Origin: Thermodesulfobacteriota bacterium
GTDB taxonomy: Bacteria; Desulfobacterota_D; UBA1144; Nemesobacterales; JAJCZQ01
Direction of reading: 5' to 3'
NCBI GenBank assembly: GCA_965215275.1
Contig: OZ244044.1
Span: 1,797,561 to 1,861,560 of the forward strand
Length of the DNA: 64,000 nt
In this document: positions 1 to 64,000 of the stretch, one piece after another
How the letters are laid out: each line of letters starts with the position of its first letter
How positions within the stretch are numbered: position 1 is the first letter of the stretch
The notes under the pieces: model-generated
What the model was told of the DNA's origin: nothing
Seen by the model: the letters and a program-made list of their open reading frames with translations, nothing else
The model's database searches: none
Program-made: the position numbers and the translations under genes

Positions 1-408
1 AACCACGAATTTAGCCAGCTCGGCGGGCTGAAAGGTGAACGTTCCCAGTTCCAGCCATCTTTGAGCGCCGCCAACTTTCTTTCCCATGCCCGGTATTAAC
101 ACGGCTATGAGAAGGATCAGGCAGATCATGTAAGCAGGATAAACAAGATTTCTCAACAGCCTGTAATCCAGGTGCATGAAAACTATCATTGAAGACAGAC
201 CCAGCAGAAGATAGAGTGAATGCAGTTTGAGAAACCTTAAAGGGTCGTCGTAAACTTCAAGTGCGTAAACCGAACTTGTGCTGTAAACCATCAGTGCACC
301 AAAGCATGATATGAAGACCACTAATATGAACAGAGGAAAATCGTAGTTATTTTTTAAGGAGTTATATGCTTTTGACAATTTCTTTAAATATCCCTCCTCT
401 TTGTTCAT
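1..408 (-). CDS. ftsW: FtsW (SEDS-family peptidoglycan glycosyltransferase), N-terminal ~135 aa; 3' end runs off the window
   Basis: Minus-strand translation from ATG at 408 gives MNKEEGYLKK...DFPLFILVVFISCFGALMVYSTSSV (TM1) and later GAQRWLELGTFTFQPAELAKFVV. This matches the SEDS GxxRW..G..xQPSEfaK loop motif. The gene lies downstream of murD in the dcw cluster and overlaps the murD 3' end. Confidence 0.75.
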   Translation of the reverse strand, partial: MNKEEGYLKKLSKAYNSLKNNYDFPLFILVVFISCFGALMVYSTSSVYALEVYDDPLRFLKLHSLYLLLGLSSMIVFMHLDYRLLRNLVYPAYMICLILLIAVLIPGMGKKVGGAQRWLELGTFTFQPAELAKFVV

Positions 409-1690
409 AGGATTCGAACATATCAAAACTTGAACAGGCCGGAGAAAAAAGCAGAGTGACATTGCGGCATGGAACTGAAAAAGCGGTTTTGACCGCCTCG
501 TTCAGATCGCTTACCATCGTTGTGCGGACATGGTCTCCTACCTGCTGTTTTATTCTCGTTTTTGCTTCCCCAAAAAGTATCAGATGTTTTACCTTACTTC
601 CTAAAGCGGACTTTAAAACGGAGTAATCCATCCCTTTGTCCTTACCTCCCGCAAGAAGTATGATGGGGGATGGAACGCTCTCAATGGCTTTAAGCGTGGC
701 ATCCGGGTTCGTGGATTTGGAATCATTGTATATATCAAGGCCCAGATGGTTCCCTATGTATTCGATCCTGTGAGGAAGCGGCCTGAAGCCCTTTATGGCG
801 TCTTCGATCGCTTTGTTTTTACAGCCGAGCAGTTTTGCAGCGGTTATTGCACACATTGCATTTTGTAAATTATGAGCACCTCTTAGCATCAGGCCGTTCA
901 GATCGAATTTATCATCTCTGAAAGAGATGAGATTATTTCCAGTAATTGCCAGTTCATTATTTTTTCCCTTTCCAAAAGGAACGACCGTGGACCTGATGTC
1001 TGGCAGGTGATCTCTGACCCGTTCGTGATCCGTGTTTACGATCGCCCAGTCGTCTTCGGTCTGATTTTTAAAAATATTCATCTTTGAGCTGAAATACTCG
1101 TTAAAATCCCTGTGATGGTCCAGATGGTTGGAAGATATATTAAGAAAGATGGCAATATGGGGCCTGAACCTGTCGATCGTCTGCAGTTGAAAGCTGCTCG
1201 TTTCCAGCAGGATAAGATCGTAGTCCGATGAACGATGGGCGATCGATATTGCGGGTGTTCCTATGTTCCCACCGACAAAGACCCTGTATCCGGAACTGGA
1301 GAGTATTTCACCTGTTAAGCTGGTCGTGGTCGTTTTTCCGTTTGTCCCGGTGACCGCAATAATGGGTTTTTCTATAAACTGATAGGCGAGTTCTATCTCA
1401 CTGATCGTTTTTTTGCCCAGGTCCAGGGCTTTCCGTATAAATGGAGTATTGGGACTGACCCCAGGGCTGATCACTATCTCGTCACACCACTTTAAGTAAC
1501 TTTCCGAGTGTCTGCCGAACTCGATCTGCACTCCTGAACTGCACAGCCCGTTTATTTCAGCTGGCAGGTTATCGGCAGAGGACAGGTCAGAACCCCTTAC
1601 TTCTATATTTTTACCCTTTAAAAACCTTATAGTTTCAATTCCGGTCTTTTTCAGTCCTATGACCAGATATTTTTTTGCGTTCCCGCTCAT
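362..1690 (-). CDS. murD: UDP-N-acetylmuramoylalanine--D-glutamate ligase
   Basis: 442-aa ORF with the Mur-ligase motif GTNGKTTTT. Position between mraY and ftsW fits the dcw order. Confidence 0.9.
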   Translation of the reverse strand: MSGNAKKYLVIGLKKTGIETIRFLKGKNIEVRGSDLSSADNLPAEINGLCSSGVQIEFGRHSESYLKWCDEIVISPGVSPNTPFIRKALDLGKKTISEIELAYQFIEKPIIAVTGTNGKTTTTSLTGEILSSSGYRVFVGGNIGTPAISIAHRSSDYDLILLETSSFQLQTIDRFRPHIAIFLNISSNHLDHHRDFNEYFSSKMNIFKNQTEDDWAIVNTDHERVRDHLPDIRSTVVPFGKGKNNELAITGNNLISFRDDKFDLNGLMLRGAHNLQNAMCAITAAKLLGCKNKAIEDAIKGFRPLPHRIEYIGNHLGLDIYNDSKSTNPDATLKAIESVPSPIILLAGGKDKGMDYSVLKSALGSKVKHLILFGEAKTRIKQQVGDHVRTTMVSDLNEAVKTAFSVPCRNVTLLFSPACSSFDMFESYEQRGGIFKEIVKSI

Positions 1691-1691
1691 T

Positions 1692-2804
1692 TTACCTTAG
1701 TTTCAGGGTGGCCAGTGCCATAAGGGCAAACACTATTGATATTATCCAGAACCGTATTACGACTTTGGACTCTGACCATCCGCTTAGTTCAAAATGATGG
1801 TGCAGGGGGGCCATTTTCAAGATCCTTTTTCCCGTTAATTTAAATGACGTCATCTGCAGGATCACTGAAAGTGCCTCTATAACGAAAAGTCCACCTACGA
1901 TCACCAGAAGCAGTTCCTGCTTGATTACTATTGCTGAAAACCCTATGACTGCTCCCAGCGTCATAGAACCTACGTCTCCCATAAAGACCTGGGCCGGATG
2001 AGAGTTGTACCAGAGGAACCCTAGACACGCCCCGCCTATTGCAGATAGAAAAACTGCCAGTTCTCCGCCCACGGGTATATAGGGTATCTGCAGGTAGCTT
2101 GAAAATTCAGAGTTCCCGGCAATGTAGGCCAGGATAATGTAGGTCGATATCGCAACTGCGATTGAACCTATGGCCAGTCCATCGAGTCCGTCGGTGAAAT
2201 TGACGGCGTTCGATGTACCGATTATGACAAGGAGTGCAAATGGGATATAAAAGATCCCCAGTTTTATAACGGCTTTTTTAAAAAATGGAAAGACCACTGA
2301 CGTATGTTCATAGAAGGTATTCTCGTTAACTCCATAGGACATGGTGAACACCCCTTCCTGCACGGAAAGTAAAAGAACTATGAACATGGAACCGACTATC
2401 ATCTGGAGCAGGAGCTTGACCCTTGCTCTCATGCCGTTGTTACTGGTGAGCTTGAACCAGTCGTCCAGAAATCCGATAAGCGAGAAGCCGATCATGGAAA
2501 CAAGCATCACGATCATTATCATGTTGCTTATATTTACCCATAAGAGAGTTGAAATTATAATTGCAAGGACGATGAAGGTACCTCCCATCGTGGGGGTTCC
2601 TGATTTGGCTTTGTGGGAAGATGGTCCGTCTTCTCTGATACTTTCCCTGACCTGCCTTGCCTGCAGGAAATTTATGAACTTCTGTCCGAGGAATATGCAG
2701 ATAAGGAACGCGGTAACCCCTGCTCCGAACGAACGAAAAGTGATGTATTTGAACACGTTGAATAAAATAAAATGTTCTTTCAGATAAAATAAAAAATAGA
2801 GCAT
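1692..2804 (-). CDS. mraY: phospho-N-acetylmuramoyl-pentapeptide transferase
   Basis: 370-aa polytopic membrane protein with the dcw-cluster position between murF and murD. Confidence 0.9.
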   Translation of the reverse strand: MLYFLFYLKEHFILFNVFKYITFRSFGAGVTAFLICIFLGQKFINFLQARQVRESIREDGPSSHKAKSGTPTMGGTFIVLAIIISTLLWVNISNMIMIVMLVSMIGFSLIGFLDDWFKLTSNNGMRARVKLLLQMIVGSMFIVLLLSVQEGVFTMSYGVNENTFYEHTSVVFPFFKKAVIKLGIFYIPFALLVIIGTSNAVNFTDGLDGLAIGSIAVAISTYIILAYIAGNSEFSSYLQIPYIPVGGELAVFLSAIGGACLGFLWYNSHPAQVFMGDVGSMTLGAVIGFSAIVIKQELLLVIVGGLFVIEALSVILQMTSFKLTGKRILKMAPLHHHFELSGWSESKVVIRFWIISIVFALMALATLKLR

Positions 2805-2808
2805 TGTA

Positions 2809-4182
2809 TCAGTTCAGAAACTTTATCGTGTTTTCCATTTTCATACCGCGGGACCCCTTAAGCAGTATAAAATCATTATTTTCTGCGTTTGCAACAAGAA
2901 TTCTTGCAGCTTCCTCGTGCGTTTCAACGTGCAGGTTGTCCACTTCACCTTCAAGTTCTTCATTTATAAGCTTTGATAGTTCTCCATAGGTTATCACCAT
3001 ATCTATGTTCAGGTTTTTTATATGCCTGCCAATTTCCTTGTGCTCGCTGCCGCTGCCGGGTCCGAGTTCAAGCATATCTCCCAGTACGGCGATCACCTTG
3101 TTGTCGTTTTTTAACCTGGAAAGTTCAGTAAGGGCACTGGACATGGACGTGGGATTGGCATTATAGGAGTCGTTGATGATCCTGAATCCATGATCGGTCT
3201 GTATTATTTCAAGTCTCATGCTTACGGGTTCGTACGTTTTTATGCCTTCAACTATCTCCTCCAGCGAATACCCTAATGAGCATGCTATTGCTGACGCACA
3301 GAGAGCGTTCATAACGTTATGTGTACCAAAGCCCTTTATTCTCGCTTCCTCGGACCTGCCGTTTATGATCAGGTCGAAGGTTATGGCTTCAGTTCCCCTG
3401 CTCCTTATATTATCAGCACGTATATCAGCGCTCTTGCTGCTTAGACCGTAGGTGATCTTACGGCAGTTCAGTCCGGAGGCCATTATACTTATGTACGGGT
3501 CGTCCACGTTTACAATAAAGTCATTGTCCCTGCCGAACTTTTCGATCATCTCTCCCTTTGCTTTTGCCACGCCTTCAAGGGTTTTCATCTTTTTCAGGTG
3601 TCCTCTGCCGATGTTCGTTATAGCTCCTATGTCCGGTTGGGCCATACTGGTGAGCTGTCTGATCTCGCCAAAGTCGTTCATCCCGATCTCAGCCACGCAT
3701 ATATCGTGGCTGTCGTTCAGTTTAAGCAGCGTCAGCGGGAGTCCGAGATGGTTGTTTAGATTGCCCTGATTTTTCAATACCTTCTTTTTTACTGACAGGA
3801 TGCCGGCGGTTATTTCTTTTGTTGTTGTTTTACCGTTCGTGCCGGTGATACACGCGACTTTAAGCTTTTTATAACGATTTCTCCATGTGTTTGCCATCTG
3901 TCCGAGCGCTTCAGCAGTGGAACGCACTTTCATTATCGTTTTATTATCTTTCATTTTCAGATTTTCAGGTACACGTTCAAGTATCACGCCGGCTGCCCCT
4001 TTTTCAAATGCCTCGTTAATAAAGTCATGACCATCGAACCTGTCTCCCCTTATGGCGATGAAGAGATCTCCTGAAACTATCTTTCTGCTGTCAATTGATA
4101 TATCGCTGAAGTACCTTGCTGCGGACCTGTCCGACACTACTTCACAACCTGATGACCTTATTATGAATTCTCGTTCGAACAT
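2809..4182 (-). CDS. murF: UDP-N-acetylmuramoyl-tripeptide--D-alanyl-D-alanine ligase
   Basis: 457 aa with Mur-ligase P-loop ITGTNGKTTTKE; sits between murE and mraY. Confidence 0.9.
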   Translation of the reverse strand: MFEREFIIRSSGCEVVSDRSAARYFSDISIDSRKIVSGDLFIAIRGDRFDGHDFINEAFEKGAAGVILERVPENLKMKDNKTIMKVRSTAEALGQMANTWRNRYKKLKVACITGTNGKTTTKEITAGILSVKKKVLKNQGNLNNHLGLPLTLLKLNDSHDICVAEIGMNDFGEIRQLTSMAQPDIGAITNIGRGHLKKMKTLEGVAKAKGEMIEKFGRDNDFIVNVDDPYISIMASGLNCRKITYGLSSKSADIRADNIRSRGTEAITFDLIINGRSEEARIKGFGTHNVMNALCASAIACSLGYSLEEIVEGIKTYEPVSMRLEIIQTDHGFRIINDSYNANPTSMSSALTELSRLKNDNKVIAVLGDMLELGPGSGSEHKEIGRHIKNLNIDMVITYGELSKLINEELEGEVDNLHVETHEEAARILVANAENNDFILLKGSRGMKMENTIKFLN

Positions 4183-5700
4183 CTATCCTTCTGAACCGTC
4201 CAGAAATTTTTTTACGACCTCTCTGTCGTCAAAATCGATCTTCTTATCTCCGATGATCTGATAGTTCTCATGACCCTTACCCGCTATCAGGATAATGTCG
4301 TCTTTTCCGGCAAGTTCGATCGATCTTTTTATGGCCTTCTCTCTGCTGACGATCTTCGTATAGTTGTTACGAATTGAAGGTACGGACCTGATCCCTACCT
4401 CAATGTCGTTAATGATCTTTTCAGGGTCTTCCGATCTTGGATTATCTGAAGTTATTATCACGTGATCAGAGAACTGACCGGCGATTTTACCCATCATGGC
4501 CCTTTTGTCTTCATCCCTGTCTCCTCCGCATCCAAACACCGTGATAATACTGCTTTTTTTGAATGGTCGAAGGGCCTTTAAGATGTTCTGGAGTGCGTCG
4601 GGTGTATGTGCGTAGTCTATAAAAACTTCAAATCCCGCACGGCTTGTAATTTTTTCCAGCCTGCCGGGAACCGTTATATTTTCGGATATTGCGGACCCGA
4701 TACAGGATAAAGGAACTCCAAGTTCAGACGTGATCGTTACTGCCGCCAGGATATTATATAGATTATGTGCTCCTATGAAACTTGATCTTATCCTTAATTT
4801 TTCTCCTTTTACCATCAGTTCTGCCTCTATGCCTGAGCGGGACATCCTGTGACTTATGGAATGTACGTCCGCGTCGTCTGACAGCAGGGAGTAGGAGGCC
4901 GTTCTGTCGTCCGTTCCCGCGGCTATTTCCCTGCCGTAATGGTCATCGGCGTTAACCACTGCGACCTTGTTCTTTTTAGAACTGTTCTTTAAGACCCTGG
5001 TAAAGAGTTTTTTTTTAGAGTCGAAGTACGAATCCATTGAGCTGTGATAATCCAGATGGTCTCTGGAAAGGTTAGTAAACGCGGCACAGTCAAAATTACA
5101 GCCGTCAACCCTGTTCAGGTCCAGAGCGTGGGACGATACTTCCATGCACACGTTACTCACCTTGTTCTGCCTCATTTCGTACAGAAGTCTGGCAAGTTCT
5201 ATCGAATCGGGAGTTGTCATGGAGGAGGCTGATGCTTTTCCAGCGAACCTGTTCTCAATGGTCCCTATGGTCCCGGTTATCCTGTTCTCTTTTTTCCAGA
5301 TGGCATCAACTATGTTCGATACGGTGGTTTTACCGTTTGTTCCCGTGACCCCCACTAACGTCAGATCGTCTGACGGATCAAGGTAATAGCTTGAAGCGGT
5401 AAAGGGTGTGCATTCCCTTGTGTTGCTTACTCTTACGTACGTGATGTCCTCCCGCGTGTTTTCCGGCATGTCCTCCAGAAGTATAGAGGATGCTCCTTTT
5501 TCGGCCGCAGAACCAATGAAGTCGTGTCCATCAAAGTTGCTGCCCCTTATCGCACAGAACATGTATCCCTTTTTTACTTCTTTCGAGTTTGAAGTTATGC
5601 CCGTCACTTTACTTTGAAGACTGCCGGTCACGTTTAAGTAGCTAACATTTTTAAGAACGTCGATTACCTTCATATATCCTGACTCAAAGTGAATGAGCAT
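4183..5700 (-). CDS. murE: UDP-N-acetylmuramoyl-L-alanyl-D-glutamate--2,6-diaminopimelate ligase (start possibly at 5673, MKVIDVL...)
   Basis: 505 aa with Mur-ligase P-loop VTGTNGKTT; the stop abuts the murF start. Confidence 0.88.
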   Translation of the reverse strand: MLIHFESGYMKVIDVLKNVSYLNVTGSLQSKVTGITSNSKEVKKGYMFCAIRGSNFDGHDFIGSAAEKGASSILLEDMPENTREDITYVRVSNTRECTPFTASSYYLDPSDDLTLVGVTGTNGKTTVSNIVDAIWKKENRITGTIGTIENRFAGKASASSMTTPDSIELARLLYEMRQNKVSNVCMEVSSHALDLNRVDGCNFDCAAFTNLSRDHLDYHSSMDSYFDSKKKLFTRVLKNSSKKNKVAVVNADDHYGREIAAGTDDRTASYSLLSDDADVHSISHRMSRSGIEAELMVKGEKLRIRSSFIGAHNLYNILAAVTITSELGVPLSCIGSAISENITVPGRLEKITSRAGFEVFIDYAHTPDALQNILKALRPFKKSSIITVFGCGGDRDEDKRAMMGKIAGQFSDHVIITSDNPRSEDPEKIINDIEVGIRSVPSIRNNYTKIVSREKAIKRSIELAGKDDIILIAGKGHENYQIIGDKKIDFDDREVVKKFLDGSEG

Positions 5701-7592
5701 ATGGTATCACTTTTTATTTTTTGTCCCGTTTCCGGAGACTGGGAAACTGCAAAACCGGCTCCGTCGAACTTTACCTCCACCCCCGTCTGACTTGCCCACT
5801 TTAATATGTCTCTTTTGCTTTTTCCGGCCAGATCGGGCATCAGCTTTTCTCCCGAGAAGTCACTATCCGCCGGTACCCCTAAATGGAACAGGGTCTTTTC
5901 CGTAATGGACCTGAAAATAGGAGCTGCCACGGACCCTCCATATATGGATTTTTTCGGATTGTGCACAACGACCGCAAGGGTGATCTCAGGTTCATATGCG
6001 GGAGCAAATCCTACAAAGGACGCTATGTACCTGTCTTTGTGGTAACCTCCCGTTTCCAGGTCCGGTATCTGGGCCGTTCCGGTTTTTCCGGCAACCTTAT
6101 ATCCGTTGATCTTCGCATTTTTTCCAGACCCGTTCTCCACGACGCCCTGTAAGATGGAGGTGGCCTGCATAGCCGTTTCGTAGGAGATCACTTTTTTCAG
6201 TGCCTCCGGACTTTTTTGTTTAACCGTTATACCGTCCGGTGAGTTTATCTGCTTAACGATGTGAGGTTTCATAAGGTATCCACCGTTGGCAATGGCCGAC
6301 ATGGCAGTTGCCAGTTGAAGGGACGTAATGGAGACCCCTTGTCCGAATGAAATGGTCGCCAGTTCCAGCGGTCCCCATTTTCTGCTGTTCGAAAGCATCC
6401 CAGGGGATTCTCCCGGCAGATCAACTCCCAGGACCTTGCCAAATCCAAAGTCTCTCAGATAACTGTAGAGGTTTGCTTTTCCCACGTTCTCTCCGATCTT
6501 GGACGCACATATGTTACTTGATACCTGTATGGTTTCAGAAACCGTTAAGATCTCGTGAGGGTAGGCGTCTTTTATAACCTTTGAACCGATCTTCCTTTTT
6601 CCGTTTTCACAATCGTAAGTTGAACTGGATTCCACCACTCCTTCTTCCAGAGCGGCTGCCACAAGGAACACTTTCAACGTTGAACCTGGTTCGAACATCT
6701 GCCATATAGAGAAATTCCTTCTGTATTGCTCGGGGAATTCTGCAAATCTGTTAGGGTTAAAGAACGGATAGGAGGCCATGGCAAGTATCTCTCCCGTGTT
6801 CGGGTTCATTGCGACCGCCATTCCACTTTCCGCCTCGGTTTTTATAATGCCGGTTTTGAGTTCCTTTTCCACTATATGCTGTATAGTGGAATCGATCGTC
6901 AGTTGTACTTCATGTCCTCTGGCGGGACTTTCAAGATCAGCCGGGGTCCTGAGTATCTGTCTTCCCTTGGCGTCTTTTCTGAATCTGATCTTTTGAGGGG
7001 TTCCCGACAGTACTTTGTCCATGCCGTACTCTATTCCCTCGATACCCTTTGAGTCTATATCGGTAAAACCAAGTACCTGTCCGAGCAGATATTCGTTAGG
7101 GTAGACCCTCTTGGGTTCCTTTAAAAAACCGATGCCCTCGATGTTCAGACCCTTTAATTTTTTTACCAGCTTCTCGTCAGCTAACCTTTTTAACCATACG
7201 AATGATTTATTTGACGAGACAAGGGCAAGGACCTTCCTGTATTCAAAGTGGGTGTTCGCGGATATTTCCTTAGCGAATTTTTTAGGGTCCCTGATCTGTT
7301 TTGGATTTATATAAATGGAGTCGGTATCAACGTTCGTGGCAAGATACCTGTTGTTCCTGTCAAGGATGTTGCCCCTTCTGGGCAGGAGACCGAACGAACC
7401 GAAATGCTGTTTTTCTGCTATCTTGAGTGATTTGTTACGGTCTGCTACCTGTAACGTGAATGCCTTATAGGCTATGGTCGTAAACGATAGAAAAACGATA
7501 AAAGCCGAAATGTAAATTTTCCATTTACCTGTTCTGGAACCGTCTTTATAATGGTAAGACCGGTTCCTGTTCCGCTTTTTTATAGTTTTCAT
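5670..7592 (-). CDS. ftsI: penicillin-binding protein 3 / FtsI transpeptidase
   Basis: 640 aa with an N-terminal TM segment and an STxK/SxN/KTG transpeptidase fold (GSTLK, KTGTA); sits between ftsL and murE. Confidence 0.88.
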   Translation of the reverse strand: MKTIKKRNRNRSYHYKDGSRTGKWKIYISAFIVFLSFTTIAYKAFTLQVADRNKSLKIAEKQHFGSFGLLPRRGNILDRNNRYLATNVDTDSIYINPKQIRDPKKFAKEISANTHFEYRKVLALVSSNKSFVWLKRLADEKLVKKLKGLNIEGIGFLKEPKRVYPNEYLLGQVLGFTDIDSKGIEGIEYGMDKVLSGTPQKIRFRKDAKGRQILRTPADLESPARGHEVQLTIDSTIQHIVEKELKTGIIKTEAESGMAVAMNPNTGEILAMASYPFFNPNRFAEFPEQYRRNFSIWQMFEPGSTLKVFLVAAALEEGVVESSSTYDCENGKRKIGSKVIKDAYPHEILTVSETIQVSSNICASKIGENVGKANLYSYLRDFGFGKVLGVDLPGESPGMLSNSRKWGPLELATISFGQGVSITSLQLATAMSAIANGGYLMKPHIVKQINSPDGITVKQKSPEALKKVISYETAMQATSILQGVVENGSGKNAKINGYKVAGKTGTAQIPDLETGGYHKDRYIASFVGFAPAYEPEITLAVVVHNPKKSIYGGSVAAPIFRSITEKTLFHLGVPADSDFSGEKLMPDLAGKSKRDILKWASQTGVEVKFDGAGFAVSQSPETGQKIKSDTICSFTLSQDI

Positions 7593-7897
7593 TTTCTATT
7601 ACTGATAATAGTCGCTCTTTCCATGTAAAAGATATCGTTCTGGGTCGGAAATCTGAACCCCAGATTACTGGCTATGATCTCCAGTTTGTACGGTGACTGA
7701 AGATTTGACAGCCTGGCCCTTAATTTCTGCCTTTCCTGTACCAGTGATTTTTCTCTTTCAGTGTTTTCTGATATTGCGTATCCCGTGTCTATCTGATCCA
7801 CCTTTATCTTCACAAAGGCCATTGAGAACCCCAGGGTTAAAACTATTGTCAACAGTGCTATAGATCTTTTGTTCATTGTTTTATATCCTCTCTCCAA
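7589..7897 (-). CDS. ftsL: cell division protein FtsL (small bitopic membrane protein)
   Basis: 102 aa with a single TM segment followed by a coiled-coil-like region; overlaps rsmH and ftsI as is typical for dcw clusters. Confidence 0.7.
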   Translation of the reverse strand: MERGYKTMNKRSIALLTIVLTLGFSMAFVKIKVDQIDTGYAISENTEREKSLVQERQKLRARLSNLQSPYKLEIIASNLGFRFPTQNDIFYMERATIISNRK

Positions 7898-8846
7898 TTC
7901 TCATTTTGGCACTTCTGCATCTTGGATTTTCCATACGCTCCTCTTCGCTGGGTCTTATGGGGGACTTGGTCAGTATTTTCAAGGTGCTTTTTTTCTGGCA
8001 ACCGCACACGGGCAGGTCTGGTGGACAGATACAGTTTGAACTGAATTCCTTGAAGTAGTTCTTAACGACCCGGTCCTCAAGGGAATGAAAGGATATTATT
8101 ATCAGCCGCCCTCCGGACTTTAACAGATCGACCGCTTTTTTTATAAATACCCTTAGATTATCTATTTCGTTGTTCACTGCTATTCGGAGAGCCTGGAACG
8201 TCTTTGTTGCAGGGTGTCTGCTTTTTGAATGAAATCTTTTCGGGATCGAACTGGAAACTATCTCTGCCAGTTCTGCAGCGGTCTTCAGCGGGCCGGATTT
8301 TCGTGCCTTGACGATAGACTCGGAGATCCTTTTTGAAAAATTTTCCTCTCCGTAATTTTTTATCAGACCTTCGATCTCTTCCGCGGTCATCTCGTTCAGC
8401 AGATCGAACGCGGTAAACTGAAGTTTTATGTCCATTCTCATGTCGAGGGGGCCGTTACCTGAGAAGCTGAATCCCCTGTTGTCGTTTTCAAGCTGAAAGG
8501 ATGACATGCCGAGGTCTGCGATTATCCCGTCTACTTTTTCCACGCCGAGGTCCCTGACCACGCTGTCAATGTCGACAAAATTCTTATTTACGAGGGTCAC
8601 CTGACTTTTAAACGGTTTCAGGTACTGCTCGGAATACATCAGAGCTCCCTCGTCTACGTCCAGACCGATTATCTTTGACCTGCAACCCGACATTTCAAGA
8701 AGCTGCATGGAGTGTCCTCCTAATCCCACCGTTGCATCTACGTATACGCCATCTTCCACCGGGTTAAGATAGTCAACGGCTTCTCTCAACAGGACCGTTT
8801 TATGTACAGGCTGATTAACTTTTGTAGCGACTTTATTCATTTTCAT
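7881..8846 (-). CDS. rsmH: 16S rRNA (cytosine1402-N4)-methyltransferase RsmH (MraW)
   Basis: 321-aa SAM-methyltransferase fold lying immediately downstream of mraZ. Confidence 0.88.
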   Translation of the reverse strand: MKMNKVATKVNQPVHKTVLLREAVDYLNPVEDGVYVDATVGLGGHSMQLLEMSGCRSKIIGLDVDEGALMYSEQYLKPFKSQVTLVNKNFVDIDSVVRDLGVEKVDGIIADLGMSSFQLENDNRGFSFSGNGPLDMRMDIKLQFTAFDLLNEMTAEEIEGLIKNYGEENFSKRISESIVKARKSGPLKTAAELAEIVSSSIPKRFHSKSRHPATKTFQALRIAVNNEIDNLRVFIKKAVDLLKSGGRLIIISFHSLEDRVVKNYFKEFSSNCICPPDLPVCGCQKKSTLKILTKSPIRPSEEERMENPRCRSAKMRIGERI

Positions 8847-9289
8847 AGTCCGTATTCTGCAAGGATCTCCCTGTTTTTGTTGAACTGCAGATGAGAGCCC
8901 TTAAACACCTCCTCATACCAGATATTTTTATCCCATATCTCGATTTTCTTCAGCATACCCACCATCACTACCTCTTGTGTGATGTTTGCGTGCTTTCTCA
9001 GCAGCTGGGGTATTAAGACCCTGCCCTGTCCGTCAACGGGGCAGTCTGAAGCCCCTCCCATTAAATATCTAATAGAAGCCAGCAGGTTCTCGTTAAACTG
9101 GGGCAGGGCGGACATACTGTTCTCGATCTTGCTCCATTCCTGTAGAGGATAAGCCACCAGACACCTGTCAAAGTTAGTTATGATGAAGAACTCCTCGTCG
9201 TATTTTTCACGACAGATCTCCCTGAACTTGGAAGGAATACTGACCCTTCCGGTGCTTGTTACCTTGTGTTCATATTGTCCGCGGAACAT
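8843..9289 (-). CDS. mraZ: transcriptional regulator MraZ
   Basis: 148 aa; first gene of the dcw cluster with a 4-bp overlap with rsmH. Confidence 0.85.
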   Translation of the reverse strand: MFRGQYEHKVTSTGRVSIPSKFREICREKYDEEFFIITNFDRCLVAYPLQEWSKIENSMSALPQFNENLLASIRYLMGGASDCPVDGQGRVLIPQLLRKHANITQEVVMVGMLKKIEIWDKNIWYEEVFKGSHLQFNKNREILAEYGL

Positions 9290-9434
9290 GATTAACCAAA
9301 CTGTACCATTTTATGCCATAATATATACTTTATATGCCATTTGATTACGATATAAGAAATAAGTTAAAATGTCAAGCGTTATGAGGATAAGTAAAAAAAT
9401 TATATGTTTTAAGCGGTTTTGAACTGGATGATCA
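9290..9434. promoter_or_regulatory. divergent promoter region of the dcw cluster (mraZ) and the 9435/murJ unit; contains a direct repeat TATGCCAT x2 spaced 21 bp apart
   Basis: AT-rich intergenic region upstream of mraZ. Repeats lie at 9312-9319 and 9333-9340. Confidence 0.3.
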
Positions 9435-9653
9435 ATGCCGGATATTTTCATAAGACTTCATAAGAAAAGTCAGAATGTATTGCTGCAGTCCGTTCTGGGC
9501 AGCTATTCACATTTGATGTGGGTGAGAACCGAGGACCGGAAAAGTGCACTTGTCAGGGTTGCCACGACCGATGACCTCTATCAGGAAACTGTCGGTGTAC
9601 TCAAAAGTATAAGGTCATACATTGGCTATGATATTGTAAAAGCTGATAAATGA
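9435..9653 (+). CDS. hypothetical small protein (72 aa), translationally coupled to murJ
   Basis: ORF ends in ATGA, overlapping the murJ start codon. No recognisable motif. Confidence 0.4.
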   Translation: MPDIFIRLHKKSQNVLLQSVLGSYSHLMWVRTEDRKSALVRVATTDDLYQETVGVLKSIRSYIGYDIVKADK

Positions 9654-11200
9654 GCATGGACAGCGGTACTGTCAGGAACTGGGGATTGGTCGGGCTGTTT
9701 ACCTTTGTAAGCAGGCTGATCGGCTATGTCAGGGACGTTATAATCGTTTATTTTTTCGGTGCTTCATATCAGACCGATGCATTTTACGTTGCGTTCAGGA
9801 TACCTAACCTTCTAAGGCGTCTGTTTGCGGAAGGGTCGATCACGGTAGCGTTCGTACCGATATTTACCAGATATCTGAACAAGGGGAAGAGTTCGGCCAG
9901 GGACGCTCTCAATTCAGTATTTACGGTCCTTTTCCTTGTAGTTTTTGCCGTATCGGTACTGGGAGTGATATTTTCTCCTTTGATAGTAAAGATATTCGCC
10001 TACGGATTTGATGAAAGGACCATGAACCTGGCGGTTGAGTTAAACCGTATCGTGTTCCCCTATATTCTGTTTATATCCCTTGCTTCGCTCGCAATGGGCA
10101 TTTTGAACTCCTTAAAGCACTTTTTTGCCCCGGCTTTTTCCCCGGTCCTTTTCAATCTGGCAATAATAGGGAGCATTGCTCTTTTTTACGGATTTTTTGA
10201 AAAACCGATAACTGCACTTGCGGTGGGCGTCTGTACAGGCGGATTACTTCAACTGGCGATCAACGTACCTTTTCTGATCAGAAAAAGGTACATGTTCAGG
10301 TTCACTGCCAAGCTGAATCATCCTGCGGTAAAAAGCATGGCGCTGCTGATGGTCCCGCAGCTTTTTGGAATAGCCGTTTACAATCTGAACATCATTGTAA
10401 ATACGCAGTACGCCTCGTTTATGCCCAGCGGAACGGTCACGTTCCTGTATCTTTCGGAAAGGCTGATCGAGTTCCCTCTTGGGATCATAGCCGTTTCTAT
10501 TGCCACCGTGATGTTACCGAGACTGTCCCAGGACATTGCAGGTGGTAACATGGATGCCTTCAGAAAAGGTTATGCCTATTCACTGAGGTTAATGATGTTC
10601 ATTATCGTTCCCTGCCTCTTCGGACTGATTGCCCTCAGGGTACCGATCTGTTCAGTGCTTTTTGAAAGAGGGGAGTTTACAAGGGACGAGGTAATATGGA
10701 CGGCACACGCTCTTTTGGGATATTCGGTGGGGTTATGGGCAGTTGGCGGGCTCAGGATCACGGTGCCGGCGTTCTATGCACTGAGGGATACTAGAACGCC
10801 CGTTACGGTGGCGTTCATTGCATTTGTTACAAATGCGGTCCTGGGCTATTTTCTGGGACTTTACCTGTCTCTTTATCAGTTTGGTCTGGCCCTGGCGAGT
10901 TCCATTTCCGCCACTGTAAATTTTCTTTTACTTATATATCTTCTTAACAGGCGTACGAAAAACCTTCTTTCCCGTGGGTCCGCAGGTTTTGCCGTGAAGA
11001 CGGTCGCCTTTTCAGTGATAATGGGCCTTGCGGCATGGAAGGCCTCTCAGTACGTAAACTGGACCGGTAACGAAACGTACTTGAACGTTTTGTTCCTGGT
11101 GCTGATCATTTTATTATCGCTTGCTGTCTACTGTGGTTTGTCAAAAATGTTTAACGTCAGGGAACTGAACGACCTGAGGGAGATGATACCCAGGAAGTAA
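9650..11200 (+). CDS. murJ: lipid II flippase MurJ (MviN)
   Basis: 516 aa, polytopic membrane protein; N-terminal GLVGLFTFVSRLIGYVRDVIIVYFFGAS...AFYVAFRIPNLLRRLFAEGS is the MurJ signature. Confidence 0.9.
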   Translation: MSMDSGTVRNWGLVGLFTFVSRLIGYVRDVIIVYFFGASYQTDAFYVAFRIPNLLRRLFAEGSITVAFVPIFTRYLNKGKSSARDALNSVFTVLFLVVFAVSVLGVIFSPLIVKIFAYGFDERTMNLAVELNRIVFPYILFISLASLAMGILNSLKHFFAPAFSPVLFNLAIIGSIALFYGFFEKPITALAVGVCTGGLLQLAINVPFLIRKRYMFRFTAKLNHPAVKSMALLMVPQLFGIAVYNLNIIVNTQYASFMPSGTVTFLYLSERLIEFPLGIIAVSIATVMLPRLSQDIAGGNMDAFRKGYAYSLRLMMFIIVPCLFGLIALRVPICSVLFERGEFTRDEVIWTAHALLGYSVGLWAVGGLRITVPAFYALRDTRTPVTVAFIAFVTNAVLGYFLGLYLSLYQFGLALASSISATVNFLLLIYLLNRRTKNLLSRGSAGFAVKTVAFSVIMGLAAWKASQYVNWTGNETYLNVLFLVLIILLSLAVYCGLSKMFNVRELNDLREMIPRK

Positions 11201-11244
11201 TGGGGTGGTGCTTGGTGCTGAATTAAGTACTGGTTTTTCGGATC

Positions 11245-11898
11245 ATGAAAAATACCGTTTTTTTAAGTCCCGTACGTCTGGACGAATTAGAGGTCAAATA
11301 TGCAGAGATGCTTGAAGATGATCCTGCCTCAGACTGTTTTGTCCCGCTTTCGCAGCTGTTGATAACGAGAAGAAAAACGGATGAGGCCCTAAAAGTACTC
11401 AGCAGAGGAGTTCGGCACGATAAGGAGAACGTTACGGCAAGGTATTTACTGGGAAAGATATATTTTGAGCGGTGGATGGTAGATAAAGCCAGAAAAGAGC
11501 TTGAGATGGCAGTGAAACTGGACCCTGGCAACATTGATGCTTCAAAAGTGCTGCTGCAGATATATTCAAGCAGGGGAGATCTTGAAACTGCCCTGGACCT
11601 TGCAAGGAACCTGTGTTTCTGCCATCCTAATAACAAAGAGATCAGAGACCTTTTTGATCAGGTCAAAGGGATCGGTCCTGCCGGCAAGGACGGGAGACGG
11701 AACTTCCGTTCGGCTGTTTATCTGAAGGAGAACGAAAGCTGCCAAGGTAACGACCTTGCAACTGAAACGCTTGCGGATTTATATTCTGATCAGGGACATT
11801 ATGATAAGGCGGTTAAAATATTAGATATACTTCTGAAGCAGGATCCATTTAATATGAAACTGTTACAAAAAAGGCAGAAGACAGAAAGCCTTAAATAA
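11245..11898 (+). CDS. tetratricopeptide-repeat (TPR) protein
   Basis: 217 aa with repeated A/L/Y-rich 34-residue TPR-like helical units (LLGKIYFERW..., LLQIYSSRGD..., LADLYSDQGHYDKA). Confidence 0.6.
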   Translation: MKNTVFLSPVRLDELEVKYAEMLEDDPASDCFVPLSQLLITRRKTDEALKVLSRGVRHDKENVTARYLLGKIYFERWMVDKARKELEMAVKLDPGNIDASKVLLQIYSSRGDLETALDLARNLCFCHPNNKEIRDLFDQVKGIGPAGKDGRRNFRSAVYLKENESCQGNDLATETLADLYSDQGHYDKAVKILDILLKQDPFNMKLLQKRQKTESLK

Positions 11899-11907
11899 GT
11901 ACAGATC

Positions 11908-12402
11908 GTGCAAGGGAGGAACATATTGAAAATATTAATTATAAACGGTCCGAATCTTAACATGCTCGGAAAAAGAGAGACGGATATCTATGGCAGCGTC
12001 AAGTTGGAGGATATAGACAGGTTACTGACGGACGAGTCCAAGAGCATTGATGAGAACCTGGTCCTGGAATTCTTTCAGTCGAATTCAGAAGGTGAAATAG
12101 TAGGTCATATTCAGCTTGCTCTTGACAGCTGTGACGGGATACTGATCAATCCCGCTGCTTACACCCACACGAGCGTGGCAATTCGTGATGCGTTACTGTC
12201 CACCGGACTTCCGGTGGTCGAGGTACATATTTCCAATATTTTTAAGCGAGAGGAGTTCAGGCACAGGTCCTTTGTGTCAGAGGTCTGCGTTGGAGTGATC
12301 TCCGGGTTCGGAGTGGATAGTTATTTACTGGGGCTCAGGGGGCTGTATAATTTTATCCGTTATTCTGGCGACAGGGCCGAAAGTGACCCGGTACGGGATT
12401 AA
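11908..12402 (+). CDS. aroQ: 3-dehydroquinate dehydratase, type II
   Basis: 164 aa; [16 protein letters not shown]...IYG and HISN motifs are typical of AroQ. Confidence 0.88.
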
Positions 12403-12479
12403 AAAAGTGAAAGCACCTGAAAACCTTTCAGTTTTATCTGCAGGTCCGTTATCACCGGGCATAATGGACGGCTTTTTGT

Positions 12480-14225
12480 TTGAGGTACCAAGGGTATAAG
12501 GGCATTATGAAAAATAACTGGCTTCTTGCTAAAGAGAACTCAAAGCTCAGAGGGAAAATTACCCAGCGGACCGATATTTTGCCGGTTACGGCACAACTGC
12601 TGATAAACAGAGGGATCAAAGACGATCTGGAGGCTTCTGATTTTTTAAACCCCAGGTTGTTCGATCTCCCCTCACCGTTTCTGATGAAGGACATGGACGT
12701 TGCGGTCAGAAGACTTTACAAAGCACTGATAAACGGCGAGAAGGTTGCCATATACGGCGATTATGACGTTGACGGAGTAACGTCCACTTCGCTGTTTTAC
12801 GGTTTTGCACACCAGCTTGGTATGAACGTCGTGGCCTACAATCCAGACAGAATAAGTGAAGGATATGGAATTAATACTGAAGCAGTTAAGCAGCTTGCCG
12901 AGCAGGGAGTGACTTTGATCGTTTCCGCTGATTGTGGTATAACGGCACACCATGAGGTTGAATTTGCCAGGGAACGCGGAGCTGATTTTATCATTACCGA
13001 TCATCACCAGCCACCTGACAAGGTTCCAGGCTCCGTGGCAGTATTGAATCCTCAGCAGAAGGACTGTAACTATCCCACCGGAGAAATAACGGGCGTGGGC
13101 GTTGTTTTTAACCTTGTACTGGCCTTCAGACGTTTTTTAAGGGATAAAGGGTTCTTTAAGGATGGAGAGCCGAGAGAGCCGAACCTCGCTGACTGTCTGG
13201 ACCTTGTTGCACTTGGAACGGTCGCTGACTGTGCACCGCTTCTCAACGTCAACAGGATCATGGTCAAGGAAGGGATTAAAAGGATAGCTAATTCCAGAAG
13301 ACCGGGAATAAGGGCTTTGAAAGACGTCAGTGGTTTAAGGGACCGGGTGAGTTCCTATGATCTGGGTTTTAAACTTGCTCCCAGGATAAACGCCGTGGGA
13401 AGGCTTAAAAGTTCACGGGCAGCCATTGACCTTTTAACCACGGACGACCCTGAGGTGGCAAAAAGCCTTGCCGTGGGCCTGGATAAGGAAAATACAGACA
13501 GAAAGATCATTGAGAAAAGCGTACTGGACGAAGCGATCAGAATGTACGAGACGAACGATAGCTTTAAAAAGAGCGGTTCGATCGTTCTGTCCTCGGACAG
13601 ATGGCACCAGGGGGTCATCGGTATAGTGGCTTCAAGGCTGAGTGAGCTGTACAGAAAGCCGACTTTCCTGATCGCCCTTGATGACAGCGGATCAGGCAAA
13701 GGTTCGGGCAGGAGCATAGAAGGAATAAATATTTATAGTATACTCTCGGAGATCGGGGAGGTGTTTGAAAGTTACGGCGGGCATGAACAGGCAGCCGGCA
13801 TAACTATAAAAAAAGACAGAATAGAGGATTTCAGAAAGCTTTTTTCAAAGGCCGTTTCAAAGATCAGGGTGGCTCGGGACAGGGTAATAAATATAGATAT
13901 GGAACTTGAACTGGACAGGATCGATCTGCCGCTGCTGAAAGAGATCCAGCGCCTTGCTCCTTTCGGCGTTGGTAATCCGGAGCCTGTCTTTATGGTCAGC
14001 GAAGTAAATATAGAGAATCAGAGACTGATCAAAGGGCAGCATTTTAATGCACTGATAAGCAACGGAAGGTCCTCTCTTGATGCGGTGTGGTTCTACGCTG
14101 ATAATAAAACTGAACTGCCAGAGGTTGCCGATGTTATCTTTACTCCTAAAATAGACACGTGGAACGGTGACGAGAGGATAAAACTTCATATTAAAGACGT
14201 TCACCGGAGAGATGAAGGCGGATAA
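12480..14225 (+). CDS. recJ: single-stranded-DNA-specific exonuclease RecJ
   Basis: 581 aa with DHH motifs (GDYDVDGVTS, DHHQPP) and a DHHA1 region. Confidence 0.88.
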   Translation: MRYQGYKGIMKNNWLLAKENSKLRGKITQRTDILPVTAQLLINRGIKDDLEASDFLNPRLFDLPSPFLMKDMDVAVRRLYKALINGEKVAIYGDYDVDGVTSTSLFYGFAHQLGMNVVAYNPDRISEGYGINTEAVKQLAEQGVTLIVSADCGITAHHEVEFARERGADFIITDHHQPPDKVPGSVAVLNPQQKDCNYPTGEITGVGVVFNLVLAFRRFLRDKGFFKDGEPREPNLADCLDLVALGTVADCAPLLNVNRIMVKEGIKRIANSRRPGIRALKDVSGLRDRVSSYDLGFKLAPRINAVGRLKSSRAAIDLLTTDDPEVAKSLAVGLDKENTDRKIIEKSVLDEAIRMYETNDSFKKSGSIVLSSDRWHQGVIGIVASRLSELYRKPTFLIALDDSGSGKGSGRSIEGINIYSILSEIGEVFESYGGHEQAAGITIKKDRIEDFRKLFSKAVSKIRVARDRVINIDMELELDRIDLPLLKEIQRLAPFGVGNPEPVFMVSEVNIENQRLIKGQHFNALISNGRSSLDAVWFYADNKTELPEVADVIFTPKIDTWNGDERIKLHIKDVHRRDEGG

Positions 14226-14304
14226 ACGTGCCTTTATAATGCTTGGTTTATATGATACTGTCTTCTGCGTTCATAACTGATAATGTTATTTAAGAGGTTC
14301 TCCA

Positions 14305-15057
14305 TTGTATCCTAATCTCATTGAATTCAGTTCCTTTCATATCTCATCCTTTTACGTAATGGTGCTGGCAGCCTCTCTTGTTGCTTACTACGTATGTGAG
14401 AAAGACCTGGTCAGAAGAGGGAAAGATAAAAGTACTGCTGATATAGTGCTGATCGCCAGCTTTATAGGCGGGATGGTGGGTGCAAAGCTGCTTTTTTTGT
14501 ATCAGAATGTGGCGTTTTCAGAGGTGGTCCAGGACCCGCTCCGCTATTTTTCGTCGGGCTATACGTTCTTTGGCGGGTTTATCGGGGCTTTACTTATGCT
14601 CTATCTGGTGTCTGTATATAAAAAGGTGAGTTTCTGGTACCTGACCGATATTTCTTCAGCTCCGGTCATTATTGCTTATGGAGTAGGCAGGATCGGGTGC
14701 TTACTCGCTGGAGATGATTACGGGGTACCAACGGATGTGCCTTGGGCAATGTCGTTCCCGAACGGTTCTCCTCCTACTCTGGAAAATGTCCATCCAACCC
14801 AGATCTATGATTCGATCAGTATGCTTATCGTGTTTTACTTCCTGTGGAACCTGAAGAGCAGAGGTCGTGCGACCGGTTTCCTTACTTCACTGACCTTTAT
14901 TGTACTTGGTACACAGAGGTTCTTGATGGAGTTTATAAGGAACACCACACCGAGTTCCGTTTATGGATTATCCCAGGCGCAGCTGATAGCCCTGTCTTTG
15001 GTATGTGCAGGTATAATAAAAATGGGAATTATATACTTAACTATGCAAGATAAATGA
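14305..15057 (+). CDS. lgt: prolipoprotein diacylglyceryl transferase
   Basis: 250 aa membrane protein; the Lgt signature G..GRIGCLLAGDDYG is present. Confidence 0.85.
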   Translation: MYPNLIEFSSFHISSFYVMVLAASLVAYYVCEKDLVRRGKDKSTADIVLIASFIGGMVGAKLLFLYQNVAFSEVVQDPLRYFSSGYTFFGGFIGALLMLYLVSVYKKVSFWYLTDISSAPVIIAYGVGRIGCLLAGDDYGVPTDVPWAMSFPNGSPPTLENVHPTQIYDSISMLIVFYFLWNLKSRGRATGFLTSLTFIVLGTQRFLMEFIRNTTPSSVYGLSQAQLIALSLVCAGIIKMGIIYLTMQDK

Positions 15058-15072
15058 CATTAGCATTGTAAA

Positions 15073-15735
15073 TTATACACGAATGGTTTTTTTCAATTCT
15101 CCGTTATACCACTCCCCGCCCATTTCCTTTTTGATATAATTTATTTTAAAATCAATATTATCTTTTAAATCATCTATCATAAGATCTTTATTATTTTTAT
15201 ATACATCTATATCGTTTTGTCCTACGATCTCACCCATGTCTGGACACAACACGCAAAATTCACCATTTCTATTAGAATCAGAAAAAGAATATATTCTGTA
15301 TTTACCTTTATATGTTTCAATCTGTTTTAAATCCTTCATATAATAATCTGGATTATATTTTTCATTTATCATGTAATCACTCCTCCTTTTACTTTCATAT
15401 TTACGGGTAACTCCTTCTTTTTTATCAAGTTCTTTTATTCTATCTAATTGTAATTCAAATTGATTTATCTGATAATCCTTCGCATCGTCCCTTTCTCTGC
15501 CAGACACAGTAAGTACTCCAACCTTTTTACCATATTCTGCATGCTTAAATTTCCTATGACCTCCAGTTCCTTTTATCTTCACATAACCAGCTTTTTTTAT
15601 TCGCTTAATTAACTCCCGAACAGATATAACTGTTTTTCCTTCATAAATATGCTCAACCAATGTTGGTTTACGCTCATAAATCTGTTGAATTCTTGTTAGT
15701 TTATTATCTTCTTCCATATTTTTTCCTTTTATCAA
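15073..15735 (-). CDS. HicA/YcfA-like domain protein with a ~140-aa C-terminal extension of unknown function
   Basis: Residues ~40-100 (VRELIKRIKKAGYVKIKGTGGHRKFKHAEYGKKVGVLTVSGRE) resemble the HicA toxin fold (G-S/G-H-x-x-f-x-H). The remainder has no recognised domain. Confidence 0.45.
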   Translation of the reverse strand: MIKGKNMEEDNKLTRIQQIYERKPTLVEHIYEGKTVISVRELIKRIKKAGYVKIKGTGGHRKFKHAEYGKKVGVLTVSGRERDDAKDYQINQFELQLDRIKELDKKEGVTRKYESKRRSDYMINEKYNPDYYMKDLKQIETYKGKYRIYSFSDSNRNGEFCVLCPDMGEIVGQNDIDVYKNNKDLMIDDLKDNIDFKINYIKKEMGGEWYNGELKKTIRV

Positions 15736-15800
15736 TTTTCTATATTATTCAATAACCTTTATCCTTATATGTAATAGAACAAATTAAAATCAATTATATT

Positions 15801-17075
15801 TTATTTACAATAACCAAGTCTTTTGTTTTCTTTTATAAGTCCTGATAATGTGAATTTGTTGCTCTTCAATTTATTACAGGGTCCACAAAGTAAAATTCTG
15901 TTCGATATATGGTTTAGTCCACCATCAGAACGTGGAGTGTTATGATCTAATTCAAGATATCTCGGGTCATCAAATTGACGGTTGCAACCCTGACATTTGC
16001 TCTCCTCTTGATCTAACAGATATTTAAGCATTTCTGCTCGAGTCATTTTATGACCTTTAGGTTCATCTATCTTTAATTTGGTTTTGAGAAAAGGAACTGC
16101 CTCTTCACCTTTATCTGTTCTAACTGGTAAATCTGAAGTCCAAGTTATATTTTTTCTAAAAAGCTGATGCTGTGTTCCAGAGTATCCTTTTTTCCTACCT
16201 TTTACTATTAAGCCTTGCTTTTCAAACAAACCAAGAATTACATCCTTAGCCTTATCCCATATATCAATTCCTACCCACTGCCTGTTTAGTTTTTCAGAAG
16301 CTACTAATGTAGTTCCACATCCACAAAAAGGGTCTAATACTATATCTCCTTCATTAGAAGATGCTTTTATTATACGTTCATATAATGCTGGAGGTTTTTG
16401 TGTAGGATAACCTATTCGTTCTTTTGCTACAGCATTTAAACTATCAATTATCCAAGTGTCATGACATATTCTTCCTCTATCTAAATAATACTTATACTCT
16501 TTGCTGTCTATTTTTCTTATACGATATGCTCTACCATCTTTATCTACTTTATCAAAATGGTTGGATTTTTCCTCTCGGTATGGTTCATATTGTGGATTAA
16601 ATATCTTATTTTTGGTTTTACTATAAAACAGTATTATATCATGTTTTTTACTGAACGACTTCTTACTTGCCCCGCCAGTATTGTATTTCCACACTATTTC
16701 ATTAACAAAGTTTTTATATCCAAAAATAGCGTCCATAATGGCTTTTATATAATGACTTGCTGTTGGATCACAGTGCAGATAAATACTTCCATCTTTTCGT
16801 AGTATCCTTTTCATCTCTAATAAACGAACAGCCATGAAACAGACAAACGCACCCATTCCGTCCGAATGAGCATTTCTTGCACTTTCTATAGCTTCCATGA
16901 GTTCTGGAAAATCATCAGTTATTTTATCAACCCACTCTTGATGAACATCCCTGTCCCAAGACCATCTGTCCTGAAAAGAAGCACCAGAAGATAAACTATC
17001 AGGTGTAGCATGAAAATCTCTATTTTTGTTAAAAGGAGGGTCAGTTGCAATTAAATGAACAGATTCGCTGTTCAT
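15801..17075 (-). CDS. beta-class DNA N6-adenine/N4-cytosine methyltransferase fused to a C-terminal HNH zinc-finger nuclease. As annotated this is an N-truncated form; the full-length ORF would start at 17155 if the G9 tract were G10
   Basis: Motif IV DPPF sits at residues 12-15 and motif I LDPFCGCGTT follows it. C-terminus CQGCN...DHN...H...N...CGPCN is an HNH motif. The in-frame upstream sequence encodes the conserved LFHGDNLDFLRA segment but has no start codon in this frame. Confidence 0.8.
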   Translation of the reverse strand: MNSESVHLIATDPPFNKNRDFHATPDSLSSGASFQDRWSWDRDVHQEWVDKITDDFPELMEAIESARNAHSDGMGAFVCFMAVRLLEMKRILRKDGSIYLHCDPTASHYIKAIMDAIFGYKNFVNEIVWKYNTGGASKKSFSKKHDIILFYSKTKNKIFNPQYEPYREEKSNHFDKVDKDGRAYRIRKIDSKEYKYYLDRGRICHDTWIIDSLNAVAKERIGYPTQKPPALYERIIKASSNEGDIVLDPFCGCGTTLVASEKLNRQWVGIDIWDKAKDVILGLFEKQGLIVKGRKKGYSGTQHQLFRKNITWTSDLPVRTDKGEEAVPFLKTKLKIDEPKGHKMTRAEMLKYLLDQEESKCQGCNRQFDDPRYLELDHNTPRSDGGLNHISNRILLCGPCNKLKSNKFTLSGLIKENKRLGYCK

Positions 17076-17133
17076 TGCTCGGAGAAAATCTAAATTGTCT
17101 CCGTGAAATAAAGTGCGATTCTGCCAATTTGAT

Positions 17134-17142
17134 GGGGGGGGG
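17134..17142. repeat. G9 homopolymer (C9 on the coding strand) in the 5' region of the methyltransferase-HNH gene; candidate phase-variation tract
   Basis: With G10 the ATG at 17155 reads MKASTPPPSNWQNRTLFHGDNLDFLRAMNSESVHLIATDPPF in one frame. With G9 that frame stops after ~20 codons. Confidence 0.7.
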
Positions 17143-17167
17143 TGGAGGCTTTCATAGTCGTTTGTTC

Positions 17168-17380
17168 TTAGCGTTTACGCTTTTTGTCTGATCTATTTTT
17201 ATTCAATAACCGAACTTTATCGTTTTCTTTCTTTACTTGATCAGATTGCTTTCTTGGAGTAAATAAAGCACGAGCTATTTGCTCTGGTGAAACATCAACA
17301 GGCGGTAGTAGATAAGCATGCCTCTTGGTCATTGCATCCTCCTTAACAACATTATTACATACTAAATAACCATTAAGCAA
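17168..17380 (-). CDS. small basic protein (70 aa), translationally coupled to the transposase
   Basis: 8-bp overlap with the upstream transposase ORF; Lys/Arg-rich C-terminus. Confidence 0.4.
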   Translation of the reverse strand: MLNGYLVCNNVVKEDAMTKRHAYLLPPVDVSPEQIARALFTPRKQSDQVKKENDKVRLLNKNRSDKKRKR

Positions 17381-18317
17381 TTAAATCTTCATACTTCAAA
17401 CGTTTTCCGATCATTGAAGCGTATATCTCTTGCATCATTTTTTCAGTATCGTATTTCCGCAAGTTGTGCCGATTGGCAAATTCATTAACGTATCTATGTA
17501 GATGTTTAGGACTAATATGGTGAAAGGTCCCGTAATACCCTCTTTTTAGTAAAGCCCAGAAAGATTCTACACCGTTAATATGAGCTTGTTTGTTTACAAA
17601 TTCTCCAACGCTGTGTTTTACCGTCTTATGATTAAAACTCATACCTTCATAGCTCTTATAATCGTCTGTATAAACCGTTGAATTACCATCTACATGTTTA
17701 CCGATAAATTCTTGCAAACTTGATTTGTCGGTATTATTAACAACAGATGCACTTATATTGTTTGTGTTTCTATCTTTTACACCAACTACAGCCGTCTTGC
17801 CAACGACCCCACGACCTGCTTTTAGCTTTTTGCTTGAATGTTTATTTTGTTCAAGACCACCAAAATATGCTTCATCCACTTCTACGGGACCTGACATCTT
17901 ACCACCCATATTCATCCAAGCCTCACGTAACCTTTGAGCCATGAAATAAGCAGATTTCTGTGTTATTTTTAAATCTCTGTAAAGTTTCATGCTGGATACA
18001 CCTTTTAATGAAGTGGACCATAAGAAAATAGCAATAACCCACTTTTGATAACTGATCTTCGATCTTTCCATTAAACTACCAATACGAACACTGAAATTGC
18101 GTCTGCAATCACCACACCAATATGGCATAGGTTTTCCAGAAGGAACTTTACTCACTTTTACACTACCGCATCTAGGACAATGTAAATGCTTGTTATCTTT
18201 TCCCCAACGTTGCTCTTCAAACCACTGTTCTGCAACTTCATTATTAGGGAATTTCTTAAATAACTCTATAAGTGATATTCCTTTACGATAATGTTTTCCA
18301 GGTGCTTTATATGACAT
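17373..18317 (-). CDS. IS1595-family (ISXO2-like) DDE transposase
   Basis: N-terminal zinc ribbon HCPRCGS...CGDCRR, then an ISXO2-like DDE domain (VYTDDYKSYEG..., FHHISPKHLHRYVNEFA). Confidence 0.8.
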   Translation of the reverse strand: MSYKAPGKHYRKGISLIELFKKFPNNEVAEQWFEEQRWGKDNKHLHCPRCGSVKVSKVPSGKPMPYWCGDCRRNFSVRIGSLMERSKISYQKWVIAIFLWSTSLKGVSSMKLYRDLKITQKSAYFMAQRLREAWMNMGGKMSGPVEVDEAYFGGLEQNKHSSKKLKAGRGVVGKTAVVGVKDRNTNNISASVVNNTDKSSLQEFIGKHVDGNSTVYTDDYKSYEGMSFNHKTVKHSVGEFVNKQAHINGVESFWALLKRGYYGTFHHISPKHLHRYVNEFANRHNLRKYDTEKMMQEIYASMIGKRLKYEDLIA

Positions 18318-18450
18318 ACTATTTATCCTCTTGATTATTGATTTTATAGTATTATACTATCATACAAACCTTGCATAGTCAAGTATATAATTCCCATAAA
18401 AATAGTACTGATATCATCAGGAAAGAAAGAGGAAAGGGCAGGTTGATCAT

Positions 18451-19776
18451 TTGAGAATAATAATAGTAGGTGCCGGACAGGTGGGGCTTTTTTTAGCAGG
18501 TGAGCTGTGTAACGATCATGACGTGGTGGTTATCGAGAACGACAAGGAAAGGTCACTGCATATAAAAGACAGCCTTGACGTGCTGTCCATTCACGGCGAG
18601 GGGGACGACCCAAAGGTCCTGGCAGAGGCCGGACTGGAAGAAGCTGACGTATTTCTTGCCGTAAGTGGTGACGACAGGGCCAATATACTGTCTTCACTGC
18701 TTGCTGACTTGATGAATTTAAAAAGCGTGGTTTGCAGAATAAGGAACAAGGACTATGTGGAACATACCAGCCTTCTGAAAAGTAACAGGATACACGTTGT
18801 TAACCCCAGCGAGATAATCTCGTCCAAGTTCGCTGACCTTGTAAGTCATCCTTTTGCATTGAGGACCGAACTGTTTGGAGAGAACAACGAAGTTGAACTG
18901 TTCAAACTCAGGGTGGAAGAAGGTGCGGAAGTTGCAAATAAAATGCTCAGAGACCTTGAACCTGCCAGTTCCTGGATATTTGTGGGCGTGTCACAGAATG
19001 GGAAAATGAAAGTCCCTAAGGGCGACACGGTACTGTATTCTGGAGATTATGTCTTTGCACTTGGCGATCCCGGCGTCATACAAAGATTAAAAAAGCTCTT
19101 TGATCTGGGGGAGGACAGTATAGGTTCTGCAATAATAGTCGGGGGAGGAAGACTTGGAAGAACGGTTGCGGCCACCTTGTTAAAAAATAAAATAAAGGTC
19201 AAGATAATAGAGAGTGATCCCACCAGGGCGGACCTGGTCGCGGAGGACCTCCTTGGAGCTGCGGTGTTCAAAGGCGATGCAACGAACGCTGAGTGCTTAA
19301 AGGAAGCCGGCGTTGAATCAACTGATTATCTGGCCGCTCTGACCGGAGATGACGAAAAGAACGTTTTAAGCGCCCTTCTTGCAAAAAACCTTGGTGTAAA
19401 GCAAACGACCGTGCTCTATACGAAGCCGGATTACATAGGCGTGCTTGAGGCAATTGGCGTTAACAGGGCGGTAAGTGTAAGACATGCGATCGCGAACGAG
19501 GTCCTGAGCCTGCTGCATATCAGAGGAGTGGAACATATTACGCTTCTGGAAGAGGGAAAAGGCGAGGTGCTGGAATTTAAAATCCATGAAGGGTCAGAAG
19601 TTATAGGGAAAAAGTTAAAAAATATTGATCTTCCAGAAGATGCCATAGTAGGTATCTGTATCAGAGAGGGTAAGATACAGATACCCAGAGGAGAGTTCTT
19701 CCTGCGACGCGACGATCGTTTAATTGTCTTCACGCTTCCCAATGCTGTAAAAAAGGTGGAACAGATACTTGGATAG
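18451..19776 (+). CDS. trkA: Trk potassium uptake system NAD-binding protein TrkA
   Basis: 441 aa; two tandem TrkA-N (Rossmann, IIVGAGQVG / IVGGGRLG) plus TrkA-C domains. Confidence 0.85.
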   Translation: MRIIIVGAGQVGLFLAGELCNDHDVVVIENDKERSLHIKDSLDVLSIHGEGDDPKVLAEAGLEEADVFLAVSGDDRANILSSLLADLMNLKSVVCRIRNKDYVEHTSLLKSNRIHVVNPSEIISSKFADLVSHPFALRTELFGENNEVELFKLRVEEGAEVANKMLRDLEPASSWIFVGVSQNGKMKVPKGDTVLYSGDYVFALGDPGVIQRLKKLFDLGEDSIGSAIIVGGGRLGRTVAATLLKNKIKVKIIESDPTRADLVAEDLLGAAVFKGDATNAECLKEAGVESTDYLAALTGDDEKNVLSALLAKNLGVKQTTVLYTKPDYIGVLEAIGVNRAVSVRHAIANEVLSLLHIRGVEHITLLEEGKGEVLEFKIHEGSEVIGKKLKNIDLPEDAIVGICIREGKIQIPRGEFFLRRDDRLIVFTLPNAVKKVEQILG

Positions 19777-19830
19777 TGGACCGAACGGGGTCGTGTTTAA
19801 AAAATTCTAATTTAAAGGATAATGTGACTG

Positions 19831-21108
19831 ATGAGAGTTCTGGTTATAGGTAGTGGCGGCAGGGAGCATGCTTTATGCTGGAAGATCAGACAGAGCCCTC
19901 TGGTCAGGGAACTGTTCTGTGCACCTGGGAACGCGGGGATCAGCAAGGACGCCAGGTGTGTGGACATTCCAGCAACGGAGATTGACGGGCTTTTACAGTT
20001 TGCGAAAAGAAACGACGTTGACCTGACGGTCGTAGGGCCGGAACTGCCTCTGACGCTGGGGCTTGCTGATGTTTTTGAAAAAGAGGGTTTAAAGGTCTTT
20101 GGACCCTCAAAAGCCGCTGCTGAGCTTGAGGGAAGCAAGGTCTTTTCCAAAAGTTTTATGAAGAGACACGGGATCCCGACCGCGGAGTACAGTACTTTTA
20201 CTGATCACGATGAGGCCCGAAAGTTCATCAGAACGGTAAAGCCCCCGTTCGTCGTAAAGGCGGACGGTCTTGCAGCTGGTAAAGGGGTGATCTTATGCGG
20301 CAGTACTGCAGAAGGTGAGAAGGCACTGAACTCGCTAATGCTGGACAGGGTGTTCGGGGAGGCAGGTGCCAGTATTATAATAGAGGAGTTCTTAGAAGGG
20401 CAGGAAGCATCTGTATTCGTGATAACTGACGGAAAGAAGTATCTGATGCTTGAACCTTCCCAGGACCATAAGGCAGTATATAATGATGATAAAGGTCCAA
20501 ATACCGGTGGTATGGGAGCATACTGCCCGGCTCCGATAGTTACAGAGAACTTGCTTGGGACCATAGCATCTGAGATCGTTGAACCGACCCTGCACGGTAT
20601 GGCATCTGAGGCAAGAAGGTACAAAGGGGTCCTTTATATAGGTCTGATGATCGATGGGAACGATATAAAAGTACTTGAGTATAACTGCAGGTTCGGGGAT
20701 CCGGAAGCTCAGCCCGTTCTTTTCAAAATGAGAACTGACATCGTTCCGATCATGGTTGAGGTGGCAGAAGGTAAACTTACCTGTCAGGAGATCGGGTATA
20801 AGGCAGGTGCCGCTGTCTGCGTTGTGATGGCTTCAAAAGGTTATCCTGGAAAATATGAAAAAGGGATACATCTGAGCAAGATAGACCTGTTGAAGGAAAG
20901 TGAATACGTTGCCGTCTTTCACGCGGGAACCAGGCTCGATAATGGCAGTATAGTTACAGATGGGGGCAGGGTACTTGGTGTGACCTGCACAGGTAACACG
21001 GTAGAAGATGCCGTTGCAAGGGTTTATAAAGAGGTCAGCGTTATAGATGACGGGAATTTGCACTACAGGACGGATATAGGAAGTAAGGCGTTCCGGGCCA
21101 GTTCTTAA
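19831..21108 (+). CDS. purD: phosphoribosylamine--glycine ligase (GAR synthetase)
   Basis: 425 aa; N-terminus MRVLVIGSGGREHAL and an ATP-grasp domain. Confidence 0.9.
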   Translation: MRVLVIGSGGREHALCWKIRQSPLVRELFCAPGNAGISKDARCVDIPATEIDGLLQFAKRNDVDLTVVGPELPLTLGLADVFEKEGLKVFGPSKAAAELEGSKVFSKSFMKRHGIPTAEYSTFTDHDEARKFIRTVKPPFVVKADGLAAGKGVILCGSTAEGEKALNSLMLDRVFGEAGASIIIEEFLEGQEASVFVITDGKKYLMLEPSQDHKAVYNDDKGPNTGGMGAYCPAPIVTENLLGTIASEIVEPTLHGMASEARRYKGVLYIGLMIDGNDIKVLEYNCRFGDPEAQPVLFKMRTDIVPIMVEVAEGKLTCQEIGYKAGAAVCVVMASKGYPGKYEKGIHLSKIDLLKESEYVAVFHAGTRLDNGSIVTDGGRVLGVTCTGNTVEDAVARVYKEVSVIDDGNLHYRTDIGSKAFRASS

Positions 21109-21123
21109 GTGAATTTAAATATT

Positions 21124-21172
21124 TGACAAAAATGTTGACATTGTTTGAATTATCGGAATAAAATAGCAGTTT
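21124..21172 (+). promoter_or_regulatory. candidate sigma70-type promoter of the str operon
   Basis: TTGACA at 21137-21142, then 17 bp, then ATAAAAT. RBS AAGGGAGA precedes the rpsL ATG at 21200. Confidence 0.4.
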
Positions 21173-21199
21173 AAATTTTTAAGGGAGACAGAAGTATAA

Positions 21200-22058
<859 letters not shown>

Positions 22059-22108
22059 AAGCACAGCTGACGGACAGCTGGCAGCTTTTGGAGGATTATT
22101 GAAGTTCA

Positions 22109-24199
22109 ATGTCGGAAAAGACCATACCAATAGATAAAGTCAGAAATATCGGGATCGTTGCCCATATTGATGCAGGAAAGACCACGACTACGGAGAGGAT
22201 TCTCTACTACACCGGTCTTACGTACAAGATAGGTGAAGTCCATGAAGGGACTGCGACCATGGACTGGATGGAGCAGGAGAGAGAGCGAGGCATCACCATT
22301 ACCTCGGCAACCACGACCTGCTTCTGGAGAGATCACAGGATAAACATCATTGACACTCCGGGACACGTTGATTTTACAATTGAGGTCGAGAGGTCTTTAA
22401 AGGTCCTGGATGGGGCCGTGGTCGTTTTTGACTGCGTTGGAGGGGTTGAGCCTCAGACCGAAACCGTCTGGAGGCAGGCGGACAGGTACAAAGTGCCAAG
22501 AATGTGTTTTATAAACAAGATGGACCGCGTTGGAGCTAATTTTTACAAAGTCGTGGGTCAGATCAAGGACAGACTGGATGCCAACCCGATCTGCCTGCAG
22601 ATCCCCTGGTTCGAGAACGGTGAATTCAAGGGGATAGTTGACCTTATTAAGATGAAAATGGCCATATGGGACAGTGAATCTCTGGGAGCTAAATATAAAT
22701 TTATCGATATTCCAGGTGATATTAAGGACCAGGCAGATGTTTACAGAGAGAAAATGGTCGAAGGTCTTGCTGATTACTGTGAAGAAATAATGGAGTTATA
22801 CCTGGGTGGTGAAGAGGTCCCTGAAGAAAAGATCGTGAGCGCTGTAAGGAGGAACACGACAGATCTGAAGATAATTCCCGTGCTGTGCGGTTCGGCTTTT
22901 AAGAACAAAGGCGTTCAGCTGCTCCTGGATGCCATTATCGAACTTATGCCCGCACCATCGGACCTTCCTCCCGTTAAGGGATTGATACCAGGCTCCGATA
23001 AGGAGGACGTAAGGCTGCCTTCCGAGGATGAACCGTTTTCCGCCCTAGTCTTTAAGATAATGACCGACCCGTTCGTTGGACAGCTGACGTATTTAAGGAT
23101 CTATTCCGGCAAGCTTGTTTCAGGTACTACCGTTTATAACACGTCAAGGCAGAAAAAAGAAAAGATCGGAAGACTTTTGAGGATGCATGCAGACAAGAGA
23201 GAAGATATAAAGGAGAACGTTGCCGGGGGGATCGTAGCGGCGGTCGGTTTGAAAAATACGATTACCGGAGATACGTTATGTGAAGAGTCCAGGCCCATAG
23301 TCCTTGAAAGCCTTCATATTGCAGACCCTGTAATATCTATTGCAATAGAGCCAAGGTCCAAAGCCGATCAGGAAAAACTGGGACTGGCCTTGAACAAGCT
23401 GGCACTGGAAGACCCGTCGTTCAGGATCAAGTTTGACGAGGAGACCAGTCAGACACTGATCTCGGGAATGGGAGAGTTACACCTGGAAATTATCGTGGAC
23501 AGACTGGACAGGGACTTTAACGTTAATGCCAGCGTAGGCAAACCGCAGGTAGCTTACAGAGAATCCATTACGCAGGATGCGGACGTTGAAAATAAATTTA
23601 TAAGACAGACGGGTGGCAGAGGTCAGTATGGCCACGTTAAGATCAGGGTTGAGCCGCTGGAAAGGGGAGCGGGATTTAAATTTATAGATGAAATTAAAGG
23701 TGGAGTGATCCCGAAGGAGTATATCCCTGCCGTTGAGAAAGGTATCCTGGAAGTAATGAGGACCGGCGTCGTGTCTGGATATCCCGTCGTGGACGTGTCC
23801 GTGACTTTATATGATGGTTCTTTTCATGAAGTGGATTCGTCGGAGATAGCGTTTAAAGTCGCTGCTTCTCAGGCGTTCAAAGACGCGATCTTAAGATCAA
23901 ATCCAGTTATACTGGAACCGGTGATGAACCTTGAGGTAGTAGTGCCGGAGGATTTTATGGGAACGGTAATAGGCAACCTGAACTCTCGCAGGGGGCGTAT
24001 AAACAACACTGAAGCCCGAGGCAACATGCAGGTGATCGAGGGACGGTCGCCGCTGGGTGAGATGTTCGGATATGCCACAAATCTGAGATCAATGACCGAG
24101 GGACGTGGAACTTTTACAATGGAGTTTTCACATTATGAACCGCTGCCGGAAAGCATTTCTGAAAAGCTAAGGGTGGATGCCCAGGCCGCTACGTCTTGA
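22109..24199 (+). CDS. fusA: elongation factor G
   Basis: 696 aa; [26 protein letters not shown] and the domain IV/V regions are all present. Confidence 0.95.
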
Positions 24200-24314
24200 C
24201 AGATGCCTTACGGAGCATTTTCAGTTTCGCCTTAAATGCCTGTACGATATATACCATAATCGGATTTACGGAAAAGGCGCGCTGACGGAGTAAAAGATAA
24301 ACGTCTGACCGGTT

Positions 24315-24692
24315 TTATCCCTCCAGCAGTACCACTGCGACCGAGTAGTTTTTTTCATGGGAGATAGAGGTGTGTATTTTGCTGACACCTTTCCGTCTGG
24401 CAAAGGATCTGGTCGTACCAAGAAGTTCAGTCCAGGGCTTTCCTGATTCGTTATGCCTGACCTGTATACCATGAAAGTTTATACCACTTCTGAATCCCGT
24501 GCCCAGGGCCTTAACAAGGGCTTCTTTAACCGCGTAGTTTGCAGCGTATCTCTGTACGTTCTGACCTCGCTTACTGATGAAATCGATCTCCATGCCGGTA
24601 AAGACTTTAGCGAGGAACCTTTCTCCCCATTTATTTATTATTTTTCTTATTCTGTCGTTCTGTACTATATCTATGCCCATTCCTAATATCAC
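24315..24692 (-). CDS. acpS: holo-[acyl-carrier-protein] synthase
   Basis: 125 aa; MILGMGIDIV...AAKEAxxKALG pattern. Confidence 0.85.
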   Translation of the reverse strand: MILGMGIDIVQNDRIRKIINKWGERFLAKVFTGMEIDFISKRGQNVQRYAANYAVKEALVKALGTGFRSGINFHGIQVRHNESGKPWTELLGTTRSFARRKGVSKIHTSISHEKNYSVAVVLLEG

Positions 24693-24708
24693 TGTCCTTA
24701 CTCCTCCT

Positions 24709-25425
24709 TTACCGGTCTATAAGTCTGATCATATCTCTGACCGCTGTTTCCATGCCCACGAGCACGGATCTTGATATGATGCTGTGTCCTATGTTAAGTT
24801 CTTCTATACCGGCTATCCGGGCAATTTGTCTTACATTGTGGTAGTTCAGCCCATGTCCGGCGGAGACTCTCAGGCCAAGTGTCAGAGCGTGCTCTGCGGC
24901 ACGTTCGACCTTCGTCAGTTCTCTGTTCCGTGATCTCTCGTTCTTTGCGTTTGCGTACAGTCCCGTGTGGATCTCAACCATATCTGAGCCTGCCTCCTGC
25001 GACATATCTATCTGCTTCCTGTCGGGGTCAACGAACAGGCTTACGGATATATTATATTTTTTTAATCTGGTAACGACTGCTTTGACGTCTGTGAAATTCG
25101 TAGCGACGTCCAGTCCGCCTTCGGTGGTCAGTTCCTTTCTTTTTTCAGGAACGATAGTTGCCATATCAGGACCGGTCTTTGTGGCGATCTTGACCATCTC
25201 ACTGGTGGCTGCCATTTCCAGGTTGAGTTTGGTCTGAACGCATTTTCTCAGTATTTCTAGGTCCCGTTCCTGCACGTGTCGTCTGTCTTCTCGCAGGTGC
25301 ACCACTATACCGCCTGCTCCTGACAGCTCTGATATCAAGGCGGCGGACACCGGGTCGGGCTCCGTTCCGCCCCTTGACTGTCTTAACGTGGCAACGTGGT
25401 CAACGTTTACGTTTAATCTTGGCAT
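24709..25425 (-). CDS. pdxJ: pyridoxine 5'-phosphate synthase
   Basis: 238 aa; N-terminus [17 protein letters not shown] is diagnostic. Confidence 0.9.
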
Positions 25426-26801
25426 TCTTTTAACCCTATTTCCTTTTCAATATGATCATAAATATCGCGGACAATGCCGTTTATATCAGACAGGTCTTCA
25501 CCTTCAGCCATTATCCTTACAACTGGTTCGGTACCTGAATATCTGATATTGATCCTTCCCCTGTCCCCAAGTCTGCCTTTATAATGCTCGACCATTTTTT
25601 CCAGTCCGGGAACCTGATCAAGCGGAGGCTTTGCGGATATTTTTACGTTCTTTATGACCTGAGGGAACATCCTGATCCTTTCCGCAAAGCAGGATAATGG
25701 TTTTTGCAGTCTTTTCATAATTGCCAGAACCTGAAGTGACGCCAGAATTCCATCACCGGTCGTGGTATGATCAAGAAATATAATGTGTCCTGACTGTTCT
25801 CCTCCGAGGTTTATCCCTTTTTCTCTCATGAGTTCTGCCACGTATCTGTCTCCCACGTCAGTACGGTGAAGCCTGATCCCCTTCTGCCTCAGAAAAAGCT
25901 CAAGGCCCATGTTGCTCATTAAAGTTGCAACTATCTCGTTCTTCTTCAGTTTTTTTCCGTTTATCATTTCTTCAGTACAGATCGCAAGAATAATGTCCCC
26001 ATTGGCAACCGTTCCTTTTTCGTCGCATATTATAACCCTGTCGGCGTCTCCGTCCAGGGCGATCCCGATATCTGCTTTGTTCTTCAGAACCGTTTCTGTC
26101 AGCAGCTGCGGATTAAGGCTGCCGCAGTTGGTGTTGATGTTCTTCCCGTCAGGTCTGACCCCCAGAGCTGTCACTTCTGCTCCTAATTCGCTGTATACTG
26201 CCGGAGCTGCCTTGTAAGCCGCTCCATTGGCACAGTCCAGTACGATCTTCGTTCTTTTCAGATCGAGCTCTTCAGGAAAGGTACTTTTGACGAAAGAAGT
26301 GTATCTTCCGACGGGATTTTTTATTACTGCCTTTCCGATATTGTTATCTGAACCTGTCAGTTTTTCTTCAGGGTCGGACATCAACCTTTCGATTTCCAGT
26401 TCTTTCTCGTCTGCGAGTTTAAAGCCGTGTCTGTCAAATATCTTTATTCCGTTGTCCGTGTAGGGATTGTGCGAGGCTGATATTACCAGTCCGGCATCTG
26501 CCTTAATGTCCCTGGTTAAAAAGGCGATCGCGGGAGTTGGTAAAGGTCCTGCCAGATAAACGTTAACTCCCATTGACAGCAGACCGGACGATACTGCATG
26601 TTCAAAGATATCACAGGATTCCCTTGTATCCTTGCCAATGATCACCTTAGGAACGGATGACCTGCGGGAGCTTGTAATAATACATGCAAGTGCTTTTCCC
26701 AGAATGAGTGCTACCTCTGGGGTCATAGGGTATTTATTTGCAACGCCTCGTATGCCGTCAGTACCGAACAGGTTTTTTGAACCGGACAATTTATATTCCA
26801 A
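25413..26801 (-). CDS. glmM: phosphoglucosamine mutase
   Basis: 462 aa; FGTDGIRG and [13 protein letters not shown] active-site serine loop. Confidence 0.9.
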
Positions 26802-26802
26802 C

Positions 26803-27771
26803 TCAGTTGATGTTTATTTCAACTGTTTCAGGTGAGATACTGCTTAAATGTAAACTATCGGAGTTTGGATAGTCAACTTTTACGGGCAGTTCATATTTGC
26901 CGGGCTCGGTGTTTTTCAGGTCGTCAGCGTCAACGTAAACGGATATATCATCGCTGTTAAGCTTGTTAACGTGGCTGTATGGTCCGTCAAATGCGAGAGT
27001 TATTACGGTCGGGCCTGAAGCTGTATACCTGATCTCTTCAAAGTTATTAAAAGAGATGTTCAGGTTGTTGAACTCTTTTATAAGGTTTTCTTCCTTGATG
27101 TTCACGTTTATTTTCACAAGGCTTGTACCCTCTAAACTGAACAGTTCGTTCGGGGACTCCAAAGGGAGTTCAATGGAGAAACTTGATCTTTCTCCCTCCA
27201 GGCTTATAAAGCGCGTGTCGATAGTTGTATATTTCCTTATAAGTTTCCTAGGTCCTTTTACCTTTACTTTAGCAGGTGAGACCTTCGGACTGCCTTCGAT
27301 CAGGAACCCCCTGTTGGGTTTGCCAAGTACTGGGTTGATCTTCATCGTTTTGGTTACGAGCCTGTCGATCTCTATTGAGATCTCAGAAGGGCTTGTGCTT
27401 ATGGCCTTGACTTTTTTCGGAAGATTTATATTAGCGGTCTGAACCTGAACGTTTGACACGCCTGTGCTGAAACTGGACAGGTCGTAAGATATTGGCGGGA
27501 TCGGATTGTTGAAGGAAAAGATATCATACCTTGGACCTCTGACGGTAAGGTTAACCCTGTCGGGCGGGTTATTTACTATGATCAGATTTACCGGCAGGTT
27601 CGTGTACCTCACGGGAACGGAGAAATTCTTTTCTATATCGAATTCCAGGTTCGTTGCAAACCAGAGCAGCGTGGCTATTGTGAACGCAATTATTATCTTA
27701 CCGTAATTATTAAAAAGTGGATTTACGATATTCAGTCCTTTAAGACGGCTGTGATCGGATTTCAGATGCAT
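26803..27771 (-). CDS. cdaR: YbbR-domain protein (CdaR, regulator of diadenylate cyclase)
   Basis: 322 aa; N-terminal TM segment plus repeated YbbR-like beta domains; sits between cdaA and glmM. Confidence 0.7.
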   Translation of the reverse strand: MHLKSDHSRLKGLNIVNPLFNNYGKIIIAFTIATLLWFATNLEFDIEKNFSVPVRYTNLPVNLIIVNNPPDRVNLTVRGPRYDIFSFNNPIPPISYDLSSFSTGVSNVQVQTANINLPKKVKAISTSPSEISIEIDRLVTKTMKINPVLGKPNRGFLIEGSPKVSPAKVKVKGPRKLIRKYTTIDTRFISLEGERSSFSIELPLESPNELFSLEGTSLVKINVNIKEENLIKEFNNLNISFNNFEEIRYTASGPTVITLAFDGPYSHVNKLNSDDISVYVDADDLKNTEPGKYELPVKVDYPNSDSLHLSSISPETVEININ

Positions 27772-27778
27772 TGCTGTT

Positions 27779-28582
27779 CTAATTTGTTGATTCTGACAAA
27801 GACTGTTTCTCTTTACGTTCTGATGGCTTTATATTAAGCAGGCTTGCCAGGTTATTATAAAGTGCTGATGGTTCAAGTTTCTGCTTTATCTCTCCCTGTA
27901 CTGCAAGAGATACGTTCCCCGTTTCTTCTGATACGACGATCACGACGGCGTCAGTTTCAGAAGTTAATCCGACCGATGCTCTGTGGCGCGTTCCAAAGCT
28001 CTTCTCCAGGGCCGGATCGGTATCTAACGGGAAAAAGGACCCGGCGGAGGCGATCTTATTGTTGGAAATAACGATCCCTCCATCATGTAACGGGGATACA
28101 GGATTGAATATGCTTATTATCAGTCCCATCGAGATGTCGGCTTCAAGGCTCGTGCCGAGTTCTATATAGTCCGCCAGGCTGGTATTTCTTTCGATCGCTA
28201 TGATCGCCCCGATCTTTTTGTCTGCCATGTAAGTGGAAGCTTTTACCAGTTCATCAACGGTTCTTTCTTCTGACAGTACTTTGCTGAACCTGAGTAAGAA
28301 CGGCTTCTTTCCTATATTGGTCAGGGCCTTTCTTATATCGTTTTGAAAAAGTATCACTATAATAAGGATAATAGAACCGAAGAAATGGTTCAGTATCCAG
28401 TGCAGTGTAAAAAGTCCCGTACTTTTGGACAGGAAAAACAAAACGATCAAAGCCATCAGTCCAGACAGCATCTGAGCTGCTTTTGTTCCCTCTATGATCT
28501 TCAGGATATAGTAGATCACCAGGGCAACGAGCAGTATGTCCAGAGGGTCCAGTATGTATCTGAAGTTCGATGCAAGTTCCAA
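27779..28582 (-). CDS. cdaA: diadenylate cyclase CdaA (DAC domain)
   Basis: 267 aa; three N-terminal TM helices, then DGA and RHRAS motifs (GAIIAIERN, HDGGIVI, GTRHRASVG). Confidence 0.85.
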   Translation of the reverse strand: MELASNFRYILDPLDILLVALVIYYILKIIEGTKAAQMLSGLMALIVLFFLSKSTGLFTLHWILNHFFGSIILIIVILFQNDIRKALTNIGKKPFLLRFSKVLSEERTVDELVKASTYMADKKIGAIIAIERNTSLADYIELGTSLEADISMGLIISIFNPVSPLHDGGIVISNNKIASAGSFFPLDTDPALEKSFGTRHRASVGLTSETDAVVIVVSEETGNVSLAVQGEIKQKLEPSALYNNLASLLNIKPSERKEKQSLSESTN

Positions 28583-28597
28583 TTTTTAATTCCTTTG

Positions 28598-29434
28598 TTA
28601 ATTCCTGTTGTAGATCGCGTTGGTCATCATAGCGATTAATTTCATATGACGGACGTCATGAACCCTTATGATCGAAGCTCCGTTTATGATCGAGATTACC
28701 ACGCTTGCCGCGGTTCCTTCTAACCTGTCCTGAGGGGGCAGGTCTCCCAGCAGCTTACCAATGAACGATTTTCTTGAAGTTCCTGTCATTACCGGCCTTC
28801 CCAGCTCAGAAAAGCGGGAGAGGTTTCTGATTATCTCAATATTCTGTTCAACCGTTTTTCCAAATCCAATACCTGGATCAACTACAATACTTTCAAATTC
28901 AACTCCAAGGGACAGTGCCTTCTGTATCGAGGAATCAAGGGATGAGATAATGTCTTCGATCAGAGAAGCGTAGCTTACTCTCTGCTGCATATATGCGGGG
29001 CGGCCAGACGTGTGCATCAGAACTATCCCGGCTTTGTGCCGAGCCACCTCTTCCGCTGATCTTTCATCAAAATTAAGTCCGCTTATATCGTTTATTATAG
29101 AGACCCCTAATTTGAGCGCCTCTCGGGCAACTGCAGATTTTGTTGTATCAACTGAAAATATACAGTTAAATCTTTCACTGGCCTTTTCAAGGACCGGCAT
29201 TATTCTGTCCAGTTCTTCCTGTTCCGTAACGTGACGTGAACCGGGACGCGTTGATTCAGCGCCAATGTCGATTATGTCCGCGCCTTCTGAAAGCATTTTA
29301 TCTATCCTGAATAAACAGTCATCTACCGTTTTGTAAAGACCGCCGTCATAGAACGAGTCAGGGGTCACGTTCAGAATACCCATTACGAAAGTCCTCTGAC
29401 CCAGGTTTATGGTCTTATTCCTTAATTTCAGCAA
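28598..29434 (-). CDS. folP: dihydropteroate synthase
   Basis: 278 aa; VMGILNVTPDSFYDGG pterin-binding motif. Confidence 0.9.
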   Translation of the reverse strand: MLKLRNKTINLGQRTFVMGILNVTPDSFYDGGLYKTVDDCLFRIDKMLSEGADIIDIGAESTRPGSRHVTEQEELDRIMPVLEKASERFNCIFSVDTTKSAVAREALKLGVSIINDISGLNFDERSAEEVARHKAGIVLMHTSGRPAYMQQRVSYASLIEDIISSLDSSIQKALSLGVEFESIVVDPGIGFGKTVEQNIEIIRNLSRFSELGRPVMTGTSRKSFIGKLLGDLPPQDRLEGTAASVVISIINGASIIRVHDVRHMKLIAMMTNAIYNRN

Positions 29435-29570
29435 GTCAGAATTTCTTTTTTCAATTTGCCTGTTAATAGTGGCTCAACCTGCAACTAAGCTGTCAAATGC
29501 CATATATCAATTATATGACATATATCAGCAAAATAAAAATAAGCTGTAAGCGTGCGGAACTGATCTGATC

Positions 29571-31397
29571 TTAAGTGGCGGCAAGATCCGGGTTATATTT
29601 CAGCACCAGACCGTTCAGTTCCTTGCTGTCGACCACTTCTTTTTCTAACAGAACGTTGGCAAGTGCATGCAGGATCTCCAGATTATCTTCCAGCAGTTTT
29701 TTGGATCTTTTCCAGCACCCGTTCACGATATTTTTAATTTCTCTGTCAATAAGCACGGCGGTTTCATCGCTGTACTCGGTGTGTCTGGACATCTCCTTGC
29801 CAAGGAATACCTGCTCGTCAGCCTTGCCAAAGGTCACGGGTCCCAGTGCTTCGCTCATTCCCCATTCGCATACCATCTTTCTTGCGATCTCCGTTACCCT
29901 TTCAAGGTCGTTACCAGCTCCGCTCGTTCTTTCATTGAACACTATTTCCTCTGCAGCTCGTCCGCCCAGAAGTACCATGATAGTGCTGTGAAGATACGTT
30001 CTGGAGTGGGTGTATTTATCTTCTATCGGCAGCTGCTGGGTAACTCCAAGAGCCATGCCCCTTGGAATGATGGTAACCTTGTGTATCGGGTCTGCTTCCG
30101 GCGTGAATTTAGCCACAAGTGCGTGTCCGGCCTCATGATACGCGGTAATACGCTTTTCCTTTTCGCTTATCATCATGCTTTTTCGTTCAACGCCCATCAT
30201 CACTTTGTCCTTTGCGTATTCAAAGTCGTCCATTGCTATCTTGTCCCTGCCACGTTTTGCCGCGTGAAGTGCTGATTCATTTACCAGGTTCTGAAGGTCG
30301 GCCCCTGAAAATCCGGGAGTGGACCTTGCAATAAGTGAAAGATCAACGTCGCTGTTAATGGGCGTGTTTTTGGAATGGACCTTTAATATCTCTTCTCTTC
30401 CTCTGACGTCCGGTCTGGGAACCACGACCTGCCTGTCAAATCTTCCAGGTCTTAATAATGCCGGGTCCAGAACGTCTGGTCTGTTCGTGGCCGCCATTAC
30501 TATTACTCCTTCATTACCTTCAAATCCGTCCATTTCCACGAGCATCTGATTCAGGGTCTGTTCCCTCTCGTCGTGTCCTCCACCAAGACCAGCCCCCCTG
30601 TGCCTTCCAACGGCGTCAAGTTCGTCAACGAATATTATGCAGGGAGAGTTTCGCTTGGCCTGTACGAACAGTTCTCTCACCCGGGAGGCTCCCACGCCCA
30701 CGAACATCTCTACAAAATCACTTCCGCTTATTATAAAGAAAGGAACCCCTGCTTCGCCGGCGATAGCTTTGGCAATAAGGGTTTTACCCGTGCCGGGAGG
30801 TCCAACGAGCAGAACTCCCTTAGGGATCTTTCCACCCAGTTTAGTGAATTTCTTCGGGTCCTTGAGGAACTCCACTATCTCGCTGACTTCCTCTTTTGCT
30901 TCGTCAACGCCTGCAACGTCCTTGAACGTGACCTTGTTCTGACCTTCGGTCAGCATTCTGGATTTATTTTTACCAAACGACATCGCCTTGGTCCCGCCTG
31001 TCTGGATCTGTCTCATGAACAGCACCATCAGTAAAATAAGTATGATCAACGGAGCCCAGTTAAACAGTATCTGCGTCAGCGACCCTTCTTTCTTTTTGGA
31101 AAAACTGAAGTTTATATTTTTATCCGTAAGGCGGTTGATCAGCTTTTCAGTTGATGGTCCAACGGTTTTGAACCTTGTGACGTTCTCTCCTGCTTCCGTG
31201 TACCTGAGGTTCCCCTTTATGCTGTTTTCGCTGAACACGATATCACTGACGTCGCTTTGTTCCACCAGAGTTAAAAATCTGCTGTAGCTTATATCTTTAT
31301 GTATTGTCCTTGGTGTGTTTACGAGCTGGTACAGCGCAATGATTACAACGAAGATCAAAACCCAGATAGCTAAATTTTTTAATATTGGACTGTTCAT
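29571..31397 (-). CDS. ftsH: ATP-dependent zinc metalloprotease FtsH
   Basis: 608 aa; TM segments, AAA module ([15 protein letters not shown]) and the HEAGH zinc site. Confidence 0.93.
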
Positions 31398-31698
31398 CTG
31401 CTTATCCTGTTACATGTCTTTATGAAAAATAAGATAATCACTTATTATAAACGTTCAATAATAAAAGTTATCACACTATCTGTTTTCTTTCAATGTTCGA
31501 AATGCTGAAGGGTCCGGCATGACCATGGAACGGAGACCGTTATATACGTATCCAGCACAGGTTTTCCTTCAGGAGAAGATCCTTTTTACCGTCTTCATGG
31601 CAAGGCCACAGATACCATTGTTGCGGCCGTTCACTTCAGTTCGAACGCTTTATCATTTATCTGTTTTACGTTCGTCAGTACCCACGTGCGGGAGGGTT

Positions 31699-32634
31699 TT
31701 ACGAATACGCTGCCACGGTATTTCCCATAACCTCCACGTTGCTCTGCTTACCGACCGGAGCAGGTGCGATTATCGCAAGTTCCATTCCGGTATTAAAATA
31801 GTTCTGAAGTTTTTCCCTGCATTTGGAAGCTGGGCCCGCCAGTGCAACTGCCTCAACTAGTTCATCAGAAAATACTTCCGCGGGGTTTGCACCACCCTGT
31901 ATCTGCTCTACTATATCGCCAAACCCGATATTTTTTATCAGTCTTTGATAGAAGGGGAACCTTGCGTAACCGGAAAGACCTTTTTTAGCGGATTCGATCG
32001 CCTTGCCTTCATCTTCTGATACGAAAGAGGGAATTCCATTTGTTATCGTGATGTCGGAAATGCTCCTGCCTGCTTTTTCCGCCCCTGTTTTAACGTTCCT
32101 GATCAGTTCGGTCATATATTCCGGCGGGCACATATACGGCATTAACCCGTCGGCTACCTCACCTGCCAGTTCTGCTGCTGACTTTGTCAGGCCTGCTATG
32201 TAAACGGGAAGATGTGGCAGCTTTCTCTTCAGTGTCAGTCTTTCGGAACTTCCATCCGCCAAGGCCCTGACCTCCGTTACATAATTTCTCATATCCTCTA
32301 CCGGATCACCCATCTCAATTCCGTATCTGCTGTTGACGGGCTTGTGACTTACTCCCAAGCCAAGTATCATCCTTCCTCCTGTGATCTCCTGAACGGTAAG
32401 TGCCGTTGCCGTGGCTACAACGGGCTGACGCATGTATATATTTGCTATCCACGTTCCGACTTTAATCTTTTCTGTGGTTTCTGCAAACACCTGTGCATTT
32501 GATAAGGCACTGTAAGGAGGAACTTCGGGGGAAAATATGGCATCTAATCCACCCTCCTCACAGATGCGTGCAAGCGACCTGAGATCTTCCAAGCTGCATC
32601 CCCAGACTGGTGAAATCGTGGCGATTTTACTCAT
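31699..32634 (-). CDS. LLM-class (luciferase-like) flavin/F420-dependent oxidoreductase
   Basis: 311 aa; TIM-barrel LLM family pattern (GLDAIFSPEV..., GGRMILGLGVSH). Confidence 0.65.
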   Translation of the reverse strand: MSKIATISPVWGCSLEDLRSLARICEEGGLDAIFSPEVPPYSALSNAQVFAETTEKIKVGTWIANIYMRQPVVATATALTVQEITGGRMILGLGVSHKPVNSRYGIEMGDPVEDMRNYVTEVRALADGSSERLTLKRKLPHLPVYIAGLTKSAAELAGEVADGLMPYMCPPEYMTELIRNVKTGAEKAGRSISDITITNGIPSFVSEDEGKAIESAKKGLSGYARFPFYQRLIKNIGFGDIVEQIQGGANPAEVFSDELVEAVALAGPASKCREKLQNYFNTGMELAIIAPAPVGKQSNVEVMGNTVAAYS

Positions 32635-32958
32635 TATCGTTCTCCTTTGGTATTTAGTTTATACATCATTAAGTTGGTTTTTTGTTTCAACGATATAATT
32701 ATAACACGTTCTTACTGTCATTGACAGAGCAGAAAAGTAAAATAGTTCATCTACTGGACTTTAACGGTACTCTGCCACGGCTCACCCAGCAGTATCCCAT
32801 TAATTTACCTTTACAACTCGTTGTTCGTTGTGTACAATTCAATAAATGTTTGACTTAGAACCACATGAGAAAGAGGGTGCGGTTTACATAGCGGGTGTAT
32901 TTGTTTTAATTGCCTCGATTATGCTGATAGCGTCACTTACGCACGTTATACTTTCACC

Positions 32959-33426
32959 TTAACTGATCCCCCATTTTAACACCTGCAAAACTGCATCTTG
33001 CGGATCTATCACCTTGTTGGTATTGTCGTAAAATGTAATTTCGTCCTTGACCTTCTCATATCTCAGGCTTAACAGCTGTACTGTTCTGTGCATGCTCTGT
33101 TTTACCTGCGTGCCGTCTCTGGAGGCAAGTCCGTATATAAATATGCTGCTTCTGCTCTGGATGACGAAACTGAACTTCTTTTCCGTCCTGATCACAAAAC
33201 CACTGCAGCGGTCCTGAAAACTGAAAAGGAGCGGGACCAGATCTTCGTGCAGTCTGTGCAGTCTGATGGGACAGGCACTGTTCCCGCTGAAATTATCAAC
33301 TCCTGACCTTGCAATATTGAAAAGTATGTTCAGTGCTTCACTGTCTTGTGCCTCGAAGGTCTTGCCTTTTTCAGAAGCCGCTGTCTTTTGTGACATGGCT
33401 TTGATCTCTTTTATAAAATCATCCAT
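32959..33426 (-). CDS. hypothetical protein (155 aa)
   Basis: Isolated ORF flanked by intergenic regions; no recognisable motif. Confidence 0.4.
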   Translation of the reverse strand: MDDFIKEIKAMSQKTAASEKGKTFEAQDSEALNILFNIARSGVDNFSGNSACPIRLHRLHEDLVPLLFSFQDRCSGFVIRTEKKFSFVIQSRSSIFIYGLASRDGTQVKQSMHRTVQLLSLRYEKVKDEITFYDNTNKVIDPQDAVLQVLKWGIS

Positions 33427-33674
33427 TTAAAAAGCCGTTCCTTTTATTTGCTGCTTCTGGGTTATATAATAGTACCTGATGGTTGCTGCATACATCAGCG
33501 AGGTTGTAAAATATAGAGAATATATACGGTAAAACTTCCGGATTAACGAGATCCCAGCTCAAGACCGTCTCAAGGCTTTACAGACGCCGGGTTCAGCCAG
33601 CCAGTCTTATAAGCAGCGAGCTTGTAAGGACCCTTACTCAGACCTCTTACGAAATCGGCAGAAAAATATCCCTG

Positions 33675-35153
33675 TTGATCAACAGAAGGGGCAAGGTCCA
33701 TTCAGTGTTCCTGGGCGATGCGTATGAGATCGATTATGAAAAGCTCTTAGGAAGGTTCAGGGAAGCTAAATTCAGATTAAGGGGATTCAAGGTGATCCAT
33801 TCCCATTTTAACGATTTCAGTTTATCCAGGGACGATCTTGCCACTCTTATAAAAGAGCGGCTGGATATGATGGGCGTGGTAGAGGTAAAGGAGAACGGAC
33901 ACGCCGGGAGATTGCAGTTTGCACATATATCCCTGTCAAACGGTAACCCGGATGAAAAGTGGAAGATCTATTCGTTTGACGACGTAGGCAGGGTAGATAT
34001 TGAATGGAACTATCTTCTGGACGATATCCAGCGAAAGCTGGAGAGATCATACAGGCAGTCAGGGGGGAATACCAGTAACGAAGGGGCTTTACTGGTTGCT
34101 TTCAGCACTCAGGGCAGAGAAGCGGCCGAACGGTCGGTTGAAGAACTTAAATCACTTTCTGAATCAAGTGAGAGGAGGGTGCTTGGTTCTGTGTTTCAGA
34201 TAAGAAAAAGGGTTGACCCGAGGTATCTTATAGGTAAAGGAAAATTAAGGGAGGTCGTTCTTCAGGCTGAACACATTGGTGCGGGCACCATAATTTTCGA
34301 CGTGGAACTGACCCCTGCCCAGATCAATCTGATATCGGCGCAGACCACACTGAACGTTATTGACAGAACTCAGCTTATACTGGAGATCTTTCAAAGGCAT
34401 GCAACCTCAAGCGAGGGAAAGATCCAGGTCAGACTTGCCGGTCTTAAATATAATTTACCAAGATTAAGAGGCAGGGGAGTTGAACTTTCTCAGCTCGGTG
34501 CAGGTATTGGAACAAGAGGTCCCGGAGAGACCAGACTGGAATATCAGCGCAGGACCATAAGAAAGCAGATCGAAAAACTTGAGAAGCAGATAGATAAGAT
34601 CAGTTTCAGAAGGAAAAGCACTCGTGAAAGAAGGACGTCGACCGGTATCAGGTCAGTTTCACTCGTTGGATACACGAACGCCGGTAAGTCCACGCTTTTT
34701 AATACGCTTACCAATGACAGGGTCAAGGTACAGGACAGGCTCTTTTCAACGCTTGGTCCTACCACCAGAAAGATCAGACTTCCTTCAAGGACGGACGTGC
34801 TGATAATAGATACCGTGGGGTTTATAAGCAATTTACCGGAAGATCTGATAAATGCTTTCAGAGCAACACTTGAGGAAATAGGCGAAGCTGATCTTCTTCT
34901 TCACGTTATTGACGCAAGTGACCCGATGATCGAGGAAAGGATAGGATCTGTGGAAAGTATACTGAACTCCATGGGTTTTGGAGATATTCCCGGGTTAATG
35001 GTCTTTAATAAAAGAGATAAGACAGACGAGCAGACTGTACGATTCCTTGAAAGGGCATATGATACAACTGTGGTCTCTGCTTTGAGTAAGATAAATATAA
35101 AGGGCCTGCTGGAATTGATCGATCGGAATATACAGCAGGTTTATCACGGTTAG
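33675..35153 (+). CDS. hflX: GTPase HflX (start uncertain; the N-terminal ~60 aa may be an ORF-extension artefact)
   Basis: HflX N-domain (GTRGPGETRLEYQRR), G-domain GYTNAGKST...DTVGF and a coiled-coil linker. Confidence 0.85.
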   Translation: MINRRGKVHSVFLGDAYEIDYEKLLGRFREAKFRLRGFKVIHSHFNDFSLSRDDLATLIKERLDMMGVVEVKENGHAGRLQFAHISLSNGNPDEKWKIYSFDDVGRVDIEWNYLLDDIQRKLERSYRQSGGNTSNEGALLVAFSTQGREAAERSVEELKSLSESSERRVLGSVFQIRKRVDPRYLIGKGKLREVVLQAEHIGAGTIIFDVELTPAQINLISAQTTLNVIDRTQLILEIFQRHATSSEGKIQVRLAGLKYNLPRLRGRGVELSQLGAGIGTRGPGETRLEYQRRTIRKQIEKLEKQIDKISFRRKSTRERRTSTGIRSVSLVGYTNAGKSTLFNTLTNDRVKVQDRLFSTLGPTTRKIRLPSRTDVLIIDTVGFISNLPEDLINAFRATLEEIGEADLLLHVIDASDPMIEERIGSVESILNSMGFGDIPGLMVFNKRDKTDEQTVRFLERAYDTTVVSALSKINIKGLLELIDRNIQQVYHG

Positions 35154-35306
35154 GGTGTGTTTTGGTCACCGGTATTATTCCTGCAGGAGCGTGATTGTCG
35201 TGCAGCAAGGTCTCCGTCCGTCGAGGACATATCTCTGATCGACAGCCACATATCTGTTAAGGCACACAGCAGATTTCAAACTTAAATCCCTGTGATGGTC
35301 TGATAA

Positions 35307-35336
35307 TAAAAAGGGTACGAAAATCGTACCCTTTTT
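35307..35336. terminator. bidirectional Rho-independent terminator
   Basis: Perfect 8-bp stem GGGTACGA/TCGTACCC with loop AAA, flanked by A5 upstream and T5 downstream. Serves convergent hflX and the 35361-35552 ORF. Confidence 0.75.
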
Positions 35337-35360
35337 ACCTATGATTTTATCTGCTAAAAG

Positions 35361-35552
35361 TTACCAGGGCTTGGATGCGTCGTCCTGACCTTTCAGGTTT
35401 TTGATCCATTTGCTATCATCATATATCGATACACCGTAAATAATTGCCAGGTTGGCAATTATAAGACCTATATCGGTGTTATTTGTCTGTTCCGCCCTTT
35501 TTTTTATCTTATCATGAATAGGGTCGGGAATGTTTATAGTAATCTCAGCCAT
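35361..35552 (-). CDS. small ribbon-helix-helix (CopG-like) protein
   Basis: 63 aa; N-terminal ITINIPDPIHDKIKKRAEQ has a beta-strand-then-helix pattern. Lies 24 bp downstream of the nitroreductase gene and before the terminator. Confidence 0.45.
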   Translation of the reverse strand: MAEITINIPDPIHDKIKKRAEQTNNTDIGLIIANLAIIYGVSIYDDSKWIKNLKGQDDASKPW

Positions 35553-35576
35553 TTTTAACCTCCTGCTAATTGACGT

Positions 35577-36584
35577 TTAATCGTTAGCGCCAATACCTTT
35601 TTCTTTTCTGTAAGTGTCAAGGACCTCTCTTTTAACCGTTGGATGGAGAGTGAAATCATTTGGCGGTGCGCCCTCTGCAGATGCTTTTACCTCTTCAGGT
35701 GAGAGATAGCTGAACTTTGTATCTCCAGCTACTTCGCCCAGTTGTGAAGGTTCAAGTTTCCAGTCCGTTAAAGCTTCATCGCCAAGACCAAATCTCTTTG
35801 TGAGTTTGTTGATCTCTTCAAGTCTGCCTGGCAGCGGACCTTGAGGCTGGATCAGTCTCAGATCTTCAAGGAGTTTCACCGCTTCCGGGTCCCTGCTGAA
35901 GGGATTACCAACTCTTTTCTCAAAGAACATGGTCTCAAAAGGCGGGCGACATCTCTGACCACCGGCTTCCATGCTTTCTGCTGGATACCCTACGGTCATG
36001 AGCCAGCTGAACACATAGGTATCGGGCAGGTTGAACTTTGACTTGGTATTTCTTCTTGCTCCGCCGCTGGCACCATTAAGGCAGGTTCCCAGTCCCAGTG
36101 CCGTAGCTACCAGTGATGCGTTCTGAATGGCATTCCCCAGATCAATTCCCGCAAGCCTGTGCATAATTGCGTCAGGCAGCAGACCCGGCAGGGGGAACAG
36201 ATTTGATACCCTGTCATACTCCCAGCCATGTGCCTTGTCCAGTGCTCCGGTCCTCATAAGATCATGGATGGATTGTCCCTGTGTGTCATAATTAGCCATA
36301 TCGTAGCACCAGAAAATAAGCACAGGTGCCATCTGAGTGGTTATCTGACTCCAGTCCGAGATAAACTCCCATATTTCAGGGTCTTCATCTCTGTATACTA
36401 CAATTGCTCTCTGACCATTGAAGTTACCTGCTGATGGTGCAAGCCTGGAAGCTTCCAGCATTGCCTGGATCTTCCATTTCTCAACCTGTTTATTAGGTTC
36501 ATACCATCTGATGGACCTTCTGGTGCCAATTGCACTGAAAGTATCCATTACACTAACTTCGCCGGATGAAGGTAAGTTACTCAT
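35577..36584 (-). CDS. nitroreductase-family protein with a C-terminal extension
   Basis: 335 aa; RRSIRWY...LEASRLAPSAGNFNGQRAIVV matches the nitroreductase N-terminal signature. Confidence 0.65.
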   Translation of the reverse strand: MSNLPSSGEVSVMDTFSAIGTRRSIRWYEPNKQVEKWKIQAMLEASRLAPSAGNFNGQRAIVVYRDEDPEIWEFISDWSQITTQMAPVLIFWCYDMANYDTQGQSIHDLMRTGALDKAHGWEYDRVSNLFPLPGLLPDAIMHRLAGIDLGNAIQNASLVATALGLGTCLNGASGGARRNTKSKFNLPDTYVFSWLMTVGYPAESMEAGGQRCRPPFETMFFEKRVGNPFSRDPEAVKLLEDLRLIQPQGPLPGRLEEINKLTKRFGLGDEALTDWKLEPSQLGEVAGDTKFSYLSPEEVKASAEGAPPNDFTLHPTVKREVLDTYRKEKGIGAND

Positions 36585-36682
36585 TCCATGTTTCCTCCTT
36601 AATATTTACGAATTTAATTATAAATCTGTTTAAGTATAATGATATTGTTTTATGGTTCATTTGTCAAGATGTAAGTAAATTA

Positions 36683-38013
36683 GGGAATTATAAAGGAAAG
36701 TTGACAAGTTTACCTTAACTGTTCCGAGTGCAGAGTTCCTCTATCCCCGATCTCTTTTGATCTGATACTCTTAGCACTCATCGGGAGTATTTCTACCTTA
36801 TTCCCACCCGATATGAAGTCTCCTTCATCAAGAGTATTGATATTTTTACCTGCATTTATGTCCCTGTCTTCTGAATAACCGCAATACATACAGTTAAAAG
36901 TCCTGACTGACAGAGGCTGTTTGGGATTTACCTTTCCGCATTCAGAACAGGTCCTTGTTGTATAATGAGCTTTAACCAAAACCAGCTTGCCTCCAGCTAT
37001 CCCGGCTTTGTAAGCAAACTGACGTTTGATCTTGCCCCATTGCTGTTCCGTTATGGATTTAGCAAGATGATGGTTCTTTACCATTCCTTGTATATTCAAA
37101 TCCTCTAATTTTATATGATTACTCTTCTTTACGGTCTCTGTTGTTAATCTGTGTATAGCATTATTTTCACGATCGGTAGTTCGTTCCCATTCCTTCGCTA
37201 ACGATAAAACTTTCTTCTTTCTGCTGTCAGAACCTTTTACCGCTCTTGAAACAATTCTTTGCTTTCTTTTCAGTTCCTTCCTGTCTATCCTGATACCGGG
37301 AATTTTAGTTCCATCTGAAAAAGCTAATCTGTTTGTTATTCCAAGATCTATTCCTATGGATTTATCCAAAGGTCTCTTCTTCTCATTTGTAAACTCACAC
37401 AGAAACTGTATCTTTATTCTTAACGAACTCCTGATTATTCTTATTACAGTTTTAGGTTGCTTTAAAACAACTCCGTCAGGCATACTACCTTTGAAAGATA
37501 ACCTCCCAGTCCCTTTATCGTTAAATAAGTCCTTCTGCCGATCTTTTCAATGTTTTTATAATTGTTTGTTTCAAAACTTCTGACGGGTCTGTTCGGACCT
37601 TTATATTTTGGTCTGCCTACCTTTTTTGCTTTCCTGCCAGCTTTTTTATTCCTTAAATAATTCAGATAGGGACCGTAAGCATTATCCAGCCTTTCCAGAA
37701 CGCTTCTTTGAGCTACCACGTTAAACTTTTCAAATTCCCTGTCCTGCTCCCGGACCTCGGTCAGTTCGTTAAACTGCTCGTATTTGGATACGGTTTTTTC
37801 ATACCAGTCATAAGACCTTAATCTGTGATACAGGGCACCGTTGTAAAGATCGGTAAGCTGTTGCAGAAATTCATCCAGCCTTTTATGAAATCCACTATCT
37901 GCCTTTACAGTTCTTGTAATCGTTCTAACCATATAATAACATTACCTTTTTCTATTCTGTTTGTCAATTTTTTCTTGTTAACTTATTTTTGTCAACTTTT
38001 CTTTATAATTCCC
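36683..38013 (-). mobile_element. TnpB-only (IS200/IS605-family, IS1341-like) element bounded by 25-bp near-perfect inverted repeats
   Basis: GGGAATTATAAAGGAAAGTTGACAA at 36683-36707; its reverse complement with one mismatch at 37989-38013; tnpB lies between them. Confidence 0.6.
36710..37932 (-). pseudogene. tnpB: tnpB (RNA-guided RuvC-like nuclease / IS605 OrfB), split by a frameshift near 37462-37483
   Basis: The 156-aa N-terminal ORF and the 257-aa C-terminal ORF overlap in different frames. RuvC-I IGIDLGI, RuvC-II IKLEDLNIQG, zinc finger CSECG...CMYCG and RuvC-III DRDINAGKNI are all present. Confidence 0.8.
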
Positions 38014-38084
38014 GTAAATTACATTTACAAAATATATCAGTTAGTTTAAAATTAAACATAATTTCATCAAGGAGAGACTAGATC

Positions 38085-39245
38085 ATGAGCGACCTGAAAG
38101 ATGTTTATATCATAGGGGTAGGAAACACGGCCTGCGGAAGATTTCCAGACAAACCGGCACATATCCTTGCAAGGGAAGCGGCCTGGGCAGCGATCAAGGA
38201 TGCCGATATTCATCCCCGGAAAATAGAGATTGCTTTTTGTGGTCATGTTTATCAGGGTATGGGAGTGGGACAGAGAGCACTTAAGGAGATCGGTCTTGTA
38301 GGGCAGCCCACTATTAACGTTGAAGGGGCGTGCGGAAGCGGAACGCTGTCGTTCTGGGAGGCATGGAGGACGGTGGCATATGGCCAGTACGACATAGCAC
38401 TTGCTCTGGGCGTTGAGAACCTGAGCAGGGTACTGTCTGGCGGGCCGTTACCGCTTGAAGAGGACGATCTTGAGGTTTCATTAGGTATGGGCATGCCGGG
38501 ACTTTACGCGATAAGAGCAAAAAAATATATGGATGAATACGGGGTTACGATGGAGCAGCTCGCCAAGGTGGTCGTTAAGAGCAGGTACCATGCTTCACTG
38601 AACCCGAATGCACAGTACAGAAAGACCACAACGGTCGAAGAAGTACTTGGAGCTCCGATGATCGCGGACCCGCTCACGCGTAACATGTGCTGTCCCGTTG
38701 GTGATGCAGCGGCAGCGGCAGTGCTCGTTTCGGAAGATCTTCTGGAAGACTATGCCAAAAAACTGCCGATCAAGGTACTGGGCTGTATTGCTCAGTCAGG
38801 TAAGTACAGCAGTGCGACCGGTCTTACGTGTGACCCGTCGGAGAACGTTGTCAGAACGTCGAAACTGGCGTATGAAATGGCGGGATTAGGTCCTGAGGAT
38901 ATGGACCTGGCCGAGATACATGATGCGTTCTCCATTGCCGAGATGATGGTCGTGGAAGCACTTGGGTTTTGTGAAAAAGGAGAAGGTGCAACGCTGATCG
39001 ACGAGGAAAGTACCTGGCTGGGAGGAGATAAGGTTGCCGTTAATCCAAGTGGTGGCCTGTTGTCTCGTGGGCATCCCGTTGGTGCGACCGGACTGCTGCA
39101 GACCGCCGAACTGGTGTATCATCTGAGAGGAGATGCCGGTGAACGTCAGGTTCCGGACGCCAAGGTCGGTATTATAGAAACAATGGGTGGAGCTCAGCCG
39201 GCAATGGATGGTATAACGTGCGTTGTCAGCATACTGGGTAAATAA
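38085..39245 (+). CDS. thiolase-family protein (acetyl-CoA acetyltransferase / SCP-x-like)
   Basis: 386 aa; condensing-enzyme fold with Cys in VEGACGSG and a C-terminal GHPVGATG. Confidence 0.75.
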   Translation: MSDLKDVYIIGVGNTACGRFPDKPAHILAREAAWAAIKDADIHPRKIEIAFCGHVYQGMGVGQRALKEIGLVGQPTINVEGACGSGTLSFWEAWRTVAYGQYDIALALGVENLSRVLSGGPLPLEEDDLEVSLGMGMPGLYAIRAKKYMDEYGVTMEQLAKVVVKSRYHASLNPNAQYRKTTTVEEVLGAPMIADPLTRNMCCPVGDAAAAAVLVSEDLLEDYAKKLPIKVLGCIAQSGKYSSATGLTCDPSENVVRTSKLAYEMAGLGPEDMDLAEIHDAFSIAEMMVVEALGFCEKGEGATLIDEESTWLGGDKVAVNPSGGLLSRGHPVGATGLLQTAELVYHLRGDAGERQVPDAKVGIIETMGGAQPAMDGITCVVSILGK

Positions 39246-39276
39246 ATCAGTTCCCTTAGTTCGTTATTTAACAGAG

Positions 39277-39315
39277 CCGTGCTGCCAGGAACGTGGTAAC
39301 ACGGCTTTTCGTTTT
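39277..39315 (+). terminator. possible Rho-independent terminator after the thiolase gene
   Basis: GCCGTG / CACGGC stem with a 17-nt loop, followed by TTTTCGTTTT. Confidence 0.35.
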
Positions 39316-39497
39316 CAGCTGTTATGCCGGTTTTGACAGCATTTTTCTGCAGGGACGTATTATCAGGGTAATTTATATAGTTTCAAAGTGAATAACTCTG
39401 CTGGATTTTATTGTATAATTGTAAAAAACCACTGATTTCAACTGTAAACTATAGAAGTCCTGTATTAATAAATCATATGATCCTCTGATCGTTCGTT

Positions 39498-41726
39498 ATG
39501 GCGAAGAATAAAAAACCTATACATAAAGATGGCAGATCCACTTTGGTCAGTGAGATACTTTCGGCGATTTTATTTACGACCGGGCTTTTTTCGTACCTGA
39601 GCCTGATATTTTACAGTTCAGAATCCGTGTATGACCTTAAGAACACCATGGGTGCGGTAGGTGTTTTTATTTCCGGGACGTTGGGACACTCGTTCGGAGT
39701 TGTTTCCTTTTTGATCCCGTTCGCTATGTTCTGTTCCGCTTACGTTGTGTTTACGAATAAGCTGCAGGTGATACAGCTTGTAAAGGCGTTGTTCGCCATT
39801 ATTTTTGTTCTGTCCTTAACGACTTTTGTCGGACTGACCTTTCAGGGGGACCTCCTTGGATACGAACCGGCCGGTGGTTCGGTCGGGAATTTTCTGGCCT
39901 TGAGCATAAAGGATTCATTTGCAGGAACTCTGGGGTCTTACATCATAGTAACGGTTTTTCTCCTGTTGAGCCTGATGTTAGTGACCGAGTATAAATTATC
40001 CCGTCTTTTTGTTTTATTAAAAGCCCTTACTGTCAGCCTTACCAGGACTGCTGTTAATTTAACCGTAAAGATCCCTGAACTTCTGTCCTTTGGAAAAAGC
40101 GTTAATGGTAAAACCAGAAGATCAAAGAGCAAAGAGGAACAGCCGGCGATTTATTTCAAACGCAGGGACAAGACCGATAAAGCCGTCCTGAGTGATGACG
40201 GTGAAGTGGCCTCGTCACCTGAGATCGTGTTGGAACTGGATAACGACACCTCAGATCAGAACGGTTCGGGTCAGGTGGACCTGCCACTGAAAAAGGATTT
40301 TGAACTTCCTTCTTACAAGCTGCTTGATATGGGTGACGATATCGAGATAAAGGTTGACGAGGAATTTATCTATAAAGAGGCAAAGCTCATTGAGGACAAG
40401 CTGAAGGATTTTAACGTTTCGGGCGAAGTGACACAGGTAAAACCAGGTCCCGCGATCACGATGTTCGAGTACAAACCCGCTCCAGGGGTTAAGATCAGCA
40501 AGATCTCTTCTCTGACGAACGACCTTGCAATGGGACTGAGTGCGTTAAGCGTGAGGATAATTGCACCAATACCCGGCAAGGACGTAATTGGTATTGAAGT
40601 TCCAAATCAGAAACGAGATGCAGTTATGATAAGGGACCTGATCGAATCCTCTAAATTTATGGAAAAGAGCTCAGCCCTTACTCTTGCACTTGGAAAGGAT
40701 ATTGCAGGCAAGCCATTCTATACCGATCTGAGAAGTGCCCCTCATTTAATGATCGCCGGGACCACAGGGTCTGGTAAGAGCGTTTTGCTGAACGCAATTC
40801 TCGCCAGCCTCGTTTATAAATTAACTCCAAGGGAACTTAAGTTCATTATGATAGATCCCAAGATGCTTGAACTGTCGATCTACGACGGCATACCTCATTT
40901 GCTGCATCCCGTCGTTACAGAACCGGCCAAAGCGGCGGCGGCACTTAAATGGGCCGTGAACGAGATGGAAAACAGGTACAGGCTGCTTTCCGAGGAAACG
41001 GTCAGGGACCTGGAAACCTATAATCAGAAGATCGAAGCCGAAGACCCTGAAAACAAGTGGGACAGATGGCTTCCCTATATAGTTATTATAATTGACGAAC
41101 TCGCGGACCTTATGATGGTTGCCCCAAGTGAGATCAAGGAGTCCATTATCAGACTTTCCCAGAAGGCACGAGCGGCGGGGATCCATCTGATAGTTGCCAC
41201 TCAGAGACCTTCTGCAGATATTGTGGCCGGGCTCCTGAAAGCGAACTTTCCTTCCAAGATCTCATTTCACGTGTCATCTAACACCGATTCAAGGATAATA
41301 CTGGGTAAGGGTGGGGCGGAAAGCCTTCTTGGAAAAGGTGACATGCTGTATCTGAAACCAGGGGTTGGTTCACTTATCAGGATCCAGGGAGCTTTAATAT
41401 CGGACCGGGAGAGAGAAAGGATCACGGAGCATTTAAAGGTGCAGGGACAACCTGAATATAACAAAAGTATTACGCACATTGAGGATCCCGAGGACGATCA
41501 GGATCTCGATGAAGAAAAGGATGAGCTGTATAATGATGCTCTGAGAGTTGTCGTGGAAACAAAACAGGCTTCTGCGTCCATGCTTCAGAGAAGGCTCAGG
41601 ATAGGTTATAACAGAGCTGCAAATATAATAGAGATGATGGAGCGAAAAGGTATCGTGGGTCCGCAGGAATCCGCGGGAAAACCAAGGGAAGTCTATATGG
41701 ACGCAGATCAGACAGAGAGGCTGTGA
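39498..41726 (+). CDS. ftsK: DNA translocase FtsK
   Basis: 742 aa; N-terminal TM domain, linker, alpha/beta motor with Walker A GTTGSGKS, and a C-terminal gamma winged helix. Confidence 0.92.
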   Translation: MAKNKKPIHKDGRSTLVSEILSAILFTTGLFSYLSLIFYSSESVYDLKNTMGAVGVFISGTLGHSFGVVSFLIPFAMFCSAYVVFTNKLQVIQLVKALFAIIFVLSLTTFVGLTFQGDLLGYEPAGGSVGNFLALSIKDSFAGTLGSYIIVTVFLLLSLMLVTEYKLSRLFVLLKALTVSLTRTAVNLTVKIPELLSFGKSVNGKTRRSKSKEEQPAIYFKRRDKTDKAVLSDDGEVASSPEIVLELDNDTSDQNGSGQVDLPLKKDFELPSYKLLDMGDDIEIKVDEEFIYKEAKLIEDKLKDFNVSGEVTQVKPGPAITMFEYKPAPGVKISKISSLTNDLAMGLSALSVRIIAPIPGKDVIGIEVPNQKRDAVMIRDLIESSKFMEKSSALTLALGKDIAGKPFYTDLRSAPHLMIAGTTGSGKSVLLNAILASLVYKLTPRELKFIMIDPKMLELSIYDGIPHLLHPVVTEPAKAAAALKWAVNEMENRYRLLSEETVRDLETYNQKIEAEDPENKWDRWLPYIVIIIDELADLMMVAPSEIKESIIRLSQKARAAGIHLIVATQRPSADIVAGLLKANFPSKISFHVSSNTDSRIILGKGGAESLLGKGDMLYLKPGVGSLIRIQGALISDRERERITEHLKVQGQPEYNKSITHIEDPEDDQDLDEEKDELYNDALRVVVETKQASASMLQRRLRIGYNRAANIIEMMERKGIVGPQESAGKPREVYMDADQTERL

Positions 41727-42406
41727 AACTGATGACAGGGGTTTATTATCTGATCATGATCTTTGCATTACTTTTCTCCAGCCAGCCTGTTTTATCGGGC
41801 GAGAAGGGTAGACTGGATGAAATTGTTGACAGGGTACAGAAAAAATATAATGGGATAAGTGATTACCGTGCTGATTTTTTGCAGGAGGCTGAAGTGCGTG
41901 CACTTGGCAGGACGCAGAAAGCCTCGGGAGAGGTCTGGCTTAAAAGACCTGACAAGATGAAATGGGTCTTTCAGGGTCCCACGAAAGAAGTTTACATTTC
42001 AGATGGGAATAAAGTGCTTTACTACAATGAACGGGATAATCAGCTGCTGGAGACGACGTTTGCCGGAATTAACGGCAATACTGATCCTATGATGCTTCTT
42101 TCAGGTTTAGGAGAGATCAGGAAACTGTATAAGATAAGATTCGCCGATGATAAAGGTTTACGTGTGAAGAATACCGATCTGCTTGAGCTTATTCCAGATG
42201 GAGCGAGCGATAACAAGAGCAGGATCTTTATAAATGTAAACAGGTCGAGCTCGCTTGTGGATACGATCCACCTTTTTGATCCGTTCGGTAATCAGACCAG
42301 GATCTCACTGTCAGAAGTCCGGACGAATACGGATATCCCGGACGGCGTTTTTGCTTTTAAATCTCCGAAAGGCACGGAAGTGATAAAGCTGCCCATAAAA
42401 AGATGA
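41723..42406 (+). CDS. lolA: outer-membrane lipoprotein carrier protein LolA
   Basis: 227 aa; signal peptide, then the LolA pattern (YRADFLQ...SGEVWLKRPDKMKW...YISDGNKVLYYN); canonical position after ftsK. Confidence 0.8.
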   Translation: MKLMTGVYYLIMIFALLFSSQPVLSGEKGRLDEIVDRVQKKYNGISDYRADFLQEAEVRALGRTQKASGEVWLKRPDKMKWVFQGPTKEVYISDGNKVLYYNERDNQLLETTFAGINGNTDPMMLLSGLGEIRKLYKIRFADDKGLRVKNTDLLELIPDGASDNKSRIFINVNRSSSLVDTIHLFDPFGNQTRISLSEVRTNTDIPDGVFAFKSPKGTEVIKLPIKR

Positions 42407-42495
42407 CCTAGGGATACTGAAGTATATAAACCCCGAAAAAAGCGGGAAGCTGAACAGAAGTAACTGTTTACAGTGCCTGTTTTACCTTTTGCAGG

Positions 42496-42524
42496 TTGAT
42501 ATAATGCAGCAGTCGATATATAAT
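42496..42524 (+). promoter_or_regulatory. candidate sigma70-type promoter upstream of the sulfite-reductase-like gene
   Basis: TTGATA at 42496-42501, 17-bp spacer, TATAAT at 42519-42524. Confidence 0.4.
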
Positions 42525-42727
42525 TTCACTTCAGGTTCATCTGTTTTTATGGTTATGATCACAAAGGTTGTTTTATGGTGAGGTGAGTTGATATATCAGG
42601 TACAATTAATTAAAGGGAATTAAAGGTTATGGGACGTGAACGTGCATTTGGCGTTTTTCTTTTCGTTTATAAAGGTATGAACACCTGCACTCATAAGCTG
42701 AACGCATTGTACTTTGAGGTATGAGAT

Positions 42728-44875
42728 ATGGATAATGAGGTTTTAAATAAGATCGATGAAAGGTTACCCGGACCGGTCCTGAAAGAACTGAACGGTTTTA
42801 AGGAAGATATAGAGAGATACAGAACCGGACAGATCGGCGAGGTGAAATTTCAGAAGATAAGGCTTCAGCTCGGAACTTACGCTCAGAGACAGTCGGGAGT
42901 TCAGATGCAGAGGATCAAGATCCCCTACGGCAGGGTGACCTCTGACCAGATGAGAAGACTGTCCGAAGTTTCAGATAAGTACTCCACGGGGTCTATGCAC
43001 CTGACAACGCGTCAGGACGTACAGCTTTATTATCTGGACCTGCAAAGCGTTCCGGACATGATGAAGGAACTGGCCGATGCGGGAATAACCACCCGTGAGG
43101 CATGTGGAAATACCGTCAGGAACGTAACAGCTTCTCCTTTCACCGGTGCTTCTCCTAACGACACGTTCGACGTGACACCCTACGCCGAGGCATTTAAAGA
43201 ATTTATGCTCCGAAACCCTATATGCCAGAATATGGGAAGAAAGTTCAAAGTGTGCTTTGAGAGTGACCCGGATGTGGATAATGCCGGGATAATGATCCAT
43301 GATCTGGGATTCAGGGCAGTGATCAAGGAAGCTGACGGCAGACGACAAAAGGGGTTTCAGTTGTACGTCGGAGGTGGTCTGGGAGCTTCACCTTCGCTGG
43401 GTCATCTGTGGAGCAGCTTCGTTCCGGTCGAGGAGATGATCCCCCTGTCAACCTCCATAATAAGGGTGTTTGACAGATATGGTGAAAGAAAGGTAAGAAT
43501 GAAAGCCAGGATGAAGTTCCTGATCCGGAAACTGGGACTTGACAGGTTCAGAGAACTCGTTGAGGAAGAAAGAGCTAATTTGGAAGTGGATGCTTCATGG
43601 AACGACTATTTAAGATATATTTCAGATAACGAGGTCCCGCCGGATAAAGAGTATGACCTTGAACCTGTCTCGGGTTCCATTAAGGATGATCCCGATTTTC
43701 TGGACTGGAAAGCGGCAAATGTCTCTCCTGCCGGGACCGAAGGATACTCAGTTGTAACCATCAAGATAAAGCTCGGGGACGTTTCCTCTGATTCAGGCAG
43801 ATTTCTGGCCGATACAGCCGACAGGTACGCAGATGGGAACTTGAGGATAACGATACAGCAGAACCTTCTTATAAGGTGGGTTCCGAATGAAGCAGTACCT
43901 TCTCTTTACACTGCTTTGAAAAGTAATGACCTTGCTGACCCGGGTGCGGATTCGTTCAGGGATATAACCGCCTGTCCAGGTGCCGATACGTGCCGTCTGG
44001 GAATTACGTCCGCTAAAGGTCTTGCAACCGAGCTTGCCGGTCTTATGAATAACGGTCTTGGGAAATATAAACAGACGTGCAAGGACCTGAAGATAAAGAT
44101 CTCAGGATGTCCTAATTCCTGTGCACAGCACGTTGCGGCAAGTATAGGTTTCCAGGGAGCTTCCATTACCAAGGACGGAAGATCGGTGCCTGCCGTGATG
44201 CTGTTTCTGGGAGGAGGGCTTTACGGGGACGATACACGGCTTGCGATGCCGATAGGTAAAGTTCCGACAAGAAATGCACCTGAGGTAGTGAACAGGTTGC
44301 TTGAGATGTATGAAAATGATAAGGAGAACGGGGAGCATTTTGATCTTTACGTCAGGAGACTGGGCAGCAAAGCCATTAAAACTGTCCTGAAAGAGTACAG
44401 TGATATTCCTTCTTATGAGGATGATCCTGATTTTTACAGGGATTGGGGGTATGAAGAGGAAAAATTTGAATTACAGCAGGGAGTTAAAGGAGAATGTGCC
44501 GGAGTAACGGTTGAAGAAAAAACTCCCACTTTTGCTGACTCCGAGAAGAGGTTTGAGCAGGCTCAGGCGTTCTTTATTCACGGAGAGTATGAAGACTGCA
44601 TTAATGAACTCTATCTTGCGTGTTCTGACAGTGCTCATGTACCGCTTTATGCAAAACTTGTTGATCCGTTTACCCCTGAGCAGACGATCTGGGAGTTTGA
44701 GAACATTCTTGTAAGAACCGGTGATGCAGATAAAAGATGGATGAACGTTTCAAAGACCTTCACTGATTACAGAACGGGCAGCTACGGTCCTGAAGATGCA
44801 GTTAAGTTCCTTGAACTGGCAAAAGATTTTAATACCGAATGCAGAAGAGTTCATTCTGAACTGACCAAAGGGTGA
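42728..44875 (+). CDS. ferredoxin-type sulfite/nitrite reductase hemoprotein-like protein with a C-terminal extension
   Basis: 715 aa; two NIR_SIR ferredoxin-like halves with siroheme/4Fe-4S cysteines (CPGADTCRLG, SGCPNSCAQH). Confidence 0.75.
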   Translation: MDNEVLNKIDERLPGPVLKELNGFKEDIERYRTGQIGEVKFQKIRLQLGTYAQRQSGVQMQRIKIPYGRVTSDQMRRLSEVSDKYSTGSMHLTTRQDVQLYYLDLQSVPDMMKELADAGITTREACGNTVRNVTASPFTGASPNDTFDVTPYAEAFKEFMLRNPICQNMGRKFKVCFESDPDVDNAGIMIHDLGFRAVIKEADGRRQKGFQLYVGGGLGASPSLGHLWSSFVPVEEMIPLSTSIIRVFDRYGERKVRMKARMKFLIRKLGLDRFRELVEEERANLEVDASWNDYLRYISDNEVPPDKEYDLEPVSGSIKDDPDFLDWKAANVSPAGTEGYSVVTIKIKLGDVSSDSGRFLADTADRYADGNLRITIQQNLLIRWVPNEAVPSLYTALKSNDLADPGADSFRDITACPGADTCRLGITSAKGLATELAGLMNNGLGKYKQTCKDLKIKISGCPNSCAQHVAASIGFQGASITKDGRSVPAVMLFLGGGLYGDDTRLAMPIGKVPTRNAPEVVNRLLEMYENDKENGEHFDLYVRRLGSKAIKTVLKEYSDIPSYEDDPDFYRDWGYEEEKFELQQGVKGECAGVTVEEKTPTFADSEKRFEQAQAFFIHGEYEDCINELYLACSDSAHVPLYAKLVDPFTPEQTIWEFENILVRTGDADKRWMNVSKTFTDYRTGSYGPEDAVKFLELAKDFNTECRRVHSELTKG

Positions 44876-44891
44876 TCTTATCGGTATTGAT

Positions 44892-45182
44892 CTATCTGAA
44901 CAGACTTCTGAAAAACCTGTATATTATACCAAAAAAAGTCGGTTCCTCGGTGTTCTGCAGAGGTACGAAACCCTCTACCGATTGTGCCAGGATATCCTTG
45001 GCTTCATTATAATGATTTTCTGGCACGAAAATTGGTTTGTTATTCAATCCTCCAATAATTGGTCCAACGTACAGGGAGCCAAAATGCTCATTCCTTATGT
45101 AGTATGGAATATCAGCGGAATCCAGCAGGCTTCTTATAACGGCGAGTTCTGATTCACTGTTAGGCACATATAGCTTTTTCAT
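44892..45182 (-). CDS. DUF2007-like small protein (putative signal-transducing protein)
   Basis: 96 aa; SESELAVIRSLLDSADIPYYIRNE pattern resembles DUF2007. Confidence 0.45.
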   Translation of the reverse strand: MKKLYVPNSESELAVIRSLLDSADIPYYIRNEHFGSLYVGPIIGGLNNKPIFVPENHYNEAKDILAQSVEGFVPLQNTEEPTFFGIIYRFFRSLFR

Positions 45183-45276
45183 TCTTTAACGTATATAGGC
45201 GAACCTGTTCTGCACTTTCAGGCAATATTGATCATATAAGAGGGTTTTAATACAAATATCTTTGGGCTTTTACTCT

Positions 45277-45717
45277 TCAGAGACGGTAGCCGCCTTTTAT
45301 ATATTTTTCCAGTTCTCTGATCTGGAACTTCTGATGTTTGATAATATGCGTAAGAACGTCCCCTATTGATACAAGTCCTTCAAGCTTTCCATCTTCTATG
45401 ACGGGCAGGTGCCTTATATGGTTCTCGGACATAAGGGCCATACACTTATCAATAGGGTCAACGGGAGTTACAGAGATCACGTTTTTTGTCATAAGGTCAC
45501 CGACTTCTGTATTGATGGATGACCTGTCCTTTAAGATGATCTTTCTTGCATAGTCCCTTTCTGAGAATATACCCACTATCTTTCCTTTCTCGGTAACCAC
45601 TAATGCACCGATATCTTTTTCCTCCAGTATTTTCAGGGCATTGAAAACGGTGGTTTCCGGTGAAATGGAAAAGACCTCTTTACCTTTGACCTTTAATATA
45701 TCTATTACATTGTTCAT
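45277..45717 (-). CDS. CBS-domain pair protein
   Basis: 146 aa; two CBS motifs (VISVTPVD..., HLPVIEDGKLEGLVSIGDV). Confidence 0.75.
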   Translation of the reverse strand: MNNVIDILKVKGKEVFSISPETTVFNALKILEEKDIGALVVTEKGKIVGIFSERDYARKIILKDRSSINTEVGDLMTKNVISVTPVDPIDKCMALMSENHIRHLPVIEDGKLEGLVSIGDVLTHIIKHQKFQIRELEKYIKGGYRL

Positions 45718-46082
45718 TTTCTGATTTTTCCCAATACAACTTCTTATTACTATTATACTTTAAAAATACTCTGTCAGACAAGGATATTTCAAAATATACT
45801 GTGGATACCCGAACTGTACCATTATTCGGCAGTACTGCTTCCGGAGAAAAATTCGGAATGGATGGTCTTGAGATAACGATGTTCATTAGTGAATGGGCAG
45901 ACAAGGTCAGTTTATTAACTGACCGCTTATATAAGTTTCATTTTTAAGAACCGGCATTACTGCGTTGATCTTATCAATAAAGTTGTGTGTATGGAGATGT
46001 TTTCTGATGAGAAAGGCAGGTTTGCAGGTTTTATACATGGCAGAACGGTGATAGTTCGGGTTGAACCGGAGTTAGCGGTAAA

Positions 46083-46345
46083 GAAAAACAGTGTAAATAC
46101 AAGGGGCGTAGTCCCAATGTCGTTGTTGTATTTTGGATTTAATTCAAGGAAAGTCTGGAAAAGGGACTGCCAGATCTTGTGATAGAAAGTCTTACTTGAT
46201 ATGTTACTTTCGTGCTAAAAAGATCCGTTCTCCCATCATTGCTCCAAATTTTATGATCTCTTTATCCGAAAGGAATGTCTCTGGTGTAACAGTTTCCACG
46301 TGAAATCCAGCATCGCGTATTCTGTCTATGTAATCTTTTCCGCAT
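46083..46345. repeat. direct repeat copy 1 (3' end of the methyltransferase gene plus its downstream region)
   Basis: ~85% identical to 47213-47476 by eye, sharing AATGTCGTTGTTGTATTTTGGATTTAATTCAAGGAAA...TTACTTTCGTGCTAAAAAGATCCG. Confidence 0.7.
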
Positions 46346-46927
46346 AATCGGACATGAAGACATTCACCAAAGGTTTTGAGGCGTTCTTCAGGGTCAGTTA
46401 TTGATGGGTCCTCAAATGTTTTTTGAGTTAAGATCGGGACTAGTATTACAGCCATGCCGTCATCCTTTAATACTCTGTACAGTTCACTTATAGCTTTTTT
46501 ATCATCCTGAATATGTTCCAGTACATGACTGCAGATGATCAGATCGAAAGACCGGTCTGGATATCTGATGTTCGTTATATCCATTTCTACCATCACGTCC
46601 CGGTCACTTAGACCAGCGGATAAGTATCCTTTACCAAAATATTCCTTTAACTTTTGTGCAAGGCACACGGCTGGTGCGATATCAAGCACTTTGATAGATG
46701 GAATGGGGGGGGGGATATGTCTTTAAAAGGAAAAGGTATATCAAGCGATGTCTTTCATAGGAACCGCATGTCGGGCATTTAGCATTTTTACGACTGTTAA
46801 TGCGATTATTAATGGGAAGAAACTCTCTGGACGATCTTTTGCATACTGGGCAATACATTTCTTTTCCACAATGATAATATATTGCTTTTAGAACACTAAT
46901 GAAATATGTACGAATAAGGTGAAGCAT
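46204..46927 (-). CDS. zinc-ribbon + class I SAM-dependent methyltransferase (Methyltransf_11-like), interrupted by a G10 tract; current state frameshifted (OFF)
   Basis: N-terminal ORF (CPVC...CPTC) ends in ...LKTYPPPHSIYQSA* just after the tract. The C-terminal ORF carries the methyltransferase core (DLIICSHVLEHIQD). One fewer C would join the two frames. Confidence 0.7.
46705..46714. repeat. G10 homopolymer inside the methyltransferase coding region; candidate slipped-strand phase-variation tract
   Basis: GGAATGGGGGGGGGGATATG: the tract encodes PPP and shifts frame directly. Confidence 0.75.
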
Positions 46928-47212
46928 AGCCGTTCATTCAAAGTGATAATACATGGTGAAAAGGTAACTAAAATACCGATTTAATACAGATAATGGACCA
47001 TCTGATCAATGATGAGAAAAAAGGATACTATAGCTCAGTTCTGAATTTTTGCAATCAGGTCATTGCTGATAACGCCGTATGCTACCTCTTCCACAGGTTT
47101 TTATAGACCAGTCTTCTTTTAAAGGTATAGATCTGGTCTAGCATTTCCAGATTACGCCAAAGCTGAATACCTTACGAAGCTGGAAGAGTGCCAGAAGTCC
47201 AGTAAATACAAT

Positions 47213-47476
47213 GGTAAGGACCGTAGTTCCAATGTCGTTGTTGTATTTTGGATTTAATTCAAGGAAAATTTGGAAAAGGGACTGCCAGATCTTATGATGG
47301 AAAGTCTCACTTGATATGTTACTTTCGTGCTAAAAAGATCCGTGTTCCCTTAAATATTCCAAATTTTATGATTTTTTATCCGAAAGGAATATATCTGGTA
47401 TAATAGTTTCTATGTGAAATCTAGCATCGCATATCCTGTCTATATAATTTTCCCCGCATATCCGAAATTATTTCTT
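47213..47476. repeat. direct repeat copy 2 (decayed duplicate of the methyltransferase 3' end), abutting the GT2 start codon
   Basis: See copy 1; carries indels and substitutions. Confidence 0.7.
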
Positions 47477-48397
47477 ATGATAACAGTAGTAATCTGCACC
47501 TATAACAGAAGAAGTTATTTAAAGAAGGCAATAGATAGCATTATCAACCAAACCTTTGACCCTGACCTGTATGAACTGATCATAGTTGATAACAACTCTA
47601 CCGATGGAACAAAAGATTTTGTTTTAAACAATTACAGTCACTCCAGAGTAAAGGTAAGGTATTTGCATGAACCAAACCAGGGACTTTCACATTGTCGGAA
47701 TACGGGTCTTCGGAACGCAAGTTTTGAATATATAGCATATATTGACGATGATGGGATTGCTTATCCTGACTGGCTTGAAAATATGGCAAAAGGGATAAAG
47801 AATCAGAATGAGAAATTTGCTGGAATAACAGGTGCGATATTTCCTATATGGGAAATTCCACGACCAAGATGGCTTTTAGATTTAGATAGGTTGACTATGT
47901 TTTACTCAATATATTACCCTGACAAAAGGACTGTTATTGGTTACGGTTATGTTTTTGGCGGAAACATGGTGTGGAAAAAAAGTCTTTTAATAGAATGTGG
48001 TGGATTTAATACAAAATTAGGAAGAGTAAAAAACAATCTGATATCAGGAGAAGAAAGTCTTACTGCTGAGAAAATAGAAAAAAAAGGATATGAATTCATA
48101 TACGACCCAAAGATGAGAATAAAGCACCATATTCACAAATCCAGAATAAGTATAATGTGGTTAATTAAAAGATCTTTCTGGGGAGGTTATTCACGTATCG
48201 CAATGGAAAATATAAAAACAAAAAAAAGCATTTTAGCAAAGTTCATACAATCGTTTAAGGAGATTAAAAAAGCACTTTATAACCTTGGGTCAGTTCCTAA
48301 ATCCATTATATTTGAACCGAGGTATTATTTTTTGATTAAAATAGTTGACGCTGTAGATTCATTAGGAAGACTCTATGCTTTAGTAATAATAAAGTAA
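47477..48397 (+). CDS. family-2 glycosyltransferase (copy A; the ORF-track start at 47414 is probably an upstream extension)
   Basis: MITVVICTYNRRSYLKKAIDSIINQT...IVDNNSTDGT is the GT2 N-terminus. Close paralog of 51616-52542. Confidence 0.8.
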   Translation: MITVVICTYNRRSYLKKAIDSIINQTFDPDLYELIIVDNNSTDGTKDFVLNNYSHSRVKVRYLHEPNQGLSHCRNTGLRNASFEYIAYIDDDGIAYPDWLENMAKGIKNQNEKFAGITGAIFPIWEIPRPRWLLDLDRLTMFYSIYYPDKRTVIGYGYVFGGNMVWKKSLLIECGGFNTKLGRVKNNLISGEESLTAEKIEKKGYEFIYDPKMRIKHHIHKSRISIMWLIKRSFWGGYSRIAMENIKTKKSILAKFIQSFKEIKKALYNLGSVPKSIIFEPRYYFLIKIVDAVDSLGRLYALVIIK

Positions 48398-48439
48398 CCT
48401 TGCGTTTTTTCCAGTCAGTAAAAATATATCTATAGGCTT

Positions 48440-49267
48440 TGGTTTTATTACCTAATTCATTAAGAATAAAGTTGTTAACTTATACAAAAAACTAATTAAA
48501 TACTTCAGTATTTACGCCCACTCAAAGTGTTTTTCAATATGGTTTTAACCAATAATGCAATAAAAATACCCTCTCCCTCAATCCATTATCAGTCTGATTT
48601 CTGTTCCTTCATGTTGTAAAGGACTTCCAGTAATATTGTTTATATCATCGGTAATTAAAACTCAATAAATTGTCCTTTAGTTGTTAAGAGAGTATAAAAA
48701 ATTTTTGACCTGTTATCCATTAAGACTATCCCTGAAAATATATTGAACTTCCAGAAAAAGGGTATTACGATATGTTTTACCAAGGATAAGGATATTGGTC
48801 CTTACACAAAAATTATTTCAACCTTAACACTTTATCCCAGTGCTATAATCATCCCTGATCACATTATCTGCTCAAGATACAGAAATATGGTAAAAGAGAG
48901 TGAAAACTAACTTATACCGTATAACCATTAGACACTTAACTATTGGCTCGAAAACTGCAAATCAAAAATACATGAAATTAATTTGTTCTTTAATTCCGGG
49001 TTCGGAACTTTATTTTCACCCCAAAGCCTGCCAACTGTAACTGTAGATGAAAAGATCTTTACAGAATTAAAGTCCCTATGCGGATGATGTCTGGTTAAAC
49101 GCCATGAGACTATTGAATAACGTCAAAGTTAGTTACATAAAGACACCGCAGTATATCTATTTATACGGACATAAAAATAATAGTAAAGCACCTGACACTC
49201 TACATAGTATAAACATGAACAGAAAGCAAGTGTTTAACAAATATAATCTATACGAACGGATAAATTA
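48440..49267 (+). pseudogene. decayed paralog of the DXD-motif glycosyltransferase at 52558-53472
   Basis: Nucleotide-level similarity across the region, with multiple indels including a ~75-bp deletion spanning the DXD region. No intact ORF remains. Confidence 0.7.
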
Positions 49268-49286
49268 GTCTGTTATAGAGTGATTG

Positions 49287-50252
49287 TTATCGATAGCCAA
49301 ATAATGATCTGTATATTAACTTCTGCAGACCTTCAGGGAGAAATCTCTTGAACACATTAAACCATACCCAAGACATGATTCTGAATAACAGAAAACTTTG
49401 TAATCTTCTATGCTGGACTTCTAAATTATTATATTGGGTTTTCAAATCTCTATTTTCAACCCACCATCTTCTATTTTGGACTGTAGTACTATTAGTTTTC
49501 AGATGTTTTGCGGTCATAACCTTCACCCAATGTTTTTCATATAACTTTCTGTGTTTATTTATAATATAAGCATAATAGATATCTGATTTACTGATATTAC
49601 TCAAATACAATGAATTTTTATGTACTCTATAGTTAAATAAATATTCAGGTATTACTTTTATTTTCCATCCATCTTTAGCTATGTTTATCCAGTGCTCCCA
49701 GTCTTCATGATTCTTCAAATTTTCATCATACATCCCCACTTTAACGGATGCTTCTCGTCTGAAACAGGACGATGGTATTATATAACACCATGTTAATATC
49801 CTAACTAAACTCGTATTGCCTTTGCTATAACTACGCTTGTCAACAATATCTCCAAACATATTAAAAAAAGGAGCTACTATCCCAACATCTTTATAGTTTT
49901 CAAACACATTCCTTGCTTTCTCTAAATAGGTCGGTTCCAAATAATCATCCCCATCAAGACAACATATATATTCAGAGTCTGCCTTCTTTATACCTTCATT
50001 ACGAGCTGCTGAAACTCCTCTGTTTTTATCCAGTTTTATTAAGTGAACATTGTTTGAAATCTCATTCAGAACCTTGATCGTCTCAGGGTCGTCCGAGCGA
50101 TCATCAACTACTATCAATTGCACGTCCTGCAATGTTTGACCAAGTACCGAGTTAATTGCCTTCTTCAGCAATTTCCCTTTATTGTAAGAGGTAATTACTA
50201 CCGTGAACTCGTATACAGATAAACTTCTTGAATTATAACTGTTTCGTCCCAT
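49287..50252 (-). CDS. family-2 glycosyltransferase (copy A of the 53491-54408 paralog)
   Basis: FTVVITSYNKGKLLKKAINSVLGQT...VVDDRSDDPET...DGDDYLEP are GT2 motifs. ~85% aa identity to the paralog, with a 22-aa in-frame tandem insertion near the C-terminus. Confidence 0.8.
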   Translation of the reverse strand: MGRNSYNSRSLSVYEFTVVITSYNKGKLLKKAINSVLGQTLQDVQLIVVDDRSDDPETIKVLNEISNNVHLIKLDKNRGVSAARNEGIKKADSEYICCLDGDDYLEPTYLEKARNVFENYKDVGIVAPFFNMFGDIVDKRSYSKGNTSLVRILTWCYIIPSSCFRREASVKVGMYDENLKNHEDWEHWINIAKDGWKIKVIPEYLFNYRVHKNSLYLSNISKSDIYYAYIINKHRKLYEKHWVKVMTAKHLKTNSTTVQNRRWWVENRDLKTQYNNLEVQHRRLQSFLLFRIMSWVWFNVFKRFLPEGLQKLIYRSLFGYR

Positions 50253-51189
50253 GAGATTTTATAAAAAAATTTTTAACCTTCCTGTGTACCCAGTAAGTTA
50301 TTAATCTGTCTAAAAATAGGTTAAACTTTACTAAATATCCTTTATTTATTGGATTACTGTTCATTGTATAACTAAAACTAACTATAGATGGGTACTTCAG
50401 AGTTAATATATAAGATAAATGTCTATTCCTCTGTTTCTTTGATAATATATGTTTTAAATTATTATAGTAATTATGAAATAAAACTAATTCCGGATCATAA
50501 AGAAAAGAATCCTTGTCATATCCATAGAACTCAACCATTCTAAAACACAAAAATGTACCCTCGTGTCCCACCATACCATCCTCAAAACCTCCCACCTCAA
50601 TAAAATCCTTCCTCTTGAACATTGAGACACATTCAGCATTTATACAGCAAGGAATAACTTCATCTCCTAAATCATAATGACACGGTTCAATTCTAATCAA
50701 ACCGGTATGGATCTGTTTTACCTTACCTCTAATTGCCACTAATTTAGCGTCATTCATCAGAACTTGAACCTTATCAAACGCTATGTCCACGTCTTCAAGA
50801 TAACCATCGGCATCAACAAAAAAAATAACGGGTGCATTGCAGTATAAACTCCCTATGTTCCTTCCCGTTCCACATCCCACGTTTTTATTCATAACAATAT
50901 GCTTTAGGGAATAGGACCGTAACTTCTCTTTAGCTGGTTCGGATAGACCATTATCAACAACTACTATTTCATACGACCCTGATTTGGCACATGTTATAGA
51001 ACTCAACGCTCTGAATAATAACTCATCTTCATTATAAACAACCAGCAAAAAACTTATCCAGGGCTCTTGGATATCTTGCAAATTATATGAATTAACCTCT
51101 TCTATACTATCACTATACTTTTCTATTGAGAGCGGTGGCTTTTTATGCTCTAATTTTAAATCGAGATAATCCTTGAGGTTGTTTTTCAT
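50233..51189 (-). CDS. family-2 glycosyltransferase (singleton lying between the two duplicated blocks)
   Basis: SFLLVVYNEDELLFRALSSI...VVVDNGLSEP and a DAD-type motif in FFVDADGY. Confidence 0.7.
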   Translation of the reverse strand: MKNNLKDYLDLKLEHKKPPLSIEKYSDSIEEVNSYNLQDIQEPWISFLLVVYNEDELLFRALSSITCAKSGSYEIVVVDNGLSEPAKEKLRSYSLKHIVMNKNVGCGTGRNIGSLYCNAPVIFFVDADGYLEDVDIAFDKVQVLMNDAKLVAIRGKVKQIHTGLIRIEPCHYDLGDEVIPCCINAECVSMFKRKDFIEVGGFEDGMVGHEGTFLCFRMVEFYGYDKDSFLYDPELVLFHNYYNNLKHILSKKQRNRHLSYILTLKYPSIVSFSYTMNSNPINKGYLVKFNLFLDRLITYWVHRKVKNFFIKSHGTKQL

Positions 51190-51367
51190 TTTAACAAAGT
51201 CGGTGTATTGTTCTGCCTAACTGTAAATAGTGATAGTAATATCTGTATCCCAGAACAGTATGCATAATTATATATAAATCCTGAAAAGTACATTATGACG
51301 GTACAATTTCTACTTTTCATTTCAATCCCGTGGCAAACATGGTGTTTTTAGCTGAGAGAACAAAACT

Positions 51368-51550
51368 TTGTTTCATGGAGACAATTTAGATTTTGTACGA
51401 GCAATGAATAGTAATAGTGTAGATATAGTAAAAACAGACACACCTTTCAATAAAAGCAAAGACTTTTCTGCTGACAGAGCAGTATGGTTTCTGAAGCAAA
51501 GGTTTCAGTATAGATGGTCTTGGGATGACTCTGTTCATGAAAGGTGGTAA
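51368..51550 (+). pseudogene. N-terminal remnant (60 aa) of a beta-class DNA methyltransferase, homologous to the island methyltransferase at 15801-17155
   Basis: MFHGDNLDFVRAMNSNSVDIVKTDTPFNKSKDF...YRWSWDDSVHERW aligns with (L)FHGDNLDFLRAMNSESVHLIATDPPFNKNRDF...DRWSWDRDVHQEW. Confidence 0.7.
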
Positions 51551-51615
51551 GACAAGACCGCTGATAACTTTTCTATTATGTAAAGTTGCGTATATAGTTC
51601 CCTAATTTACTTCTT

Positions 51616-52542
51616 ATGATAACAGTAATAATTTGCACCTATAACAGAAGAAGTTATTTAAAGAAGGCAATAGATAGTATTATCAACCAAACCTTTGACC
51701 CTGACCTGTATGAACTGATCATAGTTGATAACAACTCTACCGATGGAACAAAAGATTTTGTTTTAAACAATTACAGTCACTCCAGAGTAAAGGTAAGGTA
51801 TTTGCATGAACCAAACCAAGGGCTTTCACATTGTAGGAATACGGGACTTCGGAACGCAAGTTTTGAATATATAGCATATATTGACGATGATGGGATTGCT
51901 TACTCTGACTGGCTTGAAAATATGGCAAAAGGAATAAAAGACCAGAATGAGAAATTTGCTGGAATAACAGGTGCGATATTTCCTATATGGGAAATTCCAC
52001 GTCCAAGGTGGCTTTTAGATAAGTGGCAGATTGCTATATATTACTCAATATATAAACACCGTGACAAAAGAATTGTTATTAGTCGAGGTGTCAAGATAGG
52101 TGTTTTTGGCGGAAACATGGTGTGGAAAAAAAGTCTTTTAATAGAATGTGGTGGATTTAATACAAAATTAGGAAGAGTAAAAAACAATCTGATATCAGGA
52201 GAAGAAAATTTTACTGCTGAGAGAATAAAAAATAAAGGATATGAATTCATATACGACCCGAAAATGAGAATAAAGCACCATATTCACAAATCCAGAATAA
52301 ATATAAAATGGTTAATTAAAAGAGCTTTCTGGGGAGGTTATTCACATATAGCAGCAGAAAATATAAAACAAAGCGTTTTAACAAAGTTCATACGATCGTT
52401 CAAGGAGATCATAAGAGCACTTTTTCACATTGGGTCAGTTCCTGCTATCATTATATTTAAACCAAGATATCATTTCCTGATTAACATAATTAACGCTGTA
52501 AATTCATCAGGAAGGATCTATGGTTTGTTGAGAATTAAGTAA
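51616..52542 (+). CDS. family-2 glycosyltransferase (copy B)
   Basis: 308 aa; first ~170 aa are near-identical to the 47477-48397 product. Confidence 0.85.
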   Translation: MITVIICTYNRRSYLKKAIDSIINQTFDPDLYELIIVDNNSTDGTKDFVLNNYSHSRVKVRYLHEPNQGLSHCRNTGLRNASFEYIAYIDDDGIAYSDWLENMAKGIKDQNEKFAGITGAIFPIWEIPRPRWLLDKWQIAIYYSIYKHRDKRIVISRGVKIGVFGGNMVWKKSLLIECGGFNTKLGRVKNNLISGEENFTAERIKNKGYEFIYDPKMRIKHHIHKSRINIKWLIKRAFWGGYSHIAAENIKQSVLTKFIRSFKEIIRALFHIGSVPAIIIFKPRYHFLINIINAVNSSGRIYGLLRIK

Positions 52543-52557
52543 TCTTGGTTTTAACCT

Positions 52558-53472
52558 ATGTTCATGGAGAATAAAGTTGCTAACTTATTTAAAAGACTAA
52601 TTAAACACTTTAGTACCTATGTCCACTTAAAGTTTTTAAATATGTTTTCAACCAATAAGGCAGTAGCCAATATACCTTCTTCAATCCCACCCATTATTAT
52701 CAGCCTGACCTCTATCCCTTCACGTTTTAAAGAACTTCCAATAGTGCTTGAAAGTTTATGCCATCAGTCAGTAAAACCCGATAAAATTATCCTCTGGCTG
52801 TCAAAAGAGTATAAAAATAAAAAGTTTGGTCATTTGTCCATGAAAACTATCCCTGAAAATATACTGAACTTTCAGAAAAGGGGTATTACAATACGTTTTA
52901 CGCAGGACATCGGGCCTTACACAAAAATCATTCCAACCCTGAAACTTTATCCCAATGCCGTTATCATAACCGTCGATGACGACCTTATGTATAAACCAGA
53001 CCTGGTAAAGTATTTATATGAAAAACACCGGCAATTACCTGATCATATTATCTGCTCAAGATACAGAAATATGGTCAAAAAGAATGAAAACGAACTTATA
53101 CCTTATAACAATTGGGAACTCAACTGCTGGCTTGAAAACTGCAAATCAAAAATACATGAAACTAATTCGTTCTTTAATTCCGGATTCGGAACTTTATTTC
53201 CACCTCAGAGTCTGCCAACTGTAACTGCAGATGAAAAGATCTTTACAGAATTAAGTCCCTATGCGGATGATGTTTGGTTAAACGCCATGAGATTACTGAA
53301 CAACGTCAAGGTCAGTTGCATAAAAAAGCCGCAGTATATCTATTTATACGGACATAAAAATAATAGCAAAGCACCCGACACTCTACGTAGTATAAACATG
53401 AACAGAAAGCAAAACGATATTCAGTTAAAGCAAGTATTTGACAGATATGATCTATACGAACGGATAAATTAG
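52558..53472 (+). CDS. putative glycosyltransferase with a DXD motif (intact copy)
   Basis: 304 aa; VIITVDDDLMY and a capsule/LPS-type sugar-transferase-like pattern. Intact counterpart of the pseudogene at 48440-49267. Confidence 0.6.
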   Translation: MFMENKVANLFKRLIKHFSTYVHLKFLNMFSTNKAVANIPSSIPPIIISLTSIPSRFKELPIVLESLCHQSVKPDKIILWLSKEYKNKKFGHLSMKTIPENILNFQKRGITIRFTQDIGPYTKIIPTLKLYPNAVIITVDDDLMYKPDLVKYLYEKHRQLPDHIICSRYRNMVKKNENELIPYNNWELNCWLENCKSKIHETNSFFNSGFGTLFPPQSLPTVTADEKIFTELSPYADDVWLNAMRLLNNVKVSCIKKPQYIYLYGHKNNSKAPDTLRSINMNRKQNDIQLKQVFDRYDLYERIN

Positions 53473-53490
53473 TCCGTTATGGAGTGATTG

Positions 53491-54408
53491 TCATCTATAG
53501 CTAAATAATAATCTGTATATTAACTTCTGCAGACCTTCAGGGAGAAATTTCTTGAACACGTTAAGCCATACCCAAGACATGGTCCGGAATAACAGGAAAC
53601 TTTGTAATCTTCTATGCTGGACTATCAAGTTACTAGTTCGCCGATGTTTTGCGGTTACGACCTCAACCAAATGTTCTTCATATAACTTTCTGTGTTTATT
53701 TATAATATAAGCATAATAGATATCTGCCTTACCAATATTACTCAAATGTAATGAATGTCCGTGCACTCTGATATTCACTAAATATTGCGGTATTACTTTT
53801 ATCTTCCACCCATCTTTAGCTATGTTTATCCAGTGCTCCCAATCTTCATGATCCCTCAAATTCTCATCATACATACCTACTTTAACGGATGCCTCTCGTC
53901 TGAAGCAGGATGGCGATATTATATAAAACCATGTTAATATCCTAACTAAACTCGTATCACCCATGCTATGACTACGTTTGCCAGTAATATCTCCAAACAC
54001 ATTATAAAAAGAAGCTACTATTCCGACATCTTTATCATTTTCAAATACGTTCCTTGCTTTCTCTAAATAGGTCGGTTCCAAATAATCATCCCCGTCAAGA
54101 CAACATATATATTCAGAATCCGCGTTCCTTATACCTTCATTACGAGCTGCTGAAACTCCTCTGTTCTTATCCAGTCTTATTACGTGAACATCTTTTGAGA
54201 TCTGGTTCAGAACCTTGATCGTTTCAGGGTCGTCCGAGCGATCATCAACTACTATAAGTTGCACGTCATGCAACGTTTGACCAAGGACCGAGTTAATTGC
54301 CTGCTTCAGCCATCTCCCTTTGTTGTAAGAGGTAATTACTACGGTGAACTTAAACCCGTAAGATAGTTTATTTGAATTTGAACCGTTATATTCTTTGACA
54401 GCCTTCAT
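53491..54408 (-). CDS. family-2 glycosyltransferase (copy B)
   Basis: 305 aa; paralog of 49287-50252. Confidence 0.85.
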   Translation of the reverse strand: MKAVKEYNGSNSNKLSYGFKFTVVITSYNKGRWLKQAINSVLGQTLHDVQLIVVDDRSDDPETIKVLNQISKDVHVIRLDKNRGVSAARNEGIRNADSEYICCLDGDDYLEPTYLEKARNVFENDKDVGIVASFYNVFGDITGKRSHSMGDTSLVRILTWFYIISPSCFRREASVKVGMYDENLRDHEDWEHWINIAKDGWKIKVIPQYLVNIRVHGHSLHLSNIGKADIYYAYIINKHRKLYEEHLVEVVTAKHRRTSNLIVQHRRLQSFLLFRTMSWVWLNVFKKFLPEGLQKLIYRLLFSYR

Positions 54409-55054
54409 AAGGGATCACCAATCCTCAGAGTCATACACTTAAACTGTTCTGTAACAAAATTTCCCATCTGAAGATAGGAGAATTACATAGTTGATTTGAC
54501 AAATTGTATTGCTCATCAGCTTTTCCAGACCTTGGTTTGTCGTTTTTACTGCCTGAAAAAATATGAATACACAATCAAATCCTATCCAGTTCATCTCAGG
54601 CAAACAGTTTCTGATTATTAATATCTGATCTGTCATAGTGTGAAATAAAACGTTCAGTCAATTGGTTTTATGATCATCAATATTTAGTGTAATGTACAAA
54701 TTTGTATTGGCAAAAGTCAAATATGTAATGGCACCTGAAGCACTCAAAGGAAATTATATGCAGTAGTGGGAACGTCTGTGTTGTGAGTTCTTACGCCGTT
54801 TTATTTTATGAGAAGTTTTACATTTAAGACAGACAGTTTTACCACACCATCTTATTTATTCAGACCAACCGCCTTGCGTTCAACAGTTTTAACTCGTCTT
54901 TTTACTGTCTTTATAATACCTGTAATACAGCTAAAAATATAATTATATCAAGCAGTTATGACAGATTTATTTAAAATTATTTTAAAGTTTTATGTATTTT
55001 TGTATATAGGTTCCCAATTTAACATACGGTTTTTATCAACTATAATATGGGTTA

Positions 55055-56326
55055 ATGTACCCAAATATTGAAAGGCTTAATTCAACTGGATTATTCGACA
55101 TCAGGCCCGGTCTCAACAGAATTAACACGGTCCTTAATTATCTTGGAAACCCTCATAACAATATCAGATACGTTCTTATAGCAGGCACAAATGGCAAAGG
55201 TTCCGTGGCCTCAATATTATCTAATATACTGATCCATAACGGACATAAAACGGGTTTATATACCTCACCTCACTTAACCTCCGTCACCGAAAGAATAAAA
55301 ATCAACAGTAAGAACATTGATAAAAAGGAGCTGAACAAAGTACTGGGAAACGTTTTTGAAGCATGTACTGAAACTGATGTAAAACTCAGCTATTTTGAAC
55401 TGGTCACCGCTGCTGCTTTTTTATACTTTGAGAAGCAGAAAATCGATACAGGCGTTTTAGAGGTCGGAATGGGTGGCAGGTGGGACGCAACAAACGTCAT
55501 CATCCCACTTGTATCAATAATTACCAGTATATCAATCGACCATACAGACCATCTTGGGTCCACTACTGAACTTATTGCAGGAGAGAAAGCTGAAATTATA
55601 AAAAAAACCGTACCCGTGGTATCGGGTGTCATGGGAAAAGCCCATAGGATAATAATTGATAAAGCAAAAAAGACCAGTTCCGACGTGTTCGTAATACAAA
55701 AGGACTTTAACTATGAAAAAGCTGAGGACGGAAAGTTCAGTTACAGTGGAATTTTCAACAGTATAAACAATTTGACTTCCAGTCTTGCAGGAGAGCATCA
55801 GATGACCAACTCAGCCATTGCACTGGCGGCAGCGGAACTGCTTGACTCAAGATATAAAATAAAGATAGATCTTGAAAGTGTCAGAAAGCCCTTGAGTTCG
55901 GTACAGCTGCAGGGCAGATTTGAAATAATAAGTACCCAGCCTGCCGTAATACTGGACTCCGCTCACAACGTTGGTTCTGCAAATGCACTGATCAATACAC
56001 TTGATGAGTTCCTGCCGAGCGAAAAATGGGTCTTTCTTCTCGGGATGTCAAAAGACAAGGATCATAACGGGTTCACCTCGACGATCTCACGCAAGGCCGC
56101 CAAAGTGGTTGTAACTACCATCCCGGGAGAAAAAGGTACAGACGCCCGGACGCTTTTCAAAACGTCAAGGACCCATGTTGAAGATACAGAGATAGTCAGT
56201 GACTATAAAAAAGCATTTATATATGTTAAAGGTTTAAACATGCCGGTATGTATTACCGGGTCCATTTATCTTATAGGACTTATCAAACGGTTCCTGAAAA
56301 GTAAAACCTGCAACGTTCAGGAATAA
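55055..56326 (+). CDS. folC: bifunctional folylpolyglutamate synthase / dihydrofolate synthase
   Basis: 423 aa; Mur-ligase-family P-loop IAGTNGKGS and an FPGS-type C-terminal domain. Confidence 0.85.
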   Translation: MYPNIERLNSTGLFDIRPGLNRINTVLNYLGNPHNNIRYVLIAGTNGKGSVASILSNILIHNGHKTGLYTSPHLTSVTERIKINSKNIDKKELNKVLGNVFEACTETDVKLSYFELVTAAAFLYFEKQKIDTGVLEVGMGGRWDATNVIIPLVSIITSISIDHTDHLGSTTELIAGEKAEIIKKTVPVVSGVMGKAHRIIIDKAKKTSSDVFVIQKDFNYEKAEDGKFSYSGIFNSINNLTSSLAGEHQMTNSAIALAAAELLDSRYKIKIDLESVRKPLSSVQLQGRFEIISTQPAVILDSAHNVGSANALINTLDEFLPSEKWVFLLGMSKDKDHNGFTSTISRKAAKVVVTTIPGEKGTDARTLFKTSRTHVEDTEIVSDYKKAFIYVKGLNMPVCITGSIYLIGLIKRFLKSKTCNVQE

Positions 56327-56350
56327 GCTGATCGCACAAGACAGAAAATA

Positions 56351-57391
56351 ATGAAGATGAAACGAGTGGGGATCGTAAAAGATGAGCTGTTCTTAAGGCA
56401 CGTAAACGGCTTTCAGCATCCTGAATGCCCCGAGCGGCTTGAGTCTATCTACAATATGCTGAAAGAAACGGACATCATATCAAAGCTAAAGATCATGGAC
56501 CCGGCTGACGCGGCCGATGAGCAGATACTGAAGGTCCACTCCGAACCTTATTACGAAACGGTAAAAAAGACAAAAGGAACCAGGACGTACAGGTTCGATC
56601 AGGATACTTCGTCCAATCCCTACACGTACGAGGCCGCGTTAAGGGGCTCCGGAGGCTTTATATCGGGATTAAATAAGGTATTAGATAACGAGCTGGACAT
56701 TGTCTTTGCCCTGCTTCGTCCACCGGGACATCACGCCGAGTCGGACAAGGCCATGGGTTTCTGCTTCTTTAATCACGTGGCGATCGCAGCAGCACATCTG
56801 CTTTCACGAGGAGTAAAAAAGGTCCTGATATTTGACTGGGACGTACATCACGGGAACGGCACGCAGCATATATTCTATAAAGATCCCAACGTCCTGTTCG
56901 CGTCCATACATCAGTTCCCGTTTTACCCCGGCACGGGGAGTTTAAACGAGACCGGCAGCGAATACGGCCTGGGATTTACGGTGAATATTCCCGTGCCTCC
57001 GATGCTGAACGACAACGATTACAACCACCTGCTTGACGTTATAATGTCTCCTGTAATTGAACAGTTCAAACCTGACTTTATTCTTGTCTCTGCCGGGTTT
57101 GACGCTTATTACGTTGATCCGCTGGGTGGAATGCATATAACCGAAAAAGGTTTTGCACAGCTTACAAGATTTGTGATAAACGCCGCTGAAAAGCATTCAA
57201 AAGGAAGACTTGGACTGGTGCTTGAAGGAGGTTATAACGTTCAGGGACTTGCAGATATAAGCAGGCTTGTTTTTGAAGAACTTCTTGATATGAACAAAAC
57301 CGAGATCGTTATTCCCGATACTTCACCAAATACCGAGTTCGTAATCGAAGGAGTTTTAAGCAGCTACTCCTCGTACTGGAAGTTCAAATAA
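56351..57391 (+). CDS. histone-deacetylase-family protein (acetoin-utilisation AcuC / HDAC-like)
   Basis: 346 aa; RPPGHHA, DWDVHHGNGTQ and catalytic His/Asp/Tyr arrangement. Confidence 0.85.
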   Translation: MKMKRVGIVKDELFLRHVNGFQHPECPERLESIYNMLKETDIISKLKIMDPADAADEQILKVHSEPYYETVKKTKGTRTYRFDQDTSSNPYTYEAALRGSGGFISGLNKVLDNELDIVFALLRPPGHHAESDKAMGFCFFNHVAIAAAHLLSRGVKKVLIFDWDVHHGNGTQHIFYKDPNVLFASIHQFPFYPGTGSLNETGSEYGLGFTVNIPVPPMLNDNDYNHLLDVIMSPVIEQFKPDFILVSAGFDAYYVDPLGGMHITEKGFAQLTRFVINAAEKHSKGRLGLVLEGGYNVQGLADISRLVFEELLDMNKTEIVIPDTSPNTEFVIEGVLSSYSSYWKFK

Positions 57392-57452
57392 AAAAAACAG
57401 ACCTCGACTGCGAACGGCGATCAAGGGACCGCCCTATATCCTTACCCGCTGA

Positions 57453-58268
57453 TCAGCTAAACGACCTTCGATAATCCGTCCCGTCAATATACATAAAGTC
57501 ACACATCTCATGAAGTCTGGATAATATGCGCTTTCCTATTCTTTCCTCCAAGAGCTCGGAGTTTGAAGGATCGTTCCCTGCGTGCTCCCTTGACAGAAAA
57601 TTGGTCGTGATCAAGGTTTTCTTGGACGTGTTGTACCTATCAGAGATCAACTGATCTAAAATGCCCTGCTCCCACTCAGTATTCTTGCCCTTACCCATTT
57701 CATCTATTACAAGCACCTCCACCTTCAGCAGGGGCTGAAGTATGTCTGTTTCATATAAGCCTTGTGAATAAGCCTGCTTGAGTTCGGATAAAAGCAGAAA
57801 AAAATCCTTAAATAAACAATCGATCCCTTTCTCTATCGTAAGTTCTGATATGGTGCCGATCACAAGGTGCGTTTTACCTACTCCCGGAGGTCCCATTAAA
57901 ACGTAACCTTTTTTATTCTCTGAATACTGGTTTATAAATTTGTCCTTTATGTGCTTCAAGGCGTTCTGCTGACTTGTGGACTCGGGTTTATAGGTGTCTA
58001 CCATCAATACTGATGAGAATTTCACGGGTATTTCCGCACGATTGTACTTCTTTATATTGCTTCTCAAATAGCCACAGGCCGGACAGGGAAGATACACTTC
58101 ATAGTTATTTTTATTTTTATCGATTACAGACCCTATACCATTACATAACTGACACTCGTCCACACACCTGCATGCTTTAAGGTGAGAGAATTTCTTATGT
58201 TTACGAGCAACGTAACCCTGATGACGACAGTCAAGACAGCCTATTTGTTTTTTGCGCTCGATGATCAC
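57453..58268 (-). CDS. DnaC/DnaI/IstB-like AAA+ helicase-loader ATPase with an N-terminal Cys-rich zinc module
   Basis: 271 aa; Walker A GPPGVGKTHL and Walker B VLVIDEMG. N-terminal CLDCRH...CRCVDECQLCNG...CPACG cysteine cluster. Confidence 0.65.
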   Translation of the reverse strand: MIIERKKQIGCLDCRHQGYVARKHKKFSHLKACRCVDECQLCNGIGSVIDKNKNNYEVYLPCPACGYLRSNIKKYNRAEIPVKFSSVLMVDTYKPESTSQQNALKHIKDKFINQYSENKKGYVLMGPPGVGKTHLVIGTISELTIEKGIDCLFKDFFLLLSELKQAYSQGLYETDILQPLLKVEVLVIDEMGKGKNTEWEQGILDQLISDRYNTSKKTLITTNFLSREHAGNDPSNSELLEERIGKRILSRLHEMCDFMYIDGTDYRRSFS

Positions 58269-58936
58269 CGTTTATCAACTTCAAATGGATTAAAAGATAT
58301 GTACTTTTCTATTATGAGGTTTTTCAAATAAGTATGCAATAATTTTTCTTTCGACCGCTCATTGACGTAATCATCACGACTGGCTAAAAACCTTTCCACA
58401 TCATCTTCGAAAGTCTCACTGTGCACTTCATACAGACACCTGTATATCCTGTCAAAATACTCCGCCTCCATTTCATTGACCTTTTCAAACACGTTCTTTT
58501 CAGAGACGTCCAGCCCTAAAAGCCCTGCCTTGAACTCACTGTGCAGCTTACGAAGATCAGAGGATCTTTCTGCTTTTATCAATCTGTTGAAGTTATCTGA
58601 CAGGTCTTTTATATAAAGCCTGACTTCCAGGGAACCAGCCGCGACGGACCTGCGTTCGTTCAGTTCCGACCCGCTGCTTTCAACCTGCTCCTTACAGTCG
58701 CAGATACTTCTGATGTTCTTTCCTGTTTTCTGCTCAAAAGCATCCGTTATACCCTTGATGACCCGCTCTTTTGATAATCCCATATCCTGCCACTTACTGA
58801 TGAGGTAATAATCACTGGAAGAGACCATAACCCCTTTTCCGCAGAGCGTTAAAAAGTAGTTCTCAATATCTTTGACAAACGTATCGGACTGGCTCATTCG
58901 TACACCGACAGATACAACCCCGCGACCCGGGATCAT
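58265..58936 (-). CDS. DnaD-like (DnaB_2 / DDBH2 domain) replication-initiation/restart protein
   Basis: 223 aa; the segment YYLISKWQDMGLSKERVIKGITDAFEQ matches the DnaD-domain core (x-W-x-x-G). 4-bp overlap with the downstream loader gene. Confidence 0.5.
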   Translation of the reverse strand: MIPGRGVVSVGVRMSQSDTFVKDIENYFLTLCGKGVMVSSSDYYLISKWQDMGLSKERVIKGITDAFEQKTGKNIRSICDCKEQVESSGSELNERRSVAAGSLEVRLYIKDLSDNFNRLIKAERSSDLRKLHSEFKAGLLGLDVSEKNVFEKVNEMEAEYFDRIYRCLYEVHSETFEDDVERFLASRDDYVNERSKEKLLHTYLKNLIIEKYISFNPFEVDKR

Positions 58937-59607
58937 CAGTTTATTAATCTTTTCATCTCCGCGATCGTTTCGGAGTAGCTTTGCGTGGAGAATATACCCG
59001 ACCCTGAAACTATGACCTCCGCCCCGGCATCGGCAACCTTTCTGACATTGTCCAGTTTAATACCGCCATCCACCTCAATTACAGGTTTTTCAGTTGAATC
59101 CATACCGTCAATGATCTCTCTTAATCTTGCTATCTTACCGGTCGTGGACTCTATGAACTTCTGCCCTGCAAATCCCGGCTCAACGGACATTATCAAGATC
59201 AGGTCCACTATCGGCAGGACCTGGTCCAGAACGCTCAGCGAAGTGGCAGGATTGACAGCTACACCTGCCATGACACCACAGGATCTGATCTTCGAGACCG
59301 TACTGTACAAAAGGTCGCTGGCTTCGGCCTGTACAGTAAGTATCCTGCAGTGAGGAGCGGCAGCTTCTATAAACAACTCCGCAAGCTGATCCGGATTGTC
59401 TATCATCAGATGAATGTCCATAGGAGGTGGAGCAATCCGTGCGAGCGACCTGACCGTGGGAACTCCCATACTTATATTGGGTACAAAATGCCCGTCCATT
59501 ACGTCAACGTGTATTAAGTCCGCACCGGCTTTTTTCACGGCACTTACTTCTTCCGCAAGTCTGGAGATGTCTGCTGCCAAAATCGAAGGTGCGATCAGTT
59601 TCTTCAT
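58936..59607 (-). CDS. rpe: ribulose-phosphate 3-epimerase
   Basis: 223 aa; APSILAAD...HVDVMDGHFVPN is the Rpe signature. Confidence 0.9.
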   Translation of the reverse strand: MKKLIAPSILAADISRLAEEVSAVKKAGADLIHVDVMDGHFVPNISMGVPTVRSLARIAPPPMDIHLMIDNPDQLAELFIEAAAPHCRILTVQAEASDLLYSTVSKIRSCGVMAGVAVNPATSLSVLDQVLPIVDLILIMSVEPGFAGQKFIESTTGKIARLREIIDGMDSTEKPVIEVDGGIKLDNVRKVADAGAEVIVSGSGIFSTQSYSETIAEMKRLIN

Positions 59608-59776
59608 TATAAGGGTCCACTTGATTAACTTTCAGGGACTTAAGATAATACACGAGAAAAAGAAAAAATCTTGTTTTATGAGAATTAATCATATATATAT
59701 TTCAGGTTTTAATATAACACTCCTGAATTACATATTTTTTTAAATTCAGCTAAAATTCAAATCGAAAGGAAATCAT

Positions 59777-62214
<2,438 letters not shown>

Positions 62215-62220
62215 AGATCT

Positions 62221-63123
62221 ATGGCGGACAACACCTATGAGAATATGTTGGAGGCTTATCTGACGTATCTTATAGTTATAAGGGGTTTATCTAAAAATAC
62301 CGTAAACTCTTATAAAACGGACGTTAAAAAGTTATTTGAATTCCTGAAAGCAGCCAACATCAACTCAATGTATGATATACAGCCCGATCATCTGGCTAGA
62401 TTTATAGCCGATTTGAACGTTAAGGGATTAGGTATCAGGTCGATAAACAGGTGTACAGTTTCCGTAAAGCAGTTCTTCAGATACTTAATGCTTGAAAATG
62501 TCCTTGAAAGTGACCCTGCGAGAAATTTAACAACTCCCAGAATGAAAAGAGCTCTGCCGGAAGTGCTGTCGGTGGAAGATATTAAAAAGATCCTTGACTC
62601 TCCCGACCGGTCAACGTTCGAAGGATTAAGGGACTCCGCGATGCTTGAAGTATTGTACGCCTCCGGGATCAGGGTATCTGAACTGGTTAATTTAACCCTT
62701 ACCAGCTTAAATCAGGACCATGGATACCTTGCAGTGTTCGGCAAGGGAAACAAGGAGAGGCTGACGCCAATTGGACAACACGCTTTAAAAAAGGTCAGGG
62801 ATTACTTATCCTTATCCAGACCGCATTTAATAAAGGACAGGATATCAGACTACGTCTTTATAACAAGACATGGTTCGAAGTTTACAAGACAGGGATTCTG
62901 GAAAATAGTAAAAGGCCATGCAGCAAAAGCAGGAATACAGCAGAATATCAGCCCTCACACCATCAGGCACTCATTTGCTACCCATCTTCTCGAAAATGGT
63001 GCCGACCTGAGGTCGATCCAGATGCTGCTCGGACATTCAGATATTTCGACAACACAGATATACACTCACGTTGAGAGTAAAAGATTAAAAGAAATTCACA
63101 GAAAGTTTCATCCGAGGTCATAA
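62221..63123 (+). CDS. tyrosine site-specific recombinase (XerC/XerD family)
   Basis: 300 aa; C-terminal R...HxxR...Y catalytic pattern (HSFATHLLENGADLRSIQMLLGHSDISTTQIYTHV). Confidence 0.85.
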   Translation: MADNTYENMLEAYLTYLIVIRGLSKNTVNSYKTDVKKLFEFLKAANINSMYDIQPDHLARFIADLNVKGLGIRSINRCTVSVKQFFRYLMLENVLESDPARNLTTPRMKRALPEVLSVEDIKKILDSPDRSTFEGLRDSAMLEVLYASGIRVSELVNLTLTSLNQDHGYLAVFGKGNKERLTPIGQHALKKVRDYLSLSRPHLIKDRISDYVFITRHGSKFTRQGFWKIVKGHAAKAGIQQNISPHTIRHSFATHLLENGADLRSIQMLLGHSDISTTQIYTHVESKRLKEIHRKFHPRS

Positions 63124-63124
63124 G

Positions 63125-63799
63125 ATGCCCGATCTGAACTACAGATTTCTTCTCGTTATTGTACCCGTAATACTTTTTTCTCTGACCATACATGAGTATG
63201 CCCATGCATACGTCGCCCATAAGCTCGGTGACGACACGGCAAAAAGACTTGGCAGGCTCACGCTCAACCCGTTAAAGCATCTGGACGTTATAGGGACCAT
63301 ACTTCTGCTGTTGGTGCATTTTGGATGGGCAAAACCCGTGCCGGTCGACCCGTCGAACTTTAAAGATCCAAAAAAAGACATGCTTTACGTGGCAATTGCC
63401 GGTCCGGTCTCAAATCTCATCACTGCCGTCGTCGCTGCGGCGTTTTTAAAGCTTATCGTGTTCAATACCTCAATGGGAAGTATCTTCCCGGTCACCGAAC
63501 CGGTTACTCATATACTTGTATGGTTGATATTCATCAGCGTGGTACTTGCGGTGTTCAATATGCTGCCCTTCCCTCCACTTGATGGGTCCAGGGTACTTTA
63601 CGGACTGCTCCCCGATGAAATGAGCCGCCATATAATGAAGGTCGAAACGTACGGGATATTTATACTGTTTGCAATCATACTGTTCGGAGGGAAATTTTTC
63701 TCCTTCATTATCACTTATCCATTCCTTATATTTATAAAACTCTGTGAATTCACCAACTATGAGAACTACATAATATTTAACGTGATCTTTAACAGATAA
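63125..63799 (+). CDS. site-2-protease-family (peptidase M50-like) membrane metalloprotease
   Basis: 224 aa; HEYAHA zinc motif in TM1, multiple TM segments, LDG motif. Confidence 0.75.
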   Translation: MPDLNYRFLLVIVPVILFSLTIHEYAHAYVAHKLGDDTAKRLGRLTLNPLKHLDVIGTILLLLVHFGWAKPVPVDPSNFKDPKKDMLYVAIAGPVSNLITAVVAAAFLKLIVFNTSMGSIFPVTEPVTHILVWLIFISVVLAVFNMLPFPPLDGSRVLYGLLPDEMSRHIMKVETYGIFILFAIILFGGKFFSFIITYPFLIFIKLCEFTNYENYIIFNVIFNR

Positions 63800-63812
63800 T
63801 CACCCTGCTGAC

Positions 63813-64000
63813 ATGGAACAATTACAACTTCCATACCTTGTTAAACTTCAGATATATGAAGGCCCTCTTGACCTTCTTATTCAGCTTATAAGGAAAAATG
63901 AAGTTGACATTTATGACATTCCAATTGCAAAGATCACGGAACAGTACCTTGAGTATCTGGAAATACTGAAAAAATATGATCTGGCAACCGTTGGAGACTA
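63813..64000 (+). CDS. scpA: segregation and condensation protein A (partial, runs off the window end)
   Basis: MEQLQLPYLVKLQIYEGPLDLLIQLIRKNEVDIYDIPIAKIT matches the ScpA N-terminus. Confidence 0.8.
   Translation, partial: MEQLQLPYLVKLQIYEGPLDLLIQLIRKNEVDIYDIPIAKITEQYLEYLEILKKYDLATVGD

Follow-up and report, generated by a model that had tools for sequence, protein, structure and literature searches.

Positions 15024-18395 of the window (the whole 64,000-nt stretch of DNA that was analysed) are almost certainly a cargo-carrying "transporter IS" (tIS) of the IS1595 family, a single discrete mobile element of 3,372 bp. The complete explanation, in which we have good confidence, is a recent IS1595 tIS with independent passenger modules: a possibly switchable methyltransferase-HNH, a HicA-fold protein and a 54-aa ORF. 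These passengers would be selfish or defensive modules in their own right. The original prediction of cargo mobilised by an IS is strongly supported, as the four genes all lie between inverted repeats flanked by an 8-bp duplication, a 97% relative provides a natural empty site and nine like elements carry assorted cargo.

The element, its target site and its relatives

The ends of the element and the interrupted host genes are as follows.

14305..15057, plus strand: lgt, last 16 codons replaced by 12 codons from the inverted repeat
15016..15023, no strand: target-site duplication, left copy ATAAAAAT (direct repeat D1; one octamer copy at the empty site of L038)
15024..15049, plus strand: terminal inverted repeat, cargo end GGGAATTATATACTTAACTATGCAAG (repeat I1 and pattern search; same end in nine related elements)
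18370..18395, minus strand: terminal inverted repeat, transposase end GGGAATTATATACTTGACTATGCAAG (repeat I1 and pattern search)
18396..18403, no strand: target-site duplication, right copy ATAAAAAT (direct repeat D1; L038 empty site)
18451..19776, plus strand: trkA, once 4 nt 3' of lgt and now separated from it by the element

The terminal inverted repeats are 26 bp long with 25/26 matching (28 nt and 96% complementary as I1 in the repeat search), and the duplication is a perfect 8 bp. A search of the window with the end pattern gave 2 matches versus 0.00 expected. In a composition scan of the 64-kb window, GC content was 0.27-0.40 over 15000-18400 against about 0.45-0.50 in the flanks, which bears out the AT-rich island originally described; it was 0.335 for the element and 0.436 for the remaining window. 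The borders first placed near 15060 and 18420 hold as a shift in composition but not as exact positions, which the inverted repeats and the direct repeat set at 15024 and 18395. Nor does the island lie between lgt and trkA, as had been claimed, since the insertion is within the last 16 codons of lgt. An Rfam search at E<=1 over 14500-19000 gave no match.

The present lgt ORF stops within the left inverted repeat. Rebuilt without the element, Lgt has 253 aa and the C-terminal end ...GIIKIVLISSGKKEERAG, an exact match to the end of the homologue P0146; the homologues P0147 and P0148 likewise have 253 aa. In L038 and L039, trkA starts 4 nt after lgt. The search for an empty site in a close relative succeeded with L038 (Lgt 97% identical), in which the lgt-trkA junction is uninterrupted, reads ...GGTATAATAAAAATAGTACTGATATC... 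with a single ATAAAAAT, and the gene order recJ-lgt-trkA-purD is kept. The four genes are thus not a lineage-wide feature with host-like composition and synteny, and the island reading stands. Insertion into the 3' end of lgt, in what looks like a Dadabacteria/Thermodesulfobacteriota genome, is recent, as a near-identical strain lacks the element, and the element looks young because of its well-matched ends, intact duplication and this empty site. The former island is now a mobile element with precise borders and probable activity, for which the occupied and empty sites form a natural before-and-after comparison; it is a clean case of invasion of a housekeeping operon in small-genome uncultured bacteria.

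The transposase gene and its candidate promoter are located as follows.

17373..18317, minus strand: IS1595-family DDE transposase with N-terminal zinc ribbon, 314 aa, apparently intact (PF12762, NF033547)
18354..18382, minus strand: promoter-like site for the transposase, TTGACT-17-TAGTAT with an upstream TG and the -35 hexamer within the inverted repeat; a consensus match only

The transposase matches PF12762 (E=2.8e-40, profile positions 2-153 of 153) and NF033547 (E=6.9e-54, 183 bits versus a cut-off of 75), and its zinc ribbon matches PF12760 weakly (21.7 bits, under the 25.4 cut-off). This enzyme would bind both ends and move the entire unit. It has 27 relatives of equal length at 37-65% identity, and the nearest among cultured plasmids is only 45% identical. 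A transposase of the DDE type, inverted repeats with an 8-bp duplication, and an occupied versus an empty site are all present, with three non-transposase genes between the inverted repeats. The identification as an IS1595-family tIS also rests on nine related elements of 2.7-5.1 kb from other phyla, which carry varied cargo between the same ends and are each flanked by a perfect 8-bp duplication. For example, the cargo is a Dam-like methylase with an unknown 244-aa protein in L011, and a methylase-HNH in L036, L037 and L042. In L012 it is an N6_N4 methylase fused to Mrr_cat, with a weak YafQ-like match (E=5e-5, under the curated cut-off). L004 and L005 are identical at 3450/3450 positions and occupy two loci in one genome.

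The element belongs to a clade of IS1595 with the common end GGGAATTATAtACTTgACTATGCA, whose members invariably contain 1.5-4 kb of passenger genes. Frequent passengers are DNA methyltransferases, methyltransferase-nuclease fusions and toxin-like genes. Many of the matches come from sponge-associated metagenome bins, as judged by bin names. In the ISNwi1 subgroup of ISfinder the ends read ggnnatTAT, the target duplication is 8 bp long and derivatives with passenger genes exist. The end GGGAATTAT fits this consensus, and we take the element to be a candidate ISNwi1 member.

The methyltransferase-HNH fusion and its repeat tract

The largest passenger gene contains a homopolymer close to its start.

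15801..17155, minus strand: methyltransferase-HNH fusion gene, start ATG 17155, body in another frame from C9 onward, in-frame internal ATG 17075
17134..17142, minus strand: homopolymer C9 (G9 on the plus strand) in the 5' coding part of that gene; by frame analysis, C10 or C7 gives a 451-aa product

The fusion combines N6_N4_Mtase (PF01555, E=2.3e-48) and HNH (PF01844, E=2.4e-9). Of the PADLOC models, only the generic methyltransferase ones (MTase_II, MTase_III and oMTase, the orphan methyltransferase) matched the fusion, and the other three proteins had no match. DPPF, DPFxGCxTT, D-H-N...N...N and 3-4 zinc cysteines are invariant across 38 homologues and present in the window copy. Methyltransferase and nuclease motifs are therefore intact in one polypeptide, although the full-length frame is interrupted at C9 here. 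More than 8000 database matches were found, the best 120 of which are 51-75% identical. Median identity to homologues is 81% in the N-part, 42% in the target-recognition part and 75% in the HNH; the corresponding values are 94/42/84% for the nearest homologue, P0003, and 70/70/71% for P0007. The central target-recognition segment thus appears to be swapped among relatives, and shuffled recognition segments with invariant catalytic sites are hallmarks of restriction-modification evolution. The fusion would be a single-chain restriction-modification-like enzyme, and we consider the case for its acting as such a module to be evenly balanced. A defence or addiction role of the cargo is something we infer from domain content.

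The family is very large and mosaic, and the IS1595 family has carried it repeatedly. A transposase or remnant adjoins the gene in 5/8 informative loci, and in L002, L003 and L035 it stands solitary between housekeeping genes. A metagenome scan gave 3 distant fragments only, and the family alignment, run against viral sequences, recovered a single relative (38% identity); neither scan added to the survey of repeats. No full-length copy was found in phage or plasmid collections. The literature searched for this fusion family gave no description, only general reviews. The repeated position beside this transposase clade could mean that the protein is an accessory transposition factor, for example with HNH making the second-strand cut at the IS ends or the methylase marking the ends, instead of a restriction-modification-like module. 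This is highly improbable: most related elements have other cargo and still make perfect duplications, the family is widespread with no transposase nearby, and the IS ends are conserved, unlike its variable recognition segment.

As read, the gene is not intact near its start. The mechanical in-frame ORF from ATG 17075 lacks the family's conserved N-terminus, SNWQNRTLFHGDNLDFLRA, which is encoded in frame upstream of that ATG. The 12-bp junction originally noted does reach ATG 17155, but the C9 run, which sits 12 nt after this ATG, between start codon and body, puts the methylase body in another frame. An independent metagenome contig (L001) has C8 at the same spot and is also out of frame. At this spot relatives have C8, (AAGCA)n, (GCAAGCGA)n or (GAAGAGCA)n, with repeat units of 1, 5 and 8 nt. 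The copy numbers are 7.2 of AGCAAGCG in L035 and 3.5 in L040/41, at least 14 of GAAGAGCA in L036 and at least 12 of AAGCA in L042; the counts for L036 and L042 are lower bounds, as assembly gaps lie within the repeat. The repeats in L035, L036, L040/41 and L042 are all perfect and lie between the Shine-Dalgarno with ATG and the conserved N-terminus. As at contingency loci, these are frame-changing simple-sequence repeats in the 5' coding region. The gene reads as frameshifted from the upstream start here and in L001, L035 and L040/41; the start called for L040/41 is an in-frame TTG.

The difference in AGCAAGCG copies between L035 and L040/41 is between different loci. L040 and L041 come from two samples and do not differ, and no length variation was observed at one locus. 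The 6/9 frequency of repeats is biased, as loci were partly picked for called proteins starting at an internal Met, and most family members have a short N-terminus and no repeat. The rule that a called start at MNSES implies an upstream repeat proved unsafe: in L037 the start is a plain in-frame ATG, and within the pairs P0102/P0104 and P0115/P0119 the called start is the only difference.

The repeat tracts suggest phase variation, in which expression would be switched by slippage of the tract just after the start codon, and we lean slightly towards such switching of the methylase-HNH. The C9 tract would then read as OFF. In this copy and the frameshifted relatives, the frameshift fits equally well a gene switched OFF, a pseudogene or translation from a different start. 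Searches on repeat-controlled HNH-methylases returned general reviews only.

Two other readings of the broken frame were considered. First, C9 could be a homopolymer assembly error in a gene which is truly in frame (C10) and simply expressed. The source is a 1.99-Mb single contig, plausibly from long reads, for which homopolymer length is the main error type, and the only two G/C runs of at least 9 in the window both coincide with frame breaks. However, A/T runs of at least 8 within other ORFs do not break frames (T9 and A8 runs in five ORFs are in frame), and the independent contig with C8 is out of frame too. Such an error is rather doubtful; it would also touch the present state only, as a homopolymer of 9-10 nt in a 5' coding region is still hypermutable. 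Secondly, the cargo could be decaying, with the methylase-HNH a frameshifted pseudogene and the repeat tracts incidental. The frameshifted relatives and the second window gene broken at a G/C run are consistent with this. However, the frame is open for 457 codons past the tract with all catalytic residues intact, and the element looks young as described above. Five different repeat units, all 100% perfect, at one position in diverged homologues would be unexpected from random decay. Decay is thus unlikely, and switching by the simple-sequence tract is the reading slightly favoured here.

The HicA-fold protein, the small ORF and the gene layout

The remaining passengers lie on either side of the fusion gene.

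15073..15717, minus strand: HicA-fold protein with orphan C-terminal domain, 214 aa from ATG 15717 (mechanical ORF 220 aa from TTG 15735; HicA_toxin profile)
15718..15800, minus strand: conserved non-coding 5' region of the HicA-like gene, candidate promoter/operator and ribosome-binding site (aligns with the L031 5' region)
17168..17332, minus strand: small basic ORF, 54 aa from ATG 17332 with AAGGAGG before it (70 aa from TTG 17380, mechanical ORF)

The HicA_toxin profile (PF07927) matches residues 40-93 of the 220-aa ORF (E=2.8e-7, 31 bits versus a cut-off of 27). Foldseek identified 1whz, 6g26_E/F and 4c26 with probability 0.98-1.00 and target-normalised TM-score 0.60-0.75. The conserved GxH histidine is present in GTGGHRKF. 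The N-terminal peptide MEExxKxTRIQQIY is conserved, and the orphan C-terminal domain has roughly 90 aa. This is not an ordinary HicA with a disordered tail, as its C-terminal part is predicted to contain strands and a helix, and two other proteins show conservation of it. A HicB-like nature of the C-terminal domain was considered and found no support. Only one full-length relative was found among 1.8 billion representatives (L031, 34% identity), and its gene is also the last before an IR-like end. The 5' regions of the two genes align although the proteins are just 34% identical, and L031 has no open frame in the 148 nt upstream. The protein would be an RNA-targeting toxin-like domain. No hicB gene was found in the element, nor a HicB-like domain in the protein, so control in cis by its own C-terminal domain is presumed, and a cis-controlled HicA toxin is put forward tentatively. 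It is a candidate new single-chain toxin arrangement. The functions of all passengers are predicted from sequence.

The domain calls originally made for the ORFs (IS1595 transposase, methyltransferase with HNH, HicA-like) hold in profile search, and the four ORFs are indeed co-directional on the minus strand. The spacings fared less well. The 8-bp junction is not a true spacing but an overlap arising only with the TTG 17380 start of the small ORF, for which ATG 17332 with its preceding AAGGAGG is the likelier start on sequence grounds. The 65-bp gap is correct if the last ORF starts at its TTG, but the deposited product P0001 begins at ATG 15717 (214 aa). The small ORF had no family match in profile searches; with tblastn in a small database, its motif LPPxxx(S/T)PEQIxxxLF was found again in the related elements L004 (E=4e-5) and L011 (E=7e-4). 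The ORF may encode a small regulator.

A single system made up of the methylase-HNH and the HicA-like protein is unsupported. An integrated defence or addiction system, in which the methylase-HNH depends on the HicA-like protein as obligate effector or regulator and the transposase just leads the operon, would fit the co-directional, tightly packed genes. The promoter/terminator scan found no terminator-like sites between them, though neither promoter-like sites nor terminators did better than in shuffled sequence, and the single transcription unit originally suggested is putative. L012 also pairs a toxin-like gene, by the weak match above, with a methylase-nuclease fusion. However, the HicA-like protein is absent from 8/8 other methylase-HNH loci, where the methylase-HNH gene is alone or with other small genes, and in three of these the methylase-HNH is solitary, as noted above. 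The HicA-like protein has a single full-length relative, and its gene has its own conserved 5' region, kept in L031. Integration is thus quite unlikely, and independent passengers are preferred.

More broadly, this IS1595 tIS clade could possibly be a cross-phylum vehicle in uncultured bacteria, spreading a hitherto uncharacterised family of SSR-switched single-chain methyltransferase-HNH restriction-modification enzymes. Such enzymes would amount to mobile, phase-variable switches of epigenetic state or defence in bacteria other than pathogens. Other selfish cargo would include an orphan HicA toxin of single-chain type, its control domain built in, and even TnpB. This wider reading is speculative.

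Comparison with known systems

tIS of the IS1595 family are known (Siguier, Gagnevin and Chandler 2009, as cited in PMC3129680 and PMC7986276). The present element shares with them the zinc-ribbon DDE transposase, short inverted repeats starting GGGAATTAT, the 8-bp duplication and passengers within the ends. It differs in its cargo set, which was not found described in the general reviews returned on IS1595 passenger content. Thus, the vehicle is known and the cargo is undescribed.

The HicA-fold protein shares the HicA fold and GxH histidine with the HicAB type II toxin-antitoxins (6g26, 4c26; E. coli hicAB), but its HicA domain is embedded in a 214-aa protein and the element has no hicB. The fused single-chain toxin-antitoxins EzeT and CapRel-SJ46 are alike by analogy only, in a toxin domain without separate antitoxin and a possible restraining second domain; the HicA-like protein has no homology to them, and autoinhibition is likewise by analogy.

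The fusion resembles the Type IIC/IIG/IIL single-chain enzymes (MmeI, BpuSI) in that one chain holds both nuclease and methyltransferase, the target-recognition segment is variable and a separate partner gene is absent. However, those enzymes have an N-terminal PD-(D/E)XK nuclease, whereas the window fusion has a C-terminal HNH, a beta-class amino-methyltransferase of N6_N4 type with DPPF before the SAM motif. Its cleavage of DNA, and the dependence of cleavage on methylation, are predicted.

Lastly, phase-variable methyltransferases (phasevarions) are known from Type III mod genes of Haemophilus, Neisseria, Helicobacter and Mycoplasma (review PMC13076061). In both cases the repeat unit is not divisible by three and lies in the 5' coding region just past the start codon, repeat units are allele-specific and recognition domains are shuffled. 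In contrast to Type III mod, the enzyme architecture here is different, there is no res partner, the gene is carried by an IS, and switching is predicted from sequence. Its hosts are not pathogens but uncultured bacteria, environmental or symbiotic. One methylase-HNH subclade has simple-sequence repeats exactly where the phase-variable methyltransferases of pathogens carry them. If switching is true, phase-variable methylation would reach environmental and symbiotic bacteria and be tied to transposition.

The AT-rich island and its insertion into lgt

GC content is 0.27-0.40 across window positions 15000-18400 versus approximately 0.45-0.50 in both flanks, and the minus strand of this region encodes four ORFs in tandem:

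Minus strand: IS1595-family DDE transposase, 314 aa (PF12762, E=2.8e-40 over the entire profile; NF033547, 183 bits, cut-off 75)
17168..17332, minus strand: small ORF between the transposase and the methylase-HNH, belonging to no family
15801..17155, minus strand: methylase-HNH gene, called as a 424-aa ORF (N6_N4_Mtase, E=2.3e-48, then HNH, E=2.4e-9)
15073..15717, minus strand: HicA-like gene, called mechanically as a 220-aa ORF from TTG 15735 (HicA_toxin on residues 40-93, 31 bits, cut-off 27)

The GC profile, ORF calls and profile matches bore out the original prediction of an AT-rich island with these ORFs and domains. PADLOC identified only generic methyltransferase models among the element's proteins.

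A 28-nt inverted repeat, 96% complementary, pairs 15022-15049 with 18370-18397, and the octamer ATAAAAAT is found in direct repeat at 15016-15023 and 18396-18403. Reading this octamer as the target duplication sets the limits of the element at 15024-18395 (3,372 bp; GC 0.335, with 0.436 in the remaining window) and gives ends of 26 nt, GGGAATTATATACTT(A/G)ACTATGCAAG. This end sequence occurs at two places in the whole window, both of them element ends (0.00 expected). These repeats mark the four-gene island as a single, exactly bounded mobile element.

The island had been placed between lgt and trkA; its left end falls inside lgt instead. The last 12 codons and the stop of the present lgt ORF (14305..15057) come from the inverted repeat. 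Removal of the element and one octamer in silico yields an Lgt of 253 aa ending ...GIIKIVLISSGKKEERAG, with the lgt stop 4 nt ahead of the trkA start. A search with the reconstructed Lgt identified P0146, which is 97% identical and has exactly the predicted C-terminus, as well as P0147 (81% identity) and P0148 (74%), each of 253 aa; going by the names attached to Lgt homologues, the host belongs to Candidatus Dadabacteria / Thermodesulfobacteriota. The P0146 contig, L038, has the gene order recJ-lgt-trkA-purD-rpsL with an lgt-trkA gap of 4 nt, and a second contig, L039, also has recJ-lgt-trkA as far as its end. The L038 DNA is identical to both window flanks and contains only one ATAAAAAT. Thus, the empty site that the original prediction suggested seeking in relatives exists, with trkA directly after an uninterrupted lgt, and this sequence comparison shows a recent, polymorphic insertion. 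The mobile-element reading of the region is solid.

A candidate transposase promoter, TTGACT-17-TAGTAT (a consensus match), lies partly within the inverted repeat, and it is possible that the cargo is co-transcribed from it. Two outward promoter-like sites, also consensus matches, are present near the transposase end on the plus strand (18311-18358), facing trkA. These predicted sites might now drive trkA, separated from lgt by the insertion.

Related elements and their cargo

A scan of species-representative genomes identified 27 loci with transposase relatives (37-65% identity), from MAGs labelled Alphaproteobacteria, Chloroflexota, Latescibacterota, Dehalococcoidia, Bryobacterales and Arenicellales. 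An end-sequence search found inverted pairs of GGGAATTATAtACTTgACTATGCA in transposase loci, and in nine related elements the inverted end pair is bordered by a perfect 8-bp duplication. The end GGnnatTAT and an 8-bp duplication are features of the ISNwi1 subgroup in ISfinder, the putative subgroup of these elements. The nine elements span 2,729 to 5,094 bp, and therefore all carry cargo, which varies between related elements.

Cargo of related IS1595 elements
L011: Dam-like D12 methyltransferase and a 244-aa protein without known function
L012: weak YafQ-toxin-like protein and an N6_N4 methyltransferase fused to an Mrr_cat nuclease
L006: DUF7946/DUF7947 protein
L004: second transposase
L036, L037, L042: methyltransferase-HNH

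The L012 transporter IS (5872-9455) encodes a 136-aa protein with the weak YafQ match and a 490-aa N6_N4 methyltransferase-Mrr_cat protein (PD-(D/E)XK). By its domain matches, this is a parallel cargo of a toxin-like gene and a methylase-nuclease fusion, with a different nuclease. L004 and L005 are two element copies of 3,450 bp, 100% identical, at different loci of one genome (OZ253557.1), and so their element was recently active. No perfect duplication borders L005, whose right flank resembles that of L004. From these sequence similarities, the window element is placed in a clade of cargo-carrying IS1595 elements. The transporter IS, an IS with passenger genes, was defined on this family (Siguier et al. 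2009, cited in PMC3129680 and PMC7986276). The vehicle is of a known kind; the novelty lies in the cargo.

The window contains a second element of 1,331 bp (36683-38013), whose inverted ends (GGGAATTATAAAGGAAAGTTGACAA) resemble those of the first and whose 8-bp duplication (GTAAATTA) is perfect. No IS1595 transposase is present in it. Instead, it holds a TnpB-like gene in two ORFs, 37932..37462 and 37483..36710 (OrfB_IS605, E=1.5e-14; Cas12f1-like TNB, E=8.5e-20). TnpB as cargo in a non-autonomous IS1595-type element is unusual. In L042, a TnpB (OrfB_IS605) gene also lies between IS1595-like ends (302-1429), and this unit adjoins the transposase and methylase-HNH element to form a composite at 302-5543. 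Its outer ends are flanked by the octamer AAATGAAT, a sign that the whole 5.2 kb may have transposed together.

The HicA-like protein and the small ORF

The likely start of the HicA-like protein is ATG 15717, which gives 214 aa, as deposited. A complete HMMER search of 1.8 billion representatives matched residues ~38-101 to classical 60-100-aa HicA proteins (E ~1e-5), and outside this domain it found only two relatives: P0122 (258 aa, same architecture, 34% identity, E=1e-7) and P0129 (90 aa, the C-domain alone). AlphaFold modelled the HicA domain with pLDDT ~95, and Foldseek matched it to 1whz, 6g26 HicA chains and 4c26 (probability 0.98-1.00; target-normalised TM-score 0.60-0.75). The protein has the conserved GxH histidine, and hicB is absent from the element. 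The protein could be a toxin restrained by its own C-domain.

The HicA-like gene ends 23 nt short of the inverted repeat. An IR-like end also lies immediately 3' of the P0122 gene (...AAGTATATCATTC at the contig end), and the non-coding 5' region of that gene aligns to window 15718-15790. Given this end and the shared 5' region, the HicA-like gene looks like a self-contained cassette travelling at the end of such elements. The orphan HicA fusion is part of what is new in the cargo. The proposal that it forms one system with the methylase-HNH found no support, since nothing connects the two outside this single element; the two are therefore treated as separate passengers.

The small ORF probably starts at ATG 17332 with a strong AAGGAGG and would then encode 54 aa, the C-terminal half being very basic. 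Its motif LPPxxx(S/T)PEQIxxxLF is also present in L011, where it forms the leader of the ORF for the Dam-like methylase, and close to the element end in L004. Our guess is that the product is a small regulator.

The methylase-HNH family and its repeat tracts

The methylase-HNH family is very large (at least 8000 matches; the best 120 of these at 51-75% identity) and apparently uncharacterised, with start-site repeat tracts in one subclade. The few named matches are Nitrospira, Chloroflexi and Cyanobacteria MAGs, and the bin labels SB and CAR are presumably those of sponge metagenomes. The full-length protein was not found in plasmid or phage collections, and IMG/VR had only one relative (38%). 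An alignment of 38 members shows no variation in the DPPF motif, the DPFxGCxTT SAM motif, the D-H-N...N...N residues of the HNH domain or three to four zinc cysteines. Relative to the window protein, the median identities are 81% (N-part), 42% (residues 123-222), 69% (past residue 222), 45% (linker) and 75% (HNH domain). P0003, the closest homologue overall, has 94/42/84/75/84% across these five segments, and P0007 is further from the window protein overall, yet 70% identical in the middle segment. This pattern points to a recognition segment shuffled between conserved catalytic parts, as is typical of selection for new specificities.

The methylase-HNH adjoins an IS1595 transposase or remnant in five of eight informative loci (the window, L036, L037, L042 and L040/41) and is solitary amid housekeeping genes in L002, L003 and L035. 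In L040 (3714-3951) and L041 (747-984), the C-terminal ~80 residues of the transposase remain directly upstream, which looks like a decayed element with its cargo left behind. L003 encodes a 501-aa reverse-transcriptase and RNase H protein (2852-4357) ~3.6 kb upstream of its solitary methylase-HNH, and a 13-nt direct duplication (TAAATGTCGAAAT x1.9; 8050-8080) lies across the methylase-HNH start.

The family N-terminus is M..PNWxNRTLFHGDNLxFLRAMNSES... The window encodes it (SNWQNRTLFHGDNLDFLRA) ahead of the mechanically called start, ATG 17075, and in the same frame, which there lacks any start codon. The window's copy is thus broken as it stands: its sole start, ATG 17155, is in a different frame from the body and is separated from it by C9 (G9 on the plus strand, 17134-17142). 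The 12-bp junction first described is correct as the spacing from the small-ORF stop to ATG 17155, but not as a start in frame with the body. With C10 or C7, the gene would encode 451 aa, starting MKASTPPPSNWQNRTLF... An assembly error could account for C9 in place of C10. In L001, an independent JGI contig and the nearest relative for which DNA is available, the tract at this position is C8 and the gene is likewise out of frame. T9 and A8 runs within five other window ORFs keep the frame. Only two G/C runs of at least 7 are present in the window, and both fall at frame breaks in methyltransferase genes. The other is G10 at 46705-46714 (C10 on the coding strand), which splits a SAM-dependent methyltransferase-like gene; here too the choice is between a contingency tract and a homopolymer error:

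46927..46682: 81-aa zinc-ribbon part
46689..46204: 161-aa Methyltransf_11 part

In relatives, the segment from a good Shine-Dalgarno and ATG to the conserved N-terminus holds perfect tandem repeats whose unit lengths are not multiples of three:

Repeat tracts at the methylase-HNH start
L035: AGCAAGCG x7.2
L040/41: AGCAAGCG x3.5
L036: GAAGAGCA, 14 or more copies flanking an assembly gap
L042: AAGCA, at least 12 copies ahead of a gap

The P0009 leader, KQASKQASKQ, is the translation expected of an in-frame (AAGC)n. All countable tracts are OFF relative to the ATG, among loci partly picked for truncated gene calls. The majority of the family is without a repeat, and copy-number polymorphism was not seen at any single locus. 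Taken together, the tracts are suggestive of phase variation of the methylase-HNH. In phase-variable mod genes (PMC13076061), diverged alleles have different repeat units at one position, as in the methylase-HNH; the comparison is our own, and by this analogy the different units are a suggestive signature of simple-sequence contingency loci.

Follow-up and report, generated by a model that had tools for sequence, protein, structure and literature searches.

What does a gene do that joins a DNA methyltransferase (MTase) to a C-terminal HNH nuclease, with no separate restriction gene nearby? Such a fusion lies at 15801..17155 of the 64,000-nucleotide stretch of DNA analyzed here (the window). 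The original prediction offered two answers, a self-contained RM-like enzyme or a phage-type MTase-HNH, and missed the transposon setting of the gene, the frameshift at a recurrent tract, and the large, horizontally spread family to which the gene belongs. The reading that we favor, at a probability of roughly 60%, is that the fusion is a phase-variable, single-chain RM-like module carried by an IS1595 transporter IS (tIS). Within this reading, a self-contained RM-like enzyme is our best guess at function, inferred from the architecture and surroundings of the gene.

A methyltransferase and an HNH nuclease in one chain

The gene is encoded on the minus strand, which corrects the strand of the original prediction. 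Translations, homologue alignments, and Pfam place its start ATG at 17155 and its stop at 15801-15803, and the full product is 451 amino acids when a homopolymer tract near the start is C10. The public annotation (P0001) holds a 424-aa ORF alone. In the ORF list, this reading frame spans 15801..17075 on the minus strand and begins at an internal ATG. The conserved N-terminus PNWxNRTLFHGDNLxFLRA lies 5' of the annotated ATG, in the same frame, but contains no start codon. The 424-aa ORF is therefore a shortened version of a gene of ~451 aa. Alignments with 19 and 44 homologues cover this reconstructed N-terminus. There is no stop within 446 in-frame codons of the gene, and its motifs are all intact.

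As predicted, a single polypeptide combines a beta-class amino-MTase with a C-terminal HNH domain. Pfam matches to N6_N4_Mtase and HNH agree with the homologue alignments, and the motif and profile matches of both parts are far beyond chance. The MTase domain occupies 16242..17060 on the minus strand, as placed by Pfam, PDB sequence matches, and AF2/Foldseek. The Pfam match (N6_N4_Mtase, PF01555) covers residues 6-278 with an E-value of 2.3e-48 and 165.5 bits against a cut-off of 26.7. The coordinates and domain profiles also bear out the motif order that had been claimed. Numbered on the 424-aa ORF, motif IV DPPF (17031-17042, residues 12-15) comes first and motif I DPFCGCGTT (16308-16334, residues 248-256) comes after, both on the minus strand. 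Between them is a variable TRD at ~16380-16598 on the minus strand (residues ~160-232; alignment columns ~200-340), giving the permuted beta-class order of DPPF, TRD, and AdoMet-binding motif I. In the homologue alignment, the TRD is hypervariable between strongly conserved flanks, and a single genome carries two paralogues with swapped TRDs. PDB sequence matches include M.MboIIA (3.6e-22), Type III Mod, RsrI, and CcrM. The AF2 model has a pLDDT of 79, its best Foldseek hit is 1g60 (TM 0.81), and its fold is like those of M.MboIIA and RsrI. The DPPF motif, together with MboIIA, RsrI, CcrM, and Mod as nearest relatives, suggests that the MTase is of the N6-adenine type.

A linker, VRTDKGEEAVPFLKTKLKIDEPKG, joins the MTase to the HNH domain at 16053..16124 on the minus strand. 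The linker is near-invariant across the fusion family and is modeled partly at low pLDDT. The HNH (His-Me finger) nuclease domain follows at 15855..15995 on the minus strand and has two CxxC zinc pairs, as supported by Pfam, NCBIfam, the alignment, and the model. In the translation, its motifs are CQGC (15984-15995), DHN (15939-15947), and CGPC (15876-15887). The Pfam HNH match (PF01844) spans residues 361-407 (E 2.4e-9; 37.6 bits against a cut-off of 21.4), and among NCBIfam models this region is best scored by the IscB model, at the IscB/Cas9d HNH region. The C-terminal model fold matches are all HNH nucleases, namely McrA, Cas9, the Gme-HNH nickase, and Cap5 HNH domains. Degenerate catalytic residues would have spoken against a nuclease, but the alignment of 45 homologous sequences shows the metal and catalytic residues (C, C, D, H, N, N, C, C, N) to be invariant. 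A lone HNH usually nicks DNA, and double-strand restriction by the fusion would therefore need dimerization.

The poly-C tract at the start of the gene

A C9 homopolymer lies at 17134..17142 on the minus strand (G9 on the plus strand), at codons ~5-8 of the fusion gene. The original prediction had taken this tract as G10; counted in the sequence, it is one nucleotide shorter. The tract separates the start codon at 17155 from the conserved body of the gene and thus sets the frame. With C9 rather than C10, this ATG is not in frame with the body, and the fusion is OFF. By computation of the frame, the ON lengths are C10 or C7.

Tracts of 8-13 G or C are found at the same N-terminal position in nine other loci from different phyla (L001, L024, L026, L037, L049, L052, L053, L070, and L170). 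These tracts encode poly-Pro or poly-Gly in unrelated hosts. When this gene is counted with the nine loci, 3/10 tract-bearing coding examples are in frame and 7/10 are out of frame. An ON:OFF ratio of 3:7 is close to the 1:2 expected for random tract length and fits slipped-strand phase variation. Two of the loci, L049 and L070, have near-identical upstream DNA and tracts of G8 and G9, respectively. L053, L049, and L170 carry ON alleles, and L070, L052, L026, and L037 carry OFF alleles. A second long tract, G10, splits a different gene of the same 64-kb window, so long tracts are a feature of this genome. A metagenome search with the exact flanks of the tract returned 0 matches with other tract lengths.

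The frameshift at C9 could also be decay or a homopolymer assembly error. In that case, the window gene would be a dead pseudogene or a misassembled one, at most a 424-aa product would be made from the ATG at 17075, and the tract would have no regulatory meaning. Homopolymers are error-prone in sequencing. The out-of-frame start codon, the annotation of the 424-aa ORF alone, the seven out-of-frame examples, and relatives that are clearly split pseudogenes (L003 and L030) all agree with this explanation. We nevertheless regard it as unlikely. Against it stand an open frame of 446 codons that retains every motif, the long G/C tracts at exactly the same position in unrelated hosts, an ON:OFF ratio near 1:2, and the second tract that splits another gene in the window. 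In the AF2 model, moreover, the truncated product would be missing a strand and a helix that are conserved at the N-terminus of the MTase core.

The IS1595 element and the wider fusion family

The fusion gene is cargo of a 3,372-bp IS1595-family transposon at 15024..18395, in the 3' end of lgt. The 8-bp target-site duplication (TSD) ATAAAAAT is found at 15016..15023 on the left, and the identical 8-mer is at 18396..18403 on the right, directly outside the inverted repeat. The terminal inverted repeats (IRs) are 26 nt long. The left IR, GGGAATTATATACTTAACTATGCAAG, is at 15024..15049 on the plus strand and pairs with the right IR at 18370..18395 on the minus strand, which was located by the repeat search and a 15-mer scan. 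In the inverted-repeat search, a 28-nt left repeat is 96% complementary to 18370-18397. The 15-mer GGGAATTATATACTT is confined to the two element ends, and 0/100 shuffles reach 3 matches. Related elements carry GGGRATTATA.. IRs to which the left IR is homologous. Excising 15024-18403 restores a plausible 253-aa lgt ORF, whose end at 18444 lies 6 nt short of the trkA start (18451). The element is present as one copy within the 64 kb.

All genes of the element are on the minus strand: the transposase, a small ORF, the MTase-HNH fusion, and an ORF with a HicA domain. The IS1595-family transposase (17373..18317) is 314 aa long, has a zinc ribbon and a DDE domain, and matches Pfam DDE_Tnp_IS1595 at 2.8e-40 and NCBIfam transpos_IS1595 at 183 bits against a cut-off of 75. 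It clusters with the transposases that adjoin MTase-HNH genes at 29 other loci. A candidate promoter, called as a consensus match only (TTGACT, 17 nt, TG-TAGTAT), lies at 18354..18382 on the minus strand. Its -35 hexamer is within the right IR and it is directed into the transposase; the TTGAC(A) hexamer is kept in the IRs of related elements. The ORF at 15073..15735 (minus strand, 220 aa) is a passenger with a HicA-toxin domain at residues 40-93 (Pfam HicA_toxin, 2.8e-7, 31 bits against a cut-off of 27) and an unassigned C-terminal half. The small ORF lies between the transposase and the MTase at 17168..17380 on the minus strand. It is 70 aa long (54 aa from an internal ATG), has a basic C-terminus and no Pfam match, and is specific to this element. 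Both ORFs were rejected as conserved parts of the element, as neither has relatives in other elements or loci.

The concept of the transporter IS is said to come from ISfinder/TnCentral and Siguier et al. 2009. The tIS class is documented for IS1595 and is restricted to the IS1595 and IS66 families (bioRxiv 10.1101/2021.05.26.445724). An MTase-HNH fusion as an IS1595 passenger, or a unit of transposase and MTase-HNH, is not described in the literature searched, which did not reach the original family paper. No characterized close homologue of the fusion was found in the literature or in the PDB, and 0/10 clusters of the family carry a database name.

The family is large and horizontally spread. 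It has roughly 580 genome hits. Members occur in at least 10 phyla and one archaeon and keep 50-66% identity, and most come from MAGs of sponge holobionts. One may guess from these relatives that the window, too, has a sponge origin. The fusion gene has a transposase directly next to it in 29/80 genome loci and in ~11/48 metagenome loci. Homologous IRs are present in at least 17 related units. Perfect 8-bp TSDs flank 8 related units, and they accompany GGGRATTATA IRs in L005, L009, L029, L035, L037, L040, and L081. In one MAG, a 2,484-bp unit occurs twice (L029 and L031) with 99.9% identity and different TSDs. About 60% of the family, or ~50/80 loci, are solitary copies with neither transposase nor IRs, inserted as single genes amid unrelated housekeeping genes. 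Among the relatives, transposases share 30-65% identity and cargo genes share 49-92%. Co-divergence of transposase and cargo was not seen (rho -0.14), which makes the transposon one vehicle of the gene and not the whole story.

The MTase-HNH gene could be a selfish, homing-type mobile gene, with IS1595 elements as landing sites or vehicles rather than as primary movers. The HNH would then cleave gene-free alleles or IS1595 elements that lack methylation, the gene would be copied in during repair, and the methylase would protect the carrier. The HNH fold is classic for homing endonucleases. Homing would also suit the solitary insertions without IRs, a cargo that is far more conserved than the transposases and uncorrelated with them, the occurrence of both tandem and convergent orientations to the transposase, and the identity kept across phyla. 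We think this doubtful, since the loci showed no conserved insertion site or flanking homology, the variable TRD speaks against a fixed homing site, and in many cases the transposase has demonstrably moved the gene, as complete units with IRs and TSDs show.

A kindred idea, which we hold to be just as doubtful, is that the fusion is an autonomous selfish module of a new class and a 'protein-guided' counterpart of TnpB/IscB, in which the TRD reads a DNA word. Methylation would label the carrier genome as 'self', and the HNH would cut unmarked DNA, such as alleles without the element, DNA entering the cell, or daughter chromosomes from which the element has been lost. Such cleavage would drive the spread and retention of the module. 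The module could hop from one diverged IS1595 carrier to another and into bare chromosomal sites, over bacterial phyla and to archaea within sponge holobionts, and the homopolymer switch would hold it mostly silent.

It is very improbable that the HNH serves transposition itself, by second-strand cleavage or target nicking for the DDE transposase, with the MTase marking or choosing the target. Tn7 TnsA is a transposon-encoded accessory nuclease and offers a precedent. The fusion lies directly downstream of the transposase, and the stop and start of the two genes often overlap or abut (L029 and L170). Yet most fusion genes have no transposase nearby, and most IS1595 elements lack the fusion, including extra transposase-only copies in the genomes of L029 and L058. 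The two genes are convergent in 11 units, and a mostly-OFF switch would disable transposition.

The predicted phage-type MTase-HNH, as a prophage remnant with an anti-restriction methylase and a packaging or homing HNH, is effectively refuted. Phages, among them Marinitoga MPV1 and Streptomyces phages, commonly have MTase-only relatives (35-42% identity), but 0/50,697 phage records cover at least 80% of the protein, IMG/VR holds just 2 distant full-length matches among 2.9 M contigs, and the window element, with IS ends on both sides, is free of phage genes. A plasmid-borne family was likewise rejected, as PLSDB plasmid records contain no full-length fusion. The fusion is essentially absent from phages and plasmids.

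A proposed role and its likeness to known systems

The absence of a separate restriction gene near the fusion, part of the original prediction, holds for the window element and for the ~130 related loci examined. Constant company of a separate restriction endonuclease would have spoken for a conventional system, and no such pattern was seen. In an all-versus-all clustering of ~1,600 neighbor ORFs, the only recurrent neighbor is the IS1595 transposase. A Pfam scan of 100 immediate neighbors of solitary copies found scattered housekeeping families and no restriction enzyme. An adjacent res gene (SF2 helicase-nuclease) is absent from the window element and is not a conserved neighbor in the 80 loci. 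In PADLOC, the generic MTase_II and MTase_III models match, and no model matches the fusion as such or its neighbors. An RM-like role is suggested by the lack of a conserved partner gene and of a restriction enzyme among the neighbors, and by the hypervariable TRD, the swapped TRDs in paralogues, and nearest structures among which are Type III Mod subunits. Costly RM genes are typically phase-variable, which points the same way. So does the enrichment and lateral transfer of RM genes in sponge symbionts (PMC8163846).

We therefore propose the following for the phase-variable RM-like module. A 3.37-kb IS1595 tIS would have inserted into the 3' end of lgt with the MTase-HNH gene as its conserved cargo. 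The central TRD would set the sequence specificity of a beta-class, probably N6-adenine, MTase, and the conserved linker tethers this MTase to an intact zinc-HNH nuclease. The poly-C tract just after the start codon would gate full-length translation, and replication slippage from C9 to C10 or C7 would switch the fusion ON. In the ON state, the enzyme would methylate host sites, and the HNH may nick or cut nearby DNA without the mark. One TRD would serve both methylation and cleavage, as in single-chain Type IIG/IIC enzymes. The host would gain anti-phage restriction, the transposon would gain an addiction and retention advantage, and phase variation would make self-toxicity less costly.

If this mechanism is true, the fusion is a compact one-gene RM unit of ~450 aa that moves about as the cargo of a minimal transposon. 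It would join three themes that are usually kept apart: phase variation, the 'passenger' genes of IS elements, and the selfish side of RM systems. Lateral RM exchange among the phylogenetically very diverse sponge symbionts, so far reported statistically only (PMC8163846), would gain one concrete route. With dozens of naturally varied TRDs, each set in a constant scaffold to which an HNH is tethered, the family is a possible source of new nicking or cleavage and methylation specificities. As ON and OFF alleles are present in long-read MAGs, their methylation motifs can be tested from existing kinetics data.

The element resembles other IS1595 tIS in its zinc-ribbon and DDE transposase, short IRs, 8-bp TSD, and passengers between the transposase and one IR. 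It differs in that its passenger is an MTase-HNH fusion and in that the cargo is more conserved than the transposase. By analogy only, it recalls TnpB/IscB (OMEGA) of IS200/IS605, where a non-transposase nuclease on a transposon is thought to favor retention. The fusion, however, belongs to another transposon family and has no RuvC and no guide RNA; an Rfam search of the window found no RNA genes.

The CxxC...DH...N...CxxC-N ββα-Me core is shared with McrA, the Cas9/IscB HNH, Gme-HNH, phage nicking HNHs, and the Type II HNH restriction enzymes KpnI and Hpy99I. Whereas these zinc-HNH nucleases are targeted by a guide RNA, a 5mC reader, or their own DNA-binding domain, the only candidate targeting module of the fusion is the MTase TRD. 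M.MboIIA, M.RsrI, CcrM, and M.BceJIV are the best sequence and fold matches over residues ~1-300, and in these enzymes as well motif IV DPPF/Y precedes motif I. They have no nuclease domain, and their identity to the fusion is only ~20-25%.

Type III Mod proteins (EcoP15I Mod and the phasevarions) share the beta-class N6A fold, and in them, too, a central TRD that can be swapped lies between conserved N- and C-terminal regions. Phase-variable mod genes also have a simple-sequence repeat near the 5' end of the coding sequence; in them it switches expression ON and OFF. Tetranucleotide repeats are typical of the Neisseria and Haemophilus mod genes, whereas the repeat of the fusion is a G/C homopolymer, and the MTase here has an HNH fused to it and no Res helicase-nuclease partner anywhere nearby. 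Type IIG/IIC enzymes (MmeI and BcgI-type) have a nuclease and an MTase in one chain and no separate restriction enzyme, as the fusion does. They carry an N-terminal PD-(D/E)XK nuclease and a gamma-class MTase, in contrast to the beta-class MTase and C-terminal HNH of the fusion. As in these enzymes, the variable TRD would be expected to direct both activities, and the architecture of the fusion, as known from its sequence, is compatible with this arrangement.

The fusion protein

The methyltransferase (MTase)-HNH gene is on the minus strand, and the ORF listing of the window gives it as a 424-aa ORF (15801-17075), whose residue numbers are used here. Pfam assigns N6_N4_Mtase to residues 6-278 (E 2.3e-48), followed by HNH at residues 361-407 (E 2.4e-9), and both scores exceed the curated thresholds. 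NCBIfam concurs, matching the body to adenine-MTase models and the tail to the IscB/Cas9d HNH region. With both domains in one ORF, the original prediction of a single chain joining a beta-class MTase to a C-terminal HNH is borne out, as are its motif order, in which motif IV (DPPF, 17031-17042, minus strand) precedes motif I (DPFCGCGTT, 16308-16334, minus strand), and its CxxC-type HNH tail (CQGC...DHN...N...CGPC-N).

A PDB sequence search with the fusion protein returned M.MboIIA (3.6e-22), M.BceJIV, RsrI, CcrM, and Type III Mod subunits, and the tail by itself returned an HNH protein and a Cas9. The AlphaFold model of the whole protein, built on 45 sequences, has a pLDDT of 79 and a pTM of 0.71, with low confidence in linker segments 316-329 and 349-360. 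By Foldseek, residues ~1-300 fold as beta-class N6A MTases (1g60, TM 0.81). The last 130 aa, modelled separately (pLDDT 77), match solely HNH nucleases (McrA, the Cas9 HNH, the Gme HNH nickase, and Cap5), with the weak E-values expected for so small a domain. The family alignment shows no variation at either CxxC pair, the D-H, or the Asn residues, so the degenerate HNH that the original prediction had considered can be set aside.

The N- and C-terminal parts of the alignment are highly conserved, the linker between the MTase and the HNH is conserved and reads RTDDGEEAVPFLKTKLKVDEPKG, and the middle is hypervariable. The target-recognition domain (TRD) of beta-class MTases sits in this middle region. 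Two genomes carry two paralogues each (loci L004/L044 and L015/L060), which share 87-93% DNA identity over the 5' and 3' thirds but cannot be aligned in the middle. This pattern indicates TRD swapping, which would give one cell two specificities.

The homopolymer tract

The ATG at 17155 begins MKASTPPHQIG...*, in a frame other than that of the MTase body. The body frame reads "...HPPPSNWQNRTLFHGDNLDFLRAMNSES...", and its first start codon is the M at 17075. A homopolymer search of the window placed a run between the two, at 17134-17142; predicted as G10, it is in fact G9 on the plus strand (C9 on the coding strand). Adding one C joins both frames into a 451-aa protein. Homologues (19, then 44) align over this reconstructed N-terminus, in which PNWxNRTLFHGDNLxFLRA hardly varies, so the 424-aa ORF captures the gene only in truncated form.

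At 10 loci spanning several phyla, C or G runs 8-13 nt long, coding for poly-Pro or poly-Gly, occur among the earliest codons, shortly before the conserved PNW. Reading frames called by hand put the start codon in frame with the body (ON) in three (L053, L049, L170) and out of frame (OFF) in seven (the window, L001, L024, L026, L037, L052, L070), which is close to the 1:2 expected under tract-length drift. L049 and L070 differ as G8 versus G9, with near-identical upstream DNA. The window also holds a second long tract, G10 on the plus strand (C10 on the gene strand; 46705-46714), which splits a methyltransferase-like gene. From these observations, the C9 is read as a putative slipped-strand ON/OFF switch, at present OFF. 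That the window gene is instead dead, or that its frameshift is fixed or an assembly error at the homopolymer, overlaps with the OFF state and is a minority possibility to be kept in mind.

The second tract falls where an 81-aa Zn-ribbon-like ORF (46682-46927, minus strand) meets a 161-aa class-I SAM-methyltransferase-like ORF (46204-46689, minus strand), apparently a further gene split by frameshift or phase variation. It adjoins a GT2 glycosyltransferase (47414-48397) in a surface-polysaccharide cluster, and is flanked by two copies of a ~150-nt repeat (46133-46303 and 47248-47403, plus strand) that translate to near-identical peptides (MDLIQGK.GKGTARS.D.KS.LICYFRAKKIR...). At L179 (4934-4943) and L074 (9926-9934), the tract (G10 or C9) precedes the start codon by ~70 nt instead of lying in the coding region, which suggests that in some members the tract switches promoter spacing and not frame.

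The carrier transposon and mobility of the cargo

Upstream of the fusion gene is an IS1595-family transposase (17373-18317, minus strand; NCBIfam 183 bits, cut-off 75). A repeat search of the window identified a 28-nt, 96% inverted repeat (IR; 15022-15049 and 18370-18397), whose 15-mer core is present at these two ends only. An 8-mer direct repeat, ATAAAAAT (15016-23 and 18396-403), lies immediately outside the GGG...CCC ends. The IRs hold a TTGAC(A/T) hexamer that in the window pairs with an extended -10 directed into the transposase. In-silico removal of 15024-18403 restores a 253-aa lgt ORF with its stop 6 nt before the trkA start. On insertion, the last 14 codons of lgt (14305-15057) were replaced by 11 codons from the left IR, and the displaced 3' end is still recognisable at 18404-18444, just upstream of trkA.

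The element holds two further ORFs on the minus strand. One (15073-15735; 220 aa) has a Pfam HicA toxin domain at residues 40-93, then a ~125-aa C-terminal half with no domain assignment; no recognisable HicB antitoxin lies near it. Other elements hold no relatives of this ORF, which marks it as an additional passenger that this copy alone carries. The other, from the ORF listing (17168-17380; 54-70 aa), is strongly basic at its C-terminus (...SDKKRKR), overlaps the transposase gene at its stop codon, and stops 12 nt short of the MTase ATG. It matches no family and does not occur in other elements, in which the MTase start usually follows directly on the transposase stop.

Clustering of ~1,600 neighbour ORFs from 80 genome loci left this transposase family as the sole recurrent neighbour; it lies directly beside the fusion gene in 29 of the 80 and in ~11 of 48 metagenome loci. 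One MAG carries a 2,484-bp transposase-fusion unit on two contigs (99.9% identical), both copies ending in CGGGATTATAACGCC..TTGACAA repeats with differing 8-bp duplications, CTTTTGTT and CGTTTACC. An automated scan found GGGRATTATA-type IRs enclosing the unit in at least 17 loci, and perfect 8-bp duplications occur at L005, L009, L029, L035, L037, L040, and L081. The window element and its relatives have the structure of transporter IS (tIS) elements, which TnCentral confines to the IS1595 and IS66 families (bioRxiv 10.1101/2021.05.26.445724). At L019 (339-1886), 49-nt GGGGAATTAT-type inverted repeats enclose the MTase-HNH gene alone, a derivative that lacks a transposase and might be mobilised in trans.

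In about 50 of the 80 loci, the fusion gene stands without transposase or IRs, among unrelated housekeeping genes that include no restriction enzyme, and no restriction endonuclease recurs across the 80 loci, as the original prediction of no separate restriction gene nearby had held. In 22 complete units (L005 to L081 and the window), transposases are 30-65% identical, against 49-92% for conserved cargo parts; the two sets of pairwise identities are uncorrelated (rho -0.14), and transposase lineages do not sort by tandem or convergent layout. By these comparisons, the cargo does not appear simply to co-evolve with its carrier transposase. Together with the solitary loci, this makes it seem that the cargo was repeatedly captured or exchanged, or has mobility of its own. 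That the fusion is an autonomous homing-type selfish gene, a reading on which both the solitary copies and the recurrent transposase bear, is doubtful; that it is an accessory nuclease for transposition, given how many copies stand without a transposase, is very improbable.

Distribution and proposed function

The best 120 (52-75% identity, 420-560 aa) of at least 8,000 candidates all have both Pfam domains. The linker and HNH searched alone gave 265 clusters (50%-identity representatives) at E<=1e-10, with the module C-terminal in all. GTDB contigs, taken as one genome per species, encode relatives in 580 stretches. The best 80 of these (50-66% identity) belong to Gamma- and Alphaproteobacteria, Nitrospirota, Nitrospinota, Rhodothermales, Cytophagales, Chloroflexota, Acidobacteriota, Gemmatimonadota, Thermodesulfobacteriota, Spirochaetota, and one Nitrososphaerales archaeon. 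Nearly all are MAGs, sponge-associated by name or origin (Poriferi-, Porisulfidus, Arenicellales, sponge bin labels), and the same taxa are used in genome notes on sponges "and associated microbial metagenome sequences". Many metagenome matches are in contig sets MKWU01, LXNI01, and LXNJ01, which we take to be sponge metagenomes. The archaeal MAG (L034, a 592-kb contig) encodes a full-length, 60% identical MTase-HNH (10001-11278) flanked by a 31-nt inverted repeat of a different kind, and may reflect bacteria-to-archaea transfer or a binning error.

The suggestion of a phage-type MTase-HNH did not hold: at >=80% coverage, none of 50,697 phage genomes encodes the full fusion, IMG/VR has almost none (two distant matches), and no fusion was seen in PLSDB plasmids. 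A phage origin can practically be dismissed.

At the level of sequence, these comparisons establish a predicted beta-class MTase whose TRD can be exchanged, linked to an intact zinc-HNH, lacking a partner nuclease, borne on a transposon, and with its reading frame set by a homopolymer. To judge by DPPF and the nearest relatives, the methylation would be N6-adenine. The HNH would nick or cut unmarked DNA, at the sites that the TRD specifies or close to them, and the chain may thus act as a single-chain RM-like unit that restricts foreign DNA and stabilises its carrier.

In the literature, no description was found of a beta-MTase-HNH fusion as IS1595 cargo, though IS1595 literature may mention methylase passengers, nor of its homopolymer switch or cross-phylum spread in sponge symbionts. 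Separately, tIS elements, MTase-nuclease fusions, HNH restriction enzymes, and phase-variable methylases are all known. Type III mod and other costly RM genes show both TRD exchange and phase variation, the pattern proposed for the fusion family; unlike Type III systems, the fusion has no res gene, and membership of that type therefore fails.

Follow-up and report, generated by a model that had tools for sequence, protein, structure and literature searches.

It is well established that repeats switch DNA methylases in Type III systems, in Type I systems and in a single Type IIG system, for the most part in pathogens, and slippage of G/C tracts of about eight or more bases is established in Campylobacter, Helicobacter, Neisseria and Haemophilus. 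Helicobacter pylori has Type II methylases with homopolymers. The protein Cj0031 is a large Type IIG enzyme with an N-terminal PD-(D/E)XK nuclease and a gamma-class methyltransferase, and Type IIG (MmeI-like) enzymes also have a C-terminal recognition domain. Its gene in Campylobacter jejuni, Cj0031c, encodes a phase-variable restriction-modification enzyme with a poly-G tract (PMC4889913). Simple repeats are carried by 17.4% of the Type III mod genes in REBASE, and repeat units that are not a multiple of three have been noted as a signature of the phase-variable members (PMC5909438). The DCM8/DAM3 fusion of Metamycoplasma hominis, with its (TA)n repeat, is a Type II methyltransferase with a repeat tract (PMC10305163). 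On the side of mobile elements, there are descriptions of transposon-like restriction-modification units bounded by terminal inverted repeats, with an 8-bp target duplication (PMC2853133), and IS1595-family "transporter IS" elements with passenger genes are on record, to judge by the citation of Siguier et al. 2009 in PMC3129680. Our literature search found no description of a restriction-modification passenger gene with a frame-shifting repeat on an IS1595 element and nothing specific on IS1595 passenger methyltransferases. Nor did it return the term "MTase-HNH" or any account of the methyltransferase-HNH architecture, of its role as IS1595 cargo, or of its repeats.

The gene described here lies on the minus strand of the window (the whole stretch of DNA analysed, 64 kb in length), and its reading frame depends on an uninterrupted run of nine cytosines, G9 on the forward strand, at 17134-17142, a putative slipped-strand switch. 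The minus strand reads ...TAA GAACAAACGACT ATG AAA GCC TCC A CCCCCCCCC ATC AAA TTG GCA G.... Five codons lead from the ATG (17155-17153) into the tract (17142-17134), which encodes proline codons just downstream of this start codon. The original prediction held that this ATG is out of frame with the gene, that its frame soon closes, and that a tenth G would bring the whole gene into frame, and the reading bears it out: with C9 the ATG is one base out of frame, its product is MKASTPPHQIGRIALYFTETI, and translation ends after 21 codons at a TAG (17092-17090). The frame of the methyltransferase, ...YESLHPPPSNWQNRTLFHGDNLDFLRA followed by MNSESVHLIATDPPF from an internal Met (MNSE...), is open upstream through the tract as far as a stop at about 17177-17175. 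Between that stop and the internal Met there is no ATG, GTG or TTG in this frame, again as had been claimed, so that the coding segment SNWQNRTLFHGDNLDFLRA (17076-17133) is without a start codon of its own. A gain of one C or a loss of two fuses the ATG at 17155 with the 424-codon ORF at 15801-17075, and the intact ORF is then 451 aa with C10 and 450 aa with C7. Tract length thus alters the frame of an otherwise intact gene, and in this assembly the gene is OFF, because the C9 frame stops after 21 codons. No obvious Shine-Dalgarno sequence is found upstream of the ATG at 17155. We regard it as probable that the C9 tract is a reversible ON/OFF switch of a transposon-borne methyltransferase-HNH gene, and consider this a well-supported candidate.

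The gene product was predicted to be a DNA methyltransferase fused to an HNH nuclease, and matches to PF01555 (E=2.7e-48, 165 bits against a cut-off of 26.7) and PF01844 (E=2.6e-9, 37.5 bits against a cut-off of 21.4) do fall within one ORF. The annotated ORF (15801-17075, minus strand) comprises, according to Pfam and Foldseek, the methyltransferase, a central target-recognition region and a C-terminal HNH domain. Motif IV, DPPF (residues 39-42), precedes motif I, DPFCGCG(TT) (residues 275-281), and profile and fold agree on a beta-class N6/N4 DNA methyltransferase. The best Foldseek matches are M.RsrI, M.MboIIA, M.BceJIV and CcrM, with E of about 1e-17, and EcoP15I Mod and Mbo45V Mod are also among the structural matches, while no chain with the methyltransferase-HNH architecture was found among the solved structures searched by Foldseek. 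In an alignment of 35 sequences, C388, C391, D404, H405, N406, N419, C424 and C427 are invariant, so that the catalytic D-H, the Asn and both CxxC zinc pairs of an HNH nuclease are all present. Residues from about 158 to 246 form the variable part of the same alignment, as would be expected of a recognition region. All of the best 120 homologues, which are 59-75% identical, share the architecture. Domain content suggests that in the ON state the protein would most likely methylate a short motif, with specificity supplied by the variable central region. DPPF and the structures closest to it (M.RsrI, M.MboIIA and M.BceJIV) make adenine N6 the likely target. With its invariant HNH domain the protein would cut or nick DNA that is unmodified, and when ON would then be a self-contained restriction-modification enzyme. 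Searches with PADLOC for a known defence system beyond restriction-modification returned generic Type II and Type III methyltransferase models only. A viral origin was considered and rejected, as just some four full-length relatives were found in viral contigs.

The public annotation of this gene (P0001) is the 424-aa ORF that begins at the internal Met at 17075, as the original prediction had noted, and if that start were real the enzyme would be functional and the tract irrelevant. Four other homologues (L001, L002, L003 and P0098) are likewise annotated from the equivalent Met, but the start of L003 is mis-called, since an in-frame ATG lies upstream of it, and in L001 and L002 the leader is disrupted by a repeat. 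No ribosome-binding site precedes 17075. The alignment of homologous N-termini, named in advance as a check, found PNWxNRTLFHGDNLxFLRAMNSESVxLIATDPPFNK in 115 of the best 120 homologues, with the segment upstream of the internal Met in each of these, and most of the 120 begin just 2-5 residues before PNW. The 22 residues that the annotated start leaves out are nearly invariant; residues from PNW to FLRA are invariant or nearly so in the 35-sequence alignment. Alignment to PADLOC profiles for Type II methyltransferases, and to the solved structures of Type III Mod (EcoP15I), starts at about residue 6-14. An AlphaFold2 model of the exact window translation, beginning inside the C tract, has a mean pLDDT of 76 and a pTM of 0.75; in it TLFH forms a beta-strand and NLDFLRA a helix, both with pLDDT of 82-93 and both before the internal Met. 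A product begun at Met 17075 would therefore lack a strand and a helix of the modelled core. The claim that the FHGDNL segment belongs to the protein is thus upheld by alignment and model alike, and a functional enzyme initiated at 17075 seems to us extremely improbable. The annotation from the internal Met (P0001, P0002 and P0075) instead hides the true N-terminus and, with it, the proposed switch.

The surroundings had been described as a foreign island. A discrete insertion of low GC content is present, with 29-37% GC against about 45%, but it is more precisely a transposon with passenger genes: a 3372-bp element of the IS1595 family at 15024-18395, between lgt and trkA. Its 26-nt terminal inverted repeats, at 15024-15049 (GGGAATTATATACTTAACTATGCAAG) and 18370-18395, match at 25 of 26 positions, and the element is flanked by a perfect 8-bp target-site duplication, ATAAAAAT, at 15016-15023 and 18396-18403. 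A close relative, L169 (ENA ERZ21848999), whose PurD falls in the same 90%-identity cluster, shows the empty site, lgt being followed directly by trkA with a single ATAAAAAT between them. Two JGI contigs, L171 and L172, contain the end of a related IS, with homology that starts exactly at 18395, the outer end of the right inverted repeat. The transposase (17373-18317, minus strand) is a DDE enzyme with an N-terminal zinc ribbon, matching PF12762 (E=2.8e-40), PF12760 and NF033547 (E=6.9e-54, 183 bits against a cut-off of 75). Transposase family, inverted repeats, 8-bp duplication and empty site together identify an IS1595-family element with passengers. Because the duplication is perfect and the inverted repeats still match at 25 of 26 positions, the insertion appears to be recent. 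It exchanged the last 13 residues of Lgt for 11 encoded by the IS.

All genes of the element lie on the minus strand, in the order transposase, small ORF, methyltransferase-HNH gene and HicA-domain protein. The small ORF (17168-17331), 54 aa from an ATG with an AAGGAGG ribosome-binding site, sits between the transposase and the methyltransferase and ends 12 nt before the ATG at 17155; profile searches, including Pfam and PADLOC, gave no family match for it. The second passenger (15073-15735) has a HicA toxin domain (PF07927, E=2.8e-7) and a C-terminal extension of about 120 aa. Neither the small ORF (17168-17380) nor the HicA-domain protein had tblastn matches beside other members of the methyltransferase-HNH family. 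The sole promoter-like site on the minus strand upstream of the element genes is within the right inverted repeat, and co-transcription of these genes is plausible.

Long G/C runs are rare in the window. Just two are of length seven or more, G9 at 17134-17142 and G10 at 46705-46714; after these the longest has six bases. Base composition predicts 0.10 runs of at least nine, the probability of two or more is 0.005, and both runs split methyltransferase genes near the 5' end, making a chance origin of the tract unlikely. The second run, C10 on the coding strand, splits a gene for a zinc-ribbon and SAM-methyltransferase protein (46204-46927) in a low-GC glycosyltransferase cluster, and a C9 there would join the two halves. 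The close relative has C8 at the equivalent position and is out of frame as well. The 30 nt around this tract are scrambled between the two genomes. The 483 nt downstream of it differ at six positions, five of them synonymous and one a conservative change of Ile to Val, which points to purifying selection. That both long G/C runs of the window lie early in a methyltransferase gene and break its frame, in contrast to the A/T runs inside ORFs described below, suggests that the lineage uses G/C tracts as contingency sites.

Homopolymers of nine or more are classic sites of length error on several sequencing platforms, and a single added C yields a perfect ORF, so the count of nine might be an error of sequencing or assembly and the true tract a C10 within an intact gene, phase-variable or not. 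One T9 and four A8 runs lie inside ORFs of the same window, however, and all leave the frame unbroken, which speaks against a general tendency to homopolymer error in the assembly. The second G/C tract also breaks the frame, in this assembly and again in the relative, which was assembled independently. The closest homologue among the matches listed, L001, comes from an independent metagenome and is likewise out of frame, and so are relatives whose leaders bear arrays of 8-mers, which are not prone to errors of this kind. We therefore judge a miscount to be distinctly unlikely.

If the C9 tract is a switch, relatives of the gene might carry repeats of their own in the same place. We scanned 84 loci, comprising 80 species-representative genomes, three contigs taken from protein matches and the window, for G/C runs of at least eight or units of 4-10 nt occurring at least four times, and compared the zone of 190 nt upstream of the conserved segment with all remaining sequence; the genome-contig relatives among the matches listed are 65% identical or less. 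Of the 84 loci, 11 (13%) have a repeat in this leader zone, whereas all of the other 586 kb contain just 10, so that the leader is enriched 40-fold (Poisson P=1e-14). Homopolymers account for seven of these leaders: C8 in L001, C9 in the window, L029, L055 and L065, C11 in L036 and C15 in L074. Many of the metagenome-assembled genomes compared may be long-read assemblies in which such homopolymer lengths are possibly wrong, a caution that does not extend to arrays of 8-mers or 4-mers. Four unrelated 8-mers make up the remainder, AGCAAGCG seven times in L002, GAAGAGCA at least six times in L005, GTCCACCC fourteen times in L016 and GCCAGCGC seven times in L043, and a further locus from the protein matches, L168, outside the 84, has CAAG repeated 7.8 times. 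No unit length is a multiple of three. Copy number differs between relatives, with 3.5 copies of GCAAGCGA in L166 and L167 as against 7.2 in L002, the proteins being 80% identical. Repeats of independent origin and of different kinds thus recur at a homologous position across many phyla, which lends comparative support to the switch originally proposed as a candidate. In at least one relative, L082, the repeat is a G18 in the inter-domain linker, and may switch the nuclease half only. An exact-protein look-up found no match for the window's protein elsewhere, a DNA pattern that bridged the tract by a gap of variable length matched nothing in metagenome contigs, and a scan of metagenome contigs with the single protein gave distant matches only.

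Seven loci (the window, L002, L016, L043, L055, L065 and L074) share one layout, an ATG, a leader of 4-18 codons, the repeat and then PNW, and all seven are OFF, out of frame as assembled. Were a third of such loci expected to be ON, the chance of finding none in seven would be 0.06, and seven of seven OFF also fits inactivation. The gene could then be a fixed pseudogene, a decaying passenger permanently inactivated by a homopolymer frameshift, in which the tract has no switching role. That the gene is out of frame here, in all genome loci of the same layout and in L001 speaks for such a history, as does a decayed copy of a paralogous methyltransferase-HNH 5' end at 51368-51550 on the plus strand, a sign that this lineage does lose such genes. 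The existence of this remnant was correctly foreseen, though the "M" with which it begins is a TTG codon; its leader is of the L001 type. At the position that matches the C tract, the remnant has degenerated to CTTTTCATTTC, while the tract is present as C8 in L001, which is 79% identical in nucleotide sequence. An uninterrupted tract has thus survived 21% nucleotide divergence and yet has decayed in the copy that is truly dead, the pattern to be expected if a tract stays uninterrupted only for as long as the gene is used, and further support for the candidate switch. Against permanent inactivation there is also the state of the gene itself: the reading frame stays open over all 1275 nt downstream of the tract, every catalytic motif is intact, and the insertion is recent. 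A C9 is improbable, moreover, and it sits in a non-conserved leader in which relatives bear other repeats at the 40-fold enrichment given above. We consider a fixed pseudogene unlikely, and favour a gene that is OFF in this assembly and probably able to return.

A gene out of frame at the DNA level could still be expressed by recoding, with RNA polymerase slippage or +1 ribosomal frameshifting on C9 yielding a constitutively low amount of full-length protein and nothing heritable being switched. The gene is located inside an IS, and IS elements and other bacterial genes make use of transcriptional slippage on long homopolymers; a run of nine bases is also as long as the RNA-DNA hybrid. Most known sites of productive slippage, though, are runs of A or T, and no frameshift-stimulating signal is evident. 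The tandem repeats of 4 nt and 8 nt found at the same place in relatives cannot be decoded by slippage of this kind, which points to a family-wide solution at the level of DNA. Recoding as the explanation for C9 strikes us as very unlikely, and a DNA-level switch remains the preferred reading.

The association with transposons also extends beyond the window. An IS1595 transposase, 35-55% identical to that of the window, adjoins the methyltransferase-HNH gene in 15 of 89 loci (L001-L089), a truncated one lies near L168, and L166 and L167 have what appears by eye to be a C-terminal transposase remnant. Compact units made up of an inverted repeat, the transposase, the methyltransferase-HNH gene and a second inverted repeat are found in L055 (Flavobacteriaceae), in L067 and L023 (Dehalococcoidia) and in L043, with ends (GGGCTTATATACC, GGGATTTATACGG, GGGAGTTATAACAG and GGGGATTATGTCG) that resemble the window's GGGAATTATATAC. 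Linkage to the transposase is seen at five of the 11 repeat loci, as compared with 10 of the 73 others (Fisher P=0.02).

Taken together, these observations suggest the following mechanism. Translation would start at the ATG at 17155 and cross the C9 tract after five codons. Slipped-strand mispairing during replication would produce C10 or C7 and with it a protein of 451 or 450 aa; slippage, its rate and its reversibility are predictions here. The restored protein would include the conserved N-terminal strand and helix that the fold needs, and once ON would methylate its short motif while the HNH domain cuts or nicks unmodified DNA. In this way the tract would render a mobile restriction-modification gene heritably yet reversibly silent or active. 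In the OFF state the element could reside in an unmethylated genome and do no harm, and switching could hedge between defence, self-damage and possible epigenetic effects; a regulon governed by the methylase, as the term phasevarion in the original prediction implies, is hypothetical. A broader proposal is that, across phyla, IS1595-type transposons carry a single-chain beta-methyltransferase-HNH restriction-modification enzyme that has repeatedly come under hypermutable 5' repeats (poly-C, CAAG or unrelated 8-mers), and that switching serves the mobile element by keeping a potentially self-toxic gene silent during transposition or transfer, to be turned ON stochastically later. We offer this wider reading tentatively, at somewhat less than even chances.

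Should the switch prove real, the principle of repeat-driven switching would extend to an uncharacterised and very abundant architecture, beta-class methyltransferase plus HNH, and phase variation would be tied to the cargo of a transposon, suggesting how mobile restriction-modification genes could gain entry to unmethylated genomes and spare the host. The pattern spans many phyla and metagenome-assembled genomes from the environment. On the broader proposal, phase variation would serve a mobile element in free-living and symbiotic environmental bacteria also, beyond the host-adapted pathogens.

Among described systems the nearest functional analogue, by resemblance, is Cj0031c. In both, one gene codes for nuclease as well as methyltransferase (the single-chain arrangement of Type IIG and Type IIC enzymes), an intragenic G/C homopolymer sets, or is predicted to set, expression, and long G/C runs are few in the genome and concentrated in contingency genes. 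The present protein differs from the MmeI-like and Cj0031-like Type IIG enzymes in being 451 aa long, with a beta-class methyltransferase first and the HNH domain C-terminal, and its gene is carried on an IS1595 transposon, with activity and switching both still predictions. In fold and in repeat statistics the nearest systems are the Type III mod genes, with which it shares a beta-class N6-adenine methyltransferase fold, a central variable recognition region, 5' coding repeats with units that are not multiples of three, and a similar fraction of repeat-bearing members (11 of 84, or 13%). Unlike Type III systems, the element encodes no res-like gene or helicase-nuclease partner among its ORFs, the nuclease being the fused HNH domain. 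The methyltransferases of M. hominis and H. pylori are comparable in that a full-length Type II-like enzyme depends on repeat number, but these occur in host-adapted pathogens, with repeats in the target-recognition region or elsewhere, and involve neither a fused nuclease nor a transposon. The transposon-like restriction-modification units offer the closest parallel to the element as a whole: a restriction-modification gene lies between 26-nt inverted repeats, an 8-bp duplication flanks it, and a related genome has the empty site. Here, in contrast, a transposase is present and identifiable as of the IS1595 family, the unit of transposase and methyltransferase-HNH gene recurs across phyla, and the passenger has a frame-shifting repeat. 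The general principle is thus a familiar one, and the novelty lies in the architecture of the enzyme, in its transposon setting and in the way the candidate switch recurs across phyla.

Besides the tract at the main locus, the 64-kb window has just one long G/C run, at 46705-46714, which reads G10 on the forward strand and C10 on the coding strand. This tract splits a gene for a SAM-dependent methyltransferase with a zinc-ribbon (46204-46927), within a low-GC glycosyltransferase cluster; the two halves would join at C9. A close relative has C8 at the corresponding position (contig L170:3888-3895) versus C10 in the window, and is likewise out of frame. The 483 nt 3' of the tract differ between the two by five synonymous changes and one conservative change. 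The gene is likely a second contingency locus, acting on modification of surface polysaccharide.

Recent duplications mark the low-GC polysaccharide region (45800-52700). Its glycosyltransferase paralogues, located at 47462-48407 and 51601-52552, share 79-97% identity, and the SAM-methyltransferase gene has its 3' end (46101-46346) duplicated at 47216-47460. A gene remnant lies immediately 5' of each glycosyltransferase copy: the SAM-methyltransferase 3' end before the first, and a methyltransferase-HNH 5' end before the second.

The transposon that carries the methyltransferase-HNH gene of the main locus lies within the 3' end of lgt (14305-15057), where the left copy of the target-site duplication and the left inverted repeat together span 15016-15049. 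In place of its final 13 residues (IVLISSGKKEERAG in the relative), Lgt here ends in 11 that the inverted repeat encodes, MGIIYLTMQDK. In the product of the transposon's last passenger gene (15073-15735, reverse strand), a HicA toxin domain (residues 40-93) is joined to a C-terminal part of about 120 residues that, by eye, resembles a HicB-like antitoxin domain. The product could be a fused toxin-antitoxin that stabilises the transposon.

Searching a genome collection for the methyltransferase-HNH family returned loci L004-L083, a sample skewed by the search pattern, in which the matches listed come almost entirely from metagenome-assembled genomes and include Dehalococcoidia, Phototrophicaceae, Nitrospira, Paracoccaceae, Ca. 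Poriferihabitaceae and one Nitrosopumilus archaeon. Some names among these matches suggest marine sponge symbionts. Two copies of the gene are present, among the matches listed, in at least OZ241326.1, OY759511.1, OZ241849.1, OZ241910.1, OZ241999.1 and OY764157.1.

In one homolog, from a Gammaproteobacteria MAG (L082, OZ241853.1), a G18 tract (4016-4033) is placed in the linker joining the methyltransferase and HNH domains. As assembled, the methyltransferase part stops about 20 codons past the tract and the HNH part runs on in a different frame, an arrangement that could toggle the nuclease half alone, although the length of the tract may instead be an assembly error. Other family loci have long G/C runs (C9-C13, G11-G12; L003:2028-2038, L074:5819-5831, L044:5120-5131, L050:6176-6186, L058:5355-5363) or a 7-mer x9 array (L076:6528-6590) in their flanks, outside the methyltransferase leader; these may mark other contingency genes of the same islands.

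A layout unlike that of the main locus is common to three Chloroflexota loci, two of them from Phototrophicaceae and the third from an Anaerolineae MAG. A C9-C15 tract (L029:2926-2934, L036:2924-2934, L059:2821-2835), followed by the conserved motif GAAT(A/G)(A/T)ATGTTCTA, lies 150-280 nt 5' of the conserved coding segment, the N-terminal PNW...FHGDNL stretch, with stop codons intervening. Here the tract may be part of a promoter or of a separate leader and not of the ORF.

Follow-up and report, generated by a model that had tools for sequence, protein, structure and literature searches.

TnpB Nucleases and Their Transposon Hosts

The accepted role of the RNA-guided nuclease TnpB is to cut again the scarless excision site left by IS605 and IS607 elements, as a result of which the element is restored at the site it has left. 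The IS200/IS605 elements possess neither terminal inverted repeats nor target duplications, end in subterminal hairpins, depend on a Y1 TnpA, and insert 3' of a fixed target of 4-5 nt (PMC13565253). Associations of TnpB with DDE transposons are considered uncommon and little understood in prokaryotes (PMC13565253), because the logic of re-cutting is not obviously transferable to DDE transposons, which make duplications of their target.

In the text of Altae-Tran et al. 2023 (PNAS; PMC10691335) the DDE-associated TnpBs form branches DDE-1 to DDE-6 and are described as TnpBs enclosed by the symmetrical inverted terminal repeats that a DDE transposon has at its ends, the tnpB 3' end being no more than 250 bp away from the transposon end; also on record there are solo TnpBs with ends almost the same as in relatives that bear a transposase. 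Among the DDE families, IS630 is named for TnpB in the main text of that study, which makes no mention of IS1595, and ISL2, IS630, and IS1031 are named in a review (PMC13565253). In eukaryotes the Fanzor1 and Fanzor2* elements (Yoon et al. 2023, PMC10711439) carry a TnpB-family nuclease as the sole gene and are non-autonomous, with terminal repeats and a target duplication; the last helix of Fanzor RNAs is reported to come from the terminal repeat, and Fanzor reRNAs run ~15 nt past the target duplication (PMC10711439). The prokaryotic IS1595 family (Siguier et al. 2009; summary in PMC8101967) has its eukaryotic relative in Merlin and is characterized by zinc ribbon and DDE domains and by 8-bp duplications, with GG-initial repeats in the related Merlin superfamily.

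Terminal Repeats and Target-Site Duplication of the tnpB Element

The window analysed here is a 64,000-nucleotide stretch of contig OZ244044.1 from a Thermodesulfobacteriota bacterium (assembly GCA_965215275.1). Its unit at 36683-38013 is very probably a non-autonomous element of the IS1595 family (DDE, Merlin-related), in which the transposase gene is absent and the only cargo is tnpB with its predicted omega RNA. The assignment is made because the ends and the duplications are common to IS1595 elements and because the tnpB copies have no transposase in cis.

An earlier inspection of the letters alone (the sequence-only reading) had described a tnpB-only unit bracketed by a 25-bp inverted repeat with one mismatch, and the recomputed pairing agrees with it: 36683-36707 (GGGAATTATAAAGGAAAGTTGACAA) pairs with 37989-38013 as a 25-nt inverted repeat with 1 mismatch, which can be extended to 37 nt at 84% pairing (0 expected from 100 shuffles). 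In the orientation of tnpB, which lies on the minus strand, the right-end repeat (tnpB 3' side) occupies 36683..36719, its extended arm reaching 36719 and holding the tnpB stop, and the left-end repeat (tnpB 5' side) occupies 37977..38013. Directly outside both terminal repeats stands an exact 8-bp direct repeat, which is the target-site duplication: 36675-36682 on the tnpB 3' side (GTAAATTA on the plus strand, TAATTTAC on the tnpB strand) and 38014-38021 on the tnpB 5' side. This duplication is not mentioned in the sequence-only reading. The left repeat contains TTGACA, then 17 nt, then AAAAAT, a promoter-like arrangement that points toward tnpB.

In every other copy retrieved the repeat lies exactly at the element boundary, so that the unit stands as it was first delimited. 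No empty insertion site was recovered: exact look-ups with both flanking genes led to related assemblies in which, on either side, the contig ends within the element, so that the insertion is present there as well.

Relation to IS1595 Transposons

The exact 25-nt repeat was found at 6 loci in a 596-Gb genome collection, every one at element ends. The 25-nt core is identical at 25/25 positions to the terminal repeats of an IS1595 transposon from another genome (L002) and of a cargo transposon (L001). The L002 repeats enclose 5.0 kb, the target duplication being TAAATTTG, and the 310-aa protein encoded there matches DDE_Tnp_IS1595 (4.5e-41) and Zn_ribbon_IS1595 (PF12762 and PF12760); the L001 transposon has the same repeat and the duplication CAATTTAA. 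The ends of the tnpB element are IS1595-type terminal inverted repeats (GGGAATTAT...), and 8 bp of the target were duplicated on insertion. In the ISNwi1 subgroup of IS1595 the ends have the form ggnnatTAT, and variants with passenger genes exist (ISfinder).

The sequence-only reading had taken the unit for an odd IS200/IS605 element with inverted repeats. According to such an explanation a tnpB element of the IS1341 type would be moved by a Y1 TnpA acting in trans, its inverted ends being incidental, and it draws on the standard OrfB_IS605 and zinc-ribbon/TNB domains and RuvC D-E-D residues of the TnpB, as well as on the classing of tnpB-only elements as the IS1341 group of IS200/IS605 (PMC13565253). 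The element does resemble that group (e.g., ISDra2-type TnpB with its omega RNA) in the protein family, in the position of the omega RNA over the tnpB 3' end, and in a guide presumed to come from the flank, but it differs in the 25-37-nt terminal repeats exactly at both ends and in the 8-bp duplications. Elements of IS200/IS605 have neither, whereas exact 8-bp duplications of different sequence occur at 5 independent tnpB insertions (including the window, L007, L094, L013, and L141), the terminal repeat is that of a DDE_Tnp_IS1595 transposon, and no tnpA was seen within the window or near any copy; the IS200/IS605 assignment is accordingly extremely improbable and was abandoned.

With the IS1595 family the tnpB element shares 8-bp duplications, GG-initial repeats, and partner elements with Zn_ribbon_IS1595 and DDE_Tnp_IS1595 transposases. 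Unlike the members of this family it has no transposase gene, the characteristic Zn-ribbon and DDE transposase being absent from 36683-38013, and its cargo is the gene of an RNA-guided nuclease whose predicted RNA incorporates the terminal repeat. Because only tnpB lies between the ends, membership in IS1595 applies to it only as a non-autonomous derivative. When compared with the DDE-associated TnpBs as they are described in the text of Altae-Tran et al. (PMC10691335), the present tnpB likewise lies inside DDE-type (IS1595-type) repeats, with its stop 27 nt from the end, but no copy here has a transposase in cis. TnpB inside DDE-transposon ends is a category already described, to which the IS1595 link appears to be a new addition.

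An intact IS1595-family transposon, the candidate trans-acting partner, is present in the window itself at 15024..18395 on the minus strand, ~18 kb from the tnpB element. It has a 26-nt terminal repeat (GGGAATTATATACTTAACTATGCAAG, 25/26), the 8-bp duplication ATAAAAAT, a DDE_Tnp_IS1595 transposase (17373..18317), and further MTase-HNH and HicA-like cargo. It agrees with the window tnpB element in the terminal 10 nt and with the L007 element in the terminal 12 nt; the transposase is only 43% identical to that of L002, and its repeat matches at 17-18/26 positions. No transposase with a repeat identical to that of the tnpB element was found in the source genome among the best 120 matches listed in either of two transposase searches. 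The close-clade tnpB loci that were retrieved have no transposase closer than 3 kb, nor do the 2-3 kb flanks of the control loci contain one.

Distribution of the Same Architecture

Related tnpB genes of 27-88% identity occupy shells of this type at sites unrelated to one another. Ends of the same geometry, each time with another 8-mer, are present in L007, L094, L013, L141, L002, L001, and the window IS1595 element. The L007/L008 insertion has terminal repeats and the duplication TTTTTTTA; L094 has a perfect 24-nt repeat and the duplication TTATACTT; the duplications of L013 and L141 are CAAGTTAT and CTCCCTAA, respectively. Less complete copies were also met: in L092 the duplication matches at 7/8 positions, L093 has the repeats without a duplication, L062 has the tip of the right end only, and L175 only a decayed repeat tip. 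A search of the plasmid collection with tblastn gave only matches of ~30% identity, none of them informative.

Generic TnpB loci, which were obtained by scanning metagenomes and viral sequences with a TnpB alignment and are related at ≤35% identity, served as controls; their best flanking inverted-repeat score was 8-13, versus 17-24 for the tnpB elements studied here. Two of the control loci, L013 and L141, unexpectedly turned out to lie in the same kind of shell.

Predicted Omega RNA and Its Guide

The sequence-only reading expected an omega-type RNA over the tnpB 3' end (~36683-36850, minus strand), and this expectation is supported by a conserved covarying structure, the predicted omega-RNA (reRNA) scaffold at 36683..36844 (-). 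According to the RNAalifold consensus it has four helices, the fourth being formed by GAACAGU... and the tip of the terminal repeat. The consensus was computed from 5 right-end regions, which represent only 4 independent sequences, and has compensatory changes in 17/34 pairs; paired cells amount to 86% versus 35-49% in slid controls and the observed values were reached by 0/500 shuffles, the structure itself being derived from the same alignment. The covariance model recovered L175, a homolog on which it was not trained, at 51 bits (E 2e-9), and gave no convincing match on generic TnpB loci. In Rfam no family was found at the gathering threshold or at E ≤10, and single-sequence folding of the tnpB 3' end was not significant (z = -1.28), so that support for the omega RNA comes from the comparison between copies and not from thermodynamics.

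In this model the last helix of the predicted omega RNA is built from the terminal repeat. The motif GAACAG stands ~40 nt inside the end and is kept even in L175, which has no clear terminal repeat; it could mark an ancestral IS605-type right end, as would be the case if a tnpB unit of IS605 type had landed by chance in an older IS1595-derived miniature element, with no functional unit arising and the omega RNA ending before the repeat. Such nesting is highly improbable, since a single layout, in which the repeat precedes the start codon by ~70-85 nt and the stop is at or inside the right repeat, is kept across TnpBs of 27-39% identity while the repeats co-diverge, and since the nucleotides that follow GAACAG covary with the variable repeat positions in helix 4, their partner being absent from the left end and from transposase-bearing elements.

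Another candidate, in which the terminal repeat itself would be the guide and TnpB would target IS1595 ends, was considered and discarded, because the stretch that follows GAACAG agrees with the left end for no more than 5-10 nt; a role as the 5' strand of helix 4 accounts for it better. By analogy to the reRNAs of IS605 TnpB and of Fanzor, it is presumed that the flank at 36655-36682 (-), comprising the duplicated 8-mer and ~16-20 nt beyond, is transcribed as a 3' extension of the omega RNA and donates the guide.

The dinucleotide TG stands immediately 5' of the left-side duplication in 4/5 tnpB elements with perfect duplications (G in 5/5) and in 0/3 transposase or cargo elements. This pattern is post hoc: three elements suggested it, and of the two that were examined next one has TG and one CG.

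Proposed Mobilization and Its Significance

Most likely the unit owes its movement to a borrowed DDE transposase. Its repeats, duplications, and multiple insertion sites point to mobilization in trans by an IS1595-family transposase that would bind the GGGAATTAT... repeats, the window transposon at 15024-18395 being a candidate source. The tnpB gene would be transcribed from the TTGACA motif of the left repeat, and the omega RNA, with the right repeat as its last helix, would read out into the flank; therefore each insertion would gain a guide drawn from the duplicated 8-mer, from the DNA that follows, or from both. Together with this RNA, TnpB may then cut the site of its own insertion where this is unoccupied, after which the element would be copied back by recombination, that is, the IS605 logic would be transplanted to a DDE element, as has been proposed for Fanzor.

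In its widest form, which is possible but on the whole doubtful, the proposal is that a whole bacterial TnpB lineage has switched from IS605/IS607 to IS1595 DDE hosts, with the last omega-RNA helix rebuilt from the terminal repeat, the guide taken from the duplicated target and flank, the ...TG 5' of the left-side duplication used as TAM, and only the unoccupied site cut before the element is re-copied. If this host switch were true, the lineage would offer, in prokaryotes, a working model of how Fanzor is arranged and of the benefit that an RNA-guided nuclease brings to a DDE transposon that makes duplications. The element is similar to the Fanzor1 and Fanzor2* elements in its sole nuclease gene, its non-autonomous nature, and its terminal repeats with target duplication, but it is bacterial and has a canonical D-E-D RuvC and a short TnpB of 407 aa, with a predicted RNA.

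The elements of this lineage are bacterial, no longer than 1.2-1.3 kb, and present in multiple copies, with clear repeats and duplications and with a covarying predicted omega RNA that includes the terminal repeat. The lineage could be a tractable system in which to study the guide start, the TAM, and whether the nuclease helps a DDE element to persist, the same questions that are asked of the eukaryotic Fanzors. As regards annotation, the IS200/IS605 label given by default to such elements is wrong as to the mechanism of mobility.

The Interrupted tnpB Gene

Between the ends only tnpB is found, as two minus-strand open reading frames. The N-terminal one (37462..37932, 156 aa) is colinear with the N-terminal 143 residues of intact 407-aa paralogs, its final 13 codons being out of frame; the C-terminal one (36710..37483, 257 aa; PF01385 and PF07282) matches OrfB_IS605 at 1.5e-14 and Cas12f1-like_TNB at 8.5e-20, and its C-terminal tail overlaps the predicted omega RNA. 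The retention of all RuvC and zinc-finger motifs, stated by the sequence-only reading, was confirmed by the paralog alignment, in which D196, E277, and D358 of RuvC-I, II, and III and the CxxC...CxxC zinc finger are intact. The stop codon, said to abut the repeat at the lower coordinates, lies at 36710-36712, within the extended 37-nt repeat and 27 nt from the element end.

The frameshift that had been seen to split tnpB is real in this assembly, but its assumed position of ~37470 is only the overlap of the two reading frames, and the true site is at ~37508. In the DNA alignment to the intact orthologous L007/L008 copy, which was the DNA-level reference, the source-genome paralogs being compared as proteins, one T of a TT is deleted at 37509/37508 (GGGACTTGG to GGGACTGG); the site (37506..37516, minus strand) consists of an A_AAG_GGA heptamer at 37516-37510, then CT|GG. 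Six intact tnpB paralogs are probably from the same genome as the window copy (among the proteins, P0001, P0002, and P0121 are intact paralogs and P0003 is the window's own tnpB fragment), and because these six are intact the window tnpB is most likely a pseudogene, a decaying copy.

Of recent inactivation and ribosomal frameshifting the former is favoured, since all eight retrieved paralogs or orthologs are single uninterrupted reading frames. A programmed -1 frameshift at A_AAG_GGA, which would restore the full-length product, is suggested by the heptamer, which fits the upstream frame in X_XXY_YYZ register and adjoins the deletion on its 5' side; a simulated -1 slip gives a 407-aa protein one residue off the paralog consensus (L142T, TIKGLG to TIKGTG), and downstream a hairpin of modest stability (-13 kcal/mol, 60 nt) can form. 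The heptamer, however, merely encodes the conserved IKG motif and is also present in intact copies, where slippage would be harmful, and the comparison of homologs gives no support to -1 frameshifting, so that this explanation is highly improbable.

An assembly or sequencing error, with the gene intact in the organism, is rather unlikely. It would fit a single-base indel in a metagenome-assembled genome, the otherwise intact tnpB with its catalytic residues, and the ~97% identity to L007 of the predicted omega-RNA region (last 170 nt). The missing base, however, is from a TT dinucleotide and not from a long homopolymer, and the window copy is the most divergent of the paralogs (87-90% identity), which is consistent with an older copy.

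Terminal Repeats, Gene Content, and Insertion Site

The tnpB element (36683-38013) is bracketed, as the sequence-only reading had stated, by an inverted repeat, the core of which is GGGAATTATAAAGGAAAGTTGACAA at 36683-36707 on the tnpB 3' side and its inverted copy with one mismatch at 37989-38013 on the 5' side. When up to three mismatches are allowed, GGGAATTATAAAGGAAAGTTGACAA occurs just twice in the window (0 expected, 100 shuffles), and the arms can be extended to 37 nt with 84% complementarity. The tnpB-only content described by that reading was also confirmed: the sole gene between the repeats is tnpB on the minus strand, present as two overlapping ORFs of 156 aa (37932..37462) and 257 aa (37483..36710), the second with OrfB_IS605 and Cas12f1-like_TNB matches. 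The G+C content of the element is 38% versus 43% in the window. The earlier description of the boundaries held for the inverted repeats but overlooked the direct 8-mer GTAAATTA, which lies directly outside both of them (36675-36682 and 38014-38021).

The element lies between two divergent promoter-like sites, one belonging to a nitroreductase gene (35577..36584, minus; site at 36639-36667, minus, TTGACA-17-TATCAT, 11/12) and the other to a thiolase gene (38085..39245, plus; site at 38024-38052, plus, TTTACA-17-TAAAAT), and neither site nor gene is disrupted. The insertion is also present in assemblies of two other samples. In one such sequence (L009, positions 1-70, compared with window 37946-38021) the left end lacks the 27 nt between two TTTGTCAA repeats and the left terminal repeat is GGGAATTATAAAGAAAAATTGACAAAC; this difference is due either to polymorphism between strains or to an artefact at the contig end.

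IS1595-Type Ends

When one genome per species (596 Gb) was searched for exact matches, the 25-mer appeared at six loci, in MAGs labelled Thermodesulfobacteriota, Dadabacteria, Gammaproteobacteria, Poribacteria, and unclassified bacteria. In L001 and L002, the loci retrieved with both ends, it lies exactly at the element boundary. In the Dadabacteria MAG (L002) two inverted copies with the duplication TAAATTTG surround a 5,028-bp unit that encodes a 310-aa protein with DDE_Tnp_IS1595 (4.5e-41) and Zn_ribbon_IS1595 domains, an MTase-HNH fusion, and a trypsin-like protease, while in L001 identical repeats with the duplication CAATTTAA surround a 5.2-kb cargo unit. The 8-bp duplications and the Zn-ribbon plus DDE transposase architecture are hallmarks of the IS1595 family, and terminal repeats of its eukaryotic relatives, Merlin, begin with GG (PMC8101967). 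IS200/IS605 elements possess neither terminal repeats nor duplications (PMC13565253), whereas the tnpB element has both, and its ends match those of the transposase-bearing L002; the IS200/IS605 affiliation proposed earlier is thus not supported.

The L001 cargo includes a methylase-like ORF of the 870-residue class and, nested, a transposase-like ORF of 590 aa, and L005 carries a frameshifted IS1595 transposase. The identical 25-nt repeat (L001, L002, L003/L006, L004, and L005) is spread over MAGs of no fewer than four phyla and goes with diverse cargo, which suggests that one IS1595 lineage has recently spread horizontally; the names of the MAGs tentatively point to symbionts of sponges or corals.

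The window also contains an intact IS1595-family transposon at 15024-18395 (15016-18403 with duplications), with a 26-nt repeat (GGGAATTATATACTTAACTATGCAAG, 25/26) and the 8-bp duplication ATAAAAAT. On the minus strand it encodes a 314-aa DDE_Tnp_IS1595 transposase (17373..18317; 43% identity to that of L002), an N6/N4 DNA methylase-HNH fusion (15801..17075), and a HicA-like ORF (15073..15735), and a further small ORF lies at about 17150-17330. The MTase-HNH cargo is common to this transposon and the L002 element.

Altae-Tran et al. 2023 (PMC10691335) describe six branches of TnpB that are associated with DDE transposases and have inverted terminal repeats, as well as solo TnpBs with the same ends, so the DDE-associated category is already known. 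Passages of that paper and of PMC13565253 name IS630, ISL2, and IS1031 as host families; IS1595 is unmentioned in the main text of the former, and a full-text literature search found no paper describing a TnpB and IS1595 association. The window element appears to add the IS1595 case to this category.

Recurrence of the tnpB-Repeat Unit

The same shell was found around other tnpB genes. Of these, L007/L008 (TnpB 87% to the window copy; repeat GGGAATTATATAGTTAAGTTGACAAG, 8-mer TTTTTTTA) has a citrate synthase gene on one side and a gene for a pyridine-nucleotide oxidoreductase on the other. L094 (37-39%) has a perfect 24-nt repeat GGGAATTATGTATTTAAGTTGACA and the 8-mer TTATACTT; L092 (39-40%) has the repeat GGAAATTATG... 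/ ...CATAATTCCC with flanking 8-mers matching at 7/8; and L093 (36-40%) has a 25-nt repeat and no flanking 8-mer duplication. Repeats of the GGGA(A/T)TTATATAC... type also enclose distant TnpBs (27-35%) that come from unrelated metagenomes and, in one case, a viral contig, and thus the IS1595-type shell is not confined to the close clade: L013 2917-4136 (32%, 8-mer CAAGTTAT), the viral contig L141 1823-3118 (27%, 8-mer CTCCCTAA), and L062 at about 1162-1278 (35%), where the contig cuts the left end and only the right-end tip is seen.

When 143 TnpB loci with enough flank were searched blindly for an exact 8-bp duplication with an inward inverted repeat, only loci of this set came up, all with the GGGA(A/T)TTAT tip, and the best inverted-repeat scores were 8-13 for generic TnpBs versus 17-24 for the clade. 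The retrieved close-clade tnpB loci have no IS1595 transposase in their surroundings out to 3 kb, and neither do the control TnpB loci in the 2-3 kb flanks available for them. According to this recurrence, the co-divergence of terminal repeats with TnpB, and the lack of a nearby IS1595 transposase, the combination is old, recurrent, and non-autonomous. Chance nesting of tnpB in the repeats is unlikely, since several tnpB loci share the shell and its repeats diverge together with TnpB.

Another inverted-repeat type, GGTAGTGGT...TTTGAC (scores 12-19, no 8-bp duplications), surrounds tnpB at the generic TnpB loci L035, L052-L054, and L032/L033 and may represent another TnpB-hosting transposon family. 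In the clade member L175 386-4271 (protein P0014, 42% identity) the start of tnpB and the end of an 872-aa DEAD/ResIII helicase ORF overlap, and the repeat tip is decayed (GATCATTCAA) with omega-RNA helices 1-3 kept; this copy may have been immobilised or domesticated.

Frameshift in tnpB

The split frame reported earlier was confirmed in the sequence, but its position of about 37470 is merely the ORF-overlap zone. Compared with the intact L007 (84% DNA identity) the sole frame-breaking difference is the loss of one T of TT at 37509/37508, which turns GGGACTTGG into GGGACTGG; besides this the alignment has a single further indel, of 13 nt, located in the non-coding left end. The joined frames give a 407-aa TnpB with 87-90% identity to full-length paralogs, in which D196, E277, D358, and both CxxC pairs are kept, as the sequence-only reading had noted for the RuvC and zinc-finger motifs. 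Six intact paralogs with a mutual identity of 84-99% are on record for a contig of 1,990,023 bp, a length also given for the contig of the window's 257-aa fragment, and so probably belong to the same genome.

Programmed -1 frameshifting might read through the split gene, since an A_AAG_GGA heptamer (37516-37510) directly precedes the deletion in the X_XXY_YYZ register of the upstream frame, and a slip there would yield the 407-aa protein with leucine 142 replaced by threonine (TIKGLG to TIKGTG). However, the heptamer is just the coding sequence of the conserved IKG motif and occurs in intact copies as well, which makes such read-through unlikely.

Predicted Omega RNA

Over its final ~170 nt the element is about 97% identical between the window copy and L007, versus 84% overall. 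From five right ends (window 36683-36844 minus, L007, L094, L092, and L093) RNAalifold predicted four helices with compensatory changes in 17 of the 34 pairs. Under this structure, derived from the same alignment on which it was scored and representing only four independent lineages, 86% of cells are paired versus 35-49% with partners slid by 1-3 columns, doubly changed pairs number 17 versus 2-7, and none of 500 shuffles attains these values. The covariance model built from this alignment found L175, which was outside the training set, at 51 bits (E 2e-9) exactly at the 3' end of its tnpB, while 160 other TnpB loci gave merely marginal matches of 15-21 bits (L062, L050, and L012), L062 being the carrier of an IS1595-like tip. 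No Rfam family matched, and single-sequence folding of the tnpB 3' end was not significant; the comparative fold and the model nevertheless support the omega RNA anticipated at this place.

Helix 2 (TCGGG-YGGGAAY...-CCCGA) is located within the coding sequence, which accounts for the conserved SGGN peptide. In helix 4, GAACAGUnnnn pairs with the right terminal repeat tip (...nnnnAUAAUUC), and its nnnn positions follow the variable repeat positions lineage by lineage; the partner segment is absent from the left end and also from the ends of L002, which bears a transposase. The predicted helix 4 resembles what is reported for Fanzor1 and Fanzor2*, in which the reRNA scaffold includes terminal repeat and duplication and the RNA runs about 15 nt past the duplication (PMC10711439).

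Proposed Mobilization and Possible TAM

It is proposed that an IS1595 transposase acting in trans would bind the GGGAATTAT... repeats and insert the tnpB unit, duplicating 8 bp. A plausible tnpB promoter would consist of the left-repeat TTGACA followed after 17 nt by AAAAAT, and the omega RNA may run on across the right repeat and into the flank, which would give each insertion a guide of its own.

In five tnpB elements with perfect duplications the bases immediately 5' of the left-side duplication (tnpB strand) are aaTG, ggTG, ggTG, caTG, and ccCG, versus tata, gtta, and gaat in three transposase/cargo elements, and no mirrored CA occurs on the opposite side. The nominal probability of at least four TG in five is 7e-5, for a pattern noticed on three elements and checked on two (one TG, one CG). 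This is a possible hint about the TAM; if the pattern is real, TnpB would cut TAM + 8-mer + right flank, a combination found in the unoccupied site alone.

Decayed Remnant at 51250-51615

An intergenic decayed mobile-element remnant lies at 51250-51615. It contains CAGAACAGTATGCATAATTATATATAAATCC, resembling the tnpB right-end helix-4 motif, and an MTase-HNH N-terminal fragment at 51365-51601 (44% aa identity, 66 residues), and its terminal-repeat-like end GTATATAGTTCCC stops at 51603 and is followed by TAATTTACTT; an identical 10-nt stretch comes after the right end of the tnpB element on its own strand. The shared 15-nt string TTCCCTAATTTACTT could reflect a preference for targets that contain AATTT or else a common history.
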